In this document: in pieces, positions 1 to 64,000 of the stretch
How the letters are laid out: each line of letters opens with the position of its first letter
How positions within the stretch are numbered: the first letter of the stretch is position 1
DNA from: an uncultured Lachnospiraceae bacterium
GTDB lineage: Bacteria; Bacillota; Clostridia; Lachnospirales; Lachnospiraceae
DNA length: 64,000 nucleotides
Assembly: GCA_937920345.1 (NCBI GenBank)
Contig: CALGVA010000031.1
Coordinates: forward strand, 8,824 to 72,823
Reading direction: 5' to 3'
Program-made: the position numbers and the translations under genes
Notes under the pieces: generated by a model
Seen by the model: the letters and a program-made list of their open reading frames with translations, nothing else
Databases searched by the model: none
Told to the model about the DNA's origin: nothing

Positions 1-323
1 ATATCGCCGCCTGTAGACAGATACAGAGGCGCCCTGTTCTTGCCCAGCACTTTATGAAAACGGTACCGCATAAACGATTCCGGGTCACGGAATACGGCGC
101 GCCAGATATAATAAAACACATGCGCGAAGAAATGTTCCGCAATCTTCCTCTCCTGCAGGATATCGCACAGCGGTTCCAGAGAATAGAACCGGTCCTCCTT
201 CTCGCTGTTCGTCACTAAGAGCCTGGGAATATCCTCCAGCATATGACATGTACTGTTTATAATTGCCTCACAGCCATGATTTCCGCTGCCGCCGTGTAAA
301 TACATCACTAACCGATTATCCAT
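1..323 (-). CDS. polysaccharide pyruvyl-transferase-like protein, 5' part only (gene runs off the left edge)
   Basis: My own minus-strand translation is open from the ATG at 323 to base 1: MDNRLVMYLHGGSGNHGCEAIINST...LYLSTGGD. It resembles the GN-x-G-x-EAI and GGD motifs of PS_pyruv_trans proteins. GAGGG lies 7 nt upstream of the ATG. The start overlaps the upstream stop by 8 nt (ATGGATAA). Confidence 0.45.
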   Translation of the reverse strand, partial: MDNRLVMYLHGGSGNHGCEAIINSTCHMLEDIPRLLVTNSEKEDRFYSLEPLCDILQERKIAEHFFAHVFYYIWRAVFRDPESFMRYRFHKVLGKNRAPLYLSTGGD

Positions 324-1383
324 TACCGTTCCCTCGTTCTCTCCCGCTCTTGCGCTTTCTGCCCGCAGCATCATACCGCTTCACAATCATTCTTAAGATG
401 TGCAGAAGCATCTGATTCGGATACTGCATACCGAGGTAGAGAAGCGCGTTCGCCCTGCTCGTGACAGACAGCGGCGTACTCATAATTCTGTCCCGCACTT
501 CCGGTTCCGTAAAAATGCCCTGTATCTTCTGCACATAATTTCTATCCGGATTACGAAGTTCATTTTTCATCACATACATCATCATATAACAATATTCCCT
601 GTTCAGCTTCGCCTCTCCGTCAGTCACATTCCGGTCACGAACGATCTGCAGGATCGCCTGATACCAGTTCGCAACGCTTACCGCATTGTCAGGATCATAG
701 GCGTGTACGATGGAGTCCTCGACATAGCGGTAATGGTAGAACAGCGCCTCCTCCATGATCACGATCCTGCTGCTCTTGAGAAGCGCCGGATAGATCAGGT
801 TAAAATCATCCCCCATGCGCAGCGACGTATCATAATACTTCTCATTGCCCTCGAAAACTGACTTTTCACAGAGCTTCATACAGCGTGACATCGGAATAAT
901 TCTGTTCTCCCTGCCCAGAAGCCGGTCCTTGATCTCAGCATCGAGTCTGCCGCCCTCATACACCCCCGGCGGCAGCGGCTGAATCACCGGAACCGTCTCC
1001 TTCTGCTTCTCCAGCACATGATTGCAGCAGACGACCTCACCCTTACGTCCGGCAAGGCATCCCGCCATCTTCTCCAGCATATCTTCACTGACATAGTCGT
1101 CACTGTCTATAAATGTATAATAATCACCCGCAGCTTCCCGCAGTCCAGTCATAACCGCCGCCGTAGGACCGCCGTTTTTCTGGTGGAACACTCTGACACG
1201 CTCGTCCTTCGCCGCATACCTGTCGCAGATCTCTCCGCTCCCGTCCGTGGATTCGTCGTCCACCAGAAGCAGTTCCAGATTCCTGTAGCTCTGCGCCAGT
1301 ATGCTCTCAATACACTGCGCCAGATAATCCTTTTTATTATATACGGGGACGATCACACTGATCCTGTATTTTTGTTTCTGCAT
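316..1383 (-). CDS. GT2-family glycosyltransferase
   Basis: GT-A signature ISVIVPVYNKKDYLAQCIESILAQSY, LLLVDDESTDGS, FIDSDDY. The ORF-track start at 1410 is TTG, so I used the first ATG (M10). Confidence 0.85.
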   Translation of the reverse strand: MQKQKYRISVIVPVYNKKDYLAQCIESILAQSYRNLELLLVDDESTDGSGEICDRYAAKDERVRVFHQKNGGPTAAVMTGLREAAGDYYTFIDSDDYVSEDMLEKMAGCLAGRKGEVVCCNHVLEKQKETVPVIQPLPPGVYEGGRLDAEIKDRLLGRENRIIPMSRCMKLCEKSVFEGNEKYYDTSLRMGDDFNLIYPALLKSSRIVIMEEALFYHYRYVEDSIVHAYDPDNAVSVANWYQAILQIVRDRNVTDGEAKLNREYCYMMMYVMKNELRNPDRNYVQKIQGIFTEPEVRDRIMSTPLSVTSRANALLYLGMQYPNQMLLHILRMIVKRYDAAGRKRKSGRERGNGNG

Positions 1384-1447
1384 TATATTGTTACCATTCC
1401 TTTCGCGCAAATGGCATTTTCATTCAGCCGGCTCTCCACACTTTTCT

Positions 1448-2374
1448 TCAAACAGGCATTCCGTCCGGTGTCACAAGCACCCAGCCCGCCCACAGCTCTT
1501 GCATCTGTTCCGGTACGCAGACCTGCGTATTCTTGTGAATCGACGGGCGGATCATGACTTTATCCGCATGGGGATTCAGCCGGGCGCCCCAGAAGCTGAA
1601 CGTGCTGTTCGCACAGATGTTATGCTTACACCGGCTCATCAGCATCATGTCATAGAAGCTGTCCTTCCCGTGGTTCCAGTCAACGATCCGGTATTCTTTA
1701 CCACGGTAGCGCTCCCGCACATAGGGGATATCATCCGAAAACAGATAGAACCGCGCGTCCGGAAACCGCTCCCTGATAGATCTGATCGCCGTCTCATAAT
1801 ACGCTTCCGTGCAGATTCCGCCAAAAAGCGCCCGGTTGATATCGTCCAGATAGTCGCCCCGCCTGATGTGTACACTGACCGACATCTCTGCCTCCATCTG
1901 CCGGCTCACCGCATCATTTTTCTCCTGCAGTATTTCATCCCTGTTTCGCGGAAAAGTAATCTCCGCCCGCAGCGTATCCATAATATCCGCATAATATTTC
2001 TCACACGCCCAGTATCCCACCAGATATTTGTGCTCCATACCGAAGATCTGCTCATGATACAGACCGCTTTCTGCAAACGAAGGGCTCAGCGCAGGTCGCA
2101 GTTTACGCCTGATCTTACTGCCAATGCCTTCCGGCTCTTCCCACAGTCTGCCGAGCACGGCGCGTATCTCCGCCTCGGATGCCACCCTGTAGGGAAGCGG
2201 CTTCAGATAGTCAAGTTCCAGTTCTCTCCCCGCCGCCATGGCCGCCTGCAAAGCCTCATTGCGAAACCATGAGATATCCAGCCTGACGTCTTTCCCGATC
2301 TGCTCTAATTTCCTGTATAACGCGTACTGCTGCAGCTGGTTACCCAGCCCGCCCATCGCTCTGACAATCAACAT
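1448..2374 (-). CDS. alpha-1,2-fucosyltransferase family protein (GT11)
   Basis: N-terminal MGGLGNQLQQYALY, HIRRGDY motif and ANSTFSFWGA motif. AAGGAG lies upstream of the ATG. Confidence 0.8.
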   Translation of the reverse strand: MLIVRAMGGLGNQLQQYALYRKLEQIGKDVRLDISWFRNEALQAAMAAGRELELDYLKPLPYRVASEAEIRAVLGRLWEEPEGIGSKIRRKLRPALSPSFAESGLYHEQIFGMEHKYLVGYWACEKYYADIMDTLRAEITFPRNRDEILQEKNDAVSRQMEAEMSVSVHIRRGDYLDDINRALFGGICTEAYYETAIRSIRERFPDARFYLFSDDIPYVRERYRGKEYRIVDWNHGKDSFYDMMLMSRCKHNICANSTFSFWGARLNPHADKVMIRPSIHKNTQVCVPEQMQELWAGWVLVTPDGMPV

Positions 2375-2386
2375 ATACGCCGCTCC

Positions 2387-3454
2387 TTACCTATTATGCA
2401 AATGATACAGCCACAAGTATAAATGCGGAAACACACGGAATAAAACGGTCTTCAACCGATATCCCGCAGACAGCCGACGATACGCTCCCGGAATCTGCAT
2501 CGCTTCCCGCAGGCTCTCCCTGCACATCCTGACATACTTCTCGTTGGCGCGTCTGCCTGCCGCATCCAGCCCGGCAAGTTTCCCGGCCGTAAGCATGATT
2601 CCCGTCATCCATAGCGCGGTGACCTGCGCATCCGCTCCTTCGTCCATGCGCAGGATCTCTTCCCGCGCGAGACGCCAGCAGGTAATCTGATCCATATAAC
2701 GCGGCGTAAACGCCCTGTTAATCGCCCCCGACGGATTCTGATAATAGCCATAACCGGCATATGCTGTCTCGGTGATGGTATGGACGTGCGGCAGAAGCTG
2801 CACCAGAAACAGCATGTCCTCCCCGATCGTGAGTCCTTCCCTGAACCGTACTTTCTCTATGAGTTCTCTGCGGTACAGCTTGCTCCAGCATCGGCTGTTG
2901 CCGCACAGTAGTTCTTCCTGTAAATATGACCCGGCATCATAAGTCCTGGTCTGCATGTCCGGTCTGTCTGCTCCCGATATATCGTTCTCCGGAGCATCTG
3001 TCCCACGCGGCTTCGCCTTTCTCATTTCCACCGCTCCTGCCGCCTGCCGCCATTCCTCCTCGCTGCTCCACATGAAGAATTTGCAGCCGGCGGCATCGCT
3101 TCGCGTCTTTACCATGCAATCATATAATACCCGGATCATGTCCGGGAGAAGTCTGTCGTCGGCATCAACAAAGGTGATAAACTCCCCCGCCGCCGCCGCA
3201 ATGCCGGCATTGCGCGCAGCGGAAACACCCTTATCATCCAGATTCAGAATCCGCACATTATCATAAGACGCCTGCAGACTGTCGCATACCGCCGCGGTCC
3301 GGTCTGTGGAGCCGTCATTTACGATGATGATTTCCAGATGCCCGCAGGTCTGGCTCTCTATGCTTTCTATACACCCTGTCAGATAATCCTGCCCGTTATA
3401 CACCGGCACGATCACACTGATTAGCGGCTCCTCTTTATGCAATTCGATACCCAT
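2387..3454 (-). CDS. GT2-family glycosyltransferase
   Basis: ISVIVPVYNGQDYLTGCIESIESQT, IIIVNDGSTDRT, FVDADD. Confidence 0.85.
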   Translation of the reverse strand: MGIELHKEEPLISVIVPVYNGQDYLTGCIESIESQTCGHLEIIIVNDGSTDRTAAVCDSLQASYDNVRILNLDDKGVSAARNAGIAAAAGEFITFVDADDRLLPDMIRVLYDCMVKTRSDAAGCKFFMWSSEEEWRQAAGAVEMRKAKPRGTDAPENDISGADRPDMQTRTYDAGSYLQEELLCGNSRCWSKLYRRELIEKVRFREGLTIGEDMLFLVQLLPHVHTITETAYAGYGYYQNPSGAINRAFTPRYMDQITCWRLAREEILRMDEGADAQVTALWMTGIMLTAGKLAGLDAAGRRANEKYVRMCRESLREAMQIPGAYRRLSAGYRLKTVLFRVFPHLYLWLYHLHNR

Positions 3455-3532
3455 GCCTTTCCCGCCTCCGGTAGATTTACGACCGTAAAGCGTAAACAGT
3501 CAGATAATCCGATCCCTCACCTGCCGCGCCTC

Positions 3533-4636
3533 TTAATCCGTCTCTCCGGAACTGCTTACCGACTCATATACAGCCATAAGACGCCTCATGTTATCCTCTA
3601 TGGAATATTCGGCCGCCGCTTTCCGGCGGGCGTTCTCTCCCAGTCTCCGGCACAGATCCGGTTGTGCCAGCAGCTTAAGCAGCCCGTCCGCGAGTGTCCG
3701 CGTATCCTGCGGCTTCGCAAACAGTCCCGTCTCCCCTTCTATGATCATATCGGGAATCCCGCCTGTCTTCGACGCCACGATCCCGCAGGCATACGCCATC
3801 GCCTCGAGTATGGATACGGACTGTCCCTCAAAGTAAGAAGGCATAACAAAGATATCGCACTCCCGCAGAAGTTTCTGTTTGGCTGCTCCGCTGACCCACC
3901 CCAGATCGGTCACACACTCTGCCATCGCCTGTGCCTGATCTTTCAGTTCCTCGTCCTCCCATATGCCCCCGAGATACAGGTGCACATCCGGGTACTTCTC
4001 CCTCAGTTCCGGCATGACCGTCAGCAGTTCTCCGATGCCTTTCGCCTTACATAGTCTTCCCAGAAATAATATCTTATGAACGCCGTACTGCTTAGGCTCT
4101 GCCGCAGGAATCCGTATGGCATCCGGCAGTACCGTGATCCGCTCCGCACCGATAATCGTGCCGAAGAACGCCTTCCACGCCGTGCCAAGTACAAGGAAAG
4201 CATCCCCCGTGGAAAGTACCTTTCGCACGCGCCGCCGCCCTGCATCACCTATTTCTTTCCCGTAGAAATCCGGAAAGTTGCCGCCATGCTGGTGAATGAC
4301 GATTCTTTTGCCGCGCCGCTTTCCCGACCTGCTCTTCCTCCCCCACAGATTCGCCGTCCGGATAAAAACAGATTTACGGTAATAACTGGAATCCGAAGCC
4401 ATGTTGACATGCACGATATCATACTTCGGAAGCTGCAGGAGGAACTGAAAATATGCTCTCACGGCGCATACAAGCTTCGCCGCCTTAGAGCCTTCCACCA
4501 TCGTGCCGATATAGCATAAATCAATTTTCTGATCCAGTCCGGCATCATAATAGTTGTTTACCACACCGGATATCCCGCCGTGAACGCTCCTGTCAGGGCC
4601 GATCATCAATACCTTATATTTAGCTTTCCCCATCAT
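3533..4636 (-). CDS. GT4-family (GT-B) glycosyltransferase
   Basis: C-terminal PSYFEGQSVSILEAMAYACGIVASKTGGIPDMI (E-x7-E). The ORF-track start at 4654 is GTG. The ATG at 4636 has AAAGG upstream. Confidence 0.8.
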   Translation of the reverse strand: MMGKAKYKVLMIGPDRSVHGGISGVVNNYYDAGLDQKIDLCYIGTMVEGSKAAKLVCAVRAYFQFLLQLPKYDIVHVNMASDSSYYRKSVFIRTANLWGRKSRSGKRRGKRIVIHQHGGNFPDFYGKEIGDAGRRRVRKVLSTGDAFLVLGTAWKAFFGTIIGAERITVLPDAIRIPAAEPKQYGVHKILFLGRLCKAKGIGELLTVMPELREKYPDVHLYLGGIWEDEELKDQAQAMAECVTDLGWVSGAAKQKLLRECDIFVMPSYFEGQSVSILEAMAYACGIVASKTGGIPDMIIEGETGLFAKPQDTRTLADGLLKLLAQPDLCRRLGENARRKAAAEYSIEDNMRRLMAVYESVSSSGETD

Positions 4637-4650
4637 ATGAACCTTTCCCG

Positions 4651-6063
4651 TCACTTCGAGCCTTTTCCCGTCAGAACCACCCAGATCGTCCTGAACAATA
4701 TCTTGATGTCCAGACCCAGCGTCCAGTTGTCAATATACTCCAGATCAAGCTTCACGACCTCATCGAAATCCACGATCTCACTGCGTCCGCTGATCTGCCA
4801 CAGCCCGGTGAGTCCCGGCGTCATGCTGATGCGCCTTCTGTAATGGGAATTATACTGTTCAAACTCGCCTTCCGTGGGTGGTCTTGTCCCCACCAGACTC
4901 ATATCGCCTTTCACAATATTCAGGAACTGCGGCAGTTCGTCTATGCTTGTCTTGCGAATAAATTTACCCACTTTTGTGATGCGCGGATCATTGTCCATCT
5001 TGAACATCAGACCCTGCATCTCGTTTTGCGCCTCCAGTTCCTTCTTACGCTCCTCCGCGTCAATGTACATAGACCGGAATTTATAGATCTTGAATCTTCT
5101 CCCGTTCTTACCGATTCTGGTCTGCGCAAAGAAAATCGGTCCCGGGGAATCAATCCGTATGGCAATCGCCACGAAAGGCGTGATTACCGCCGTGAGTATG
5201 CAGCCCACCAGTCCGCCGGCAATATCGATCAGACGCTTGACCGCCATGCGTCTGTAGTCAACGTGGTTGATCGAGTATGTCACCACTGTATAACCCGCAA
5301 AACTGCCTACCCTGACCTCCTTCTGCGGGCGCTCGATAATATCAATATTATAATGACACGCAACCCCCATGGATTCCAGATCATAGATCATATGCTTTAC
5401 GTACTCTTTGTCTTCCTCCGGCAGATTGATAAACACCTCATCCAGCGGAATCTGTCTCGCCAGATCCAGCACATCACGCCCGTCGGCATTGACACAGACG
5501 CCGTCTATCATCGCGCCCTTACAGTCCGCATCCACGCAGGCAAGCGCAACGATCTCATAGTTGATATCCATGGCTGCTTTCAATCTGGATACCGTCTTCT
5601 CCAGCACAGAATCCTTCGTGATAATCATAATCTTTACAATGTTGGACTTCGCGGTAAAGTAGACCCGCAGCGCCTTCTTCATCCCGATCCTTACACCCCA
5701 CACAACCAGAACATCGAGCACCGCAAAATACCCCATAACAAGACGGGAAACGCCGGCGCTTCGCTGCATCATGAACAGGAAAGCAAAAATTGCCAGTTCC
5801 ATAAAAATATTAAATTTTATGACCGCTACGAACTCAACGAGGATACCCCGTTTCATGAACTCTCTGTTCCAGTCAAACAGAAAGCTGTAGACCGTGCAGA
5901 ACAACAGAAAGCAGATGAGTACCAGAAAGTGCAGTTCCGGCTCATCCACCCGTCTGAATTTATGAAAACGTATTAACAATGCAATTATATAGGAAGCGGT
6001 AATACTGACCAGATCCGTGAAGAGCAGCCAGTATCCCTCAATCACTTTCATTTTACGGTTCAT
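4651..6063 (-). CDS. polyprenyl-phosphate sugar-1-phosphate transferase, large WbaP/CpsE type (initiating PGT)
   Basis: N-terminal TM bundle plus a C-terminal Bac_transf core: KRLIDIAGGLVG, PGPIFFAQTRIGKNGRRFKIYKFRSM, DELPQFLNIVKGDMSLVGTRPP. Confidence 0.85.
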   Translation of the reverse strand: MNRKMKVIEGYWLLFTDLVSITASYIIALLIRFHKFRRVDEPELHFLVLICFLLFCTVYSFLFDWNREFMKRGILVEFVAVIKFNIFMELAIFAFLFMMQRSAGVSRLVMGYFAVLDVLVVWGVRIGMKKALRVYFTAKSNIVKIMIITKDSVLEKTVSRLKAAMDINYEIVALACVDADCKGAMIDGVCVNADGRDVLDLARQIPLDEVFINLPEEDKEYVKHMIYDLESMGVACHYNIDIIERPQKEVRVGSFAGYTVVTYSINHVDYRRMAVKRLIDIAGGLVGCILTAVITPFVAIAIRIDSPGPIFFAQTRIGKNGRRFKIYKFRSMYIDAEERKKELEAQNEMQGLMFKMDNDPRITKVGKFIRKTSIDELPQFLNIVKGDMSLVGTRPPTEGEFEQYNSHYRRRISMTPGLTGLWQISGRSEIVDFDEVVKLDLEYIDNWTLGLDIKILFRTIWVVLTGKGSK

Positions 6064-6114
6064 TCTGATCCCTCAGGCATATTCTGCTTATTGATAAAAA
6101 CAATATATCAATTT

Positions 6115-6143
6115 AGAATACCATTTTTCGGGAAAAATTTCAA
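6115..6143 (-). promoter_or_regulatory. candidate sigma-A promoter upstream of the large PGT gene
   Basis: The minus strand reads TTGAAA-17 nt-TATTCT with TG one base upstream of the -10 hexamer (extended -10). An inverted repeat TTGATA-N9-TATCAA (6091-6111) sits over the expected start site. Confidence 0.3.
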
Positions 6144-6160
6144 TCATTAACAACTTTCCG

Positions 6161-7384
6161 TCATTTATCTTGCGCCTGTTTGTCTCCCAGCAGATAATAC
6201 CCCGTCATCATCAGCAGGAAATTCCTGCCGATATAGACCGAAATCAGGTGCGCCTCCACTACGGTATAGACAGCCAGCGTCGCAAACAGCAGCAGTCCGC
6301 AGGCGTCTTTCCTTTTCCACAGCTTCCACAGCAGCATAAGCTGCGCAATCACATAAAGTATCCCGGGCACAACTCCATAGCGGTAAAAGAGTTTCACCCA
6401 CCCCATATCGAAGTAGTAATTCATATTATTGGGCTCGGAAAACGCCGACCATGTATGGATCATGCCGTCGTTCTTCTCGGAATCCGTCAGCGATACGATC
6501 CTGCCGTTAATATACCGGTCGATCCGCCCCAATGTCACGATATGCTGATTGTCCCGCGGATTCAGATAATAGAATTCATTCCACTTGGCATCCCGCACCC
6601 TCTGGGCGCAAACCGCCGCATCCACGGAGAAGCCGAGACACAGTGCAAACACGAGCAGCCCGCACACATAGATTAGCGCCTTCTCGCGCAGGAATTTACT
6701 GTAGCTGAGGATACATGCCCCCGCCAGAAAGGCAGTCGTAATCAGCATGCTTGTCTTGGAACCGGTCAGCATATAGACACCAGCATTAAGCAGCATGATA
6801 AACAGATAAAGATACCATTTCATGCGTGCAAACCAGACATAGACTCCCGTCACCACCAGCATGAGGAACATGCACGACAGCGCATTGGGGTGTCCCATTC
6901 CCAGTGTATAGCGGGTCTCTTCCGCCGGTTCCTCACCGATATAGAGCGTTGATTCCAACGGTTCGTGACCATACGCCTGCGTCAGACTGATTTCCCCGTA
7001 TATGCCGCTTACGGACAGCGCCACGATCAGCAGACAGCCGGCCAGTGTTACCTGAAACGTATATTTTAACATCTGCCTGAGTGGAATGTCCTTACACGCC
7101 GCCACGAAAGTCACGATACGGATCAGATCATTCGCTCCGGTGATCCGGTAGGACACAAACGCGGCAGCTTCCAGCAGAATAATCGCACCCCACTGTGCCT
7201 TACTGTAATCCGTCAGGATCAGCTTACAGGCAAAAATCAGGAAAGTGATCTGAAACAACCGTCCTTCGATCGGATTAATATAGTTGCTTTTATCAATGAT
7301 CACGATCAGAAGTTCAATGGTCAGCCCGATATAGAAAAGAAGCCACGGCAGTCTGCCTGATTTGATCTTACGGTATAGTTCCAT
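6161..7384 (-). CDS. Wzy/O-antigen-ligase-family polytopic membrane protein (candidate repeat-unit polymerase)
   Basis: About 10 hydrophobic helices and a loop containing GMGHPNALS. AGGAG lies 9 nt upstream of the ATG. Confidence 0.55.
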   Translation of the reverse strand: MELYRKIKSGRLPWLLFYIGLTIELLIVIIDKSNYINPIEGRLFQITFLIFACKLILTDYSKAQWGAIILLEAAAFVSYRITGANDLIRIVTFVAACKDIPLRQMLKYTFQVTLAGCLLIVALSVSGIYGEISLTQAYGHEPLESTLYIGEEPAEETRYTLGMGHPNALSCMFLMLVVTGVYVWFARMKWYLYLFIMLLNAGVYMLTGSKTSMLITTAFLAGACILSYSKFLREKALIYVCGLLVFALCLGFSVDAAVCAQRVRDAKWNEFYYLNPRDNQHIVTLGRIDRYINGRIVSLTDSEKNDGMIHTWSAFSEPNNMNYYFDMGWVKLFYRYGVVPGILYVIAQLMLLWKLWKRKDACGLLLFATLAVYTVVEAHLISVYIGRNFLLMMTGYYLLGDKQAQDK

Positions 7385-7504
7385 TCGCTTATTCTCCTCT
7401 CTGCCCTGTGCTGCATGGCGTCTGCCAGCCGCATTCCCATACGCTGTGGCTGCATGCCGCTCACCGTCACCGCCGGTCTGTTTATCTGCTGTCCGGCTTC
7501 TGCG

Positions 7505-8446
7505 TCAGTGCCGCAGCACCCGTGCCGCCGCTCCATGCGCCCTGCGCAGCCATTTCTTAACCGTCAGCTTCAGCTTCTTCCACGCAATCCCTGCCCGACC
7601 GGTTTCGGGCGCAATCAGAAAAGCATACTCTTCCTGGTGTTCCCGCAGATATTCCGGATAACTGTCGTCTATCGGCACGCGGACGAACTTCGCATTGCGG
7701 TCAAAAATATCCTCGCCGCACAGCAGCCTGTCCACCGCCTCATTCAGATACCTCGATTTATTGTATTCCTGATGGGCCGCCGCCTGCACTTTCACACCGA
7801 TTCGCTTCGCCACATCCCGCTCGCCGTCACCGCCCATGTAACCGAAATGCCAGCCGCCGTCAGCCACGCGCACACTGCGGGGATCATCCGGAGAGACCTC
7901 GCGCAGGAAGACAATGCCCTCCCCCGGCAGATTCCGGAAACTGCAGATCTTGGTTCCAAGCCACTGCTTTCTCTCTACTCCTCGAAATTCTCCGGTAATA
8001 GACAGCAGATTGCCCGAGATCTCCTCCATGTTGAGGAAGCAGTAGAACATTCGCTGTGCCAGATGGTAAATCTTTCCGGCGTCAAACTCCCGCACGATCT
8101 TCTCTAACACTTTCGGATTCGGTATCTCATCCACATCACTGAAAATCACGATATCATCAGGCTTCGCATCCGACATCGCGCGAATGAGCTGGTTCTTCTG
8201 GAACTTATCCCGCTCATGCGTCGTCACGCCGCTCATCGGCGAATTATCCACCGCCACATAGCGGATCTTATCCTCAAATTCGCGAAACATATCTCTGTGT
8301 TTTGCGAAAATCATCTCCTTCGGTTCACCCGAAAAGGTCACCGTGGACTCTTCCAGCACAAACCGGTCCACATAAGGCGACAGAATCTGCATTCTCAGCT
8401 TCAGGATATCCAGTTCATTGAAAAAAGGGATACAGTCGTATATCAT
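7505..8446 (-). CDS. GT17-family (GnT-III-like) glycosyltransferase
   Basis: The N-terminus MIYDCIPFFNELDILKLRMQILSPYVDRFVLEESTVTFSGEPK matches my recollection of the Glyco_transf_17 signature. There is a 4-nt start/stop overlap with the upstream gene. Confidence 0.6.
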   Translation of the reverse strand: MIYDCIPFFNELDILKLRMQILSPYVDRFVLEESTVTFSGEPKEMIFAKHRDMFREFEDKIRYVAVDNSPMSGVTTHERDKFQKNQLIRAMSDAKPDDIVIFSDVDEIPNPKVLEKIVREFDAGKIYHLAQRMFYCFLNMEEISGNLLSITGEFRGVERKQWLGTKICSFRNLPGEGIVFLREVSPDDPRSVRVADGGWHFGYMGGDGERDVAKRIGVKVQAAAHQEYNKSRYLNEAVDRLLCGEDIFDRNAKFVRVPIDDSYPEYLREHQEEYAFLIAPETGRAGIAWKKLKLTVKKWLRRAHGAAARVLRH

Positions 8447-9204
8447 GTGTTATCTTTCCTTATCCTCCTCCAGAATAACAGCGGTCTGATCACGTCTTTG
8501 GTCTTACGCCACACAACTTTCCACGGATTCACGAATCTCGGGTACTGCCCGTTCCTGCCTCTCCATTTATGGAAGATAAACGGCTTCTCCACATCCATGA
8601 TCTCCGGAATCATATGCTCGTGTCCGAAATACTTCGCGACCTCGATCGGCGCGAAGCGCATACCCGCATCCTCGATCACATTCTTATATTTGCAGCACAG
8701 AAATGTGTCCTCGTTATAGTTGCCATCCTCCATCTTCTCCCATTTGAGCCCCGCCTGCGCCGGGAAATCCAGAAGTCTCTTGCTGCGGATAGACACGCTG
8801 TTGCCTACGCGGCAGATCTGTCCTTTGGAATCACGGTAGGCGTAATCATTTGCGGGCAGCGGCCACGGGGAACCGATATAATCATACGCAAGAAATTCAT
8901 CCCGCCAGCTCTCCGGATGCACCACGAAGCCGTCCGCATGGACAAGAAGCATGTAGTCCGTATGAATATGCCTGCCGAGTTCATAGACCATTTTATAATT
9001 AAATTTATCAATATTGTCCAGTCTGGAGGTATGGGAATACCGTATGGTCTTCGGCAGAGTAAGCGGCTTCCTGTGGGTAATCAAGACCACATCGCCAAAC
9101 TCGATCTGCCGCATACTGTATTCCATCGCTTTGATCGTCTCATATAGATCCACGCTGGTCATTGCCGCCAGCGTAACATTCGGCAATTTTAACTTCTCAA
9201 CCAT
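8443..9204 (-). CDS. DUF5672-like putative glycosyltransferase
   Basis: LLVHADGFVVHPESWRDEFLAYDYIGSPW resembles the DUF5672 core. The ATG at 9204 (M20 of the track ORF) is preceded by GGAGGAAGAG. Confidence 0.5.
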   Translation of the reverse strand: MVEKLKLPNVTLAAMTSVDLYETIKAMEYSMRQIEFGDVVLITHRKPLTLPKTIRYSHTSRLDNIDKFNYKMVYELGRHIHTDYMLLVHADGFVVHPESWRDEFLAYDYIGSPWPLPANDYAYRDSKGQICRVGNSVSIRSKRLLDFPAQAGLKWEKMEDGNYNEDTFLCCKYKNVIEDAGMRFAPIEVAKYFGHEHMIPEIMDVEKPFIFHKWRGRNGQYPRFVNPWKVVWRKTKDVIRPLLFWRRIRKDNT

Positions 9205-9302
9205 CTCTTCCTCCGCACGCCTGCCGCCTCCATCGGTACAGATACGGCACAACCGTCCCATATTCCGTTACAGCCAGGCCCGACAATCTTACCGTAACTG
9301 TA

Positions 9303-10850
9303 TTACTGCTCCACTATCTTCACATAATTCTTATGATAATACTGCATAACCGCCAGATTCAGCCAGTTGCCCGGGTCCTGTGACAGGTCGCTGCAGTCAA
9401 AAAGCGCGGGTTTCGCAGAATAGGGCGCAAGTTCCACATCCGGGATCGTCTCGTCCGTGTAGATGTCGTGCCGCGCCATCGCTTCCTCATAGAATATCTG
9501 CGCTTCGCCGTTTGCTGCCGAGCGCAGCGCCGATATACTCGTATACGTATTCTTATCCGCAGTGCAGACTAATATCACGAAAACCAGCAGTACACAGACA
9601 GCCGTCAGCCTGCTGCCCGCCTTTTCCAGAAAATAACCGAACGCCGGACATTCTCTGTGGGCATAATACCCCAGCCAGTACGCCGTCACCATAATCAGGC
9701 ATAGATACCAGACCATCTGGATAATATTATTCACTCTGGAAAGCCCCGCCATCCCGAGTGCATAAAGCGTGGGCGTAAACATTGCGGACAGTACACAGAA
9801 TGCGCCGACCGTCACCCATACAGGATGTGCGAATGTTCTTTCGGATTTCTTGACAAGTTTCCACAAGACCGGCAGAAGCAGCAGCCAGATGACGATCACG
9901 AACGCCGGCGTCCACCTGATGATATAGACGACCGCATGATAAAACGACAGCAGAACCGACAGCAGCGCCGAATATCCTGTATCCGTATCCAGTTCACTGC
10001 GAAGCGCGTTACCCGGCGCCAGTATATTAAACAGAAAGCCTGCGCTTCCCGTCACAAACGGAAGGCATACAGAAAGGAGTTTCTTCCTGTTCACCACGAC
10101 TGCATACAACACCAGAAGCGCCATAACGACCTCTGCCTGCAGACCTGTCACCAGATTGCCTCCGCCCACAATCACACTCAGGATAACGGCAGCTGCGCAC
10201 CAGACCCGCGCAGACGCTTTTTTCTCCGACCACAGACTCATGGAAGCAGCCGTCAGCATATAAAACCATATGGACTGCATCAGAACATAGTGCGTCGCGC
10301 CATTGTACCAGTAGATTCCTTCAAATGGTGCATCCATCACCTGATAAAACATGAAAAGCAGCACAAACATCACGAAACTGCCGCCGGCCTTCTCCACGCC
10401 CAGCCATCTGTGCAGAATATGTCTGCCCAGCACAAATACAGACGACGCCAGCATACTGATCATCAGAAGCGGTACCACATATCCGATCTCATAGTTGAAA
10501 TTCATAGGGCAGAGCGCCATCAGAAAGCAGGAAATATAGGTGCCCTGCCATTCGCGGTAAAACTGCATATTCTGCTGCCATGCAGCCTGCACGGACGCCC
10601 CGAAGGACCCTGTCGCCATCCATACGTCATGCACGCGCCTGCCATAGTCATAGTCATCGACGCACATGACATTATATCTGCCAAGCCACAGAAGCGGAAT
10701 GAGTGACACGGCAAACAGGATACCGGCATATACCGCCAGCCTCTTCACAGGAATAGCGTCAATGCGCACGAAAATTCTACTGCACATACCCCGCAGTGAC
10801 TCCGTAAGCCTGCCATATATGTTATTCTCCTTCTTATTTATACCGCTCAT
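9303..10850 (-). CDS. polytopic membrane protein, GT-C-like or polymerase-like, function unknown
   Basis: More than 10 hydrophobic helices. An acidic motif VDDYDYGR follows the first TM directly, as in the first external loop of GT-C enzymes. Confidence 0.4.
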   Translation of the reverse strand: MSGINKKENNIYGRLTESLRGMCSRIFVRIDAIPVKRLAVYAGILFAVSLIPLLWLGRYNVMCVDDYDYGRRVHDVWMATGSFGASVQAAWQQNMQFYREWQGTYISCFLMALCPMNFNYEIGYVVPLLMISMLASSVFVLGRHILHRWLGVEKAGGSFVMFVLLFMFYQVMDAPFEGIYWYNGATHYVLMQSIWFYMLTAASMSLWSEKKASARVWCAAAVILSVIVGGGNLVTGLQAEVVMALLVLYAVVVNRKKLLSVCLPFVTGSAGFLFNILAPGNALRSELDTDTGYSALLSVLLSFYHAVVYIIRWTPAFVIVIWLLLLPVLWKLVKKSERTFAHPVWVTVGAFCVLSAMFTPTLYALGMAGLSRVNNIIQMVWYLCLIMVTAYWLGYYAHRECPAFGYFLEKAGSRLTAVCVLLVFVILVCTADKNTYTSISALRSAANGEAQIFYEEAMARHDIYTDETIPDVELAPYSAKPALFDCSDLSQDPGNWLNLAVMQYYHKNYVKIVEQ

Positions 10851-10858
10851 CCCGTTAT

Positions 10859-11914
10859 CTATCCTTTTGCATGACCTGCAGCTGCACCGGCAGCCAGTTT
10901 TCTACACCTTCGCTTTACCCCTCTCGCAATCTTACACACATACGCCTTTTTATAGACATACCACGCATGCAGCTCCATCATTTTGAGCCGCATTCCCTCC
11001 GGGCGCACGTTGACATTTCTGTATTTGGGAGATGTTTTCTTATACGCCGCCAGTTCTTCCTTACATTCCTGCGCGGTGAAAACCCTGCCCTTGCGGTCCA
11101 TATAGTGCCAGCCGGCATAGATGTTCTGCTCCGAAGCCCAGTAACCGTCCGACACATTGTGCCTCGCCCAGTATTTCGGCGCCAGAATATATTGCACCGT
11201 TTCACTGGTAAATGCAGGAAAATAAGTGAACGAAGAATTGGATAACAGTAGATATTTTGCATTTTTCAAGACACTGTAATCTTTGGCGAGGTCGAAGTTA
11301 TATGCCGGAATACCGGGAAGAAGCTTACCCGCCTCCTTCACGTCATTGGTAATAATCATAAACTCCATATCCGGATTGACTTTCTTCATCTGCCTCATAC
11401 CCATGATCCAGTACTTCTTACGCAGATACAGTTCCGGCGAGCCCATATAGTCACTGCACCGCAGGTGCATGATACACAGATTGTCCCTGCTGTACTCTTT
11501 GCAGTCATACTCCGGCTTGACGGCAAGCCACTTCTTAATCTCTTCTTTATGCTGTATAAAATATGCCTCCGCCTGCAGATTGCCGTAGATCAGCGTGTTA
11601 TCCTCAATCTCAGACAGACGCTCATCCGCGTCGGTCACGTAGACGCCGTGTGTCAGGTCATGCCTGGAATTACCGGCAAAAAGACGGGTTTCCTTCTCAT
11701 AAAACGTCTTCTCATAGTCTTCCTTCTTAGAAGGCACGCCCATATCCAGATCCATGAAATACAGCCCGCAGTCGCTGTGCATATTGTTGGCGAAGTGCTC
11801 CGGGTCCAGCACGCTGAAACTGTATCCCCTGTCCCTGGCGATACATCTGGTTGTAACATAGAAAAACAGCTGATTCCCAAGCCCGAAACCTTCCTGTGTC
11901 TCAATTCCTAACAT
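10859..11914 (-). CDS. divergent GT11-like (fucosyltransferase-family) protein
   Basis: GFGLGNQLFFY N-terminus, HLRCSDY in place of HxRRGDY, and LLSNSSFTYFPAF in place of ANSTFSWW. Confidence 0.55.
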   Translation of the reverse strand: MLGIETQEGFGLGNQLFFYVTTRCIARDRGYSFSVLDPEHFANNMHSDCGLYFMDLDMGVPSKKEDYEKTFYEKETRLFAGNSRHDLTHGVYVTDADERLSEIEDNTLIYGNLQAEAYFIQHKEEIKKWLAVKPEYDCKEYSRDNLCIMHLRCSDYMGSPELYLRKKYWIMGMRQMKKVNPDMEFMIITNDVKEAGKLLPGIPAYNFDLAKDYSVLKNAKYLLLSNSSFTYFPAFTSETVQYILAPKYWARHNVSDGYWASEQNIYAGWHYMDRKGRVFTAQECKEELAAYKKTSPKYRNVNVRPEGMRLKMMELHAWYVYKKAYVCKIARGVKRRCRKLAAGAAAGHAKG

Positions 11915-13728
11915 GATAATGTCGTCTCCATAATCTTCTCATCTTCCACCTTATAGATGACGTCGCATTTGGCAATCGTATTGAGCCTGTGTGCGATAAT
12001 CACCATCGTCTTTCTGCCGTGGAAGCTGTTAATTGCATCCATAACCGCCTTCTCCGTATCCGTGTCAAGGGCGGAAGTCGCCTCGTCAAACACAAGAATC
12101 TCCGGATTGTGATAGAGCGCCCTCGCAATGCCGAGACGCTGCCGCTGTCCGCCGGATATCCTGACACCCCTGTCACCTATGGTCGTATCCAGTCCATCCG
12201 GAAGCTCCTCTACAAATTCCTTAAGCTGTGCCTCTTCCAGCACTTCCCATATGCGCTTATCATCTATCCTGTCCGCATCGATGCCGAAAGCGATATTGTC
12301 ACGGATGGACTCATCAATCAGGTAAATGGACTGCGGAATATAACCGATCTTGGCAAGCCAGGAAGGATAGTTATCGAATATATTGACACCGTCGCAGGTG
12401 ATCTCACCCGCCTGTACGTGTAATAATCCCAGCAGGATGTCCACGATCGTCGATTTACCCGCGCCGGAAGGTCCCATGATCCCCACAGACTGTCCTTTCT
12501 TCACTTCCATATGCGCGTCCGTGAAGATATTCTTGTCCGTATTCGGGTAAGCATAGGTGATATGGTCCAGTACGATCTTATCCTGCAGCGCAAGCGCCGG
12601 AAGCTGCTGCCGTGTTTCACCGGTAAGTCCTGTCACACTGCCGTTCACGTCCTTCTTCATATTCTCATTCAGATTCTCATACAGATAATCCAGGCAGGGC
12701 TGCGTGTAGGCAATCTCCGACAGATACGTGTTAATGCGGTTGATGCCGGGCAGCATACGAATCGCCGCCATGGCAAATGCCGTCAGCTGGGGAACCAGTA
12801 CGTTCATATCTCCGCCCCGCAGCATATAAATCAGAATAAAGAGAAACATGGACGCCATGAAGACCGTTTCGATCAGCAGACGCGGCAGATTATTAAACAC
12901 CGCATAGTTCCTCGCCACGTTCGCGCCGATGGCGCCGCTTTCATAATAATTGCGCACGAAAAATTCTTCCCTGTGCAGCACCTTCACGTCTTTTAATCCA
13001 TAAATGGACTGTATCCGCCACTTGGCAATACGGGACTGTATCGTCTGATTTCTGTGTCCGATCCTGTTTAGCCTCGGTTTCAGCTGCTTTGTGATAAGCA
13101 GCGTCATCCCTAAGAAGATCACCACGACAAACAGGTACAGCACCGGGCTCGCCACCACCAGCACGATACATAGAGAAACTGCAACCACGATCTCCGTAAT
13201 CATCTGTATCATTACAAGGATCAACTGGAATGCATTCGGTATATCACTGTCTGTAAGGCGGAATACCGTCGGTATATCCGCGCCCAGATAATCTTCATAA
13301 GGGCGGTTTAAGAACTCCCGCATCACACGGCTGATCATGCGGTTGCGGTTTCTGGTCACAAAAGTGTTCTGTACATATGTCAGGAACAACAGATAAGCAT
13401 TTTTCAGGACATACAGCACGATCAGCGCAACCAGCATATAGGTCAGAAACTGCCCGCTGGTCTCTATATGCAGAATCTGTGCAACTCTGTCCACCAATGC
13501 ATTATCCATTATGGCATCCGGATTCATGAAAGCGCTCACCACCGGCAGAAGCAGCGACACGCCCAGCGTTTCCAGCAGACCGCCGATCAGAATCAGCACG
13601 CCCAGACCGACCAGCTGCCGCTTCTGCTTTGCGTCAAACAGATAGCCGACCTTCTGAAGCAGCGTAACCTTCCTGTCCGTATGATTTCTTTCCTTATTAT
13701 TATCTTCTACCTTTTCCTGTTTACTCAT
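11908..13728 (-). CDS. fused TMD-NBD ABC exporter (MsbA/PglK architecture), candidate lipid-linked glycan flippase
   Basis: Six-helix TMD followed by Walker A GPSGAGKST, signature ISGGQRQRLGIARAL and Walker B ILVFDEATSALD. The ATG at 13728 overlaps the upstream stop by 8 nt (ATGAGTAA). The track start at 13809 lies inside the upstream gene. Confidence 0.85.
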   Translation of the reverse strand: MSKQEKVEDNNKERNHTDRKVTLLQKVGYLFDAKQKRQLVGLGVLILIGGLLETLGVSLLLPVVSAFMNPDAIMDNALVDRVAQILHIETSGQFLTYMLVALIVLYVLKNAYLLFLTYVQNTFVTRNRNRMISRVMREFLNRPYEDYLGADIPTVFRLTDSDIPNAFQLILVMIQMITEIVVAVSLCIVLVVASPVLYLFVVVIFLGMTLLITKQLKPRLNRIGHRNQTIQSRIAKWRIQSIYGLKDVKVLHREEFFVRNYYESGAIGANVARNYAVFNNLPRLLIETVFMASMFLFILIYMLRGGDMNVLVPQLTAFAMAAIRMLPGINRINTYLSEIAYTQPCLDYLYENLNENMKKDVNGSVTGLTGETRQQLPALALQDKIVLDHITYAYPNTDKNIFTDAHMEVKKGQSVGIMGPSGAGKSTIVDILLGLLHVQAGEITCDGVNIFDNYPSWLAKIGYIPQSIYLIDESIRDNIAFGIDADRIDDKRIWEVLEEAQLKEFVEELPDGLDTTIGDRGVRISGGQRQRLGIARALYHNPEILVFDEATSALDTDTEKAVMDAINSFHGRKTMVIIAHRLNTIAKCDVIYKVEDEKIMETTLSC

Positions 13729-14737
13729 GTACGATTGTTTCCTCTGTCTCTCCGTTATCATCGCGCTCTGCAGACATGATCTTCTGCATATCTTCTCTAT
13801 AGAAATCACTGCAGTCCCATCCGTTCAGCCACCGGTCCGGCGCATACACCGTCTTATGCGGATCATCATGCAGATAGGAAGCCCACCAGCTGAAACTGCT
13901 GTTGGCAAGTATGTGGTGTCTGCACCTGCTCATCAGGACAAATTCCTGATAATCGCTCTGTCCGCCAAGGTCGATCAGTTCCATGTCCGTGTTCTCCAAA
14001 AACCCGCCTGCAATCTGCTGCGCCGCCCACTGTTTGTCATTGGTAAACAGATAGAATCTGCTGTGGGGATGTTCTTTCTTCATCTGCTCCATTGCTTTCC
14101 TGTAATACGCCGCCGTGCAGATGCCGCCGAAAAGTTCCCGGTTCTCCGGCAGAAGATAATCACCGCCGCGGATATGCACGCTGACGGACTCCTCTGACGT
14201 AATCTGCGCGAAGTACTTCTCAAATAATGACGCTGTCTGTTTCGCTCCGGACGTTTCCTTCCCCTCCGGTTCTCCGCCGTCTGCCGTCTCACAGCCGCAC
14301 CCGTTTCTACACCCGTGCGTTCTGATATACCGTAACAGCCTCTCTACATCATAAGCCTCCCGGACCTCCGCAGATACGCCGCTGAAATACTTCTCCGTCT
14401 GCCAGTACCCTTCCAGGTAAATATCGTCCCAGGACAGAATCTCCGGCTTATACCGCTTGTCCGCCTCGAAATAAGCCTTCTTGTTCCTGCCGCGCAGCTT
14501 CCTTCTGATCCTGTCACGCATCCGGAGCGATGCATCCAGCATACATTCCAGTTCTTCCGCCGTGGCTGTATCATAAGCGATCCCGAAAGGCGCAAGCGCC
14601 GGCGTGCGCTGCAGGTCATGCTCGAATCCGGTTCTGTCGTCCATCTTCACATCTTTACCGAGGCTCTTCAGTTGTAGATACAGGGCATACTGGAACATCT
14701 GGTTACCCAGCCCGCCCGCAAGCTGTATAATTATCAT
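13721..14737 (-). CDS. alpha-1,2-fucosyltransferase family protein (GT11)
   Basis: MIIIQLAGGLGNQMFQYALY, HIRGGDY, LANSSFSWWASYL. Confidence 0.8.
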   Translation of the reverse strand: MIIIQLAGGLGNQMFQYALYLQLKSLGKDVKMDDRTGFEHDLQRTPALAPFGIAYDTATAEELECMLDASLRMRDRIRRKLRGRNKKAYFEADKRYKPEILSWDDIYLEGYWQTEKYFSGVSAEVREAYDVERLLRYIRTHGCRNGCGCETADGGEPEGKETSGAKQTASLFEKYFAQITSEESVSVHIRGGDYLLPENRELFGGICTAAYYRKAMEQMKKEHPHSRFYLFTNDKQWAAQQIAGGFLENTDMELIDLGGQSDYQEFVLMSRCRHHILANSSFSWWASYLHDDPHKTVYAPDRWLNGWDCSDFYREDMQKIMSAERDDNGETEETIVHE

Positions 14738-14767
14738 TTCCCCTTACTGTTTCACCCTTTCATCGCC

Positions 14768-15889
14768 TCAGCCATTTCTTTTCAAATATTTAAGGCTTCT
14801 CTTAACCGTTACTTTAAGCGGAATCACCACCTGCTCCTCCCATCGCATTCTGCACCTGTAACGCGCCGGAGACTTTAAGAACAGCTTCATCTTCTCATAA
14901 TCCCGCGGGTCCGCCACCGGACAGTGATATGCGCGCGCATAATGTTCCCTGTTATCCCGGATCACCTGCGTGATCTGCTCTAAATACTGTTCTTTTCCGG
15001 AAGCATTCAACTTTTGCAGGCGGTCATAGAAGAGCAGCAGTCTTTTATAAAAAAAATAATCATGAATGTCTGCAAGATCCTCTCTCCCCAGCTCCTTAAG
15101 AAACTTCGTCTTCTCATAATAAGCAGGAATCTGATCCGTAAAAGTACGAGGATTAATCTGCGTATTCATGATGCTTCCCTCTCTGTCTATTATATAGTTA
15201 TAATAAGCAGTGTCAAGGTAAACACAGCGCTTTGCATGGGCGAGCGCCATCGTCGCGAACATGATATCCTCATACCATTTTCCCTCCGGAAAAGCAATAC
15301 CGGTCAGAAGCTGCCGTCTGTACAGCTTATTCCACGCGGCGTTCTGGATAACATATTCCTTCGTCTCCTGCACATAATACTGCAATGCTTCCTGTTCCTC
15401 AAACACGACCGCCCTGTCAACGGTCCCGTCTTCGGTATGCGTCTTATGCACCTGCCGGTAGCGGCAGACTGCAAGGTCTGCCTCCTGCTCCCGCATGGCG
15501 CCGAGCAGCTTCTCGTACATATCAGGATCGATCCAGTCGTCTCCGTCCACGAAGCCGATATAACTGCCCCGCGCCGCAGCGATCCCGACATTTCTCGCAT
15601 CGGCGGGTCCGCCGTTCTTCTTATGAATCACCCGTATTCTCGCATCCTGTGCGGCAAGCCGGTCGCAAATCGCACCCGTGGCGTCTGTGGAACCGTCGTC
15701 CACCACGATGATTTCCAGATTGCCGTAGGTCTGACTGCGGACAGAATCTATCCCCCGCTTAATATATTCTTCTATATTATAGGCCGCTATAATCACCGAG
15801 ATCAGTTCTGTCTGATTCCTTATGCTGATGGATGGATGGTAGTGTTCTATTATTCTCATCGCATGGCCTTTCTTCGAGTCTGCATTCAT
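14768..15889 (-). CDS. GT2-family glycosyltransferase
   Basis: LISVIIAAYNIEEYIKRGIDSVRSQTY, IIVVDDGSTDAT, FVDGDDW. Confidence 0.85.
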   Translation of the reverse strand: MNADSKKGHAMRIIEHYHPSISIRNQTELISVIIAAYNIEEYIKRGIDSVRSQTYGNLEIIVVDDGSTDATGAICDRLAAQDARIRVIHKKNGGPADARNVGIAAARGSYIGFVDGDDWIDPDMYEKLLGAMREQEADLAVCRYRQVHKTHTEDGTVDRAVVFEEQEALQYYVQETKEYVIQNAAWNKLYRRQLLTGIAFPEGKWYEDIMFATMALAHAKRCVYLDTAYYNYIIDREGSIMNTQINPRTFTDQIPAYYEKTKFLKELGREDLADIHDYFFYKRLLLFYDRLQKLNASGKEQYLEQITQVIRDNREHYARAYHCPVADPRDYEKMKLFLKSPARYRCRMRWEEQVVIPLKVTVKRSLKYLKRNG

Positions 15890-15936
15890 TTTATTAACTC
15901 ATCATTTAACATTTCATATGTTATATAACACTATTT

Positions 15937-17820
15937 TCATAAATAACACGTGTGCATCCACTCCTGGAACATCAGCACATACCATATCTGCACGCGCCAG
16001 ACATCCCTCTCAATATAGTCATTCCACAGTCTGTGTACTACGTCCGCGTCCAGTATGCCCTGCTCTTCCAGCGTCTTTCTGTCGATCAGGCTCTCCGCCC
16101 ACTCGCGCAGTCCGAGTTCCTTCAGCCATTTATGCAGCGGAATACTGAATCCTTTCTTCGGACGTTCCATCAGTTCACGGGGCACATACCGGTAAAGTAT
16201 ATCCCGCAGGATCTTCTTGGTCACGCCGTCCTGCTTCCGGTAGGACAGCGGAAGCGTCCATGCGAACTCCACCACATCCCGATCCAGCATAGGAACCCTT
16301 GTCTCCAGCGAGACCGCCATAGCGGTGCGGTCCACCTTGCACAGTATATCGTCCGGGTGGTACATCAGCAGATCCATCAGCATCAGATTATGCTGTGGTT
16401 CTTTCAGGAGTCCTGCCGGGTAGGTGTCCATAACCGTATGATCACCCCCCGCGTCCTTCTCTTCCCGCACCAGCCGGAAACCTTCTCCGATCTCAGAGCG
16501 CAGATACATATCCTCGATACTGCGCGCCCCCAGAAGCCTTGCCCTGACCGCCGTGCCGCCGTGACCGCACGCACTTGCAGCGCCCAGAAGCACGCTTGCC
16601 GGTTTGCGCAGTCCGTAAGGGATCTTCGCCATCTTTCGCCAGATCCTTTCGATGGAAGTATAGGTATTATATCCGCAGAATAGTTCGTCACCGCCGTCAC
16701 CGCTCAAGGACACCGTCACGTGTTCTCTCGTCATCTTACTGACCAGATAGGTAGGTATCTGCGACGAATCCGCAAAAGGTTCCCCGAACATCTGCGCCAG
16801 CTGCGGAATCACACCGCGGGCATCCTCCTCCGTAATATACAGTTCCGTATGCTCCGTTCCCAGATGCGCCGCAATCTTTGCCGCAATATCCGCCTCATTG
16901 AACGCTGCATCCCACATGCCGATCGTAAAGCTCCTCACCTTCCGCTCACTTACCGACTGCATGAGAGATACCACCGTACTGCTGTCGATGCCTGCAGACA
17001 GGAAGGCGCCCACCGGCACATCCGCGACCATCTGTCCGCGGATGGATTCTTGCAACAACCGTTCCAGTTCTTCCGCCGCTTCCGTTTCACTTCCTTTGAA
17101 AAGATGCGACTGCCCGTAAACCGCTGCCTCCCGCATGGACCAGTAGGTTTTAATATCGTATTTATGAAATGGAATCTTGATTTCCATGTATTTCCCGGGT
17201 TCTAATTTATAGATGTTCTGATAGACAGAATGCGGCGCCGGAATATAGCCGTATCGAAAATATTGTCCCAGAATCCCCGTATTCACAGGATTATCGAAAC
17301 CGTCAAGGGCCGCAACAGCGTTCAGATCGGAAGCAAATACAAATTTGTCCCCCTGCACGAACCCATAGTACAGCGGCTTCTCCCCCACTCTGTCACGAGC
17401 AAGAAATAACATATGTTCTTTTTTGTCATATATAGCGATGGCAAACATACCCTTAGCCATGCGCAGCGTCTCTTCCAGGCCGTATACCGCAACCGCTTCC
17501 AGCAGAACCTCCGTGTCCGATGTTCCTCTGAATTCCGCTACTTTCTTCTCCTGCAGCAGCCTGTCGCGTATCGCGTTATGATTATAGATTTCTCCATTAT
17601 ACGCCATAACATAACGTCCGTCATGCGACTCCATCGGCTGCGCGCCGGATGACGTGAGATCCACAATCGCAAGTCTTCTGTGACCCAGAACCACCGTCTG
17701 ATCTTCCGAAGCCCAGATCCCGGACGCATCCGGTCCTCTGTGGTGCATCTTCTCGTTCATCCGCTCTATATTCCGCTGCCAGTTGTTACCCCAATTACAT
17801 AATCCGGCGATTCCACACAT
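15937..17820 (-). CDS. asparagine-synthase-family glutamine amidotransferase (AsnB-like paralog 1)
   Basis: Class-II amidotransferases need Cys2, so the start is taken at MCGIAG (M25 of the track ORF, GAGGAA upstream). PP-loop SAGIDSS. Confidence 0.85.
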   Translation of the reverse strand: MCGIAGLCNWGNNWQRNIERMNEKMHHRGPDASGIWASEDQTVVLGHRRLAIVDLTSSGAQPMESHDGRYVMAYNGEIYNHNAIRDRLLQEKKVAEFRGTSDTEVLLEAVAVYGLEETLRMAKGMFAIAIYDKKEHMLFLARDRVGEKPLYYGFVQGDKFVFASDLNAVAALDGFDNPVNTGILGQYFRYGYIPAPHSVYQNIYKLEPGKYMEIKIPFHKYDIKTYWSMREAAVYGQSHLFKGSETEAAEELERLLQESIRGQMVADVPVGAFLSAGIDSSTVVSLMQSVSERKVRSFTIGMWDAAFNEADIAAKIAAHLGTEHTELYITEEDARGVIPQLAQMFGEPFADSSQIPTYLVSKMTREHVTVSLSGDGGDELFCGYNTYTSIERIWRKMAKIPYGLRKPASVLLGAASACGHGGTAVRARLLGARSIEDMYLRSEIGEGFRLVREEKDAGGDHTVMDTYPAGLLKEPQHNLMLMDLLMYHPDDILCKVDRTAMAVSLETRVPMLDRDVVEFAWTLPLSYRKQDGVTKKILRDILYRYVPRELMERPKKGFSIPLHKWLKELGLREWAESLIDRKTLEEQGILDADVVHRLWNDYIERDVWRVQIWYVLMFQEWMHTCYL

Positions 17821-17922
17821 CTTTCTGTTCCTCTCCTTGATTGCGCTTCGCTCAATCGCGAGCTTCGCTTCGCGAACCCGAATTCTCTCCATTGTTTGAT
17901 TAGACCAGCGTGAGTGGTTTTT

Positions 17923-19041
17923 TCACTCACGCTCTTCTGTTGGCGCATAATCTTCGTTCGCGATCCGCCTGGCTATTGTCTGCCTCGCCGTCTCCATCTC
18001 ACTCTGCCATCTTGTATACGCCTCATCCCAGGAGGCGTATGCCGCTTCCCCGCGCTTATCTGTAAATTCATAATATGTCTGCAGATACGTCTGCAGGAAA
18101 TCCGTGCACTTCTCCGCCCCGACCGCATTCGTATGACTGCCGTAATCCGCGAAGTCCTCCTCGTAAATAATTCCGATTTCCTCGTAATAATTATTCATAT
18201 TCAGGAAACGGTATCCCTCAGCGGTCACGATCGCTTCCATATAATTATACATCTGCTGGTCTTCTAACGATTCCCCGTAAGGCGACACGACAAACAGCGC
18301 GTCATGCCCGCCCTGCTGCAGATACTCCAGCAGATCCCGCAGATATGACTCCTGCTCCGCCGGAATCGGCTTTGTGCCTTCCATCCCGCCGCAGTCCGGC
18401 ATAGGCATCGGTCCCACTTCATCTTTAAAGGTATAGCCTTTCAGCGGGTGCGGATTATGATAGGTCATATTCGCCCACTCCGAAGGAAGCGCCAGCATCT
18501 TCCAGTTGGTGTGATATTTCATAATATCCAGATAGAAGCTGAGTCTGCCCTCCTCGGTATCCTCCGGAACCATCGCCCGGATCGTCTCGTTCCTGAGCGC
18601 CGAGTAGCGCAGATTATCCGTCACGCCGCGGGTGTACGCCATGTTCTCGCGAAGTCCTGCATCCTCCATGGTAAACATTCGCATCTCGAAGATATACAGC
18701 GCGGGAGATTGTGTCTTCTCCGCTTCCTTCACCAGATATTTCATGGCAGCCGGACGCTGTACATTGGAAGACAGCGGATACATGGCTATGCCGCTCTCAC
18801 CCCAAAGCTTCGGCGCCGCATAGTAAGGGAAGACCGGACTGGAACCGATCATAATAATATCCAGTGTATCCCTCTTCTCCGCGTAAAATCCCGCGAAGCG
18901 GTCCTTCACGTCGCCGTTCGTCCGTACCATATAAGACACTGCAGTCAACAGCAGAAGGAAAATTGCAATAAAGCTGATCACCTGTAGGGCTGTCTTGACC
19001 GTATTCTGTTTTTCAGCGTTGGTTTGTTCATTCTGTTCCAT
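17923..19041 (-). CDS. N-terminally anchored extracytoplasmic protein, function unknown (possibly SGNH/DltD-like)
   Basis: A single N-terminal TM (VISFIAIFLLLLTAVSYMV) followed by a soluble domain. IIMIGSSP and DYGSHTN loosely recall SGNH-type blocks. This is only a weak resemblance. Confidence 0.4.
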   Translation of the reverse strand: MEQNEQTNAEKQNTVKTALQVISFIAIFLLLLTAVSYMVRTNGDVKDRFAGFYAEKRDTLDIIMIGSSPVFPYYAAPKLWGESGIAMYPLSSNVQRPAAMKYLVKEAEKTQSPALYIFEMRMFTMEDAGLRENMAYTRGVTDNLRYSALRNETIRAMVPEDTEEGRLSFYLDIMKYHTNWKMLALPSEWANMTYHNPHPLKGYTFKDEVGPMPMPDCGGMEGTKPIPAEQESYLRDLLEYLQQGGHDALFVVSPYGESLEDQQMYNYMEAIVTAEGYRFLNMNNYYEEIGIIYEEDFADYGSHTNAVGAEKCTDFLQTYLQTYYEFTDKRGEAAYASWDEAYTRWQSEMETARQTIARRIANEDYAPTEERE

Positions 19042-19042
19042 G

Positions 19043-20161
19043 CTATGACCTTTTCATAATCCCTTCGAAATACGCCTGCCACAACCGGTTCACCCGCTCC
19101 GGCGCCAGCCGCTCCTGAATCTTCATCGCCTCACGTCCGAGATTGTCGGCATATGCCGGATCTCCGAGCAGCCTGTCCATCGCCCGCTCCAGCGCCTGCT
19201 GATCGCCGGCCGGAATAATCAGTCCGTCCACACCGTCCGTCATCAGTTCCACCGTTCCGCCGCTTGGCACATCTGTTGCGATCACCGGCAGTCCGGTCGC
19301 CAGCGCTTCGATCAGCGCATTGGATACGCCTTCTGAATAGGAAGTAAGCAGGAAAAGAGCCGCACGTTCGATTTGCACCGCCACATCGGGGATCACACCC
19401 GGCAGTGATACGGCTCCGGACACCCCGAGTTCCCGCGTAAGGTTCTCCAGATATGTCCGCAGTTCTCCCTCCCCGTAGATCGTCAGGGTATACTCCGGAT
19501 ACCGGTCCCGGATCGCAGCAAATGCACGTATCATCATCTCATGGTTCTTATTGGCGTCCAGTCTGCCGACCGCAACGATCCGCCTATCCCGCTCGCCCTC
19601 ATATCTCGGTCTGATAAAATCAGGGTTCAGGGAGTTGGGCAGAATGACCGCTCGTCTCTGTACCTTCTTATTAAAGAAATACTTCGACCGTTCCGTCTGC
19701 AGCACGATACCGGCGGCGTGAGGAAACAACAGATTGGCAAGCCGCCGCATCAGTCTGCCCGGATATTCCTCCTTCGCCTCGCCTACCACCGACACCACCG
19801 GTCTGGTCTTCGTAAACATTGTAGTAACAACTGTCATGAAATTATTTTTCCCGATACAGGACAATACCAGATCGGGTTGTTCCTGCTTCCAGATCCGATG
19901 CAATTTGCGAACGCGATTGATAAAATTCAAAACTCGACTGTTATTTATTTCTTCCGGATTCAGATCGGAAAGCACCCGCCTGATTGCATCCGGAAGTCCG
20001 TATTCCTCTTCCTCCGGATATTGATATTGCGTGACCATTGTCACCCGGTATCCTTCTCCCAGAAAGAATTCTGCCAGATTTACGAAGACTCTTTCGGCTC
20101 CTCCCTTGTGCAGAGAGCCAATGTAGAAAGCAATATGTTTTTCTCTCTGATTCATTTTCAT
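19043..20161 (-). CDS. GT4-family glycosyltransferase
   Basis: HKGGAERVFVNLAEFF and TSYSEGVSNALIEALATGLPVIATDVPSGG. Confidence 0.8.
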   Translation of the reverse strand: MKMNQREKHIAFYIGSLHKGGAERVFVNLAEFFLGEGYRVTMVTQYQYPEEEEYGLPDAIRRVLSDLNPEEINNSRVLNFINRVRKLHRIWKQEQPDLVLSCIGKNNFMTVVTTMFTKTRPVVSVVGEAKEEYPGRLMRRLANLLFPHAAGIVLQTERSKYFFNKKVQRRAVILPNSLNPDFIRPRYEGERDRRIVAVGRLDANKNHEMMIRAFAAIRDRYPEYTLTIYGEGELRTYLENLTRELGVSGAVSLPGVIPDVAVQIERAALFLLTSYSEGVSNALIEALATGLPVIATDVPSGGTVELMTDGVDGLIIPAGDQQALERAMDRLLGDPAYADNLGREAMKIQERLAPERVNRLWQAYFEGIMKRS

Positions 20162-20194
20162 GCCTTTTGAATAAAATCCTTCATAATTTGACTT

Positions 20195-20239
20195 AAAAAA
20201 CCCGTTTTTGCATTTTTTCTTCTTTTTTCCTGCAAAAAC
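20195..20239 (-). terminator. weak hairpin plus T-tract inside the AT-rich island
   Basis: The minus strand reads GTTTTTGCA-18 nt loop-TGCAAAAAC, then GGG and TTTTTT. The stem is AT-rich and the loop is long. Confidence 0.25.
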
Positions 20240-20400
20240 TTTTTAAAATAACACTTTTATTAAATTTATGTTTATTTTTGGATTTTAAATTGCATCGACA
20301 ATTTATCCTGTTTTCTGACCGCTTATTTCTCCAAAAATCTTTATTTTATGGTGTTATTTTATCTTTTTTAGCATTCTGTAAGTTATATAACAGTTCTTCT

Positions 20401-22338
20401 TCACCCGTGATATGCCTGATACCATTGTTGAAATACGAAGAAGGACCATGTCAGTTTTGAGTAGTTTGCCCCCGTCGCCGGACCCGCATCTCCGGTCCTG
20501 ATATACTGCCTGATCATGTCCGAAACATATGCCGCATCGAAAATATCCTGCCGTTTCAAATAATCATAACTGCTGTAATCCATAAGCTGTTCCCGCAGCG
20601 GTCCCCGCAGCCATTTATCCAGCGGAACCCCGAATCCCACCTTGGGACGCTCCAACAGCTCCTTCGGAATATAATCATAAGCGATATCTTTCAGGATGTG
20701 TTTCTTATCGCCGCCGGCATATTTATATGCATGTGGAATCCGGTAAGACAATTCCATAACATCTGTATCCAGAATCGGGCAGCGCGTCTCCAGAGAATAT
20801 TTCATGGAAGCACGATCCACTTTACAGAGAATATCACCCGGAAGATATGTGTCCATGTCGAGAAGCATTCTCCTGATCTGCCAGTCCTTCACATGATAGG
20901 AGCTCTCCGTCGGATAGTGAACAGACAGCGGCTGTTCCTGCACGGCTGCTCCATTTCCCGCCCCCTGTGCGGCTGCCGGATCTGAAGAATACGCCCTGAC
21001 CATGGCCCGTGCTCTGGCCGGATAATTGCCTGCGCCGAACTGGGTCTTACTCTCTTTATCCCGGTTGCCCGCGATGACGCGCACTCTGAAAGGCAGCCTG
21101 TCCGCCATATGCATATGCTTTAACCCCGGCAGCCTGCATACACCGTATACAAGCGCTCCCAGCGCATCCAGCTTCTGCGCCTGCGCCACATTCTGATAGA
21201 TATTATAACCGCAGAAGAACTCGTCACCGCCGTCTCCCGACAGGGCTACCGTCACCTGCTCGCGCGCCAGCCTGGAGACCATCATCGTAGCGATCTGCGA
21301 GCTGTCCGCAAACGGCTCATCATAGTACGCCGGAATGCTTTCCACCAGATCAAACATATCCTGCTCGCCGATGTAAAGCTCCGTGTGGTTCGTCCCCAGA
21401 TAATCCGCCACGGCTCTGGCATATCCTGCCTCATTATACTTTTCTTCATGAAAACCGATGGAGAAAGTCTTCACGGGACTGTCCGAACACTCCTGCGCAA
21501 TGGCAGTAACCAGCGAAGAGTCGTAACCGCCGCTTAAGAAAGAACCGAGCGGCACATCCGCGATCATCCGGGCCTTTACCGACTTCTTGAGCGCCTCCTT
21601 GAGACACGCCTTCGCCTCCCCGTAATCTTTGAACGGGTTCTGCAGCGCTGCATGGTATACTTTACTGACATCCCAGTATTTCCATGTGTCGATCTGTCCC
21701 TGTGCATAGCGCAGAACCGCCCCCGGTTCCAGTTTATATACATTCTGATAGATGCTCTCGGGCGCATTGATATACTGCTGGAAAAGATACCTTGACAGCA
21801 CGCGCCGCTCGATCCTGCCCGTAAAGCCAGGGTACTTCATAATCGGCTTTAACTCCGAGGCAAATACCAGATTCTCATCTTCATACCAGTAATAAAGGGG
21901 CTTCTTGCCGATACGGTCACGCACCAGATAGACCTCGTTCGTCTCCCTGTCGAATAATGCAATCGCATACATTCCGTTAAAACGTTCCACGCACGTTATG
22001 CCCCATTTTAAATAGGCGGCTATGATGACTTCCGTATCACAGTTGGACCGGAAGGGATAGTCCGCCAATTCCTCTCTTAGTTCCCGATAATTATAGATTT
22101 CACCGTTGTAGACCACGCTGACCCGCTGATTGGCCGAATGCATGGGCTGATGCCCCAGCGCCGACAGATCCATAATCGACAGCCTGCGCTGCGCAAATCC
22201 GACCTGCCTGCCGCCCGTCATCTCATAGAGTTCCACGCCGCTGTCGTCAGGTCCTCTGTGATACATCGTATCGTTCATTTCCCGCAGCTGCTCTAATGCA
22301 ATATTTTTCTTACTGATATAACCGCATATTCCGCACAT
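20401..22338 (-). CDS. asparagine-synthase-family glutamine amidotransferase (AsnB-like paralog 2)
   Basis: Starts directly with MCGICGY. PP-loop SGGYDSS. Confidence 0.85.
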   Translation of the reverse strand: MCGICGYISKKNIALEQLREMNDTMYHRGPDDSGVELYEMTGGRQVGFAQRRLSIMDLSALGHQPMHSANQRVSVVYNGEIYNYRELREELADYPFRSNCDTEVIIAAYLKWGITCVERFNGMYAIALFDRETNEVYLVRDRIGKKPLYYWYEDENLVFASELKPIMKYPGFTGRIERRVLSRYLFQQYINAPESIYQNVYKLEPGAVLRYAQGQIDTWKYWDVSKVYHAALQNPFKDYGEAKACLKEALKKSVKARMIADVPLGSFLSGGYDSSLVTAIAQECSDSPVKTFSIGFHEEKYNEAGYARAVADYLGTNHTELYIGEQDMFDLVESIPAYYDEPFADSSQIATMMVSRLAREQVTVALSGDGGDEFFCGYNIYQNVAQAQKLDALGALVYGVCRLPGLKHMHMADRLPFRVRVIAGNRDKESKTQFGAGNYPARARAMVRAYSSDPAAAQGAGNGAAVQEQPLSVHYPTESSYHVKDWQIRRMLLDMDTYLPGDILCKVDRASMKYSLETRCPILDTDVMELSYRIPHAYKYAGGDKKHILKDIAYDYIPKELLERPKVGFGVPLDKWLRGPLREQLMDYSSYDYLKRQDIFDAAYVSDMIRQYIRTGDAGPATGANYSKLTWSFFVFQQWYQAYHG

Positions 22339-22368
22339 ATATTCTCCCTATGTTCCTGGCCGCACTGC

Positions 22369-23127
22369 TCAGCGCACATTTTTCTCACAGAAATACTCCC
22401 TGTATTCGCCGAAATCTTTACATTCATTATCCACGGATTGTACCAGTTCTATGTACTTCTCCTGCAGCAGATCCCTGTAATTATCAAAGTTGCCGCACCC
22501 CTTCTTACTCCACGCAAAAGGATGTGTCAGAATCTGTACTTTATCATAACTTGTGATATTTTTCTCATCCGGATATCCATAACGCCAGATATGATTCGCA
22601 TCGGACATATACTTTACCTGCAGCGGCGTTTCTTCGTCAATCCTGTCCGCAAATGTGAAGAAATCATCCTGATACGCGTTCAGAATGCCGTCCAGCTTGA
22701 TATTCTCCCGCAGCACGTCCTTGGATGGTCTGTGCACCGAGAACTCCGTAACCGCAAACCCGAACATCTCGCTTAAGATCTCCATCTCCTTCTGCACGCG
22801 GCTGCGGATCTGCTGCATATCCGTCATGCCGTTCAATGCGAAATGCAGACCGATGTGCTGTCCCCGCTCATGCATATCTTTGATCATATCCATATTTCTT
22901 CTGGAAAGAATATTATAGGTATTATTCGTCCACTGGAAAAAATACGTAGAGATAAAGTCCATGCTCTGCTCCACCTTCGCTAACTGATAGGCACGATCCA
23001 CACTGTATTCCACATCGTGCCGCATAATCACGAACCTGTCCCTGTGAAGCGCTTCCGCGTAATTGCAGTGCCTCCCCGTAGACTGTATGATTCTGATAAT
23101 TTCTCTGTAATCGTCATATGAAAACAT
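22369..23127 (-). CDS. polysaccharide-deacetylase-like (CE4-like) protein
   Basis: FVIMRHDVEYSVDRAYQLAKVEQSMDFISTYFF resembles the RHDVD...stfF block of deacetylase-like proteins in glycan loci. The ATG at 23127 is preceded by GAGGG. Confidence 0.4.
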   Translation of the reverse strand: MFSYDDYREIIRIIQSTGRHCNYAEALHRDRFVIMRHDVEYSVDRAYQLAKVEQSMDFISTYFFQWTNNTYNILSRRNMDMIKDMHERGQHIGLHFALNGMTDMQQIRSRVQKEMEILSEMFGFAVTEFSVHRPSKDVLRENIKLDGILNAYQDDFFTFADRIDEETPLQVKYMSDANHIWRYGYPDEKNITSYDKVQILTHPFAWSKKGCGNFDNYRDLLQEKYIELVQSVDNECKDFGEYREYFCEKNVR

Positions 23128-23179
23128 AATAACCCTCATTTCCGTGCAGCCTGTCAGTGCACAACTTGTAAAATCATGT

Positions 23180-23406
23180 AAGGCTGAACTGTTGTCACAA
23201 TTTCTCTTCTATTATATACGCAACCGGCGCGCAGGACAAGTTTATACTTACTCTCTCCGCCGTCTGTTGTAACAGCTCAGCCTTCGGCTTCACTGTCACT
23301 CCTGATGCACACAAAATGCTCCAAAGTCGCATTTTGGCGCTTTCACAACTCATAAAATCGCATACAGAGCGATTTTACTCGCGGAATAGTGCAAGGCTGA
23401 ACTGTT
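23180..23406. repeat. three copies of a 14-nt motif (two direct, one inverted) plus two 8-bp hairpins in a 275-bp spacer
   Basis: AAGGCTGAACTGTT occurs at 23180-23193 and 23393-23406. Its near reverse complement AACAGCTCAGCCTT is at 23271-23284. Hairpins are CAAAATGC-N9-GCATTTTG (23312-23336) and AAAATCGC-N7-GCGATTTT (23354-23376). Confidence 0.7.
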
Positions 23407-23414
23407 ACCGTCTG

Positions 23415-24530
23415 TTATCTTCCCCTGTCATATTTCCCGCACAGTTCCTCGATATAATCCCGCCACTGTGCAAAAACCGCCTGTCCGTTCGCCCGCCCGG
23501 CAATCCGCCGCGCCCTGCTGCCGAGCCGCTCAGCCAGCGCCGGGTCCTCGATCAGACGGTTGATCCCCTCTTCTAATGCCTGCTGGTCCTTAATCGGAAT
23601 CAGCAGCCCGTCTTCTTCGTGCGTCATAATCGTGCGCGGTCCGCCGCAGGGACAGTCTGTCGCGACGATGGGAAGTCCAAGCGCCATTGCTTCCATAAGA
23701 GCATTGGGCAGCCCTTCCCAATCCGAAGTAAACGCAAACAGTGCCGCATCTGCAAGTTCCTTCTCCAGATTATCGCTGGCGCCCATGAGATGAATATAAT
23801 TCTGCGCCCGAAATTCTTCGATCAGCCCTTCCAGAATCTCCTTTGTACCATCAAAAGAATCACCCCCGTAGATCTTCAGGTCATAATCCGGATGCTTCGC
23901 ATGTACATTGACAAAAGCGCGAATCAGCATAGGCTGGTTTTTGAAATCCACCAGTCTGCCCGACTGCACCACCGTCTTAGACCTTTTCTCAGGCGCCGGC
24001 ACACCGATATATTTATCATGAATGGGGTTAAGAATGATGCGGGAACAATCCTGCAGTCTGGGTGCGAAGAACGCTCTGGCACCCTCTGTCTGAAAGACAC
24101 AGCCGTCCGCCCGCGGAAACAGAATCGGAATCTGAATCCTGTCAGACCGCTCCTCATAGTGTCCCGCCGGATCGGTACGAACAGAGATCAGTACCGGTAT
24201 TTTGATAAAATATGCCGCCATAAGGCCTCTGTAGAGCGCTTTGCGCGCAAATGGAATCAGGATGTCCGGTTTCTCTTCCTTCAGAAATTTTCTCAGATAC
24301 TTCACACGGAGCATAAACTGCACAAGGCGATGCTTTTTCTCATCCCCCTCGCGCAGTCCCACATGAACGCGCCTTACCTCAGGCGCAATCTGAAATTCAT
24401 TCTCACCGTACCATTCCGTAGCAATGATGACCTGATAGCCTTCCTGCGCAAACTGATTCGCCAGATTCGTAACCACGCGCTCCGCGCCGCCCTGCTCCAG
24501 ACAATTTAAATGAAATACAATTTTTCTCAT
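23415..24530 (-). CDS. GT4-family glycosyltransferase
   Basis: NCLEQGGAERVVTNLANQF and FTSDWEGLPNALMEAMALGLPIVATDCPCGGP. The ATG at 24530 (M25) has AGGA 9 nt upstream and removes the overlap with the upstream gene. Confidence 0.8.
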   Translation of the reverse strand: MRKIVFHLNCLEQGGAERVVTNLANQFAQEGYQVIIATEWYGENEFQIAPEVRRVHVGLREGDEKKHRLVQFMLRVKYLRKFLKEEKPDILIPFARKALYRGLMAAYFIKIPVLISVRTDPAGHYEERSDRIQIPILFPRADGCVFQTEGARAFFAPRLQDCSRIILNPIHDKYIGVPAPEKRSKTVVQSGRLVDFKNQPMLIRAFVNVHAKHPDYDLKIYGGDSFDGTKEILEGLIEEFRAQNYIHLMGASDNLEKELADAALFAFTSDWEGLPNALMEAMALGLPIVATDCPCGGPRTIMTHEEDGLLIPIKDQQALEEGINRLIEDPALAERLGSRARRIAGRANGQAVFAQWRDYIEELCGKYDRGR

Positions 24531-24540
24531 TACTACAGTC

Positions 24541-25647
24541 CTACCCTTCCGCCCACGCCCGGATCTTCTCAATATAGGACTCCGCTGTATAGTCCGCGGC
24601 ACGCCTGCGCGCCATCTCCTGATAGTGCTTCATCTGATCCCCGTCTTCCAGCAGTTTGATGATTTCCTGTGCCAGATTACGTTCTTCCTGTGTGATATGT
24701 TTCGGATCGAAATCCGCATCGGGACACATATTCGGAATCATAATGCCGTACCGGTCTTCCAGAATCTCCCGCGGGCCTGTCATGCAGTCCGTGGCAATTA
24801 CAGGCAGTCCCATCGACATCGCCTCCACCATGGCATTGGGAAATCCCTCATAGTAAGATGTCAGCACATACATTGCACCTTTTTTCAGATAAGGATAAGG
24901 ATTCTTCTTAAGGCCGGTAAAATAAACGGCATCGTCAATCCCGAGCCCTGCCGACAGTTCTCTGTATGCCGTAAATTCCCCTTTACCGATGATCATAAGC
25001 TTCACATCCGGCAGCTTCTCATGCACCAGTGCAAAGCTTTTCAGAAGGTGCCAGAAACCCTTAACCGGGTCCTCACGCCCCATAGAGATGAGAATCCTTC
25101 CTTCACTCCAGGGCAGCTCCGCCTCCTCCTGTTCAGACAACTGCTTCACTTCCTTCATGTCGAAGGGATTCTGCAGCGTCACAGCTTTATTGCAGCGGTA
25201 TTTCTCCTGCACTTCACGGCAGATCGTCTCCGAACAGCAGATAACTCTGTCCGCACTCTTGCAGAACAGCCGAATCTTCCGTGGATTTCCCATATCCATA
25301 TAGCTTCTGATGCCAAGCCATCGACATGCGCCCCCGCCGGATGCAATATTCGCAAGATTTGCAGTCGGTCCGAAGCTGTAGGCGATATCGATCCCCTCCC
25401 GCTTCTTCAGGCTGCGCAGTTTGCTGCCCCGTTTCCATACATTGATGATCTTGCCGAGCCTGTCCGGACGGCTGGGCAGATGCAGATCCACCACATGGAT
25501 TCCCTTGATGTCATACGCTATGTTGCGGGAATCAAAGATTGCAATCTGCACGTCAAAATACGGCTGCATGAGTCTCGCAGTCGCCGCACACACTTTTTCT
25601 AATCCACCCTGATGTAAGGACGGCACGATCAATAACAGTTTCTTCAT
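24541..25647 (-). CDS. GT4-family glycosyltransferase
   Basis: PSLHQGGLEKV and LTSYYEGFPNAMVEAMSMGLPVIATDCMTGP. The track start at 25683 is TTG, so I used the first ATG (M13). Confidence 0.8.
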   Translation of the reverse strand: MKKLLLIVPSLHQGGLEKVCAATARLMQPYFDVQIAIFDSRNIAYDIKGIHVVDLHLPSRPDRLGKIINVWKRGSKLRSLKKREGIDIAYSFGPTANLANIASGGGACRWLGIRSYMDMGNPRKIRLFCKSADRVICCSETICREVQEKYRCNKAVTLQNPFDMKEVKQLSEQEEAELPWSEGRILISMGREDPVKGFWHLLKSFALVHEKLPDVKLMIIGKGEFTAYRELSAGLGIDDAVYFTGLKKNPYPYLKKGAMYVLTSYYEGFPNAMVEAMSMGLPVIATDCMTGPREILEDRYGIMIPNMCPDADFDPKHITQEERNLAQEIIKLLEDGDQMKHYQEMARRRAADYTAESYIEKIRAWAEG

Positions 25648-25679
25648 AAGCCTAATGTATCCTCTCTTCTTATACGGAT

Positions 25680-26858
25680 TCAAGTGATACCTGTCCGGTC
25701 GAACCCGGTGCAGTCTCCCGTGCGGTAAAATGTACGATATGCCGCCGCCTGTGTCTGCACATCAAATCCTGCTTCGCGCATGATCCGGTATGTGTTTCGC
25801 CGCTCATAATCCGCCGCCTCCGCTATGCACTCCGCCCAGATCCCGGCAGGCTGATCGATGCGCAGATACGTCACCAGATCAGTCGCCGCCGCTTCCCGCG
25901 TGACCGTATCGGACACGAAACATTTAAGCCCCGCCGCCTGCGCCTCCACCAGCACACCCGGCAGCCCTTCAAAATACGAAGGAAGCAGGAAAATATCCAT
26001 CGCCTGATAATATGCCTGCGGCTGTTTCTGATTACCGAGAAATCTGACCTTATCACTGATTCCCAGCTCGCCGCACTTCGCCCTTATGTGCTCCTGATCC
26101 GGTCCCTCTCCCAATAGCAGCAGCACCGCATCCTGTCTGATCTTACATAATGCTGCAAAGATATCGATCAGATAGGGATGATTTTTCTGATAGTTAAAGC
26201 GTCCCACATGACCGATCACAAGTTCATCCGTCAGCCCCAGACGTCCCCGCACCTGATCACGCAGTCCGGAATCATACGTAAAAGCCGCGGCGTCGATAGC
26301 GTTGTGGATAATCTTCACGCTGCCGGTCCGTACCGCCTCTTTACCGAATACGTCCTCTCCCGCGAGTGTAGAACAGGCAAAACAATAATCCGCCTTCCGC
26401 GCCAGTCCTCTCCGGAAGAACTTCGTCGCAATTCCTTTCATTCCCTTCTCCACGCCCGCATTTCTGGCGTGCGCCACCGTAACCGGGATACCGTAACGCT
26501 TAGCAACCGGCAGATAAATTCCTGCCGTACTGGTCATATGCCCCTGTACCACCCGAAACTCGTGATGCTTCCTGAAAAATTCCCGCACCGCCCTGTGATA
26601 AGTCAGGTAATTATATACTTTGAACCTGGGAAGCACATAAATCTGCCCGCCAAGCTTACGAATCTCCTCATCGTAAAACTGCGGTTTTCTTGCACGCACA
26701 TCACCACAAATGCCCCTGTTCACAGCTTCGCTGTGAACCAGAAAATCAAACTGGATTTCCTTCTGGTCCATCTGGCGGTATAGATCCATAATACGGCTCT
26801 CCGCGCCGCCAAGCCCGACGCCGCCGAGTACATGCAGAACGTGAATAGTTTCTGACAT
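25680..26858 (-). CDS. GT4-family glycosyltransferase
   Basis: LGGVGLGGAESRIMDL and LPSYFEGLPGVLVEAQAAGLKCFVSD. The start is uncertain (26894 or 26858). Confidence 0.8.
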   Translation of the reverse strand: MSETIHVLHVLGGVGLGGAESRIMDLYRQMDQKEIQFDFLVHSEAVNRGICGDVRARKPQFYDEEIRKLGGQIYVLPRFKVYNYLTYHRAVREFFRKHHEFRVVQGHMTSTAGIYLPVAKRYGIPVTVAHARNAGVEKGMKGIATKFFRRGLARKADYCFACSTLAGEDVFGKEAVRTGSVKIIHNAIDAAAFTYDSGLRDQVRGRLGLTDELVIGHVGRFNYQKNHPYLIDIFAALCKIRQDAVLLLLGEGPDQEHIRAKCGELGISDKVRFLGNQKQPQAYYQAMDIFLLPSYFEGLPGVLVEAQAAGLKCFVSDTVTREAAATDLVTYLRIDQPAGIWAECIAEAADYERRNTYRIMREAGFDVQTQAAAYRTFYRTGDCTGFDRTGIT

Positions 26859-26920
26859 AATCCTGCCTTTCTGTCCTTTATTTTTCAGTAACATCCGTTA
26901 CGATATTGTGCCGCCATACC

Positions 26921-27841
26921 CTACGCCAGCACATCCCCCACTCTGATCTGTCTCTCACTCTCATACCTGTCGATCAACAGCGAACCGTCCACCGTGCGCA
27001 CCACCGGTTTGCCGTCGAATATATCAATCACCTCACCCGGCGCATAAGCCGAGAAATCAATCATCTCATCGAACGGATGAGCTTCCCACACCGTCACCTG
27101 CTTCTCCCCGATCATGGCATATGCTCCCGGGAAAGGCGCCGCAACGCCGCGGATCAAATTGTAAATCTCCCTTGTTCTCGCATGAAAATCGATCTTCCCG
27201 TCTGCTGCCGTCCGCTTCTGATACCACGAATCATAATCCTTAGACTCTGTGCGGATTACAATATGATCCTCCTGATATGCCTGAAGCAGTCTGCGAATCA
27301 GATTCTTGGAACAGATCATATTCTTGTACTGCGCCGTCCGGATGTCGTCATGCGGCGTAATCGAAAACATCTCCGTCGCAAATACATTCGGGCTGTCCGC
27401 CTTCTCATCATACCTGAACATATTCAGATTAAATCTGGTATCCCCGAGAATAATCGACCAGTTGAGCGGTGACCTTCCCCGTCCGAAGGGCAGATACCCG
27501 CAGTTGCCATGGAATCCGTATATTCCGTACTGAAATGCATCCAGAACCGACGGCGGGATCAGTCTCTGCCATCCCATGGAGATGCCGATATCAAATTCGT
27601 TCTCCTGTATAAACTTCTGCGTTTTCTCATCTGTCAGAAAATAACTGTCCGCCTCATGCACAGGAATCCCGTATTGCTCCGTCAGAACCGACAGCCCCTT
27701 ATACCCTGACACCTGGTTCTTCTTCGTCACCTCCGGACTGATCGTGATTACCAGATCCACCGGGCAGATCTGCTCCTGTATGAAGTTCACAATGTTCTCC
27801 GAAGTGTCTTTTACCCCGAATACCACTACCTTGTATTTCAT
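26921..27841 (-). CDS. formyltransferase-family protein (candidate amino-sugar N-formyltransferase)
   Basis: ISMGWQRLIP...GFHGNCGYLPFGRGRSPLNWSIILG fits the Formyl_trans_N H-x-x-LP-x-x-RG block. GGGAGGAACAGG lies before the ATG at 27841. Confidence 0.65.
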   Translation of the reverse strand: MKYKVVVFGVKDTSENIVNFIQEQICPVDLVITISPEVTKKNQVSGYKGLSVLTEQYGIPVHEADSYFLTDEKTQKFIQENEFDIGISMGWQRLIPPSVLDAFQYGIYGFHGNCGYLPFGRGRSPLNWSIILGDTRFNLNMFRYDEKADSPNVFATEMFSITPHDDIRTAQYKNMICSKNLIRRLLQAYQEDHIVIRTESKDYDSWYQKRTAADGKIDFHARTREIYNLIRGVAAPFPGAYAMIGEKQVTVWEAHPFDEMIDFSAYAPGEVIDIFDGKPVVRTVDGSLLIDRYESERQIRVGDVLA

Positions 27842-27945
27842 CCTGTTCCTCCCGTATTCTTTAATACTGTCCAAGGACCTTTTTCATTTTTTCTATCCTT
27901 CCAGACCGGCACAAGTCCCGTGCTTGAAAATTCTGGTTTTCCGGC

Positions 27946-28869
27946 TTATTCCTTCTGCAGATAGTGCTCGTACAGATAATCCTGCATATTCACATATTCC
28001 TGCACCCGCGTATAGTTATCCAGCACCGCAGGCAGCTTCGCCTCATAAGTCTCCTGTGTACACTCCCTGATCCTGCGTTTCGCCTCCTCGATATCGGGCT
28101 TTTCCAGAAGGATCATGCCGTCCGTATTAAAAAAATCACCGATCTTTCTCGCCCCCAGATACACGGGGATCGTCTGCGCCGCCAGGCAGCTCGTAAGCCG
28201 CTCCGAAAAATAATAGTCCGAAACATCATTCTCAATAATCAGTGAGAAGCGGTAACGGTCCAGCGTCTCGTCCACACTCTGCACATAATCTCCGCCGTCA
28301 AACCGACCGTATGTATCGGCCAGCTGTTCTTTCTTACACGTTCTGGCGAGTTCCAGACGAAATCTGTGGAGCTCGCACATAGTCTTATCCGAGGACAGAA
28401 TGGACAAATCACGGTCTTTTCCCGTATACAGCCCTTCCTTCATCTCCCTATTCCAGATTCCCGCCGCAATCGGATAAAATCTGGCATTTTCAATCTCATT
28501 GAGAATCCGCTCGTCATAGGTAAAAACATAGCGAAACTCCCGCTCCAGTCCTCTGTGCTTATGAAACACCTCATAGTCCTGCGGCACGATCGTGCGGGAT
28601 TCCGTCAGCATACCGTATTTGACCGACGGCTTTCCCAGCGGGTGCGCCATGGATTCCGGTCCGTAGAAGTGCGTATCCAGACCGTAATTATACCGGTCCC
28701 AGAAAAAATATCTGCCCTCATGCCCGAAAGGGGCATGTCTTGAGTGCCTGTTCTTAATGAAATAGGTCTCAAGAGGCTGCCCCTCCGCATTATAGATTCT
28801 AGGCATAGTACCGTCTATCGCATACTCTCTGGCTATCTGTATGCGATAGCTTCCGATTCTTAACTCCAT
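27946..28869 (-). CDS. GT10-like (alpha-1,3/4-fucosyltransferase family) protein
   Basis: FSLIIENDVSDYYFSERLTSCLAAQTIPVYLG fits the GT10 block EN-x3-4-Y-x-[ST]E[KR]...[IV]P[IV]Y-x-G. Confidence 0.6.
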   Translation of the reverse strand: MELRIGSYRIQIAREYAIDGTMPRIYNAEGQPLETYFIKNRHSRHAPFGHEGRYFFWDRYNYGLDTHFYGPESMAHPLGKPSVKYGMLTESRTIVPQDYEVFHKHRGLEREFRYVFTYDERILNEIENARFYPIAAGIWNREMKEGLYTGKDRDLSILSSDKTMCELHRFRLELARTCKKEQLADTYGRFDGGDYVQSVDETLDRYRFSLIIENDVSDYYFSERLTSCLAAQTIPVYLGARKIGDFFNTDGMILLEKPDIEEAKRRIRECTQETYEAKLPAVLDNYTRVQEYVNMQDYLYEHYLQKE

Positions 28870-28878
28870 ACGTTTCTC

Positions 28879-29856
28879 CTACGCAAGGTATTCCTTATAC
28901 CAGTCGATCGCCAGTGCGATTCCCCTCTCGAAATCAAACTCCGGATTATAGCCAAGCAGTTCCCGCGCCTTGCTGATATCCGCGTTGGAATCCCGCACGT
29001 CACCCTTTCGGGCAGGTCCGTAATGAGGCTCCACTTTTTTACCCAGCGCCTCGCAGAGATATTTGTAAATATCGTTCAGGAACAGTCTGCCGCCGGCGCC
29101 GATGTTATATGCCTGCCCCGCCGCATCGGAAGAAGCCTTGCAGGCGCGCAGATTGGCCTCAATCACATTATCGATATAGGTAAAATCTCTCGACTGCATA
29201 CCGTCTCCGTTAATGGTGGGCACTTCACCGTGGAGAAGCTGTTTCAGAAACTTCGGTATCACGGCGGCATACATGCCGTCCGGATCCTGTCTGCGTCCGA
29301 ATACATTAAAATACCGCAGTCCGTAGGTATCCAGCCCGTACAGTTCCTTATACAACCGTCCGTACTCCTCATCCACTTTCTTCGTCAGCGCATAGGGGGA
29401 GATCACATTGCCCTCCTGCCCCTCTTTCTTCGGGAGCGTAGTCGAATCACCATACACGGAAGAACTGGACGCGTAGACAAACTTCTTCACGCCGCACGTT
29501 CTCGCCGCCTCCATCATATTTAAGGTGCCGCGTATGTTGATCTCTTCATACAGAAGCGGCATCTCAATACTGCGCGGCACACTGCCCCAGGCCGCCTGAT
29601 TCAACACATAATCCACGCCGTCCATAGCCGCCTTACAGGTCTCCAGATCCCTGATGTCACCCTCGATAAAGGTAAATCTGTCATTCTTCGTGAGCGGCTC
29701 AATATTCTCATATTTTCCAGTAGAAAGATTGTCGAGGCAGCGCACGGTATACCCCATGTCGATCAACGCCTCACAGATATTGGAACCGATAAAACCTGCC
29801 CCGCCGCCTACCAGAAACACACTCTCTGCATCAAATTTTACATCACGATATCCCAT
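28879..29856 (-). CDS. NAD-dependent SDR epimerase, WbpP/TviC-like (UDP-HexNAc or UDP-HexNAcA 4-epimerase)
   Basis: GGAGFIGSNICEALIDMGY..LDNLSTGK, with the catalytic SPYALTK (Y-x3-K). GGAGGA lies 5 nt before the ATG at 29856. Confidence 0.75.
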   Translation of the reverse strand: MGYRDVKFDAESVFLVGGGAGFIGSNICEALIDMGYTVRCLDNLSTGKYENIEPLTKNDRFTFIEGDIRDLETCKAAMDGVDYVLNQAAWGSVPRSIEMPLLYEEINIRGTLNMMEAARTCGVKKFVYASSSSVYGDSTTLPKKEGQEGNVISPYALTKKVDEEYGRLYKELYGLDTYGLRYFNVFGRRQDPDGMYAAVIPKFLKQLLHGEVPTINGDGMQSRDFTYIDNVIEANLRACKASSDAAGQAYNIGAGGRLFLNDIYKYLCEALGKKVEPHYGPARKGDVRDSNADISKARELLGYNPEFDFERGIALAIDWYKEYLA

Positions 29857-29899
29857 TTTCTCCTCCATTCCGAAATCTTTATCATTATAACGCCCAAGA

Positions 29900-31255
29900 C
29901 TAAGAATCAGACTTGTGCCATTGCTCCCTGACTAACAGAAACAGACCCGTGTAGAAAATCGAAAATCCATAGATCATATACCGCGACAGGCACATGATCG
30001 TCATGGACGTGGCACAGACATTCGCCGCGATAAAGAGCAGCGCAACACCTGTCACAAATGCGGCATCTCTTCGCTTCCTTCCGCGCAGTACCTGCCACAC
30101 GGCAAGCCCGACCGCCATCCCGTAAAGAACCGCCGCCAACCAGTTGATCACAGGATGCACCACCGCAATGCTTCTGATAAATCCATGCACGCACAGCAGG
30201 ATATAGTCATATAACCATTGTCTCAAACACACCGGAAGAAGTCCGGCAATCATGCTTCCTGCCAGCTCATCTGACATACTGCTTTGCTGATAATAATCCA
30301 CCTCGCCGAGTCCAAAGAAATAAGCTGTCAGATTCGCTTCCAGCACCCGGAACTTCAGTTCGTCATGGCATCCTTCCAGATGCGCCGCCCGCTCTGCCAG
30401 GGTTCTGCCCCCGTATTTATAGTTCAGTTCTCCGGCATCCGCCTCCGCATAGAAAAGGTCAAAAAATTCCCGCTCGAGGCTGCCTGTTGCAAACACCTCT
30501 CCATCCTCCTCATCACAGGCATAGATCACGTTCGTCAGTGTATTGACCTGCGCATAGGTGTTTCCCATAAAATAACCCGTTACGCCGTAATTATACACGT
30601 GAATCGTCAGACTGCGCAGCCCGAATGTCAGCAAAACCGTTACTACGGGTATGAATAAGATTCTATATTTTTTGTGCGCCAGCATCTGCAGGCATACGAT
30701 CACCATCCACATCAGGATCGTAGTCATCATCTGTCCTCTGGTCATGGACAGCAGGAACGCGAGCAGCAGGCTTAAGACCGCATCCCGCCTGTGACGCTCA
30801 AACAGCATACGCAGCAGAAAATACAGGAAAAAGTGAAAGAGCGGAATGCACAGCGCCTCGCTCATCACCGAATTTTCCAGAAAAATGTGCAGTGCGGATA
30901 CATACCGCGTCATCAGATGCGGCACCAGATGCAGCAGAACCACCAGCAGTTCTTCCCACAACCGCAGGCCAAAATGCGCCGCAACGTACCCGGCAAACAG
31001 CCAGATCCCGACCGCAGTCAACACATTCTGCACTGCTGCGGCCACCGTCAGATATCCGTCACCGCATATTGTACGAAACAGAGCCAGAAACAGCGGGTAC
31101 AGCGGTTCCCGGTGTATATGCATCGTGATATACTGCTCGGAATCATTATAGACTCCCACCCCGCAGACTGCCAGCATCCCCAGAAAAAATATGAGCAGCC
31201 CTGAAAGTATGCACCCTGATTTAATTACTTGTGTTCTTTTCTCTACAGTCTCCAA
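29900..31255 (-). CDS. polytopic membrane protein, function unknown (candidate polymerase or GT-C)
   Basis: More than 10 hydrophobic helices, with YNDSEQY after TM1. It is wedged between the epimerase and dehydrogenase genes and overlaps the dehydrogenase gene by 13 nt. Confidence 0.4.
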   Translation of the reverse strand: METVEKRTQVIKSGCILSGLLIFFLGMLAVCGVGVYNDSEQYITMHIHREPLYPLFLALFRTICGDGYLTVAAAVQNVLTAVGIWLFAGYVAAHFGLRLWEELLVVLLHLVPHLMTRYVSALHIFLENSVMSEALCIPLFHFFLYFLLRMLFERHRRDAVLSLLLAFLLSMTRGQMMTTILMWMVIVCLQMLAHKKYRILFIPVVTVLLTFGLRSLTIHVYNYGVTGYFMGNTYAQVNTLTNVIYACDEEDGEVFATGSLEREFFDLFYAEADAGELNYKYGGRTLAERAAHLEGCHDELKFRVLEANLTAYFFGLGEVDYYQQSSMSDELAGSMIAGLLPVCLRQWLYDYILLCVHGFIRSIAVVHPVINWLAAVLYGMAVGLAVWQVLRGRKRRDAAFVTGVALLFIAANVCATSMTIMCLSRYMIYGFSIFYTGLFLLVREQWHKSDS

Positions 31256-32559
31256 TACAGATAATCCTCTGTCAGGTATTCTTTCCTGTCTAACAGTCCT
31301 TTAATATCCAGCAAAACCTTACGCTTATGTGACGGTGCATAGAATGCCGCGATCTGCTCCCTGTCAAGCTTCAGGAAATCGTCGTGCGCTACCGCGATGA
31401 TCACCGCGTCCATGCCCCTGACTTCTTCCATTGTCTGAAAAGTGATCCCGTACAGCCTTTTCGCCTCATCTGCATCCGCCGCAGGATCCACCACCATGGG
31501 AGTGATTCCGTATTCCCCCAGTTCTTTATAGATATCGATCACCTTCGTGTTTCTCGTATCGGGGCAGTTCTCCTTAAATGTAAAACCAAGAATCGCCACA
31601 CGGGCACGCTTGACCGGAATATCCGCCCTGATCAGGCTCTTTACGAGGCTTTCCGCTACATATTTACCCATATCATCATTAATGCGGCGGCCCGACAGGA
31701 TGATCTGCGAGTGGTATCCCAGTTCCTCTGCTTTATAGGTCAGATAATAAGGATCTACGCCGATACAGTGACCGCCTACAAGACCGGGCATGAATTTCAG
31801 GAAGTTCCACTTCGTCCCGGCGGCATCCAGTACTGCCTTCGTGTCGATATCCATCTTGTGAAAAATCATAGAAAGTTCATTCATAAACGCAATGTTGATA
31901 TCCCGCTGGCTGTTCTCAATCACCTTCGCAGCCTCCGCCACCTTGATGGATTCCGCACGGTACACGCCCGCCTCCACCACCAGCTCATATACTCTGGCTA
32001 TGGTATCTAACGTCTCCTCGTCCATGCCGGATACGATCTTCGTGATGGTTTCCAATCTGTGTACCTTATCCCCCGGATTGATCCGCTCCGGAGAATAGCC
32101 GATCTTGAAATCCACACCACACTTCAGTCCGGATTCCTCTTCCAGAATCGGCACGCAGATCTCCTCCGTGACACCGGGATATACCGTCGATTCAAATACC
32201 ACGACAGAACCTTTCATCAGGTTCTGTCCCAGAATGCGGCTGGCGCCCTCCACCGGTGTCAAATCCGGCGTGTGATCGTCATTGACCGGCGTCGGTACGG
32301 CTACGATATGAAACTTCGCCTCCCGCAGTTTCGCGGGATCAGCCGTAAATTCTACCTTCGTATTTCTAATCACCTCATCGCCCACTTCATTGGTCGGATC
32401 GATCCCGTTCTGATACAACTCGATCTTCTTCTCATTGAGGTCGAATCCCACCACGCCTATCTTTCTCGCAAAAGCGACGGCAATCGGCATACCTACATAA
32501 CCGAGTCCCACCAGAGATACTTTTTCTTCTCCCTTTACAATCTTTTCATATAAGTCCAT
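31243..32559 (-). CDS. nucleotide-sugar 6-dehydrogenase, WbpO/TviB/Cap5O-like
   Basis: Rossmann motif VSLVGLGYVGMPIAVAF and catalytic-Cys block GGHCIGVDPYYL. Confidence 0.8.
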   Translation of the reverse strand: MDLYEKIVKGEEKVSLVGLGYVGMPIAVAFARKIGVVGFDLNEKKIELYQNGIDPTNEVGDEVIRNTKVEFTADPAKLREAKFHIVAVPTPVNDDHTPDLTPVEGASRILGQNLMKGSVVVFESTVYPGVTEEICVPILEEESGLKCGVDFKIGYSPERINPGDKVHRLETITKIVSGMDEETLDTIARVYELVVEAGVYRAESIKVAEAAKVIENSQRDINIAFMNELSMIFHKMDIDTKAVLDAAGTKWNFLKFMPGLVGGHCIGVDPYYLTYKAEELGYHSQIILSGRRINDDMGKYVAESLVKSLIRADIPVKRARVAILGFTFKENCPDTRNTKVIDIYKELGEYGITPMVVDPAADADEAKRLYGITFQTMEEVRGMDAVIIAVAHDDFLKLDREQIAAFYAPSHKRKVLLDIKGLLDRKEYLTEDYLYWRL

Positions 32560-33652
32560 TTTTTTCCTCCACTCCGATAATGTTCCTTACCTCGTCCATA
32601 TATTCCCCCGTCACAAGCTTACGGTCGAATTCCCGTTCCATCTTCTCTCTGCCTGCCCGCCCCATCGCGGCACGCTCATCGACAGAAAGCGCCAGGAATT
32701 TCTTCATCGCCCCGATCAGCTCGTCCGCATGACCGGGCGTAAAACCGAAGCCGGTCCTGCCATCCTCGAAAGCCTCCAGACAGCCGCTGATATTCGAAGC
32801 GATCACCGGTCTTCCCGTCGCCGCACCCTCAATCAGCGCATTGGACATTCCTTCATGGAAAGAGGCCACCACAATCGCACTCGCCGCCGTCAGATAAGGG
32901 TGCACCTCTGTATGAAACCCGATCTGGCGCACAACGCCTTCCCGCTCCAGCGCATCCAGCATATCCTGATAATCTTCATCGCAGTACCCCATAATATCAA
33001 AGATAACCTTATCGCTATGTAACGCTCGCGCCGCCTCGATATACTCCAGAATACCCCGTTCCTTCATCACCCTGCCGACAAAGAGGAAATGCGTCTCATC
33101 GCCTGACGGATACGGCTCATACTTATGCCTGTCCAGATTTACACCGGAACCCATAACCATCCTCGTCTTCTTCGGCGTAATGCCAAACCTTTTAAAAATC
33201 CCTCTGTTTTCCTCATTCTGAAAGAAAACACATGCGGCACACTTAAGCCCTGTCCTGTACATGGTAACGATTACCTTCAGGAACATCCCCGTCCGGTCAA
33301 AGGCGCCGCCCAGTCCCGTGATCGTGGCGATATATGGAATCCTCCGTCTCGCGGCGGCAAACCCGCCGTATATATTCGGTTTGATCGTGTACGTCACCAC
33401 CAGATCGGGCCTCAGTTCCTTCATCAGCCTTTTGTACGCGCGGTACAGTTTCAGATCCTCCAGCGGATTCATGCCCCTGCGGTTGATTGCCGTCTTCACG
33501 ATCCGGCACCCTTCTGCCGCCAGTTCCTTCTCTTTCACATCGTCCGGCATACTGACATACACCTCATGCTCCGCCAGCATCGCCTGCACGAACTCATTGC
33601 GGAAATCATACAGTCCGCCGGAAGAATTTGTCAAAACCAGTATTCTGCCCAT
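32546..33652 (-). CDS. GT4-family glycosyltransferase (position analogous to PglA)
   Basis: ASFHEGMSNALIEGAATGRPVIASNISGCLEAFEDGRTGF. Confidence 0.75.
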   Translation of the reverse strand: MGRILVLTNSSGGLYDFRNEFVQAMLAEHEVYVSMPDDVKEKELAAEGCRIVKTAINRRGMNPLEDLKLYRAYKRLMKELRPDLVVTYTIKPNIYGGFAAARRRIPYIATITGLGGAFDRTGMFLKVIVTMYRTGLKCAACVFFQNEENRGIFKRFGITPKKTRMVMGSGVNLDRHKYEPYPSGDETHFLFVGRVMKERGILEYIEAARALHSDKVIFDIMGYCDEDYQDMLDALEREGVVRQIGFHTEVHPYLTAASAIVVASFHEGMSNALIEGAATGRPVIASNISGCLEAFEDGRTGFGFTPGHADELIGAMKKFLALSVDERAAMGRAGREKMEREFDRKLVTGEYMDEVRNIIGVEEKNGLI

Positions 33653-33676
33653 CGTTTTCTCCCATTCCTGTACAGG

Positions 33677-34660
33677 TTACACTACAATATCTTCTCCGTT
33701 CATATCGCGGACCACTATCTCATTATACTTCATCATGCAGATATTTTCCAAATAATTCCCGATATCGACCGGATTCTCCTGCCCTTCCAGATTGCGGACC
33801 ACCGACGATGCCATATTGACGCCGCAGGCATACGCGTGCGGATAGCCGCCGCCAAAGCGGGGATTCACCTCAGAAATATAATAGACCCCGCCGATTTCAA
33901 AGATATCAATATCAATCATCCCCCGGAAACCGCACGACTCCACGAAACTTCGAATCAGTGCAAACAGGTTCTCATCTTTAACAGACACGGATTTATCTGT
34001 CTCTCCGGCGCGCATCCTGATTTTCTTCTTGACAAAAATCGACGTGCACTTACCGGTTATCATGTCAATATACACGTCCGCACCGTATTCCTGTCCGTCC
34101 ATGTACTCCTGTATCATCAGATCATCGTAGAGATCATACAGCACCTCGATCTCCTTACGCCCCTCTACTTTGTTAATATGCAGGCTGGCACTGCCGCACA
34201 CAGGCTTCACAAACACCGGATAGGAAATCTCTCCCGTCTCCACCGCCTGATAGAAACATTCCTTATCAGAATAGCATCTGCCGGTCGGAATCTGCATCCT
34301 GCCAAGCAGCTCATACATCCTGTATTTATTCAAACAGGTTTCCACCAGATCATAATCCGATACAACCGGCGTCGTGCCGACCGCCAGAAATTTGTCCCGT
34401 TCTTTCGCCAACATACTCAGTTCCGGATCAATCAGTGAGAATACACCCGTTATTTTTTCTTTTTTACAGATATCCAGAATCACTTCCATATAATCCGGCG
34501 CCGTGATGCGCGGCACCAGATAGAAAGCATCCGCGTCGTAGACAGCCGGTGCCAGATTACTGCAGTCTGTAGCGATCACCCTGCCTCTGCCGGCTAATTC
34601 TTTTTTAAAATACTGCACGATCTTATTCCGCGTGCCCGCGCTCAATATCAATATATTCAA
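33677..34660 (-). CDS. ATP-grasp ligase
   Basis: ILILSAGTRNKIVQYFKKEL (pre-ATP-grasp), YPVFVKPVCGSAS, IQEYMDGQEYGADVY, ISEVNPRFGGGYPHAY. The start overlaps the PGT stop by 4 nt. Confidence 0.7.
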   Translation of the reverse strand: MNILILSAGTRNKIVQYFKKELAGRGRVIATDCSNLAPAVYDADAFYLVPRITAPDYMEVILDICKKEKITGVFSLIDPELSMLAKERDKFLAVGTTPVVSDYDLVETCLNKYRMYELLGRMQIPTGRCYSDKECFYQAVETGEISYPVFVKPVCGSASLHINKVEGRKEIEVLYDLYDDLMIQEYMDGQEYGADVYIDMITGKCTSIFVKKKIRMRAGETDKSVSVKDENLFALIRSFVESCGFRGMIDIDIFEIGGVYYISEVNPRFGGGYPHAYACGVNMASSVVRNLEGQENPVDIGNYLENICMMKYNEIVVRDMNGEDIVV

Positions 34661-35307
34661 TCTGACACCTGTGCCTTTCTCTGTTCTTCCATTCTCTTCC
34701 TGCGGATCTCCGCGAAGTTGCCCTCCACCGCATTGGTGTCCTCTGCCACCTCATCGGTATGTCCCAGCACCGTCTTCACCGTCATCCACAGTACCTTCAC
34801 ATCCATCCCGAAAGTAAGATGCTCCACATATTCCACATCCCTGGCAAGCCGCCTGTCCCAGTCGATATAATTGCGTCCGCTGACCTGCGCCAAGCCCGTC
34901 AGGCCGGGACGCACGCTGTGCCGGAGTTTCTCACGCTCACTGTAATACGGCAGATACGACACCAGAAGCGGTCTCGGCCCTATGATGCTCATGTCTCCTT
35001 TTAAGATATTAAACAGTTCCGGCAATTCGTCCAGACTCGTCCCTCTCAGGAACCTGCCGAACTTCGTCAGCCGCACCGCATCCGGCAGCAGATGACCGTT
35101 CTCGTCTTTTTCATCCGTCATCGTACGGAATTTACACAGCGTAAAGATCTTTTCATTCCTGCCCGGACGCTCCTGCCGAAACAGAACCGGGCTTCCCAGC
35201 TTCACGCGCACCAGAATACAGAGTACCAGCAGGATCGGGCTGAGCACTACAATACCGCACAGTGACAACAGAAAATCTAAAGCTCGCTTGATATATTTCT
35301 TATACAT
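34657..35307 (-). CDS. small monotopic phosphoglycosyl transferase, PglC/WcfS type (second initiating PGT)
   Basis: KRALDFLLSLCGIVVLSPILL, GSPVLFRQERPGRNEKIFTLCKFRTM, DELPELFNILKGDMSIIGPRPL. Confidence 0.85.
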   Translation of the reverse strand: MYKKYIKRALDFLLSLCGIVVLSPILLVLCILVRVKLGSPVLFRQERPGRNEKIFTLCKFRTMTDEKDENGHLLPDAVRLTKFGRFLRGTSLDELPELFNILKGDMSIIGPRPLLVSYLPYYSEREKLRHSVRPGLTGLAQVSGRNYIDWDRRLARDVEYVEHLTFGMDVKVLWMTVKTVLGHTDEVAEDTNAVEGNFAEIRRKRMEEQRKAQVSD

Positions 35308-35342
35308 ATACGATTCCTCTTTATCTCACGTCCCGGTACAAA

Positions 35343-36494
35343 TCATAATAATCCGTCTCCGAAGCACCCGCGCACTGTGCGGATGATCAGTTCCATATCT
35401 TCCTCTGTGTTCTTGATATCGCTGGGCAGGCAGAGCCCTCTGTGGAACACATCTGTTCCCACGCTGCTGCCGTCCTCATGATGGGTGATAAAATCATATT
35501 TTTCAAAAACAGGCTGCAGGTGCATCGGCTTCCAGATCGGTCTGCTCTCAATGTTCTCTTCCGCCAGCGCATCCATTACCATATCAGGTGTTACATTACA
35601 CCCGTTCTCAATCGTCATGCAGGACAGCCAGCAGTTTGCATCACCGTCTTCGTTCAATGGGTTCATGGTAATCTGCGGCAGATCCGCGAAAGCTTCCCGA
35701 TACTGCCTGTAGATCGCCTGTTTCTTCGCCTTATGCTCCTCTATATGGAGAAGCTGCCCTCTGCCGATTCCCGCCGTGACATTGCTCATGCGGTAATTGT
35801 AACCGATCTGAGAATGCTGATAATGTCTGGCCGGATCTCTCGCCTGTGTAGCCAGAAATGTCGCCTGTTTTGTCGCTTCCTCGTCGGCCGACACCAGCAT
35901 GCCGCCGCCGGAAGTCGTAATAATCTTATTGCCGTTAAAAGAATAGATTCCGTATTTGCCGAAAGTGCCCGTATGGCGTCCTTTATACGTACTGCTTAAA
36001 GATTCCGCCGCATCCTCGATCATCGGTACATGATGCTCTTCACAGATCGCCATGATCTCATCCAGTTTCGCAGGTGTACCGTAGAGGTGCACACAGATTA
36101 CCGCCTTTGGATGCGGATATTTCTCAAATGCCCTGCGCAGTGCCTCCGGAGACATGTTCCAGGTATCCGGTTCCGCATCGATAAACACGGGTGTCGCAGC
36201 CTCGTACGCAATCGGATTACAGGTTGCAGAAAATGTCAGATCTGACACAAACACAATATCCCCGGGACACACCCCGGCCAGCTTAAGCGCCAGATGGATC
36301 GCCGCCGTTCCTGCGCTTAACGCCGCCGCATGACCGCACCCTGTATACGCTGCAATCTCCTCTTCAAAAGAACTGACATTAGGTCCAAGCGGCGCAATCC
36401 AGTTGGTATCAAACGCTTCCTGCACATATTTCTGTTCCTCGCCATGCATAGTCGGACACGATAAGTATATCCTTTTTTTCTCCATAACAGACAC
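35343..36494 (-). CDS. DegT/DnrJ/EryC1-family sugar aminotransferase (PglE/EpsN-like)
   Basis: LSCPTMHGEEQKYVQEAFDTNWIAPLGPNV, GDIVFVSDLTFSAT, and the PLP-lysine block YSFNGNKIITTSGGG. Confidence 0.85.
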   Translation of the reverse strand: MSVMEKKRIYLSCPTMHGEEQKYVQEAFDTNWIAPLGPNVSSFEEEIAAYTGCGHAAALSAGTAAIHLALKLAGVCPGDIVFVSDLTFSATCNPIAYEAATPVFIDAEPDTWNMSPEALRRAFEKYPHPKAVICVHLYGTPAKLDEIMAICEEHHVPMIEDAAESLSSTYKGRHTGTFGKYGIYSFNGNKIITTSGGGMLVSADEEATKQATFLATQARDPARHYQHSQIGYNYRMSNVTAGIGRGQLLHIEEHKAKKQAIYRQYREAFADLPQITMNPLNEDGDANCWLSCMTIENGCNVTPDMVMDALAEENIESRPIWKPMHLQPVFEKYDFITHHEDGSSVGTDVFHRGLCLPSDIKNTEEDMELIIRTVRGCFGDGLL

Positions 36495-36567
36495 CCTTCC
36501 TTTCTGTTCCTGCCAAACCTCTCCGCTCTGTATGCCAGACCCTGATCAGCCGCATCCATCTATCGCA

Positions 36568-38460
36568 TTACATCGTATCTTTCAGTACCTCATCGTCCTG
36601 ACTGTGATAAGTCGGAACGATCCTCTTGATCAACGGTCTGATATCCGAATTTTCGACCTGACACTCATCCTTCAGTTCTTTTAACTGGGTAAAAAATTCA
36701 TGCTCATCGAGTTCGATCGGTTTCCCGATATGAATCATCCTGTTTGCGGTGTCCTTCATGCCCTCTTCATCCATGAGCAGCTCTTCATACAGTTTCTCGC
36801 CGGGGCGGAGTCCCGTAAACTTGATCTTAATATCCTCTCCCACACGGTAGCCCGACAGTTTGATCAGATTATGTGCCAGATCGAGTATTTTCACGGGTTC
36901 CCCCATATCCAGCACGAAAATCTCGCCGCCCTTCGCATAGGCGCCGGCCTGCAGGACAAGCGAAACCGCCTCTGGAATCGTCATAAAATAACGTATGATA
37001 TCCGGGTGGGTCACGGTAACCGGACCGCCCGCCGCGATCTGCTTGCGGAACAGCGGAATCACGCTGCCGTTACTGCCCAGCACATTGCCGAACCGGACCG
37101 CCACGAACTCCGTCTCATAATGCTTGTCAAAAGTCTGTATAATCATCTCGCAGATCCGTTTGCTGGCTCCCATGATGTTCGTCGGGTTTACCGCCTTGTC
37201 GGTGGAAATCATGACAAATCGCTGTACACCGCTCATGGCGGCTGCCTGCGCGGTCTTAAAGGTACCGAACACGTTATTCTTGATCGCCTCGGTAGGACTG
37301 TCCTCCATAAGCGGTACATGCTTATGCGCCGCGGCATGGTATACGATATCCGGTCGGTATTTTGAGAAAATATAATTCATGCGGTTGGTATTGCGCACGG
37401 ATGCAATCAGTACCACCAGATCCAGCTCCGGATATTTCGCCTTCAGTTCCTGCTGTACATCATAAACCGTATTCTCATAGATATCTACGATAATAAGCCG
37501 TTTCGGTCTGTGTATCGCGATCTGACGACACAGCTCACTGCCGATGGAGCCGCCGCCGCCGGTGACCAGCACCGCCTTGCCCTGCACATAGCCGAGAATG
37601 GAATCCAGATCCACGCTGATCGGATCTCTGCCCAGCAGATCCTCCACCTCCACGTCACGCAGTTTGCTGACATTAACTTCGCCGTTTACAAGCTGATACA
37701 TGCCCGGCAGGGAACGCAGCTTACAGTTTGTATCTTTACAGATTTCCAGAATGTTCTTAATCTCCGCCCTGCTGGCTGACGGCATCGCCACGATAATCTC
37801 ATCCACGTCATAGATATCGGCACACTCCACGATCTTGTCACGGCCGCCGACCACCTTGATGCCCTGGATAAATCTGCCCCATTTCCCCTTATCATCATCA
37901 ATAATGCACTTGATGACCATGGTCGAGAAATTGCTGTTGACAATCTCCTTAATGATCAGATTGGCAGCCTCCCCCGCGCCGATCACCATCACGGCAATCC
38001 GGTTCTTCTTATTCTGCTGCTTATGTTTCAGCCCGCGGAAGAAACGGTAGGAGAAACGGCTGCAGAAAATACATGTGATCAGCAGAAATAAATAAAAGAA
38101 ATAGTAACTCTTGGGTACCGCTCTGGACGAAGTTCTGAAAAACTGCAGGCAGACGCCATTTACAAGTGTAGACAGCGCACAGGATACCACGATGTTCTGC
38201 AATTCCGTCTCTCCTGCAAAAGCCCACAGACTGCTATAGAGACGAAATAGATAGAAGATTCCCAGCGTCATCACAATATTGAGCGGCATCACATGCTCGA
38301 TCGGGCTCATGAAATGCTCGGGTATCTCATCCACCCGGAACTCATAGCGCATCACGATCGCCAGGTAGCTCGACAGAACCACACTGATAATATCATATAC
38401 GATCAGGCAGGTTCTCCGGTAAAACAGCTTTACATTAAAAGGTTTTCTCTCTTTTTTCAT
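36568..38460 (-). CDS. membrane-anchored UDP-HexNAc 4,6-dehydratase, CapD/PglF type
   Basis: N-terminal TM helices, two Rossmann motifs (VMVIGAGEAA and VTGGGGSIGSEL) and ISTDKAVNPTNIMGASKRICE. The track start is TTG. The ATG at 38460 has AGGA upstream and removes the overlap with the upstream gene. Confidence 0.8.
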   Translation of the reverse strand: MKKERKPFNVKLFYRRTCLIVYDIISVVLSSYLAIVMRYEFRVDEIPEHFMSPIEHVMPLNIVMTLGIFYLFRLYSSLWAFAGETELQNIVVSCALSTLVNGVCLQFFRTSSRAVPKSYYFFYLFLLITCIFCSRFSYRFFRGLKHKQQNKKNRIAVMVIGAGEAANLIIKEIVNSNFSTMVIKCIIDDDKGKWGRFIQGIKVVGGRDKIVECADIYDVDEIIVAMPSASRAEIKNILEICKDTNCKLRSLPGMYQLVNGEVNVSKLRDVEVEDLLGRDPISVDLDSILGYVQGKAVLVTGGGGSIGSELCRQIAIHRPKRLIIVDIYENTVYDVQQELKAKYPELDLVVLIASVRNTNRMNYIFSKYRPDIVYHAAAHKHVPLMEDSPTEAIKNNVFGTFKTAQAAAMSGVQRFVMISTDKAVNPTNIMGASKRICEMIIQTFDKHYETEFVAVRFGNVLGSNGSVIPLFRKQIAAGGPVTVTHPDIIRYFMTIPEAVSLVLQAGAYAKGGEIFVLDMGEPVKILDLAHNLIKLSGYRVGEDIKIKFTGLRPGEKLYEELLMDEEGMKDTANRMIHIGKPIELDEHEFFTQLKELKDECQVENSDIRPLIKRIVPTYHSQDDEVLKDTM

Positions 38461-38470
38461 AGTTCTTTTC

Positions 38471-41056
38471 CTACGCCGCTTCTTTCCTGTCAATCAGGAG
38501 CGGTGCCATTGTCAACAGTAAACAGAATGCAATGGAACTGCATGGATGGAAGATCCATTCCGTCAGCCCCGCTACCGCGAAGAGAATCAGCAGGGCAAGC
38601 GGCAGCGCCGCACATATCCTGTCCTCTTTGCGTCTATGATAGTACACTGCCGCCTGCACCAGAGTGCCGACGCCCAGCAGAATAAATATCACGCCCACAT
38701 AGATGCCGTGATCATAAGCGACCTGCAGATAGATATTGTGCGCATGGACGTTATAATGACCGTTCGGCTCCATAATACCCATATCGTCATGACCGATCCT
38801 GTTCAGATTATTATAATACAGTCTGAAAATTTTCAGTCTTCCATTTGTATAGGAATCTTCTTCCTCCTGCTCCACGCCATCCTGATTCTCCGCCTGCACC
38901 TGCGTGTCCGCAGATGCGATCTCTATCACGCCTTCCTCCACAGCAATCCCGCTGTCTGTCGGCATATTCCTCACACCTGCGTCTGTATTTCCTGCGGAAG
39001 CAAGAAGAATTTCTTCGTCCTTTGCCCTCACAAAACCGTCCGTGCACTCCTCTCCTGCATCCGTAAGCATGTCCATCGCCTGCAGGCTCTCCATCTCCGG
39101 TATACCCAGCACTTTCATCTGAAACACCTGTATGAACCGCTGAATCGTAATATAGTATTCGGAATCCATATCCCTGCCGTGTACGATCTCGACAGGCAGT
39201 TCCTCGATCTCATGCAGCTCCGGTCTGGCAATCGCAGCAGGAACTGCTCTCTGCGCCGTAAAGACCGCCGGAAAACAGACAAAGACCGCAAGCAGCATCA
39301 TTGCGCCGCCTCGCAGAATACTGCGCCATCTGCTCTTCATGGAGAAGCATGTTACAGGAAGCATGACCACCGCCATGACCATAACTGCCAGATACCCTGT
39401 TCTCGACAGCGTCAGCAGCAGATACACCACCGACACGCCAAACAGAATCAGTTCCTTATAAACAGCAGCAAGTCTCTGTTCTCTTCTATATGCATCTAAG
39501 AACTTCACAAATGCCGCGCACACTACAAGCGCAAGATATACCGCAGACATCGTCACCGTATGGAAAATAAACGGATATCTGTAATATTGAAAGAACATAT
39601 ACGGTCTGTGCAGCAGACAGTACAGCACCATCACGCTAAAGTGCAGCAGGATGCCGTTACAGATATTGCGGAGCAGAGACGCCTTGCCTTCCCACGCCGC
39701 CATGTTCACATAGAACAGCACAAAAGCACATACCAGATAGACAGGCCATCCCCGTGTATTACGATACAACATAATCGCCGCAAAAAACACCGCCACCAGA
39801 ATACCATACGCAGCGCTTATGCCCTTAACCTGCCTCCGCACCAGAACCCGTATCGTGCCAATCACTACCAGTCCCGCAAGAATCCCCGCCCAGACGGTGA
39901 GTTTCACTGTAAGGATCTCCATCTCCTCCGGATCCGTAAGCACCGCCATCGCGCCGTGATAATAACGCTGTGCAAAGAAAGCCGCCGCAATCAGATACAC
40001 CAGATTAATAATATTAAAAATGTCCTTTCGCTTATAAGTCACAATGACCGCCAGCGCAAAGAAAATCAGCTGCTGCCTGTATGCTACGGTATGATGGATC
40101 TCATACAGACCGTTCATATAATTACAGCATGCCCAGAGTGCGCCTGCAATAAAGACAGACTGCAGTCCGTTTCCCATATTTGTTTTCAGAACGTCAAATA
40201 TCGTTCTGTCCGAAGCGCAGCCTGTACGGTCATGGTTGACCGCATAGAGCAGCAGCGCTGCTGTCACCAGGATACTCCCCTCGTAAAAAAGAATCGACAC
40301 GGTATTGGTCGTAAGCAGCCTGCAGGGCCACACCGCCACACAGGCAGCGGCCGCCGCAATCACAATGAGCGGATTACACACTGCTTTGACCGTCTGTTCC
40401 ACCGTAACCAGTACATTCTTCTCCGGCCGCCTGTCATAATATTTCCCCGTCAGGTAAGTAACGGCAGCCGCAAACAACACAAACAGGGCAGCACACACCA
40501 GTGTCTTGCCCTTGCGAAGCGGTACCTCGTACTCATACGCGGCAATCATACAGCGCTGCGTGTCTTCCACATTGCCGTAGTACAGTGTACCGTTGTAAAT
40601 ATTATCTGTCTGCGCCGTATATTGATACGCAACCCGGAACGGTTCTTCGATCCCCTGCAGCAGGAAATAATATTCCCTTCCTACCTGCGTATCGATATTG
40701 ACCTGCACCGTGCAGTATCCCGGAATATGCTTCATATCTTTTGTGTCGATCACCTGCTGCATGATCACCTGCATGGCTGCATCATATAATACGAAGTTAA
40801 ATTCCTCTCCTGCCGTTCCCTCATGGATATAAATATCAATATTTTTCAGTCTGTCATACTGGGCGATGAACATCTGCTGTACCACATAACCTGATGTGAT
40901 CTCTTCAGATTCCATGAGCGTCTCCGGAAGTGTCCTGCCGTTGGCAGTTACCGTTTCCTTAATCAGACGAACCGGCCACAGCGCAAGCAGCGCACACAGC
41001 ACGATGATCCAGAGCGTTTCACAGATCGCCTCTCTTCTAGTGATTATTCTGTTCAT
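38471..41056 (-). CDS. 861-aa Wzy_C/O-antigen-ligase-family membrane protein (WaaL/PglL-like ligase or polymerase)
   Basis: Many TM helices, LSRTGYLAVMVM, and a C-terminal HN-x9-G block (HNIYLQVAYDHG) as in WaaL-type ligases. It also carries a roughly 150-aa soluble insertion with an acidic tract, ENQDGVEQEEEDS. Confidence 0.6.
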   Translation of the reverse strand: MNRIITRREAICETLWIIVLCALLALWPVRLIKETVTANGRTLPETLMESEEITSGYVVQQMFIAQYDRLKNIDIYIHEGTAGEEFNFVLYDAAMQVIMQQVIDTKDMKHIPGYCTVQVNIDTQVGREYYFLLQGIEEPFRVAYQYTAQTDNIYNGTLYYGNVEDTQRCMIAAYEYEVPLRKGKTLVCAALFVLFAAAVTYLTGKYYDRRPEKNVLVTVEQTVKAVCNPLIVIAAAAACVAVWPCRLLTTNTVSILFYEGSILVTAALLLYAVNHDRTGCASDRTIFDVLKTNMGNGLQSVFIAGALWACCNYMNGLYEIHHTVAYRQQLIFFALAVIVTYKRKDIFNIINLVYLIAAAFFAQRYYHGAMAVLTDPEEMEILTVKLTVWAGILAGLVVIGTIRVLVRRQVKGISAAYGILVAVFFAAIMLYRNTRGWPVYLVCAFVLFYVNMAAWEGKASLLRNICNGILLHFSVMVLYCLLHRPYMFFQYYRYPFIFHTVTMSAVYLALVVCAAFVKFLDAYRREQRLAAVYKELILFGVSVVYLLLTLSRTGYLAVMVMAVVMLPVTCFSMKSRWRSILRGGAMMLLAVFVCFPAVFTAQRAVPAAIARPELHEIEELPVEIVHGRDMDSEYYITIQRFIQVFQMKVLGIPEMESLQAMDMLTDAGEECTDGFVRAKDEEILLASAGNTDAGVRNMPTDSGIAVEEGVIEIASADTQVQAENQDGVEQEEEDSYTNGRLKIFRLYYNNLNRIGHDDMGIMEPNGHYNVHAHNIYLQVAYDHGIYVGVIFILLGVGTLVQAAVYYHRRKEDRICAALPLALLILFAVAGLTEWIFHPCSSIAFCLLLTMAPLLIDRKEAA

Positions 41057-41134
41057 TATCGATTCCCGATCTTCTCTACAATATCATAACAGTCCGACCG
41101 CACATTACACTCAGCTGCCAGAATATCATTGCTT

Positions 41135-41163
41135 AGTATATCACGATTGTATATTTTTTACAA
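41135..41163 (-). promoter_or_regulatory. candidate sigma-A promoter for the ligase/PglF-E-C sub-operon
   Basis: The minus strand reads TTGTAA-17 nt-TATACT, preceded by TGA (extended -10). It lies in the 116-bp gap downstream of the stop at 41173. Confidence 0.4.
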
Positions 41164-41172
41164 CTAAAGGCA

Positions 41173-42984
41173 TTATACCTCCTCCAGCAATATGGCCGCA
41201 AAAAGCGGCAGGCCATACCAGAAGATCAGCACATACCGGGGCAGATAAGTGGGACCGAGCAGAACCGTCAGCCAGACCGTGAGTACCATCATATAGGGAA
41301 TCACAATATTGTACTTGCGGCGGTACAGCATATAAGCGAACACGAAGGCGATGCCCCAGAAGATTCCGCCCGGAGAATAGAGCATGGAATAGATCGGAAT
41401 CTTTTCCTGGGAAATCTCCAGAGCCAGCTTGCGGTATGCCGCGTCAAGCCATGGAATCTTGCTGTCCCTGAATCCCGGTTCCTCCACTTCGTATCCGAAA
41501 TAGGAGCTTTCTCCATATGTGAACGTAAATACCGTATTGCCGGAATAGACATCAATCACCGTATCGGGATACCAGAAGCCGTAGGAGTTCACCAGCCACG
41601 CATTGATATAAGATAAAGGCTTCTTTAATCCGATCCGCAGCCAAAGTCCTGCATACTTCGACTTGTCCGCGGCAAATACCTCATTCTGAAAACGTACCTT
41701 CACCGGATCAGACAGCTTGGGATTGTATAACACCAGCGCCTCTTCCGGCAGGATCTCGTGCAGTATGTCAATATCCTCCTGCTCGAAGGCTTCCCTGTTG
41801 AATTTATAGGTTCTTGCAAGCTGCTGGATCGGAACCGTAAGGATCTCCTGATTCTCTCCTCCTGTTGCATGAAACGCTACCGTCAGCCCTGTGTTAATCA
41901 CGAAATAGGCAAGAAAAATCATACCTATGAGAAGTCCCGTTTTCTTCAGATTCTGTTTGTGATAAACGAGCAGAATCGGCACCATCACGGCGAACGCATA
42001 GACGCCGTTTTTACGAAACAGCATCATGGCCACAGCGCTCAATACGAAGAAAAGCATTTTACGGTTGGATGTGAAAAACTGCTGTTCGACGCTGCCCATA
42101 TCGATCAGCGCCAGCAGCAGGAGCAGCAGTGCCACTGTAAACAGCGTATCCTTGGCGGAGCAGAGCGTAAACATCACGATCACCGGAAAAAAAGCGAAGT
42201 AGAGCAGCGAAAGCAGACGGACCCCGCGGGAAACCTTCCGCCGCCGCATGAAAGAAAGCAGATAGGTAAATCCGCCTGAAACAATCATCATCTGTACCAC
42301 CATATAGCAGGCAATCCCCAGATTATAGGAATCCGTCACTTTATGCACCGCGCAGATGATACCGCCCAGCATAAGAACATGAACGAGCGGATGGTGCGTA
42401 TTAAAATTTCTGGATGCCACCTGCAGCCACTCATCCTGTGCATCGTAGACGAAGAACCCCGGATATACCGCGAGCAGCACGGGAAGCCAGCATAAAATCA
42501 TGAAAAGAAAGGTAAGCAGATTCGCATACCTGGCCGCGCGCTGCGGCGCCTCAGGCATTCTGATATGCTTCGCAAGCCTGTTCTTCCTTCCTTCCATGCC
42601 GCCCAGAAAATCCCAGAATTTTCTCACCAGAACAGTGAACAGACATGTCAGAACCGGCAGTGAAACCCACAGTTTCCAGTCTTTAAAATTCACGTTTCCC
42701 ACCGCATCGAGACGAACGCCAAACAGCATCGCCGCAGTAAACAAACCGGACAGCACGCCTGCGATCGTCCACCCCCTCCGGTCCCGCAGATCAATCGTCT
42801 GCAGCGAGCGGTTCACCGCATACAGACAAAGCAGCCACACGAAAACCGCAAATATACTGTTCGTGAAGCCGATCGTATTCTCTTTCAGATTTAAAACCTG
42901 AGGAAAGCAGAGCGTTCCCGCCGTCGCAAGCAGGAAAGCCAGTGTACTCAGTTTCATTTTGATTCTAAATTCATTCTCGTTCAT
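41173..42984 (-). CDS. GT-C-like polytopic membrane protein (YfhO/ArnT-like role inferred)
   Basis: More than 12 hydrophobic helices, an acidic loop motif VYDAQDEW and a large C-terminal external domain. It overlaps the GtrB-like gene by 14 nt. Confidence 0.45.
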   Translation of the reverse strand: MNENEFRIKMKLSTLAFLLATAGTLCFPQVLNLKENTIGFTNSIFAVFVWLLCLYAVNRSLQTIDLRDRRGWTIAGVLSGLFTAAMLFGVRLDAVGNVNFKDWKLWVSLPVLTCLFTVLVRKFWDFLGGMEGRKNRLAKHIRMPEAPQRAARYANLLTFLFMILCWLPVLLAVYPGFFVYDAQDEWLQVASRNFNTHHPLVHVLMLGGIICAVHKVTDSYNLGIACYMVVQMMIVSGGFTYLLSFMRRRKVSRGVRLLSLLYFAFFPVIVMFTLCSAKDTLFTVALLLLLLALIDMGSVEQQFFTSNRKMLFFVLSAVAMMLFRKNGVYAFAVMVPILLVYHKQNLKKTGLLIGMIFLAYFVINTGLTVAFHATGGENQEILTVPIQQLARTYKFNREAFEQEDIDILHEILPEEALVLYNPKLSDPVKVRFQNEVFAADKSKYAGLWLRIGLKKPLSYINAWLVNSYGFWYPDTVIDVYSGNTVFTFTYGESSYFGYEVEEPGFRDSKIPWLDAAYRKLALEISQEKIPIYSMLYSPGGIFWGIAFVFAYMLYRRKYNIVIPYMMVLTVWLTVLLGPTYLPRYVLIFWYGLPLFAAILLEEV

Positions 42985-43924
42985 TACTTTGCTCCGGTCC
43001 GTTCAGGCATTCCCGAACCACATACTGAGGAGAGTTATTCAGCGAGATGTAGATTCTCCCGATATATTCTCCGATCAGACCTAACATCAGCATAATCATA
43101 CCGCCGAGGAACACCAGCGCCGCCATCATGGCGCTGAATCCGACGGGTACATTCGGATTCACAAATTTCTTGACAACTGTATAGATTCCGTACAGGAATC
43201 CTGCGCAGGCAGTCAGGCATCCCACCGCCGTTGCGATTCGCAGCGGTTTGATGCTGAAAGCGGTAAATCCGTTAAACCACAATCCCAGCAGCTTGCCTAT
43301 GGTATAGCCCGACGTTCCCGTCTCCCGCTCCCTGTGCGTTACTTCCACGTTGGTGATATTCCTGGTGGCGCGGAGCACAAGTCCGATCACATACGGATAC
43401 GGGTTGTCATAGCGCAGCATCTCTTCCACTACATATCTTCTCACCGCAAAATAACTGGAGAGGTACAGGTCTTTCGGTTTGCCCAGCATCACCCTCGTCA
43501 TCAGTTCATTGACACGGCTCCCGAAATTGCGGAATCCCGAATGCTGTTTGTGCCCGTATCTGGCATATACGACGTCATAGCCTTCTTCAATCCTGGCAAG
43601 CAGTCTGCCGGCCTCGTCAGCAGGCGTCTGCCCGTCATCGTCCAGACATACCACCACATCTCCGTGCGTATGACGCATACCCGCCATCAGCGCCGCATGC
43701 TGCCCGAAATTCTTCGCCAGATCGATCCCGCATATGTCACTGCGTCCGGCGCAAAGCTCCCGGATCACCCCGAATGTATCATCCGGAGAACTGTCGTTGA
43801 CCAGCACGATCTCATAGTCATACGCCGGCATATCTTTCATCGTGCTGTCAATCTCTTCCACTACCTTACCGATGGTCTGTGCCGACCGGTAACACGGGAT
43901 TACAAAACTTACAAGTTTCGTCAT
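42971..43924 (-). CDS. GtrB/ArnC/CsbB-like polyprenyl-phosphate glycosyltransferase (GT2 with two C-terminal TM helices)
   Basis: VSFVIPCYRSAQTIGKVVEEI, IVLVNDSSPDDT, CLDDDGQ. The two C-terminal TMs are TAFSIKPLRIATAVGCLTACAGFLYGIY and FSAMMAALVFLGGMIMLMLGLIGEYIG. GGAGG lies 5 nt before the ATG at 43924. Confidence 0.75.
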   Translation of the reverse strand: MTKLVSFVIPCYRSAQTIGKVVEEIDSTMKDMPAYDYEIVLVNDSSPDDTFGVIRELCAGRSDICGIDLAKNFGQHAALMAGMRHTHGDVVVCLDDDGQTPADEAGRLLARIEEGYDVVYARYGHKQHSGFRNFGSRVNELMTRVMLGKPKDLYLSSYFAVRRYVVEEMLRYDNPYPYVIGLVLRATRNITNVEVTHRERETGTSGYTIGKLLGLWFNGFTAFSIKPLRIATAVGCLTACAGFLYGIYTVVKKFVNPNVPVGFSAMMAALVFLGGMIMLMLGLIGEYIGRIYISLNNSPQYVVRECLNGPEQSNERE

Positions 43925-43972
43925 CGTTTCCTCCATATCCAAACTGCCCCTGACATAATTTCAGCAGCAGGC

Positions 43973-44584
43973 TTATTGTCCAGTCTCCGCTTCATACATC
44001 GCCATAAACCGCTCCCTGTCAGTCTCCATAAAAAGCACTTCCCGCCTCCCCTGCTTCGTCATGACAGTCTCTTTCCTGTCCGTCATAACAAAACCGGCAT
44101 GCTCATAACTCTTCCGGGCCGCCGTATTGCCCGCCAGAAAGCGCAGATAGATCTTCCGCAGAGGCAGCTTCGTAAAAGCATAGTAAAGCGCCTCCCTCGC
44201 CGCCGCCGTACCGTAACCGTGTCCGAGCGCCTCCTCTTCCCCGATAAAAATTCCGTACTCGGCAGCGCCCTGATCCCTGTCAATATCGCGGAAATAAACG
44301 CTGCCGATCTCCCGGCCGTCGGGCAGGCAGATGATGAACTGTACTACATGCCCCTTCTCCACCTGGTTCCGAATCCATGACAGATGTCCCTCTCTTGTAA
44401 AAGGCTCCTGATATATAAAGTTTGTCTGCACAAAATCCTTATTGCGCCACGCGACGATTTTGTCCGTATCTTCCTCTGTCATCGGGCGCAGGTCAACCGT
44501 ATTCTGCATCGTTTTGTCTGTAAACGCTCTCCTTCTTCCGCTTTCTGATCTATCACAAGGCATTTCACACTGCTGCCGCAGCAT
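43973..44584 (-). CDS. GNAT-family N-acetyltransferase (PseH/WecD-like role possible)
   Basis: LRPMTEEDTDKIVAWRN...EYGIFIGEEEALGHGYGTAAAREALYYAF is a GNAT acetyl-CoA block. The start is uncertain because no candidate ATG has a good SD. Confidence 0.6.
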   Translation of the reverse strand: MLRQQCEMPCDRSESGRRRAFTDKTMQNTVDLRPMTEEDTDKIVAWRNKDFVQTNFIYQEPFTREGHLSWIRNQVEKGHVVQFIICLPDGREIGSVYFRDIDRDQGAAEYGIFIGEEEALGHGYGTAAAREALYYAFTKLPLRKIYLRFLAGNTAARKSYEHAGFVMTDRKETVMTKQGRREVLFMETDRERFMAMYEAETGQ

Positions 44585-44595
44585 ATATGCATCGA

Positions 44596-46662
44596 TTATC
44601 TGACTTCGATCCGGTAAACACGATATGTCCCGGCGTCTCCGATCACATCTGCCTGCTCTACAGTCACTCCGATATTATGCGCTGCATAATACGCCGTGAT
44701 CCAGTCCATTCCGCGCTCTGCCTGCTCAGCACTGGACATGATAAAATACACATGATCCTGCGTATACAGCGCATCGCCTGCGTTGTCGATCCCCGACCGC
44801 CGCAGTTTCTCACGGTACAACGGACTCTTACACATCCATCCGCCCATGATATCATAATTGGCATAGCCGTTGTCGGAACCGTCAAACAATCTGTGTGAAA
44901 ATGCCACCGTGGAATACACATCCTCGAAATAGAAATTTCCCTCATGCGCTCTGCAGTACGCATCGATCGCCTCTCTGTCCTGATTGACCAGCTCCCTGCG
45001 CATCTGATCCTCCCGCACCGCCGGGACACTGTCCATCAACGCGGCCATAAGAAGCACGCCCGCCAGAACTGCCAGACCGCGCGCCATTCCTTGTCCGGAC
45101 ATCGTATCGGCGCATCGTGCGTTTCTGCCGGCCGGTGCATGCCCCCGCACTGTACCGCCCATACTGCTGTCATCTGCCCGCAGTCTTAGTACCAGCATAC
45201 CCATAAGCAGCGCAAACTCCGCAAGATACAAGGAATGTGTGATCCGCTCGGGATCACGTCCTCTCATGAGAATGAACATCCACAGCGCGCTGCGCACAGC
45301 CGCCAGTAATACCAGCTGCCACACGAAAACATATCGTCTGCCTGTCCTCTCTCCGGCAGTCTTCACATATTTCCGGCTCCTGTTATGTTCTGCCGGTCTT
45401 ACATGTTTTCCGTCCTGTTTCGTCTTGTCCTCTGCTGCACGCAGCCGCCACGCCGTTAAAATGCCCGTCAGAAACACCGCCGCATACGCCCAGAGCACCA
45501 TGATATTGTAAGGTGCATCGCCGCTGTGCAAAGTCCGGTAGCGGTAGAAGCCGAGCTTTTCCCGAAAAATGCCCGGCCAGTCCTTCGAGGCGCCGATCGT
45601 ATGCACGGCATAATCCGCCAGTTCTGACAACAATGCCGTGTCGATCGCTTCATCCAGTCCAAAATTGTAATTGCGAAGCAGCGTCTGCTGATGCGGTGCT
45701 GCACCAAGTTCCGTAAGTGCGCCGCTGTAGCTGTCATCAGTGATGAGCTCCGGATAAAAGTCATAGACCGTCGTTCTGGCATCGAAGAAATCCCTGAAAT
45801 CTTTCCACTGCGCACTGCTGTATGCAGCCTTATCCGCCACGAAAGACAGAAACATTCCAATTAGTATGATCCCCAGCACGCCGCCGTATTTGTATAGATT
45901 TTCTTTCAGGAATATCTTCCGCTCCTCCACGAGACGATACAGGCCCGCCAGACAGATCAGGGGAAAAGTGAGCAGCAGCATCTCAGAGCGTAACTGGTAA
46001 GCCGTCACCACAAGGATAACGGAAGGAATATTTTTTACAACAAACCGGCGCGTATCCAACCCCGCCGGCGTGGTCAGAAATAAAAAGATCGCAGCCGCCG
46101 ACAGCATCGTGCAGGTAATCGTATACTGTATATTGATCAGGTGGGACAGGCACACACCCCATAAATACAGTGATAAGCCCAGAAGTACGGCACATTTGCG
46201 CAGCAGGTTGTCCCCGCGCTTTTGCCCCGTATACTCTGTTCTGCTTCCACACAGCGCACACAGCCTCATACCGGCCAGATAAAAACTGCCGAACTGACAC
46301 AGGCACAGAAACAGTCCGTACCACGGTATCGTCCTGCACATTCTATAGCACAGCGCAATCAGCGCGCCCAGCGGATACAGGGTCTGCATGTTATGCCCGT
46401 CAGGCGTTCCGCTGTATATGCCCGCCATGATATCACGCATCATCGTGTCATCATTTAAGTCATAATAGAAGTCAAAGCAGATCCCCATCAGAATCACATT
46501 GGCTGCTATGAAGCCCAGCGCAAGTATGCAGTTCTCATATTTTCTTATTCCCCTGTCCTGTTCCATGGACTGCATACCCTCTGAATTCCTTTCATGGACG
46601 CTGTTTTGCCTGGTCTTATATGCATCCGCTTTTGTCAAAAGCGTTGTCGCACATACCTTCAT
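44596..46662 (-). CDS. GT-C-like polytopic membrane protein
   Basis: An N-terminal membrane domain with YYDLNDDTMMRD after TM1 and a C-terminal soluble domain. The start may be further downstream (M33, GAGGG upstream). Confidence 0.45.
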   Translation of the reverse strand: MKVCATTLLTKADAYKTRQNSVHERNSEGMQSMEQDRGIRKYENCILALGFIAANVILMGICFDFYYDLNDDTMMRDIMAGIYSGTPDGHNMQTLYPLGALIALCYRMCRTIPWYGLFLCLCQFGSFYLAGMRLCALCGSRTEYTGQKRGDNLLRKCAVLLGLSLYLWGVCLSHLINIQYTITCTMLSAAAIFLFLTTPAGLDTRRFVVKNIPSVILVVTAYQLRSEMLLLTFPLICLAGLYRLVEERKIFLKENLYKYGGVLGIILIGMFLSFVADKAAYSSAQWKDFRDFFDARTTVYDFYPELITDDSYSGALTELGAAPHQQTLLRNYNFGLDEAIDTALLSELADYAVHTIGASKDWPGIFREKLGFYRYRTLHSGDAPYNIMVLWAYAAVFLTGILTAWRLRAAEDKTKQDGKHVRPAEHNRSRKYVKTAGERTGRRYVFVWQLVLLAAVRSALWMFILMRGRDPERITHSLYLAEFALLMGMLVLRLRADDSSMGGTVRGHAPAGRNARCADTMSGQGMARGLAVLAGVLLMAALMDSVPAVREDQMRRELVNQDREAIDAYCRAHEGNFYFEDVYSTVAFSHRLFDGSDNGYANYDIMGGWMCKSPLYREKLRRSGIDNAGDALYTQDHVYFIMSSAEQAERGMDWITAYYAAHNIGVTVEQADVIGDAGTYRVYRIEVR

Positions 46663-46685
46663 TCAGGCAGTACCTTTTTCGTCTC

Positions 46686-47813
46686 TTAACAGTAGAAATC
46701 CTTCACCTGCTCCGCAATGTACTCCGTCTCGTCCGCGGTCAGCGTATAGAACATAGGCAGGCGCAACAGTCTATCACTTTCCTTTGTCGTATACTTATCC
46801 TCCCCGTGGAATCTGCCGAACTTCATGCCTGCCGGCGCAGAGTGCAGCGGCACATAGTGGAATACCGCCAGAATATCCTTCTCCGCCAGGAAATGAATCA
46901 GTCTGGTCCGCTCCTCCATATCTTTCGTCTTAATATAAAACATATGTCCGTTATGTTCACAGTACTCCGGCACATAAGGCAGTTCGATCTTCCCCGCCTC
47001 CGCCAGCGGTGAAAGCAGTTCCTGATACTGCTTCCATCTGTTAAGTCTTGCCTGCGTAATCTCCTCCGCCTGTTCTAACTGCGCGTACAGATAAGCGGCA
47101 TTCATGTCGCTGGGCAGATAGGAAGACCCATAGTTCTGCCAGCGGTACTTATCTACCTGCCCGCGGTAATATTTGCTCCTGTCCGTTCCCTTTTCCCGAT
47201 AGATTTCCGCCGCCTCAATATACTGTTCATCCCGTATGAGCAGCGCACCGCCCTCACCCATACTGAAATTCTTCGTCTCGTGGAAGCTGAAGCAGCCAAA
47301 ATCCCCGAAGGTTCCAAGCGGCCTGCCCTTATAGGAAGCCATGATTCCCTGTGCCGCATCCTCGACCACCATCAGGTTATGCCGTCTCGCAATGTCCATG
47401 ATGGCGTCCATCTCGCAGCCCACACCTGCATAGTGTACCGGCACAATAGCCCTGGTATGCTCCGTAACAGCGTCCTCAATCAGACGCTCGTCCATATTCA
47501 TAGTTTCCGGTCTGATATCCACGAATACGGCCGTCGCACCGCGCAGCACAAATGCATCCGCCGTGGACACGAATGTATAGGACGGCATGATCACCTCGTC
47601 CCCCGGCTTGATTTCCGCCAGCAGTGCCGCCAGTTCCGTCGCATGGGTGCACGAAGTCGTAAGCAGGCACCTGGCTGTACCGGTCTGCCGCTCGATCCAC
47701 TCGCTGCACTTTCTTGTAAAGGGTCCGTCTCCACAGATCTTCTGGTTCTCGACGGCCTGCTTCATATACTCAAATTCTTTGCCCGTAAAAGGAGGCACGT
47801 TAAAGTTGATCAT
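46686..47813 (-). CDS. wecE: dTDP-4-amino-4,6-dideoxygalactose transaminase
   Basis: Near-collinear similarity to E. coli WecE as I recall it: FNVPPFTGKEFEYMKQAV..KICGDGPFTRKC, GDEVIMPSYTFVSTADAFVLRGA, VPVHYAGVGCEMD, FSFHETKNFSMGEGGALL, RGQVDKYRWQNYGSSY, HMFYIK, VFHYVPLH, TTKESDRLLRLP. Confidence 0.85.
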   Translation of the reverse strand: MINFNVPPFTGKEFEYMKQAVENQKICGDGPFTRKCSEWIERQTGTARCLLTTSCTHATELAALLAEIKPGDEVIMPSYTFVSTADAFVLRGATAVFVDIRPETMNMDERLIEDAVTEHTRAIVPVHYAGVGCEMDAIMDIARRHNLMVVEDAAQGIMASYKGRPLGTFGDFGCFSFHETKNFSMGEGGALLIRDEQYIEAAEIYREKGTDRSKYYRGQVDKYRWQNYGSSYLPSDMNAAYLYAQLEQAEEITQARLNRWKQYQELLSPLAEAGKIELPYVPEYCEHNGHMFYIKTKDMEERTRLIHFLAEKDILAVFHYVPLHSAPAGMKFGRFHGEDKYTTKESDRLLRLPMFYTLTADETEYIAEQVKDFYC

Positions 47814-47853
47814 GTCTGTAATCCTCTCTGTATGCTGCTTCGATGATTTCTAT

Positions 47854-47882
47854 AGTATACCACACTCTCACTCTGGTGTCAC
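47854..47882 (-). promoter_or_regulatory. candidate sigma-A promoter upstream of the wecE-like gene
   Basis: The minus strand reads GTGACA-17 nt-TATACT, preceded by TGG (extended -10). The -35 overlaps the stop codon of the upstream gene. GAGAGGA lies before the ATG at 47813. Confidence 0.4.
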
Positions 47883-49718
47883 ATATACTACATAGCGGGC
47901 GTTACTGAAACTTTCCTGATAGGAATGCGCCTGCATATATGCCCCCAGGATCTGCAGTTTCTCGTCCTGATCCAGCTTCTCCTGGTCTGCACCGAACCAG
48001 TTCATGCCGTCCGCATCCTCGTTCAGATATGCCGCCACGGCGGAGGATACGATTACCACGGGCGGTTCTTCCAGCCGTGTCATATCCCGCTCGTACTCCA
48101 CCATGCGGTAGGAGTCCAGATCCGGCCAGAACGTTGACAGCGCCGAGGGCATATCGAGCAGATACCCTAACCCCGGCACTTCCCCGTACAGGATCACTTC
48201 TCTGCCTGCAAGCTGTGCCTGCCGCACATATTCCGCCAGTTCCGTAAGATGCGCCGCATTGTCCCGACCGGTGTAGATGCCCGCCGCTTTGGCCGGCGCT
48301 GTCAGCAGTGTGTCGCGCGCTTCCCCGTTTCTGCCGTCCTGAAAAGAAAAGTACCGATGAAATCCCACACTTTGAATCAAAAGAAATATCACAAACAGGA
48401 AAAACGGCAGCCCTATTGCCTTTGCGCCCATTTCCTGCTCAACCGTATCTCTTTCACCCGCAAGCCGGTCATACGCGATCCACAGCACGAACGGCACTAC
48501 GATAAACAGATTGTTGATGATCGGATACAGCTGATTATTGCCGCCAAGCGGCGTAACAAAAATCTGTACCAGCACCAGCACCGCCAGGATCTTCTGTTCC
48601 TGTCTTATGCTTTTGCTGCACAGACAGTATACCGCCGTGTAAATTGCCACGAGTAAGAACATCACTGCCGGATAATAGACACTGCCAAAATCATAATAGC
48701 GGAAATGGAACACGCCTCTGCCCCAATAGAACCGCAGAAGTACTAATAGTACCACCGCATAAACTGCTTTGCACAATACCTCTGCGCCCTTGATCCCCGG
48801 AAAGAGCTTCCTTCGCAGCGTAAAAAGCACAAGGCCTCCCGCCATGCAGATGACTGCGAAAGCCATCCAAAACAAACCTGTCTCGTAGTCCCCGAACATG
48901 CCCGTCAGCATGGCGGTCGGCTTATAGTCCGTCGCCTTCTCCGTCATGGCAAACATAGTCTGCACCATGGCGGGATACGCGCCGGCGCCGTACCGGATAC
49001 AGATCGCCGCAAGCGGAATCCCGAACCCGGTCACATATCCGGCCATACACCACAGTGTATCGCGAACCGCCTGCCGGCATGTGCGTCCGCAGACCGCCGT
49101 GCCGTACCACAGCGCCACGATGCACGCCGCCTGCACCACATTCGGCATACGGACCGCCACATTGGCGCCCAGACAGATACCGGCCGCGATATAGTATCTC
49201 CGGTCTTCCTTAAGAATACCGCGGTAGAGAAGCAGTATCCCCGCCGCCATAAACAGATATGTCATGTAATTGTATAAAACCGTGGAGGGACACCAGCACA
49301 GCCCCAGCGCGAGAAACTCCCCCGCAAATGCAAGCGGCATCGGCATCCGGCCTGCAGATCGGTCTCTCCTGCGAAACGCCTCATATACCACAAGCGCCGT
49401 AAGTGACTGTATCAGCGCCGTATAGAAATACATTCCCGGCAGCGTGTCGCCGTAAGGCAGATGCATGAGCAGACTGCCAAGCGCATTCGCCAGAAACGTC
49501 GCCACCATCCACGTACCGTCCATGGACGCAAAATACTGGAAATTCGCCAGACTGTACGTCGTGTCCGCCACATCAATCCCCTGCCGGATCCTAAGTAGCG
49601 GATATAAAATCAGAATGACCGGAAACACGACGCGCTCTATGAGGTTTTGATATTTGTGATACACTACCGTCACACTTTTCATAATCTTGTACTTTCCTTC
49701 CGGTCTCCGCTTCGCCAT
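47868..49718 (-). CDS. GT-C-like polytopic membrane protein
   Basis: More than 12 helices and a C-terminal soluble domain. The track ORF (to 49949) overlaps the acyltransferase gene by 172 nt. The internal ATGs at 49718 or 49682 both have SD-like sequences and remove the overlap. Confidence 0.45.
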   Translation of the reverse strand: MAKRRPEGKYKIMKSVTVVYHKYQNLIERVVFPVILILYPLLRIRQGIDVADTTYSLANFQYFASMDGTWMVATFLANALGSLLMHLPYGDTLPGMYFYTALIQSLTALVVYEAFRRRDRSAGRMPMPLAFAGEFLALGLCWCPSTVLYNYMTYLFMAAGILLLYRGILKEDRRYYIAAGICLGANVAVRMPNVVQAACIVALWYGTAVCGRTCRQAVRDTLWCMAGYVTGFGIPLAAICIRYGAGAYPAMVQTMFAMTEKATDYKPTAMLTGMFGDYETGLFWMAFAVICMAGGLVLFTLRRKLFPGIKGAEVLCKAVYAVVLLVLLRFYWGRGVFHFRYYDFGSVYYPAVMFLLVAIYTAVYCLCSKSIRQEQKILAVLVLVQIFVTPLGGNNQLYPIINNLFIVVPFVLWIAYDRLAGERDTVEQEMGAKAIGLPFFLFVIFLLIQSVGFHRYFSFQDGRNGEARDTLLTAPAKAAGIYTGRDNAAHLTELAEYVRQAQLAGREVILYGEVPGLGYLLDMPSALSTFWPDLDSYRMVEYERDMTRLEEPPVVIVSSAVAAYLNEDADGMNWFGADQEKLDQDEKLQILGAYMQAHSYQESFSNARYVVYVTPE

Positions 49719-49777
49719 TCTCTCCTGATTGTTCGCCTTCGGCAAGGTTGCCGGGTGCAAAGTCCTGACCCGAACTG

Positions 49778-50848
49778 CTATCTTTTCTTCGCTTTGTGCA
49801 CAAACAGCTTCCGCACCCCGAGGAAAATCCGTGCCCTCACACAATCGACCATTGTACCGGCCGCATACACGATCAGCACACACCCGGCCATATGCGGAAT
49901 AAACGCCCAGCTTCCCTGTACAGCATCCACATGAAGCCACTGCATCCACTGATACCGCATCAGGATATGCTCATGCAGCAGATACACGCCGAATGTATAG
50001 GGTGCAAGCCGCCTGATCCGTTCTGCCGCCACGCCCTCCCACGGTTTCATATCCCGAAACAGCATAAACAGTCCCACCGACGCAAGCAGACACAGGACAT
50101 GGTTATACGTATCCGGCATATCCATATAATAGGCAAGCGGCGGCAGCACCTCCGCCAGACTGCCCGATACCGCAGTGAGCACAGCCATGCCAAGACACAT
50201 ACCTGCATATAGAAAAGCCGCATTTCTCTTCTTCTCGAGCCCCGGCAGCCCGTAGAGCCGTATATACGCCGCGATCAGAAAAAGAAACAAAAACCAGCCG
50301 TAGTCATAGCCGTATCGGTCCGTCGCCAGCTTCGCCGGCACGACAGACTTCCAGATACAGAAATAAAGGGCCAGCACGCCAATGATGATCCGCAGTGTCT
50401 TCCGGTCCACGGCTCTCACCCCCGCCGCCAGAAGCGGCGCAAACAGATACAGAACCAGATATGCCGTGGCAAACCAGTAATGCTCCGTCTCGACCGGCAG
50501 CACATAATTCAGCCAGTCATATACCGACAGTTCACCCGGAGATACCACGCCGGCACAGATCAGCACGACCGGAATCAGAAGCGAATAAAAAAGAATCTGC
50601 GCTGCCAGAGACACCACACGCCCCGGTTTCCAGACAGACTCCACCATAAAATACCCGCCAAGCAGCACATAGCAGTTCACCGCGACAATACAGAATGCCT
50701 CTATGAGATGCGCCGCATGGTTCACCGCGGAATGATCCTGTGTATATGGCTGGATCAAGCCGCCCTTATTCAGATAGTGAAGGACAATGATCATCAGCAT
50801 CGCCACAATACGCAGCAGTTCAAAATTCGCCTGTCGTTTTCCCCGCAT
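49778..50848 (-). CDS. acyltransferase-3 family membrane O-acyltransferase (OafA/WecH-like)
   Basis: FELLRIVAMLMIIVLHYL N-terminal signature and about 10 TM helices. Confidence 0.8.
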   Translation of the reverse strand: MRGKRQANFELLRIVAMLMIIVLHYLNKGGLIQPYTQDHSAVNHAAHLIEAFCIVAVNCYVLLGGYFMVESVWKPGRVVSLAAQILFYSLLIPVVLICAGVVSPGELSVYDWLNYVLPVETEHYWFATAYLVLYLFAPLLAAGVRAVDRKTLRIIIGVLALYFCIWKSVVPAKLATDRYGYDYGWFLFLFLIAAYIRLYGLPGLEKKRNAAFLYAGMCLGMAVLTAVSGSLAEVLPPLAYYMDMPDTYNHVLCLLASVGLFMLFRDMKPWEGVAAERIRRLAPYTFGVYLLHEHILMRYQWMQWLHVDAVQGSWAFIPHMAGCVLIVYAAGTMVDCVRARIFLGVRKLFVHKAKKR

Positions 50849-50871
50849 AGCCTTTTCCTCTATTCTTCATG

Positions 50872-51300
50872 TCACTTTTTTTCCTTAAAGATCCATAACT
50901 TACTCAGAAAATAATTTGCCAGAATCACAATCACCTGACACACAAATTTGGAGATAAACTCGTTCAGATGCGCGCAGTCCACCATCAGAAACATAAGCGC
51001 GACTTCCAAAAGCTCCGTCGCAACTCTTGCGCCGATGAACGAGGCAAATTCCCCGAACAGAGACTTCGCATCTTTATTTTTGCTTTTAAAAACAAAAGTA
51101 CGGTTTGTCCAGTACGCAAACACAACCGTCAGCGCCCATGACAGCACAGTCGCCACCAGATAGTGCAGATCCATCACTTTTGAAAACAGATAATAGAGCG
51201 CATAATTCAGTACAAATGCAAGAAAACCGAAGATCAGATAATTGATCCCTTCCTCGTACTTCTTATACATGCCCCAGCCGAAATCCCATAATTTTTTCAT
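50872..51300 (-). CDS. GtrA-family small membrane protein
   Basis: 142 aa with four helices: INYLIFGFLAFVLNYALYYLF, WTNRTFVFKS, VILANYFLSKLWIFK. Confidence 0.75.
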   Translation of the reverse strand: MKKLWDFGWGMYKKYEEGINYLIFGFLAFVLNYALYYLFSKVMDLHYLVATVLSWALTVVFAYWTNRTFVFKSKNKDAKSLFGEFASFIGARVATELLEVALMFLMVDCAHLNEFISKFVCQVIVILANYFLSKLWIFKEKK

Positions 51301-51397
51301 GACTACCCTGTTCCTCTCTGTCCCTTGTTACCATGCCTGAAGCACTATGCCGCCTGCTTCTTTTCGCCGCCTGTACCGCGCCATGGTTTCAGTGCGT

Positions 51398-53155
51398 TTA
51401 TCTTTTCCCCTCTATGACCGCCTTGCCGCCCGCCACCCGGTAAACCATATCACATTTCTCGATCGTCTGCAGCCTGTGCGCAATAATAATCAACGTCTTG
51501 CGCCCGTGCAGCCTGTTAATGGAATCCATGATGGCCGCCTCCGTCTCATTGTCAAGCGCCGACGTGGCTTCATCTAACACCAGCACCTCCGGGTCCTCGA
51601 AGAGCGCTCTGGCAATGCCGATCCTCTGCCGCTGTCCGCCTGACAGCCGTATTCCCCGCTCACCGATGCTCGTATCCAGACCTTCCGGAAGTCCTCTCAC
51701 GAACTCGTCGAGCTGCGCTTCTCTGAGTGCCTCCCACACCTTGTCATCATCTATGTCCTCATCCGGACAGCCAAACGCCACGTTCTTGCGTATCGTAGAA
51801 TCAATCATGAAGATCGTCTGCGGAATATAACCGATATTCTTAAGCCATGAGGCATAATGTTCCCGCACCTCCACGCCGTCCGCAAGGATACTGCCTGTCT
51901 CGATCTGCAGCAGTCCCAGCAGAATATCCACCACAGTCGTCTTACCCGCACCGGAAGTTCCCACGATCCCCACCGACTTGCCGACAGGAATGGTCATCTC
52001 GGCGTGGTCGAAAATCAGCACGTCCGTGTTGGGATATTTATAGGTAATGTCTTTCAGCACAATATCCTTTTTAATATCCAGCTTCTCTACTTCTGTCTTT
52101 TTCTGATACGTTTTCTCATCATAGTCGATGTTCTCATCCCGGATCTCCTCCTGCAGATTATCGCTCACACCCATAAAGAACGGCTCGAAGTAGGAGATTG
52201 AGGTCAGATGGTTGTTGATCCTGTTTGCACAGGGAATCAGCCGCATCGCCACCATGGCCAGCAGCGTGATCTGCGGCAGAATATCCATTGCTCCGGTCCC
52301 GCCGATGATCTGGATCATCAGATACAGCACCATACTTGCGATCGCCATCGTCTCGATCAGCAGCCGCGGCGTGGCATTGTAGAGATTGTACCGCTGTACC
52401 GCGCCGACATATCCGGCGCCGCATTTGGAATACTCGTTGATAAAATAGTTCTCTTTACGGGCAATCTTGATCTCCTTGATTCCCATGACCGACTGATCGA
52501 TCCATTTATACAGCCCGCTGTAATAATCCTGATTCTCTTCACCGGCCTTCTTCATGATCGGCTTTAAAATACACATGATAACCAACAGTGCCGCAAGAAG
52601 AACCACCGTCACCGTTATGCTCATCCAGACATCCGCCACCAGACTGACAACCACCAGACAGACAAATACGATACTTTCGCTGATCAGCTGCAGGAGCGAC
52701 AGGATCAGCCCGTACATGTTATTGACATCCGATGTGATATTGCGCTGAATCACTGCGGTGTCCGCATTCAGATAATATTCGTAGGGACGCTCCATGAAAT
52801 TGATCATCATTCTTCTGGAAGTGGCAAACTGATTCGTATAGACGAACCGGAGCTGAATCTTCTGCTGGAAAAACAGAAAAATATTTTTGGCCGCAAATAC
52901 CAGAATCAAGCCGCTCATTACGATGATCGTCAGATCCCTGCTGTTGTCCGTATGAAAAATTCTGCAGATAACCTGAAGATACTCGTGGTTCTCGATCGCA
53001 TTCTCCTCCAGCACCACGTTCATAACCGGATAGATCATGGAAACGCCCAGCGTCTCTAAAACCGCCCCGATCAGCATGAGAAAGACAAGCAGCACCATTT
53101 TACGCTTCTGCCGCCCGTCCAGTAAAACCATCAGTTTTTTATATATTTTAATCAT
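51398..53155 (-). CDS. fused TMD-NBD ABC exporter (MsbA/PglK architecture), second copy
   Basis: GTSGAGKTT, LSGGQRQRIGIARAL, VLVLDEATSALD. The track start (GTG at 53224) lies upstream of the predicted -10, so I used the ATG at 53155. Confidence 0.85.
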   Translation of the reverse strand: MIKIYKKLMVLLDGRQKRKMVLLVFLMLIGAVLETLGVSMIYPVMNVVLEENAIENHEYLQVICRIFHTDNSRDLTIIVMSGLILVFAAKNIFLFFQQKIQLRFVYTNQFATSRRMMINFMERPYEYYLNADTAVIQRNITSDVNNMYGLILSLLQLISESIVFVCLVVVSLVADVWMSITVTVVLLAALLVIMCILKPIMKKAGEENQDYYSGLYKWIDQSVMGIKEIKIARKENYFINEYSKCGAGYVGAVQRYNLYNATPRLLIETMAIASMVLYLMIQIIGGTGAMDILPQITLLAMVAMRLIPCANRINNHLTSISYFEPFFMGVSDNLQEEIRDENIDYDEKTYQKKTEVEKLDIKKDIVLKDITYKYPNTDVLIFDHAEMTIPVGKSVGIVGTSGAGKTTVVDILLGLLQIETGSILADGVEVREHYASWLKNIGYIPQTIFMIDSTIRKNVAFGCPDEDIDDDKVWEALREAQLDEFVRGLPEGLDTSIGERGIRLSGGQRQRIGIARALFEDPEVLVLDEATSALDNETEAAIMDSINRLHGRKTLIIIAHRLQTIEKCDMVYRVAGGKAVIEGKR

Positions 53156-53214
53156 AACCGCTGCGTGCCCTTTCCGAATCCCAAGCGTCTGTCTCAAATC
53201 CAAAATATCATTAT

Positions 53215-53244
53215 ATTTTAGCACAGGAGTGGAAGAAATTGCAA
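53215..53244 (-). promoter_or_regulatory. candidate promoter for the ABC/GtrA/... operon
   Basis: The minus strand reads TTGCAA-18 nt-TAAAAT, preceded by TGC (extended -10). Confidence 0.4.
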
Positions 53245-53267
53245 ATAAAGGATGCGCGTGCTATACT
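53239..53267 (+). promoter_or_regulatory. candidate promoter for the NUDIX gene
   Basis: The plus strand reads TTGCAA-17 nt-TATACT, preceded by TGC. The same palindromic TTGCAA hexamer also serves the minus-strand promoter. Confidence 0.45.
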
Positions 53268-53324
53268 TCCTACGTAACAGTTGTCTGAAATTGGTCCAAA
53301 CTGCGGCCGGGGAGATCATATGAG

Positions 53325-53858
53325 ATGACCAGAGTAAGATTTTATGAGAATGCAGCTGATAAGCTGCTTAAATTCGCCGTGATTATATCCAGATATCAGA
53401 ATAAATATGTCTTCTGCAAGCACAGAGACCGGGATACCTGGGAGGTGCCCGGCGGTCACCGTGAGCCCGGAGAAGACATTACAGATACAGCCAGACGGGA
53501 ATTGTATGAGGAGACAGGCGCTCTGGAATACGACTTATCGCCCGTCTGCGTCTATTCCGTTACCGCGCCTGATAATTTCGACGGCGCCGAGACCTTCGGG
53601 ATGCTGTACTTCGCCGATATTAAGCGATTTGAAGCGGAATTACACAGTGAGATCGAGAAGATCACGCTGACGGAGTGTCTGCCGGAACGTCTGACTTATC
53701 CCGATATCCAGCCCGTCTTAATGAAAGAAGCGGCACGGCGCAGGCATTTATCGGATGTCCGCGCAATCAGATCATCTCATTCTGTCTGTGAACCTCCGGG
53801 GGTTCATATTTGTCCAGAAAGTCCTCTCCTAAGAAAAGCACTTCCTCCGCAAATTTGA
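53325..53858 (+). CDS. NUDIX hydrolase
   Basis: Nudix box GGHREPGEDITDTARRELYEETG. This is the only plus-strand gene in the locus. Its last 92 nt overlap the convergent gene. Confidence 0.8.
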   Translation: MTRVRFYENAADKLLKFAVIISRYQNKYVFCKHRDRDTWEVPGGHREPGEDITDTARRELYEETGALEYDLSPVCVYSVTAPDNFDGAETFGMLYFADIKRFEAELHSEIEKITLTECLPERLTYPDIQPVLMKEAARRRHLSDVRAIRSSHSVCEPPGVHICPESPLLRKALPPQI

Positions 53859-54876
53859 TCCCGTTTGGCACGGTCGCCACAGACACCACTCTTCTGAACT
53901 TAAGATCCGGTATAAAGTTCAGAATCTCCATCGGAAACATGGGATTCAGCACGATATACTCCGCGAACTCTTTCCGGTAATCCAGCACATCCCGGGGATG
54001 CGGTTTGATCAGAACCTGCCCTCTTCTACCGTCGATCACGCCGTACTCCTCGATCACGTCTGCAAACAGTCTCCTGCGGACATCGAGCGCACAGAGCGGC
54101 TCCGTCAGCACCAGCACCTTATCCGCCGCACCTTGCTTAAGCTGCGCAAGCAGTTCATCCATATTCTCGATAAACAGACGGATCAGAAGCTCCTTATCAC
54201 TTTCCGTCAGCCGGTCCACAAGCCCCGCGCGCGGTACTTCAATATATTTCTTACAAGGATAAGGCACGACACTTAAGTCGTTGATCTCCATATCCAGGCA
54301 GTATCTGCCGTAACCGTTCTGGATGAAAATCAGTCCCCGCGCCGCCATCCATGCCTTGAACCCGAAATGCCCCCGGTTGTCGTAACGGGCGGTATCATAA
54401 TACTGAATACAGTTCAAACCGTCTTCTAACGCGTGGTAATAAATTTTCTCATAGTTCAGATAATAACCGATCGGATCGGAATCACAGAATACATAGATAT
54501 CCCGATACTGCCTGAAGTCTACCGGTACGTAGGCTTTCTCCAGCCTGCCAAACATCTTCGTGTACTTGATACGCGCAAGCATGTTGAGCACCAGACTGCC
54601 TCTATCGGTGTGATATTTCTGAAGCTCCGGGAAGAAAACGTCCTCCTTCTCGTCAAACATCACGACCTCTTCAAACAGACCGCAGCCCTCCGCACGTTCC
54701 TGCAGATTCCCGAAATCGTTCGACATGGTGCTTAACACCAGCGTCGCCCGGCCTTGCCGCTCCTCCGGAAGCGCCAGTTCTTTCAGACAGGTGACATATA
54801 CATGATAGTACGTATGACATACATAAATTCTTTCTTTCATAGATGTTGTGGTCTCCTCTTTAGGCTGATCGTTCAC
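53767..54876 (-). CDS. sialyltransferase-like (nonulosonate transferase) candidate, possibly GT52-like
   Basis: The N-terminal IYVCHTYYHVYVTCLK recalls GT52 N-termini. It carries an E-D-G motif (HALEDGLN) followed by an H-P motif (LIKPHPRD), the two short motifs described for bacterial sialyltransferase families. There is a 4-nt overlap with the ATP-grasp gene. Confidence 0.4.
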   Translation of the reverse strand: MNDQPKEETTTSMKERIYVCHTYYHVYVTCLKELALPEERQGRATLVLSTMSNDFGNLQERAEGCGLFEEVVMFDEKEDVFFPELQKYHTDRGSLVLNMLARIKYTKMFGRLEKAYVPVDFRQYRDIYVFCDSDPIGYYLNYEKIYYHALEDGLNCIQYYDTARYDNRGHFGFKAWMAARGLIFIQNGYGRYCLDMEINDLSVVPYPCKKYIEVPRAGLVDRLTESDKELLIRLFIENMDELLAQLKQGAADKVLVLTEPLCALDVRRRLFADVIEEYGVIDGRRGQVLIKPHPRDVLDYRKEFAEYIVLNPMFPMEILNFIPDLKFRRVVSVATVPNGIKFAEEVLFLGEDFLDKYEPPEVHRQNEMI

Positions 54877-56087
54877 TCCACCTCAACCCGAACAAGCTCC
54901 ATCGCCCTTCTCCCGATCTCCATCGCCTCTTCCGCGTTCCTGCCGACAGTGATGATATGTCCGAGTCTGTCATTGCTGGATCTGGTGCCGTGCGCAATAT
55001 CTCCCTCTTTCTTATAAACCGTCACTTCCTCCACGCCTTCCATCTGCGACAGTACGGGATCGATCTCTATCCGCTTAATAACGCCTTCTTTACCCTGTAT
55101 AAAATGAATCGCGGAGCCTCTGTGCCGCGTACATTTAAGGTCAACTTCCCCGCCTGTGGCAAGGAGCACGGAAGCCCCCACCATATCCACGCCTGTGGAG
55201 AGTGGTACGAGACGCGAAGTAATATAATCACCGCCCAGCCTTGCCGCCAGTTCCACGATCTTCGGTCCTTCTTCCGTCACCTTGATCTCCGTGTGGGACG
55301 GACCGTTCTGCAGTCGTATGGCACCTATCGCCTGCAGCGTCACCTGTCTGATCCGTTCCTGCGTCTCCCCGTCCAGACAGCTCGGCTCGCTGTGCGCGAC
55401 CTCCACGAAATAAGGCGGCGGCGTAATATACTTATCCGTAATCGTCAGGATCGTCGTCTGTCCGTCTACCGTCATTGCCTCCACGCTCACTTCTGGACCG
55501 GTCATATATTCTTCCACCATAACGATGCCGTTTCTGGAATTTGATCTGCTGTATTCGTAAGTCTCCCGCAGTTCTTCTCCACTCCGTTGTCTGCTCTCAT
55601 CAAGCAGCACCACACCGCGGCTGCCCGCATTATCCGCAGGTTTAACGATGCAGACACCCCGCAGCGCTTCCACAGCCGCCCGAAACTCCCCAAAATCCTG
55701 CACCGCATAATAAGCCGGAATCGGGACATAATTCTCTTCCAGCCGCCTGCGCATATGGCTCTTGATCGTCGCACACAGCGAATCCTCGTAGGACAGATCA
55801 GGCTTCTTACCCAGCTTCTCATTGACATAGGCCGCCGTTCTCACCGGTCCGTCACTGGTGGACGTGATTACCACATCCGGCTGGTAGATCAGCGCCTGCC
55901 GGTATACTTCCTCCTGATCCAGCGTGCTGACCACCAGCTTTACGTCAGCCAGCGCAAATCCCACCGCATTCTCATTATAGTCCACGAGAATAATCTGATA
56001 CCCCAGTTCCTTCGCCTTGCGGATCGCCGGAACCTGCAGTTCGCTCGCGCCTAAGATCATCATTTTTTTCTGCTTCGTCGTTTCCAC
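54873..56087 (-). CDS. ATP-grasp ligase (L-amino-acid-ligase-like)
   Basis: MMILGASELQVPAIRKAKELGYQIILVD, CIVKPADNAGSRGVVLL, MVEEYMTGPEVSVEAM, IVELAARLGGDYI. The track start is GTG, and ATGs follow at 56063 and 56060. Confidence 0.7.
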   Translation of the reverse strand: METTKQKKMMILGASELQVPAIRKAKELGYQIILVDYNENAVGFALADVKLVVSTLDQEEVYRQALIYQPDVVITSTSDGPVRTAAYVNEKLGKKPDLSYEDSLCATIKSHMRRRLEENYVPIPAYYAVQDFGEFRAAVEALRGVCIVKPADNAGSRGVVLLDESRQRSGEELRETYEYSRSNSRNGIVMVEEYMTGPEVSVEAMTVDGQTTILTITDKYITPPPYFVEVAHSEPSCLDGETQERIRQVTLQAIGAIRLQNGPSHTEIKVTEEGPKIVELAARLGGDYITSRLVPLSTGVDMVGASVLLATGGEVDLKCTRHRGSAIHFIQGKEGVIKRIEIDPVLSQMEGVEEVTVYKKEGDIAHGTRSSNDRLGHIITVGRNAEEAMEIGRRAMELVRVEVE

Positions 56088-56198
56088 TTCGTCACCGTTT
56101 CTTTCCGGAATATTTTCATAAGGATTCCGATACCCAAAAGTATATATCCGAATCTTTCCCGGCAGATTATACCTTTCGTCTGCAACACACTTTATAAT

Positions 56199-57251
56199 TT
56201 ACATAATGTGTTTCCAGTCCATCGGCGTTCCCTTCGCGATATCTGTCTTCGCCCTCTGCCCCAGCACCCTGTCATAATACATCGGGTGCATACCGAATGC
56301 GGGACGTATGGAACGCACATTCTCTTCTGTAAAAGTCTCCCCCGCCTTAATGTCCTGCACCGCGAACAGGGAGCGACAGTCTTCTCTGCTGCGCTTTTGT
56401 TTCTCCGTCAGTTCATAGGTCACTCTGCCGACAGCCTTCTCCGCAATGCGGATCTCGTCCACCATCTGCTTAAACTCCGCAGGCTCCATGGAAAAAGCCG
56501 CATCCGGTCCGCCGTCCGCACGGGCAAGCGTGAGATGCTTCTCCACCATTTTCGCTCCCAGGGCCACGCCCGCCACTGCGGCCGCACCTCCCATACTGTG
56601 ATCGGATAATCCCGTAATGCAGTCAAAAATCTGTGCCATATGCGGAATCACGCTGAGATTCATATCTTCATAAGGAGAAGGGTAGGTGGAAGTACATTTT
56701 AGCAGAATCACCTGTTCATTGCCTTCCTCCCTGCAAGCGTAAACCGCCCGTTCGATGTCTTCCAGATAAGCGACACCCGTAGCAATAATGACAGGCTTCC
56801 CGATCTTCGCGATCCTGCGGATCAGAGGAATGTCATTGATCTCAAAAGACGCCACTTTATATGCCGGCATATCCATTTCATGCATATAATCCACCGCAGT
56901 CGCATCGAATGGCGAAGAAAAGCAATCCATACCCAGTTCCCCGGCAAGCTTCTTCAATTTCGGCTGCCACTCCCACGGCGTATAGGCCTCCTCATAGAGT
57001 TTATGAAGCGTGGTGCCGTCCCAGATCGTCCCCTGTGTAATCTGAAAATACTCCTTATCGCAGTCGATCGTGATCGTATCCGCCGTGTAGGTCTGCAGCT
57101 TGACCGCGTCCGCTCCCGCCTCGGCCGCCGCGCGTATGATCGCCTCCGCACGGTTATAATCCTGCAGATGGTTTGCCGACACCTCCGCCACAATATAGGT
57201 TTTCTCGCCCGCACCGATATACCGGTTTCCGATCCTGATCTTTTTCTCCAT
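56199..57251 (-). CDS. nonulosonic acid synthase (NeuB/PseI/LegI family)
   Basis: YIVAEVSANHLQDYNRAEAIIRAAAEAGADAVKLQTY, LSDHSMG, and a C-terminal SAF domain (FAVQDIKAGETFTEENVRSIRP). Confidence 0.8.
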   Translation of the reverse strand: MEKKIRIGNRYIGAGEKTYIVAEVSANHLQDYNRAEAIIRAAAEAGADAVKLQTYTADTITIDCDKEYFQITQGTIWDGTTLHKLYEEAYTPWEWQPKLKKLAGELGMDCFSSPFDATAVDYMHEMDMPAYKVASFEINDIPLIRRIAKIGKPVIIATGVAYLEDIERAVYACREEGNEQVILLKCTSTYPSPYEDMNLSVIPHMAQIFDCITGLSDHSMGGAAAVAGVALGAKMVEKHLTLARADGGPDAAFSMEPAEFKQMVDEIRIAEKAVGRVTYELTEKQKRSREDCRSLFAVQDIKAGETFTEENVRSIRPAFGMHPMYYDRVLGQRAKTDIAKGTPMDWKHIM

Positions 57252-57253
57252 AA

Positions 57254-57988
57254 TTATACATTCCCTCTTTCCCTACAACTTCCATACTGCTGCCGGCCCG
57301 CTTCCTCTGCCATCATCCGGTACTTCATCTCGGCTAACTTCCAGTCTGTCAGATTGTCGATATCCTGCACCTCTGTCTCCGGCACGATGATCGGCACATA
57401 ACCGTCCGGCAGATCACCGCGGCACGCCATATAGCGCTTCGTATGATAGAAATAGAACTGCCCGCAGTCATGATACATTGTCTCCAGATCCTGCGAGCGC
57501 TTCGCCGCATTTTCCGGATAACAGTATTCCAGTCTGCCGCTCCGTACCGCCATCCCCCGCTGGGGCGGAAAAGAAAAAGGCACCACCGGCATAACACCCG
57601 ACGCATCTGCCTGCACCAGAATACGAAATGCCTCCTGCAGTTTACCCGCCGTGACAAACGGCGCCGTCGGATAGATACATGCCATGTAATCAAACGTCCT
57701 GCCGCGCTTCCCGTACTCCGTCAGGACTTCCATCAGAACATCGTCCGTCGTCGCGAAGTCGTTCGCCGTCGCGCTGCTTCGCATAAACGGCACGTTCGCA
57801 CCTGCGCTTCTTGCGATCTGCGCAATCTCCTCATCGTCGGTAGACACCATAACTTCCTCGAACAGCTCCGATGCAAGCGCCGCCTCGACCGGGTAGGCGA
57901 GAATGGGTTTCCCCAGAAAGTCCTTCTTATTCTTGCCGGGAATCCGTTTGCTGCCTCCCCTTGCCGTTATAATTGCTATTGCGCTCAT
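57254..57988 (-). CDS. CMP-nonulosonate cytidylyltransferase (PseF/NeuA family)
   Basis: SAIAIITARGGSKRIPGKNKKDFLGKPILAYPVEAALASELFEEVMVSTDDEEIAQIARSAGANVPFMR. GGAG lies before the ATG at 57988. Confidence 0.8.
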   Translation of the reverse strand: MSAIAIITARGGSKRIPGKNKKDFLGKPILAYPVEAALASELFEEVMVSTDDEEIAQIARSAGANVPFMRSSATANDFATTDDVLMEVLTEYGKRGRTFDYMACIYPTAPFVTAGKLQEAFRILVQADASGVMPVVPFSFPPQRGMAVRSGRLEYCYPENAAKRSQDLETMYHDCGQFYFYHTKRYMACRGDLPDGYVPIIVPETEVQDIDNLTDWKLAEMKYRMMAEEAGRQQYGSCRERGNV

Positions 57989-58084
57989 AGTTTTCTCCAT
58001 TTCTGCGCTGCTTTTGTCTCAACTATGTTGAGACGTCGCATTAAACGAGTTTGTGGCAAGCAACGCGCAGACACAAATCTCGCG

Positions 58085-58106
58085 ATTGAAAATTTTAATT
58101 TTCAAT
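58085..58106. repeat. 22-nt near-perfect palindrome, candidate operator
   Basis: ATTGAAAATT-TT-AATTTTCAAT has 10-bp perfect arms. It lies in the 150-bp gap between the fusion gene and the cytidylyltransferase gene. A second hairpin, GTCTCAAC-TAT-GTTGAGAC, is at 58016-58034. Confidence 0.5.
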
Positions 58107-58150
58107 CTTTCCCCTCCATATTAACCTGCATGTTTCCGTTCCGCATAATC

Positions 58151-60457
58151 TCACAGCCGAAGTAATTCCTCCGCGATGCGCTGTGCGCCTTTTCCATCCG
58201 TCACCTCATGCAGCTTCCGCTTCATCTGATCTCTCATATCCTTATTTTCCAGGAGCAGCCGTAACTGTCCGCATATGTTCTCAAGACAGCCATCCCGGTC
58301 TGCACGGATATCTCCGGCATAGAGCATTCGACCGTCCTGCGCGAAGAATTCATGGTCGTACTGCTGGTTATCCGCGCTGACAAAGAAAACTGCGGGCGTC
58401 TGCGTCGCACTTAGCTCAAACAGCATCGTGCCCGCCGCGGACACCGCCGCCTGACATGTCCGCATAAGCTGCGCCATATGAGCAACCCGCTCATGTATAC
58501 AGATGTTCGGGTACTCCCCGGCCAGTTTCCGCAGTTCCTCCGCATTGCGGTTAAATCCTCCGACTACTGCATGAAAAGTCACTTCCTGCAGCATTTCGTC
58601 CCGCATGGCGGCGCGCAGGATACCCGCCAGCGCATTGTACATGTCGCCGCCGCCGGAACTTAACAAGACATGTGGCATTGCGCCATGATCCTGCTGTGCT
58701 TCACCGCACTTCACTGAATCTGTCACACCGGAATAACTGCCGCAGCGAGAGGCCGCATTGGCACTGCCGCCGCCGACATCCCCGAACTCTTCCCGAAGCG
58801 GCACATAGGATGTTCCGAGTAACAGTTTTGTCTGCCCTGCATACGCCTTTTCATACGGAAACCGCACATGATAGGCATTATAGTTAATTATCATATCCAC
58901 CGGATAAATTTCTTCAAAACAATCGTCGATATACGCCAGCCGGCACACATCCCGCAGACCCTCGAAATAATGCTTCGTCGCCTGGTAGGAATCCACCAGC
59001 AGTCTACGACACCCCGCCTGCTGCAGTTTCTCCCGCAGCAGTGGAATCTCCTGCTCCATTTCATCCCACTTCGTATGCAGACAGACGTATTGCATTCCGT
59101 TCTGTTCCAGCATCCCCGCGGCATATTCGTCCGCCGTGTAGAAGATCACGCGGCCGCACGCCGCAAGCAGTTTCTTTGCGATGGTAATGCACCGCATAAC
59201 ATGTCCCGTGGCAACCGTATCGTTGGCGTCCACACGGATTCCGGTCAGCTGACCCGCCTGCCTCTTCGTCCGTCTGTCTGCTGCTATACCCTTCCGGTTC
59301 TCTGCCTGCCCGCCGGCCGTTGTGCTCCTGCACTTCTCTTCCTCGTATTGCTCCAGCACCTCCAGTATGCGCCGCATCTCCGCTATTCCGTACCGCTGGT
59401 CCACAGGCAGCGCCAGTATATGCTCATAGATATATCGTTCATCCTGCGATAAAGCCCCGGCATTTTCCTCTCCCACCAGCCACAGCGTCGGTGCATAGAC
59501 GCCGCGGAGCGCCAGATATCTTTGCAGTTCGTCCCGGTCTTTGGCATAGACAGGGTAGTACAGCGGCGCGCCCTCTGTGAAATCGGCGAACACCGGCCGC
59601 ACCTGCATTCTTCCATCCAGATTTTCATGCAGATAAACGCAGTTTTCTTTCCTTCTGCTCTCGCATTCTTTTTCATCAATCCTTGCTAAAATGGCCGCCG
59701 ATTCCGCCGACAGACTGCTGATCCCGTCATATCTATCCAGCCACTCTTCCGTCTCACGATTCTTTCGGAGATATTCCGCCTTTATGGCACGCCGCTTCTC
59801 TTCGTCCATCCGCCCGTTCAGATACGCCCACTTACTCCGCAGCAACGCTCCTTTTTCCCGCACAAACTCTTCATTCGCAGTAAGACCATCCCCCGGCAGT
59901 TCCTCGTCCGATGCCACAAATCCCCCGTCCGGCACAGCATACCATTTACGCAGGCTTCCCACGCAGTAGTCAGCCTCTCCACCTGCGCTTTTCAGATAGT
60001 AGGACTGCGTCATATCCTCCATAATACATATGCCCTGCGCCCTCCATCTGCGGAAGAGGGGCCGCACGGATCTCCAGGTATCCACCCCGTAATAAGGGTG
60101 CACAAAAATCAATGCCGGCCTGATCTGTCCGATGCGCCTGTCCAGTTCCTCTATGTCCACTTCCAGATTTCTGTTAATATGATAAAAGTGCAGCTCCCAG
60201 CCTGCCCGCTCGAAGGGGAAGAAAACGCAGTCGCACATATATGCCGGAAGCAGACATCTCTTAGCCTCCTGCGGATGCCTGCTCTCATAACTTTTCAAGG
60301 CAAGCGCGATCGCCTCTCTGCCGGACGCCGTATACCTGATATGCGCTTTGTTATACTTCTCTGCTTCTCCCAGCCCGAACCGCTCTGCTGACTTCACCGG
60401 TCCTTCTTCGTAAAACGCGGGATTCAGTTCGTAGATGCTTCCGATTTCCATATCCAT
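58151..60457 (-). CDS. 768-aa fusion of an N-terminal fold-type-I PLP aminotransferase-like domain (DegT/PseC-like) and a C-terminal PseG-like UDP-sugar hydrolase
   Basis: N-terminal domain (about residues 1-372): ASGREAIALAL, LLPAYMCDCVFFP, LIFVHPYYGV, ICIMEDMTQSY, VGSLRKWYAVPDGGFV (candidate PLP lysine). Linker with KCRSTTAGGQAENRKGIAADRRTKRQAGQ (about 59246-59341). C-terminal domain: GIRVDANDTVATGHVMRCITIAKKL, as in PseG. Confidence 0.7.
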   Translation of the reverse strand: MDMEIGSIYELNPAFYEEGPVKSAERFGLGEAEKYNKAHIRYTASGREAIALALKSYESRHPQEAKRCLLPAYMCDCVFFPFERAGWELHFYHINRNLEVDIEELDRRIGQIRPALIFVHPYYGVDTWRSVRPLFRRWRAQGICIMEDMTQSYYLKSAGGEADYCVGSLRKWYAVPDGGFVASDEELPGDGLTANEEFVREKGALLRSKWAYLNGRMDEEKRRAIKAEYLRKNRETEEWLDRYDGISSLSAESAAILARIDEKECESRRKENCVYLHENLDGRMQVRPVFADFTEGAPLYYPVYAKDRDELQRYLALRGVYAPTLWLVGEENAGALSQDERYIYEHILALPVDQRYGIAEMRRILEVLEQYEEEKCRSTTAGGQAENRKGIAADRRTKRQAGQLTGIRVDANDTVATGHVMRCITIAKKLLAACGRVIFYTADEYAAGMLEQNGMQYVCLHTKWDEMEQEIPLLREKLQQAGCRRLLVDSYQATKHYFEGLRDVCRLAYIDDCFEEIYPVDMIINYNAYHVRFPYEKAYAGQTKLLLGTSYVPLREEFGDVGGGSANAASRCGSYSGVTDSVKCGEAQQDHGAMPHVLLSSGGGDMYNALAGILRAAMRDEMLQEVTFHAVVGGFNRNAEELRKLAGEYPNICIHERVAHMAQLMRTCQAAVSAAGTMLFELSATQTPAVFFVSADNQQYDHEFFAQDGRMLYAGDIRADRDGCLENICGQLRLLLENKDMRDQMKRKLHEVTDGKGAQRIAEELLRL

Positions 60458-60488
60458 CCATACTCCTTGAAGTAATCACGCTTAAGAT

Positions 60489-61520
60489 TTAATCGTTTTT
60501 CCGCGCCTTTCTCCATCTGCGGTATGCCCACAGCAGCTTATAATACAACATAAAGAAAAGTGTGGAACGCTGCTGCATTCGAATCAATTTCTTCTCTTCC
60601 GCGTGGGTCCGCTCCTGATAATACGGATTCTGCATAAAGTCCGGAAACGTCCGCCGCATTTCCTGTCCCATCGCCCGCACGAAACCATACTTCGTACTGC
60701 CTACTCCCGCCATATATGTAAAGAGAGTATTTATATAAAATAAAAGCGTGAAACTGTACTCCAGTTCCGGCTTATATTCATCATAGTAACCGTGCCGGCG
60801 TGCTTCCTCCAGCATCAGACGGCCTGCTGCCATGCGGTCTTCACACCGTTTCGTCGAAATCGTGTGTACAGTGGAGGAATCATGCTGATAGTAGTAATAC
60901 ATCGGCTCCTCGATATACTCGAAGTGCTTCGCCAGCACCAGATAGGAATTACCGAGTGCATTGTCTTCATAGAATATATTTTCCGGAAACCAGAGCCCGT
61001 TTTCCAGAATCATGGACCGCCTGAATATCTTCACCACAAGGCTGCCGCCGTCCAGAATCAGGCTGCGGCGCTTCTCCGTATTAAGCGGGCCGCTCTGTTC
61101 CCGCTTATTATTCGAAACGATCTGTCCCACCTTCATAGAGTGTTCTTCTGTCAGGCAATAGTCACAGCCCGCCAGATCCGCACCCGTCTCTTCCGCCCGC
61201 GCAATCAGCTTCTGATACATATCCGGCGTGATCCAGTCATCACTGTCTATGAAGCCGACCCAGTCCCCCTGTGCCATTCTCAGTCCGATGTTCTTCGCCC
61301 CGCCCTGATGTTTGTTCACCTCAGAGTGTACCGCGCGTACTTTGTCCGGAAAACGGCGCTCGTACTCCTGCAGAATCGCATAAGACTGATCCGTGGAGCA
61401 GTCGTCCACGGCTATGATCTCATAGTCCTCCATCGCCTGATTGACAAGGGAGTCCATACAATATTCCAGTTTTTGGTCAGATGCCATGTTGTATACCGGC
61501 ACGATAATGCTGAGTTTCAT
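60489..61520 (-). CDS. GT2-family glycosyltransferase (first gene of the locus)
   Basis: LSIIVPVYNMASDQKLEYCMDSLVNQAM, IIAVDDCSTDQS, FIDSDDW. Confidence 0.85.
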   Translation of the reverse strand: MKLSIIVPVYNMASDQKLEYCMDSLVNQAMEDYEIIAVDDCSTDQSYAILQEYERRFPDKVRAVHSEVNKHQGGAKNIGLRMAQGDWVGFIDSDDWITPDMYQKLIARAEETGADLAGCDYCLTEEHSMKVGQIVSNNKREQSGPLNTEKRRSLILDGGSLVVKIFRRSMILENGLWFPENIFYEDNALGNSYLVLAKHFEYIEEPMYYYYQHDSSTVHTISTKRCEDRMAAGRLMLEEARRHGYYDEYKPELEYSFTLLFYINTLFTYMAGVGSTKYGFVRAMGQEMRRTFPDFMQNPYYQERTHAEEKKLIRMQQRSTLFFMLYYKLLWAYRRWRKARKND

Positions 61521-61633
61521 GTATTAATATTCTCGCTCTGTCTGTATGATAATATTGCAGAAACGATGTCCATCTCTATATCGTCCCCGCTGTTGCCCGC
61601 ATGCCTCTATTGTGATGATTTTTCGCAGATATG

Positions 61634-62605
61634 TCACATCTGCTCCTTCACCCCGCCGATCACGAATCCGTAAGATATATCCCTCTCCGCACTGATGTGG
61701 TACGGTGCCTCCACGTCCGCACCCCAGCTGTTGATACCGCCCACACCCCGCACCGCGCCAAGCACGGTCAGCACCGTCCTTCTCGGCGGCGGCAGTTCCT
61801 CCTGGTGCGTCGCGCTCTCCAGCTCCATAGCCGTATACGGAATACAGGCAAAAGCAATATCTCCGCCATCCTCCGCACGGAAACAGATCCCGCTCTTCCT
61901 CACTTCTTTGCAGGAATGATCGAGCACTGTACTGCGGTACACTTCCACCCACTTCGTCTGCATATGCATACCGCAGTCCTGGGGAACCAGATACGGCGTC
62001 ACCGGCAGCCCTTCAATCTCATATATGCCCGGTATACCGCCCGCCATTCTGTCAGGGTATGTCTCTCCGGAAAGTCCTTCATAGCGGTACCCGTCAGCAC
62101 AGGTAGGCATAATAAAACGCATACCGAATACCGGAAGTTCCGGCAGCCCTTCCCTGCCCGTGTAATGTACGCGGACATGAATGTCACCGCACGCATATAC
62201 CTCATAAGACACCGTGACCCGTGTCGCAGGCACGGTAACTGTCTCGTAGACAAATACAATCGTCGCCTTATCCGCCTCCACATCACCGCCGTATACATTA
62301 TTTGCCGGCGACATCGGTATTTCCACCGAAGCGTCATCGATCTTCGCCTCTACATCCACACATTTAATGAAACAGTCAGCGCCGATCCACATGCCGCTTC
62401 TAAGCGCAAATCCGCATCCTCTGTCATTATCCGTAATCGCCCGCCAGAAGGTGGGTTTCGGCGCCCTGTACAACCATTCCTTACCGTCGCGGACAAGAGA
62501 TTCCATACCGCCTCTTACCACGGAAAAAAGACAGGAAAATCCCTCTGCGTGCATCCCGATCATCGCATCCCCGACGACCACCCGCAATTTATTTGTGCAG
62601 TCCAT
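61634..62605 (-). CDS. lacM: beta-galactosidase small subunit
   Basis: MDCTNKLRVVVGDAMIGMHAEGFSCLFSVVRGGMESL parallels the LacM N-terminus (Bgal_small_N domain). The start overlaps the lacL stop by 17 nt. Confidence 0.8.
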   Translation of the reverse strand: MDCTNKLRVVVGDAMIGMHAEGFSCLFSVVRGGMESLVRDGKEWLYRAPKPTFWRAITDNDRGCGFALRSGMWIGADCFIKCVDVEAKIDDASVEIPMSPANNVYGGDVEADKATIVFVYETVTVPATRVTVSYEVYACGDIHVRVHYTGREGLPELPVFGMRFIMPTCADGYRYEGLSGETYPDRMAGGIPGIYEIEGLPVTPYLVPQDCGMHMQTKWVEVYRSTVLDHSCKEVRKSGICFRAEDGGDIAFACIPYTAMELESATHQEELPPPRRTVLTVLGAVRGVGGINSWGADVEAPYHISAERDISYGFVIGGVKEQM

Positions 62606-64000
62606 AATAGTATCTCACCTCCTGCATAGCCGGCTTCTCCGTCCTGTCCGCAAACACGATCCCGTTGCCGGAAAACTCATAGTCGCTCGGTCTGTCATCA
62701 AAGTCACCCCCGTAGCACAGTATATTTCGTCCTGTCAGCCGGTCTTTTGTATAAACCGCCTGATCAATATAATCCCATATGAACCCGCCCTGATACATCT
62801 CAAAGCGATCCAGCAGATCAATATAGGACTTCATCCCGCCGATGGAATTTCCCATATCATGCATATACTCGCACAGGATAAAAGGCTTCTTCGGATCATG
62901 TTCCAGATATTCCACGATTTCATCGGGCGTCGCATACATGCGGCTCTCCACCTCGGATACCGTATCTTCATAAGCACGGTCATAGACCACACCCTCATAG
63001 TGGACCAGCCTGCTGTCGTCCTTTTCCTTGAAAAAGGTCTGCATCGCCTCAATATCGTCCCCCACATAGGACTCATTTCCAAGCGACCAGAACAGGACGG
63101 ACGGATGGTTCTTAAATATTTCAAAATTGCTTCTCGCCCTGTCCACAACTGCCTCTCTCCACTCAGGCAGACTGCCCGGCACATTCCATGACGGCTCCGT
63201 AAACACCTTCTGCCAGGATCCATGGCTCTCGAGGTTCGTCTCCGACATCATATAGATACCGTTTCGGTCGCACAATGTATACCACGGAATCTGATCCGGA
63301 TAATGACAGGTTCTCACCGCATTAATATTGTTGCGCTTAAAGCACTCGATATCCCATTCCATATCCTGCATTGTAATACATCTGCCGCCCTGCGCGCTCC
63401 ACTCATGCCGGTTGACACCGTTAATAATCAGTCTCCGGCCGTTAAAGTAAATCACCTTATCACAAATCTCAATACGCCGAAAGCCAATCTCGCAGGGGAC
63501 CACCTCCATGACATCGCCGTCTTCGTCCCGCAGCGTAATCACAAGCCTGTACAGATACGGATCGTGGTTGCTCCACGGCATCACCTTCCCAAGCGTCTGC
63601 GGTTCCAGCGCCGTCTCCACTCCCGCCGGCAGCGTACCGCTTACACACACGCCGCCTTCTCTGTCGAACAGCGTATATTCCACTTTTGCCTGCTCGACCG
63701 GATAATCCGCTTCCCCGGAGAGCTTCATCTGCAGCGCCAGTGTTCCCGACTGCAGATCCGGCATTAGCACCGGCTTCACCCACAGATCTTCCACATGCAG
63801 CTTCGGTTTTGCATACAATGTGACATTTCTGTAGATACCGGAAAACCGGAAGAAGTCCTGATCTTCCAGATACACCGCCGTACTGTTCTTATACACTTCC
63901 ACCGCCAGTACATTACCCTGGTCTTTGATATAAGGGGTTAAGTCAAATTCTGAAGGGACAAAGCTGTCCTCCGCATACCCTATGAACTGCCCGTTCAGCC
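62589..64000 (-). CDS. lacL: GH2 beta-galactosidase large subunit, 5'-truncated by the window edge
   Basis: The frame stays open to base 64000 (LNGQFIGYAEDSFVPSEFDLTPYIKDQGNVLAVEVYK...). GH2 TIM-barrel blocks NAVRTCHYP, WSLGNES and ILCEYMHDMGNS are present. Confidence 0.85.
   Translation of the reverse strand, partial: LNGQFIGYAEDSFVPSEFDLTPYIKDQGNVLAVEVYKNSTAVYLEDQDFFRFSGIYRNVTLYAKPKLHVEDLWVKPVLMPDLQSGTLALQMKLSGEADYPVEQAKVEYTLFDREGGVCVSGTLPAGVETALEPQTLGKVMPWSNHDPYLYRLVITLRDEDGDVMEVVPCEIGFRRIEICDKVIYFNGRRLIINGVNRHEWSAQGGRCITMQDMEWDIECFKRNNINAVRTCHYPDQIPWYTLCDRNGIYMMSETNLESHGSWQKVFTEPSWNVPGSLPEWREAVVDRARSNFEIFKNHPSVLFWSLGNESYVGDDIEAMQTFFKEKDDSRLVHYEGVVYDRAYEDTVSEVESRMYATPDEIVEYLEHDPKKPFILCEYMHDMGNSIGGMKSYIDLLDRFEMYQGGFIWDYIDQAVYTKDRLTGRNILCYGGDFDDRPSDYEFSGNGIVFADRTEKPAMQEVRYYYGLHK

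Follow-up and report, generated by a model that had tools for sequence, protein, structure and literature searches.

Pseudaminic acids are sialic-acid mimics of bacterial surfaces and flagella, and their N-acyl groups govern antigenicity as well as host and phage recognition. In their biosynthesis, PseH acts between PseC (step 2) and PseG (step 4). Glutamyl or peptidyl amide substituents are found on the nonulosonic or amino sugars of clostridial flagellins. Neisseria PglB2, a phosphoglycosyltransferase fused to an ATP-grasp domain, gives a 4-glyceramido sugar, and in the Cj1437/HCAN_0200 system of Campylobacter and Helicobacter capsules an aminotransferase yields a free amine that the ATP-grasp amidoligase Cj1438 couples to a uronic acid carboxylate. 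HCAN_0200 (7n63) is presumably a small-molecule (triose-phosphate) aminotransferase. In Bacillus cereus ATCC 14579, the Pat/Pyl system (UDP-yelosamine) is reported to pair a 4-aminotransferase with an ATP-grasp enzyme, which then attaches a carboxylic acid to the UDP-4-amino sugar as its N-acyl group (Hwang et al., J Biol Chem 2014).

The window analyzed here is a stretch of 64,000 nucleotides from an uncultured Lachnospiraceae bacterium, and it contains a gene that a preliminary description had read as a fusion of a DegT/PseC-like PLP domain with PseG. The surrounding locus is best explained as a polysaccharide locus of a mouse-gut Lachnospiraceae with a PseH-less pseudaminic acid (Pse) pathway. 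Its features are collected in Table 1.

Table 1. Coordinates of the fusion gene, its domains and selected residues, and the neighboring cassette genes (window positions).
Feature	Position	Strand	Basis or remark
Whole fusion gene	58151..60457	-	768 aa + stop
N-terminal domain, residues 1-375	59333..60457	-	Fold-type-I PLP domain, distant DegT relative, large uncharacterized family
Arg47, in place of Thr of DegT 'SGT'	60317-60319	-	100% conserved in 128 stand-alone family members
Asp148 in EDxTQ motif	60014-60016	-	100% conserved in 128 stand-alone family members
Gln151 in EDxTQ motif	60005-60007	-	Sequence
Lys171 codon, predicted Schiff-base lysine in S168-L-R170-K171-W	59945..59947	-	Invariant in 82 fusion homologs
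Inter-domain linker, residues 376-404	59246..59332	-	Basic, low-complexity, non-conserved, predicted disordered
PseG domain, residues 405-768	58154..59245	-	UDP-sugar hydrolase, two-Rossmann (GT-B) fold
H419, His17 equivalent, PseG domain	59201-59203	-	Profile alignment to 3hbm
Variable disordered loop, residues 562-591, between PseG Rossmann halves	58685..58774	-	pLDDT <50; gapped in most homologs; contains GGGSANAASRCGSYSG
GT2 glycosyltransferase, directly upstream of fusion, conserved first cassette gene	60489..61520	-	Domain scan and synteny
PseF, CMP-pseudaminic acid synthetase	57254..58000	-	TIGR03584, 275 bits vs cutoff 205.7
PseI, pseudaminic acid synthase	56199..57251	-	TIGR03586, 490 bits vs cutoff 340
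ATP-grasp ligase, L-amino-acid-ligase type	54873..56087	-	Pfam ATP-grasp_4 and LAL_C2
GT52-like (sialyltransferase-family) glycosyltransferase	53767..54876	-	PF07922, 41.9 bits; conserved in cassette

The fusion gene is one uninterrupted minus-strand reading frame; translated on the plus strand, the same interval is riddled with stops. A ribosome-binding site, AAGGAG, lies 5 nt 5′ of the ATG at 60457, and a second in-frame ATG at 60451 corresponds to the MEIGS start of most homologs. All motifs quoted in the preliminary description occur in the 768-aa translation, namely ASGREAIALAL (residues 44-54), LIFVHPYYGV (116-125), ICIMEDMTQSY (143-153), the lysine-bearing block SLRKWYAVPDGG (168-179), the PseG signature GIRVDANDTVATGHVMRC (406-423), and the Gly/Ser-rich stretch GGGSANAASRCGSYSG (562-577). 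The single polypeptide it proposed is borne out in other genomes, as the frame runs continuously over the junction in 69 of the 82 loci from related Lachnospiraceae species. The 768-aa query is spanned in full (100%) by more than 120 protein clusters, some as low as 50% in identity, and public databases contain a 99%-identical protein of the same length. The other 13 loci encode the two halves in neighboring but distinct genes, which is what might be expected if the junction were an assembly or sequencing artefact uniting two genes. This reading, which retains next to no probability, is effectively refuted already, both by the fused species loci and clusters and by independent contigs from four runs, one of them a metatranscriptome (a 7.7-kb contig) and three of them DNA runs with mouse-gut assemblies, in which the gene has no insertion or deletion. 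As an architecture the fusion is unremarkable: neighboring genes have been joined in Rosetta-stone fashion, and the product is already in public databases. Promoter and terminator scans returned only chance-level matches. Literature searches on Pse in Lachnospiraceae, PseG fusions, WbqC, HCAN_0200, PseG with ATP-grasp, and Pse with amino acid ligases found no account of the PseG-PLP architecture or of the N-terminal domain family.

Judged by sequence, the C-terminal domain is, as had been proposed, a genuine PseG, which hydrolyzes the UDP-sugar at step 4. Residues 407-703 score 166 bits against TIGR03590, above the curated equivalog cutoff of 153.55, and a profile of this half matches Campylobacter jejuni PseG (3hbm) with an E-value of 5.8e-16; the profile was required, as direct phmmer of the PseG half against the PDB gave zero matches. 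The family motif tGHimrC aligns with fGHikrD of 3hbm, in which GH is G16-H17, making H419 the equivalent of His17, which we take to be the catalytic residue of the C. jejuni enzyme. G418, H419, and R422 are invariant among homologs. The PseG half is directly followed, on its downstream side, by genes for PseF and PseI, both above their curated cutoffs, and this arrangement is kept in relatives.

Between the two domains, positions 59246-59341 (residues ~373-404, EEKCRSTTAGGQAENRKGIAADRRTKRQAGQLT) are indeed basic and low in complexity, rich in Ala, Gly, and Thr. The region is gapped in most homologs and has pLDDT values <50 at residues 382-399 in the AlphaFold2 (AF2) model, and in fused homologs a median of 6 aa separates the two domain matches, with extremes of -1 and 50 aa. 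The Gly/Ser-rich stretch, first described as an insertion in PseG, is instead a non-conserved disordered loop separating the PseG halves. Because the full-length AF2 model has a pTM of 0.57 and a disordered linker, the idea of a fixed inter-domain interface was dropped and none is claimed here. Substrate channeling had also been suggested, yet an obligatory form is unlikely because the halves are separate in 13 of 82 loci and AF2 gives no fixed geometry.

The N-terminal domain can be assigned with confidence, on the strength of models and alignments, as a predicted PLP-binding fold-type-I domain that is only remotely related to DegT. Its AF2 model (pLDDT 92.9) gave 851 Foldseek matches at E<=0.001, and the best 50 of these 851 are all fold-type-I enzymes, led by WlaRG, HCAN_0200, QdtB, and DesV (TM ~0.65); matches to DegT-type structures have TM 0.62-0.69 and probability 1.0. 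The model and matches fit the fold-type-I plan of a seven-stranded large domain, a small C-terminal domain, and a Schiff-base lysine after an Asp-bearing strand. With hhalign, the domain aligns to canonical DegT at 94% probability, pairing D148, S168, and K171 with the invariant DegT residues D170, S194, and K199, respectively. The sugar-aminotransferase-like fold seen in the preliminary description is thereby upheld, and so is the PLP lysine whose absence it had treated as decisive against the assignment. Its caveat that the domain may be something other than a transaminase was well placed. The closest PDB sequence is HCAN_0200 (E 3.8e-4 with a single sequence, 3e-8 with a profile; ~18% identity), and the sequence also bears a faint resemblance to cysteine desulfurases and C-S lyases. 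Further residues, R269, N272, W326, and D353-x-R355-Y356, are invariant and particular to this family.

Such strong divergence from characterized enzymes might suggest a catalytically dead scaffold or dimerization module for PseG. This is very improbable, as K171, D148, and R47 are conserved at 100%, R170 at 99%, and S168 at 98% in 128 stand-alone family members that span ~30% pairwise identity, and the majority of the family are stand-alone proteins.

The label "PseC-like" does not extend to function. The 768-aa protein has no match at E<=1 to either TIGR03588 (PseC; cutoff 423.5 bits) or PF01041 (DegT/DnrJ/EryC1/StrS), and its N-terminal domain has zero Pfam matches at that threshold, although some homologs show weak or faint PF01041 matches. 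Separate canonical PseB and PseC are encoded in 63 and 67 of 80 Lachnospiraceae loci, respectively, with relatives' PseB scoring 540 bits (cutoff 408) and PseC 472 bits (cutoff 424, in the Kineothrix neighbor gene) beside the same cassette. Judged from these sequences, the N-terminal domain is not the PseC of the pathway. In the nearest relative, L008, whose gene order follows that of the window and whose nucleotide identity to it is 93-96%, PseB and PseC sit 5.5-8 kb upstream of the GT2 gene, and this synteny would place the PseB and PseC of the present genome ~3-5 kb beyond the window end. Within the window, neither NCBIfam scans of 30 further ORFs (19-47 kb) nor tblastn of the whole window with Kineothrix PseB and PseC found either enzyme; a PglF-like dehydratase (36%) and WecE- and LegC-type aminotransferases (28%) were the only candidates and were rejected. 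The earlier suggestion that step 2 is fused to step 4 is thus not supported, since relatives have separate PseB and PseC, and no reordering of the canonical pathway is implied. A PseC-PseG fusion would in any case not unite consecutive steps, because PseH intervenes.

A PseC-type aminotransferase acting on a UDP-4-keto sugar, either as an isozyme or with another stereospecificity, could nevertheless feed PseG. The DegT-like fold, the conserved Lys, Asp, and Ser, and the flagellar island L004, in whose 14.6 kb canonical DegT was not found, are consistent with such a role. It is distinctly improbable in view of the missing TIGR03588 and PF01041 matches, the above-cutoff canonical PseC that adjoins the cassette in relatives, and the metagenomic loci of the family with at least 6 kb of flank, where canonical DegT is additionally present within 6 kb in 30 of 30. 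In these well-flanked loci the family therefore never substitutes for canonical DegT.

The cassette that surrounds the fusion, in the order GT2, N-terminal domain, PseG, PseF, PseI, ATP-grasp, and GT52, is near-universal in relatives, and a search within ±10 kb that extended to E<=1e-3 found no PseH-like GNAT in 78 of the 80 loci. Since PseH is missing from the cassette, PseG probably acts on something other than the 4-N-acetyl sugar. The ATP-grasp gene is present in 66 of 80 related loci, its product comes closest among solved structures to BL00235, RizA, and BacD, which are L-amino acid ligases, and it is proposed as the functional partner of the N-terminal domain. The GT52-like enzyme is probably the transferase for the pseudaminic acid derivative. 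Loci seemingly without PseF, PseI, and ATP-grasp were considered as a distinct variant, which was rejected for the one examined, L073, because its fusion gene is followed by a TnpB-like/AAA mobile insertion. A beta-galactosidase adjoining the cassette is encoded by two ORFs with a 17-nt overlap, and the same split occurs in L008; its interpretation as a pseudogene that signals a rearrangement was rejected, as the overlap resembles that of LacL/LacM heterodimeric enzymes and L008 is split alike.

The N-terminal domain belongs to a large unnamed family, mostly stand-alone proteins of ~365 aa, that numbers 982 representatives at E<=1e-30 (~1000 when clustered at 50% identity); relatives are encoded in no fewer than 151 species-level genomes. 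Database labels for its members are "hypothetical," a generic COG0399 name, or buried in "PseG." An ATP-grasp, FemAB-like, or WbqC gene occurs within 6 kb in 27 of 30 metagenomic family loci (>=6 kb flank), and of the 48 loci flanked by 1.5 kb or more, 33 have a ligase gene as the immediate neighbor. The family has been fused independently to PseG in both orders (the reverse in P0150, P0155, and P0164), to phosphoglycosyltransferases (P0173, P0206, and P0254) and ATP-grasp (P0198) on its N-terminal side, and to FemAB-like (P0238) and GNAT (P0177) domains on its C-terminal side. The near-constant adjacency to amide-forming ligases points to an undescribed way of decorating Pse.

We tentatively favor, at somewhat less than even confidence, a pathway in which the N-terminal domain and the cassette ATP-grasp ligase would equip the UDP-4-amino sugar with an N-acyl group other than acetyl immediately before PseG acts. 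PseB and PseC would produce UDP-4-amino-4,6-dideoxy-beta-L-AltNAc, the ATP-grasp ligase rather than PseH would place a carboxylic acid on the 4-amino group, and the PLP domain would remodel the acyl group while it is bound to the UDP-sugar. The likeliest remodeling would be transamination of a 2-oxo-acyl group (e.g., 2-oxoglutaryl) to an aminoacyl group, with epimerization, elimination, and decarboxylation also candidates. The product would be handed to the tethered or adjacent PseG and processed by PseI, PseF, and then the GT52-like transferase, giving Pse with a non-acetyl, amino-acid-type substituent on N7. It counts against this proposal that a ligase of the L-amino-acid type could supply a ready-made amino acid, which leaves no obvious need for a transaminase.

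The N-terminal domain may instead use transamination to make a free compound, either a small-molecule amine or an unusual amino acid, which the ATP-grasp enzyme would couple to the sugar, paralleling Cj1437/HCAN_0200 with Cj1438, or BacF with BacD in bacilysin synthesis. HCAN_0200 as the best PDB sequence match favors this rather unlikely alternative, as do the tight pairing with LAL-type ATP-grasp genes and the invariant arginines R47, R170, R269, and R355, which could bind phosphate or carboxylate. NDP-sugar aminotransferases, however, rank as close as HCAN_0200 in Foldseek, and the repeated fusions to enzymes that use finished UDP-sugars (PseG in both orders and phosphoglycosyltransferases) fit a step at the level of the UDP-sugar better than synthesis of a free building block. 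Another PLP reaction on a sugar-attached aminoacyl group, such as L-to-D epimerization, beta-elimination, or decarboxylation, would share every genomic association behind the favored acyl-remodeling pathway. FemAB-like partners would draw on L-aminoacyl-tRNA, whereas D-amino acids make up many of the known N-acyl groups on 4-amino sugars; invariant Tyr356 could serve as a second base, and the faint resemblance to cysteine desulfurases and C-S lyases points the same way. We nonetheless consider such a reaction improbable, as the structural neighbors found with Foldseek are all transaminases or dehydratases, and to our knowledge racemase activity is known for no member of the DegT-like fold group.

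A more specific version of acyl remodeling on the UDP-sugar, which is speculative and unlikely in its full form, is an undescribed two-enzyme module that would replace PseH and lead to N7-aminoacyl Pse on a surface polysaccharide. The ATP-grasp ligase would attach a 2-oxo acid, e.g., the 2-oxoglutarate freed by PseC, to the 4-amino group of the UDP-sugar, and the DegT-related "tethered-2-oxoacid" transaminase would convert it to a gamma-glutamyl-type aminoacyl group, whose new amine could be extended or capped by further ligases, GNATs, or methyltransferases. Gut Lachnospiraceae would use this module, as would, more widely, many Clostridia and rumen and gut anaerobes. If true, PseH would be replaced and a mouse-gut commensal would display N7-aminoacyl pseudaminic acid on its surface polysaccharide. 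A whole clade of gut commensals has a Pse pathway whose cassette, in place of PseH, encodes an ATP-grasp ligase together with a hitherto unstudied PLP enzyme. The reaction of the N-terminal domain, once solved, would explain how peptidyl- and aminoacyl-amido sugars are made, correct widespread under-annotation, and supply enzymes for chemoenzymatic synthesis of nonulosonic acid analogs.

Compared with C. jejuni PseG (Cj1312, 3hbm/3hbn), the C-terminal 364 residues share the equivalog score, the GH motif, and the PseF/PseI neighbors, but the 375-aa N-terminal PLP domain and the 30-aa disordered loop between the PseG halves are present only here. With the DegT/PseC aminotransferases (PF01041; WlaRG 5u20, QdtB 3frk, DesV 2oga), the N-terminal domain has in common the fold-type-I plan and the positions of the Asp/Ser/Lys triad. 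It differs in its identity of 14-18%, below Pfam and NCBIfam thresholds, in having SGR for SGT and SLRKW for SFxxxK, and in occurring in addition to canonical DegT rather than in its stead.

The resemblance to Pat/Pyl lies in ATP-grasp acylation, as described there, replacing an acetyl-CoA-dependent transferase; unlike there, a second PLP enzyme strictly accompanies the ligase here. In B. cereus, the 2-oxo group reportedly ends up reduced to 2-hydroxyglutarate, and no second PLP enzyme is known to have been described. The Cj1437/HCAN_0200 and Cj1438 pair likewise combines a DegT-like PLP enzyme with an ATP-grasp amide former in a polysaccharide locus, but identity is only ~18% and the fusions found here point to a UDP-sugar-bound substrate. 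PglB2 shares ATP-grasp N4-acylation instead of N-acetylation and the fusion of a tailoring enzyme to a UDP-sugar consumer, whereas it acts without a second PLP enzyme and on a bacillosamine-type sugar rather than Pse.

The N-terminal PLP domain (residues 1-375; N-domain) and PseG, of the pseudaminic acid (Pse) pathway, form one polypeptide, as the preliminary description proposed. The gene is a single open frame that contains every peptide quoted there, in the relative positions given, and the plus strand of the same interval has stops throughout. An AAGGAG ribosome-binding site lies upstream of the start, and a start at the second in-frame ATG, 60451, would begin the protein with MEIGS, as in most homologues. 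Four independent mouse-gut runs yielded contigs, including a 7.7-kb metatranscriptome contig, that span the gene with substitutions only and zero indels. A 768-aa protein, 99% identical, matches along 100% of the length, as do more than 120 further protein clusters with identity down to 50%. These contigs and full-length matches rule out an artefactual junction, and the fusion is a common architecture in Lachnospiraceae, visible in databases and annotated merely as PseG.

Features of the polysaccharide locus (window coordinates)
Feature	Coordinates	Strand	Remarks
Sugar-modification genes	19043-32559	minus	same polysaccharide locus
Second 4-amino-sugar module	33677-38493	minus	four genes
GT2/GNAT/transaminase stretch	42971-49949	minus	ArnC/PgfS-like GT2, PseH-like GNAT, WecE-type
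NUDIX gene	53325-53858	plus	YtkD-like
GT52-like gene	53767-54876	minus	
Fusion ORF	58151-60457	minus	768 codons
Beta-galactosidase ORF pair	61634-63902	minus	17-nt overlap; runs towards window end

The identity of the C-terminal half as PseG is borne out by the equivalog model TIGR03590, which matches residues 407-703 at 166 bits (cutoff 153.55), and by a profile of 82 homologues that matched C. jejuni PseG (3hbm) at E 5.8e-16, with the family-invariant Gly-His (H419) aligned with G16-H17. The full-length AlphaFold2 model predicts two well-folded domains and a disordered linker at residues 382-399, and gives no confident orientation of the domains to each other (pTM 0.57); the linker as originally described, 59246-59341, covers residues ~373-404. 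The Gly/Ser-rich stretch reported as an extra insertion in PseG exists, at residues 562-591, as a loop that is predicted to be disordered and is not conserved among homologues.

The N-terminal 375 residues have no Pfam match at E≤1, and sequence matches to an EgtE lyase model (2.4e-5) and PDB 7n63 (3.8e-4) are weak. The AlphaFold2 model of this domain is confident (pLDDT 92.9), and its nearest structures are the DegT-type sugar aminotransferases WlaRG, HCAN_0200, QdtB, and DesV (TM ~0.65, identity 14-18%). Profile-profile comparison with canonical DegT proteins gave 94% probability and aligned D148, S168, and K171 with their invariant Asp, Ser, and Lys; all three are unchanged across 82 fusion homologues, and K171 is the predicted PLP-binding lysine.

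The N-domain had been taken as PseC-like, implying fused steps 2 and 4 and possible channelling. This is not supported, as Kineothrix alysoides and MAGs have separate PseB and PseC genes (scores 540 and 472 against curated cutoffs of 408 and 424) preceding the same cassette. Among 80 Lachnospiraceae species loci, drawn from 151 species genomes encoding a relative, the order GT2 > N-domain > PseG > PseF > PseI > ATP-grasp > GT52 is near-universal, and the 10 kb upstream contain PseB in 63 of these loci and PseC in 67; a PseH-like GNAT occurs in only two, both times distant and on the opposite strand. The two halves are fused in 69/82 loci and separate, adjacent genes in 13/82, so the covalent join is optional and channelling is not supported.

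No PseB or PseC orthologue was found within the 64-kb window. In its nearest relative, L008 (mouse-gut MAG MGBC108720; collinear, 93-96% nucleotide identity), both lie upstream of a LacL/LacM-type beta-galactosidase, and this gene order places the window's copies ~3-5 kb past coordinate 64000. The beta-galactosidase sits between PseB-PseC and the remaining cassette. Its ORFs match LacZ-type model positions 721-1004 (C-terminal) and 180-613 (central), are split likewise in L008 (93-96% identical), and look like a LacL/LacM heterodimer, not a frameshifted pseudogene. L008 also has ~1.2 kb of extra DNA (15542-16743) between the ATP-grasp and GT52-like genes, without counterpart in the window (~54870). 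In the one exceptional locus examined, L073, a mobile-element insertion (12703-16072) with a TnpB-like gene (Cas12f1-like TNB domain) and an AAA/PD-(D/E)XK gene directly follows the fusion gene and pushes PseF, PseI, and ATP-grasp beyond the 10-kb flank; L049, L066, and other loci without PseF/PseI possibly carry such insertions too.

Searched against 1.84 billion representative proteins, the N-domain profile matched 982 at E≤1e-30, and most of the best 150 of these are stand-alone proteins of 355-385 aa, named, where at all, hypothetical, DegT-family, or COG0399. Residues R47, P71, G124, D148, K171, G178, R269, N272, and W326 are invariant in the family, and R170, D353, R355, and Y356 are conserved at 99%. 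Other architectures are PseG::Ndom (the reverse order), ATP-grasp::Ndom, phosphoglycosyltransferase::Ndom, Ndom::FemAB-like, and Ndom::GNAT. A few genomic modules recur: a flagellin island (Maf-PseB-PseI-(methyltransferase)-Ndom-PseF-WbqC-PseG-DegT), a capsule type (PglF-DegT-PGT-Ndom-ATP-grasp-FemAB-like), and DegT-ATP-grasp-Ndom-ATP-grasp-GNAT. In the metagenomic locus L131 (rumen/gut, stand-alone family), the last is flanked (4807-7660, 12785-14709) by nucleotidyltransferase::class-I aminotransferase fusion, octopine-dehydrogenase-like, FabD-like, and FabG-like genes, a hint that the substituents may be elaborate, of acyl or opine type.

Of the metagenomic loci, 30 have at least 6 kb of flank on each side; a canonical DegT gene lies within 6 kb in all 30 and an ATP-grasp, FemAB-like, or WbqC gene is present in 27. 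In these loci the family is never the sole aminotransferase, and an amide-forming enzyme is almost always alongside; a second sugar aminotransferase, which the DegT-type fold would suit, is improbable. Supply of a free amine or amino acid to the ligase would fit the neighbouring ligases and is unlikely, the N-domain being fused to PseG and to phosphoglycosyltransferases, the two enzyme types that use up the completed UDP-sugar. The genomic associations would also accommodate a different PLP reaction on an aminoacyl group already attached, which is somewhat less likely still. The most economical reading is that the N-domain performs PLP-dependent tailoring of the N-acyl substituent on a UDP-4-amino-4,6-dideoxyhexosamine just before the sugar is used. 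In the Pse cassette this step and the L-amino-acid-ligase-like ATP-grasp would stand in for PseH, and a transaminase acting on a tethered 2-oxo acid would yield a glutamyl-type amide. Two things are new here: the N-terminal domain is assigned to a large PLP family that is uncharacterised and associated with ligases, and a Pse pathway variant without PseH is recognised.

Elsewhere in the polysaccharide locus, TviB-like UDP-GlcNAc 6-dehydrogenase, TviC-like 4-epimerase, ArnA-N-like formyltransferase, asparagine-synthase-type amidotransferase, and several GT4 genes (the sugar-modification genes) suggest that the polymer contains amino-uronic acids in amidated or formylated form. The PseH-like GNAT of the 42971-49949 stretch scores 71.7 bits with TIGR03585, under the cutoff of 93.1, beside a WecE-type dTDP-4-amino-4,6-dideoxyhexose transaminase (630 bits) and two interleaved proteins (688 and 693 aa) with no Pfam or NCBIfam match. 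The NUDIX gene, the only plus-strand gene identified in ~19-64 kb, shares ~90 nt at its 3′ end with that of the GT52-like gene and is missing from the corresponding position in Kineothrix.

Sugars on clostridial flagellins are known to carry glutamyl and peptidyl amide groups. The second 4-amino-sugar module encodes a PglF/CapD-like membrane dehydratase, a LegC/PglE-like DegT aminotransferase, a small phosphoglycosyltransferase, and a PRK12767-type ATP-grasp protein (497 bits), which suggests that the polysaccharide's initiating sugar is also N4-acylated by an ATP-grasp ligase. Its gene arrangement is like that of the Pat/Pyl (UDP-yelosamine) operon in B. cereus, the 2014 precedent, as papers citing it relate, for N-acylation of a UDP-4-amino sugar with a 2-oxo acid by such a ligase.
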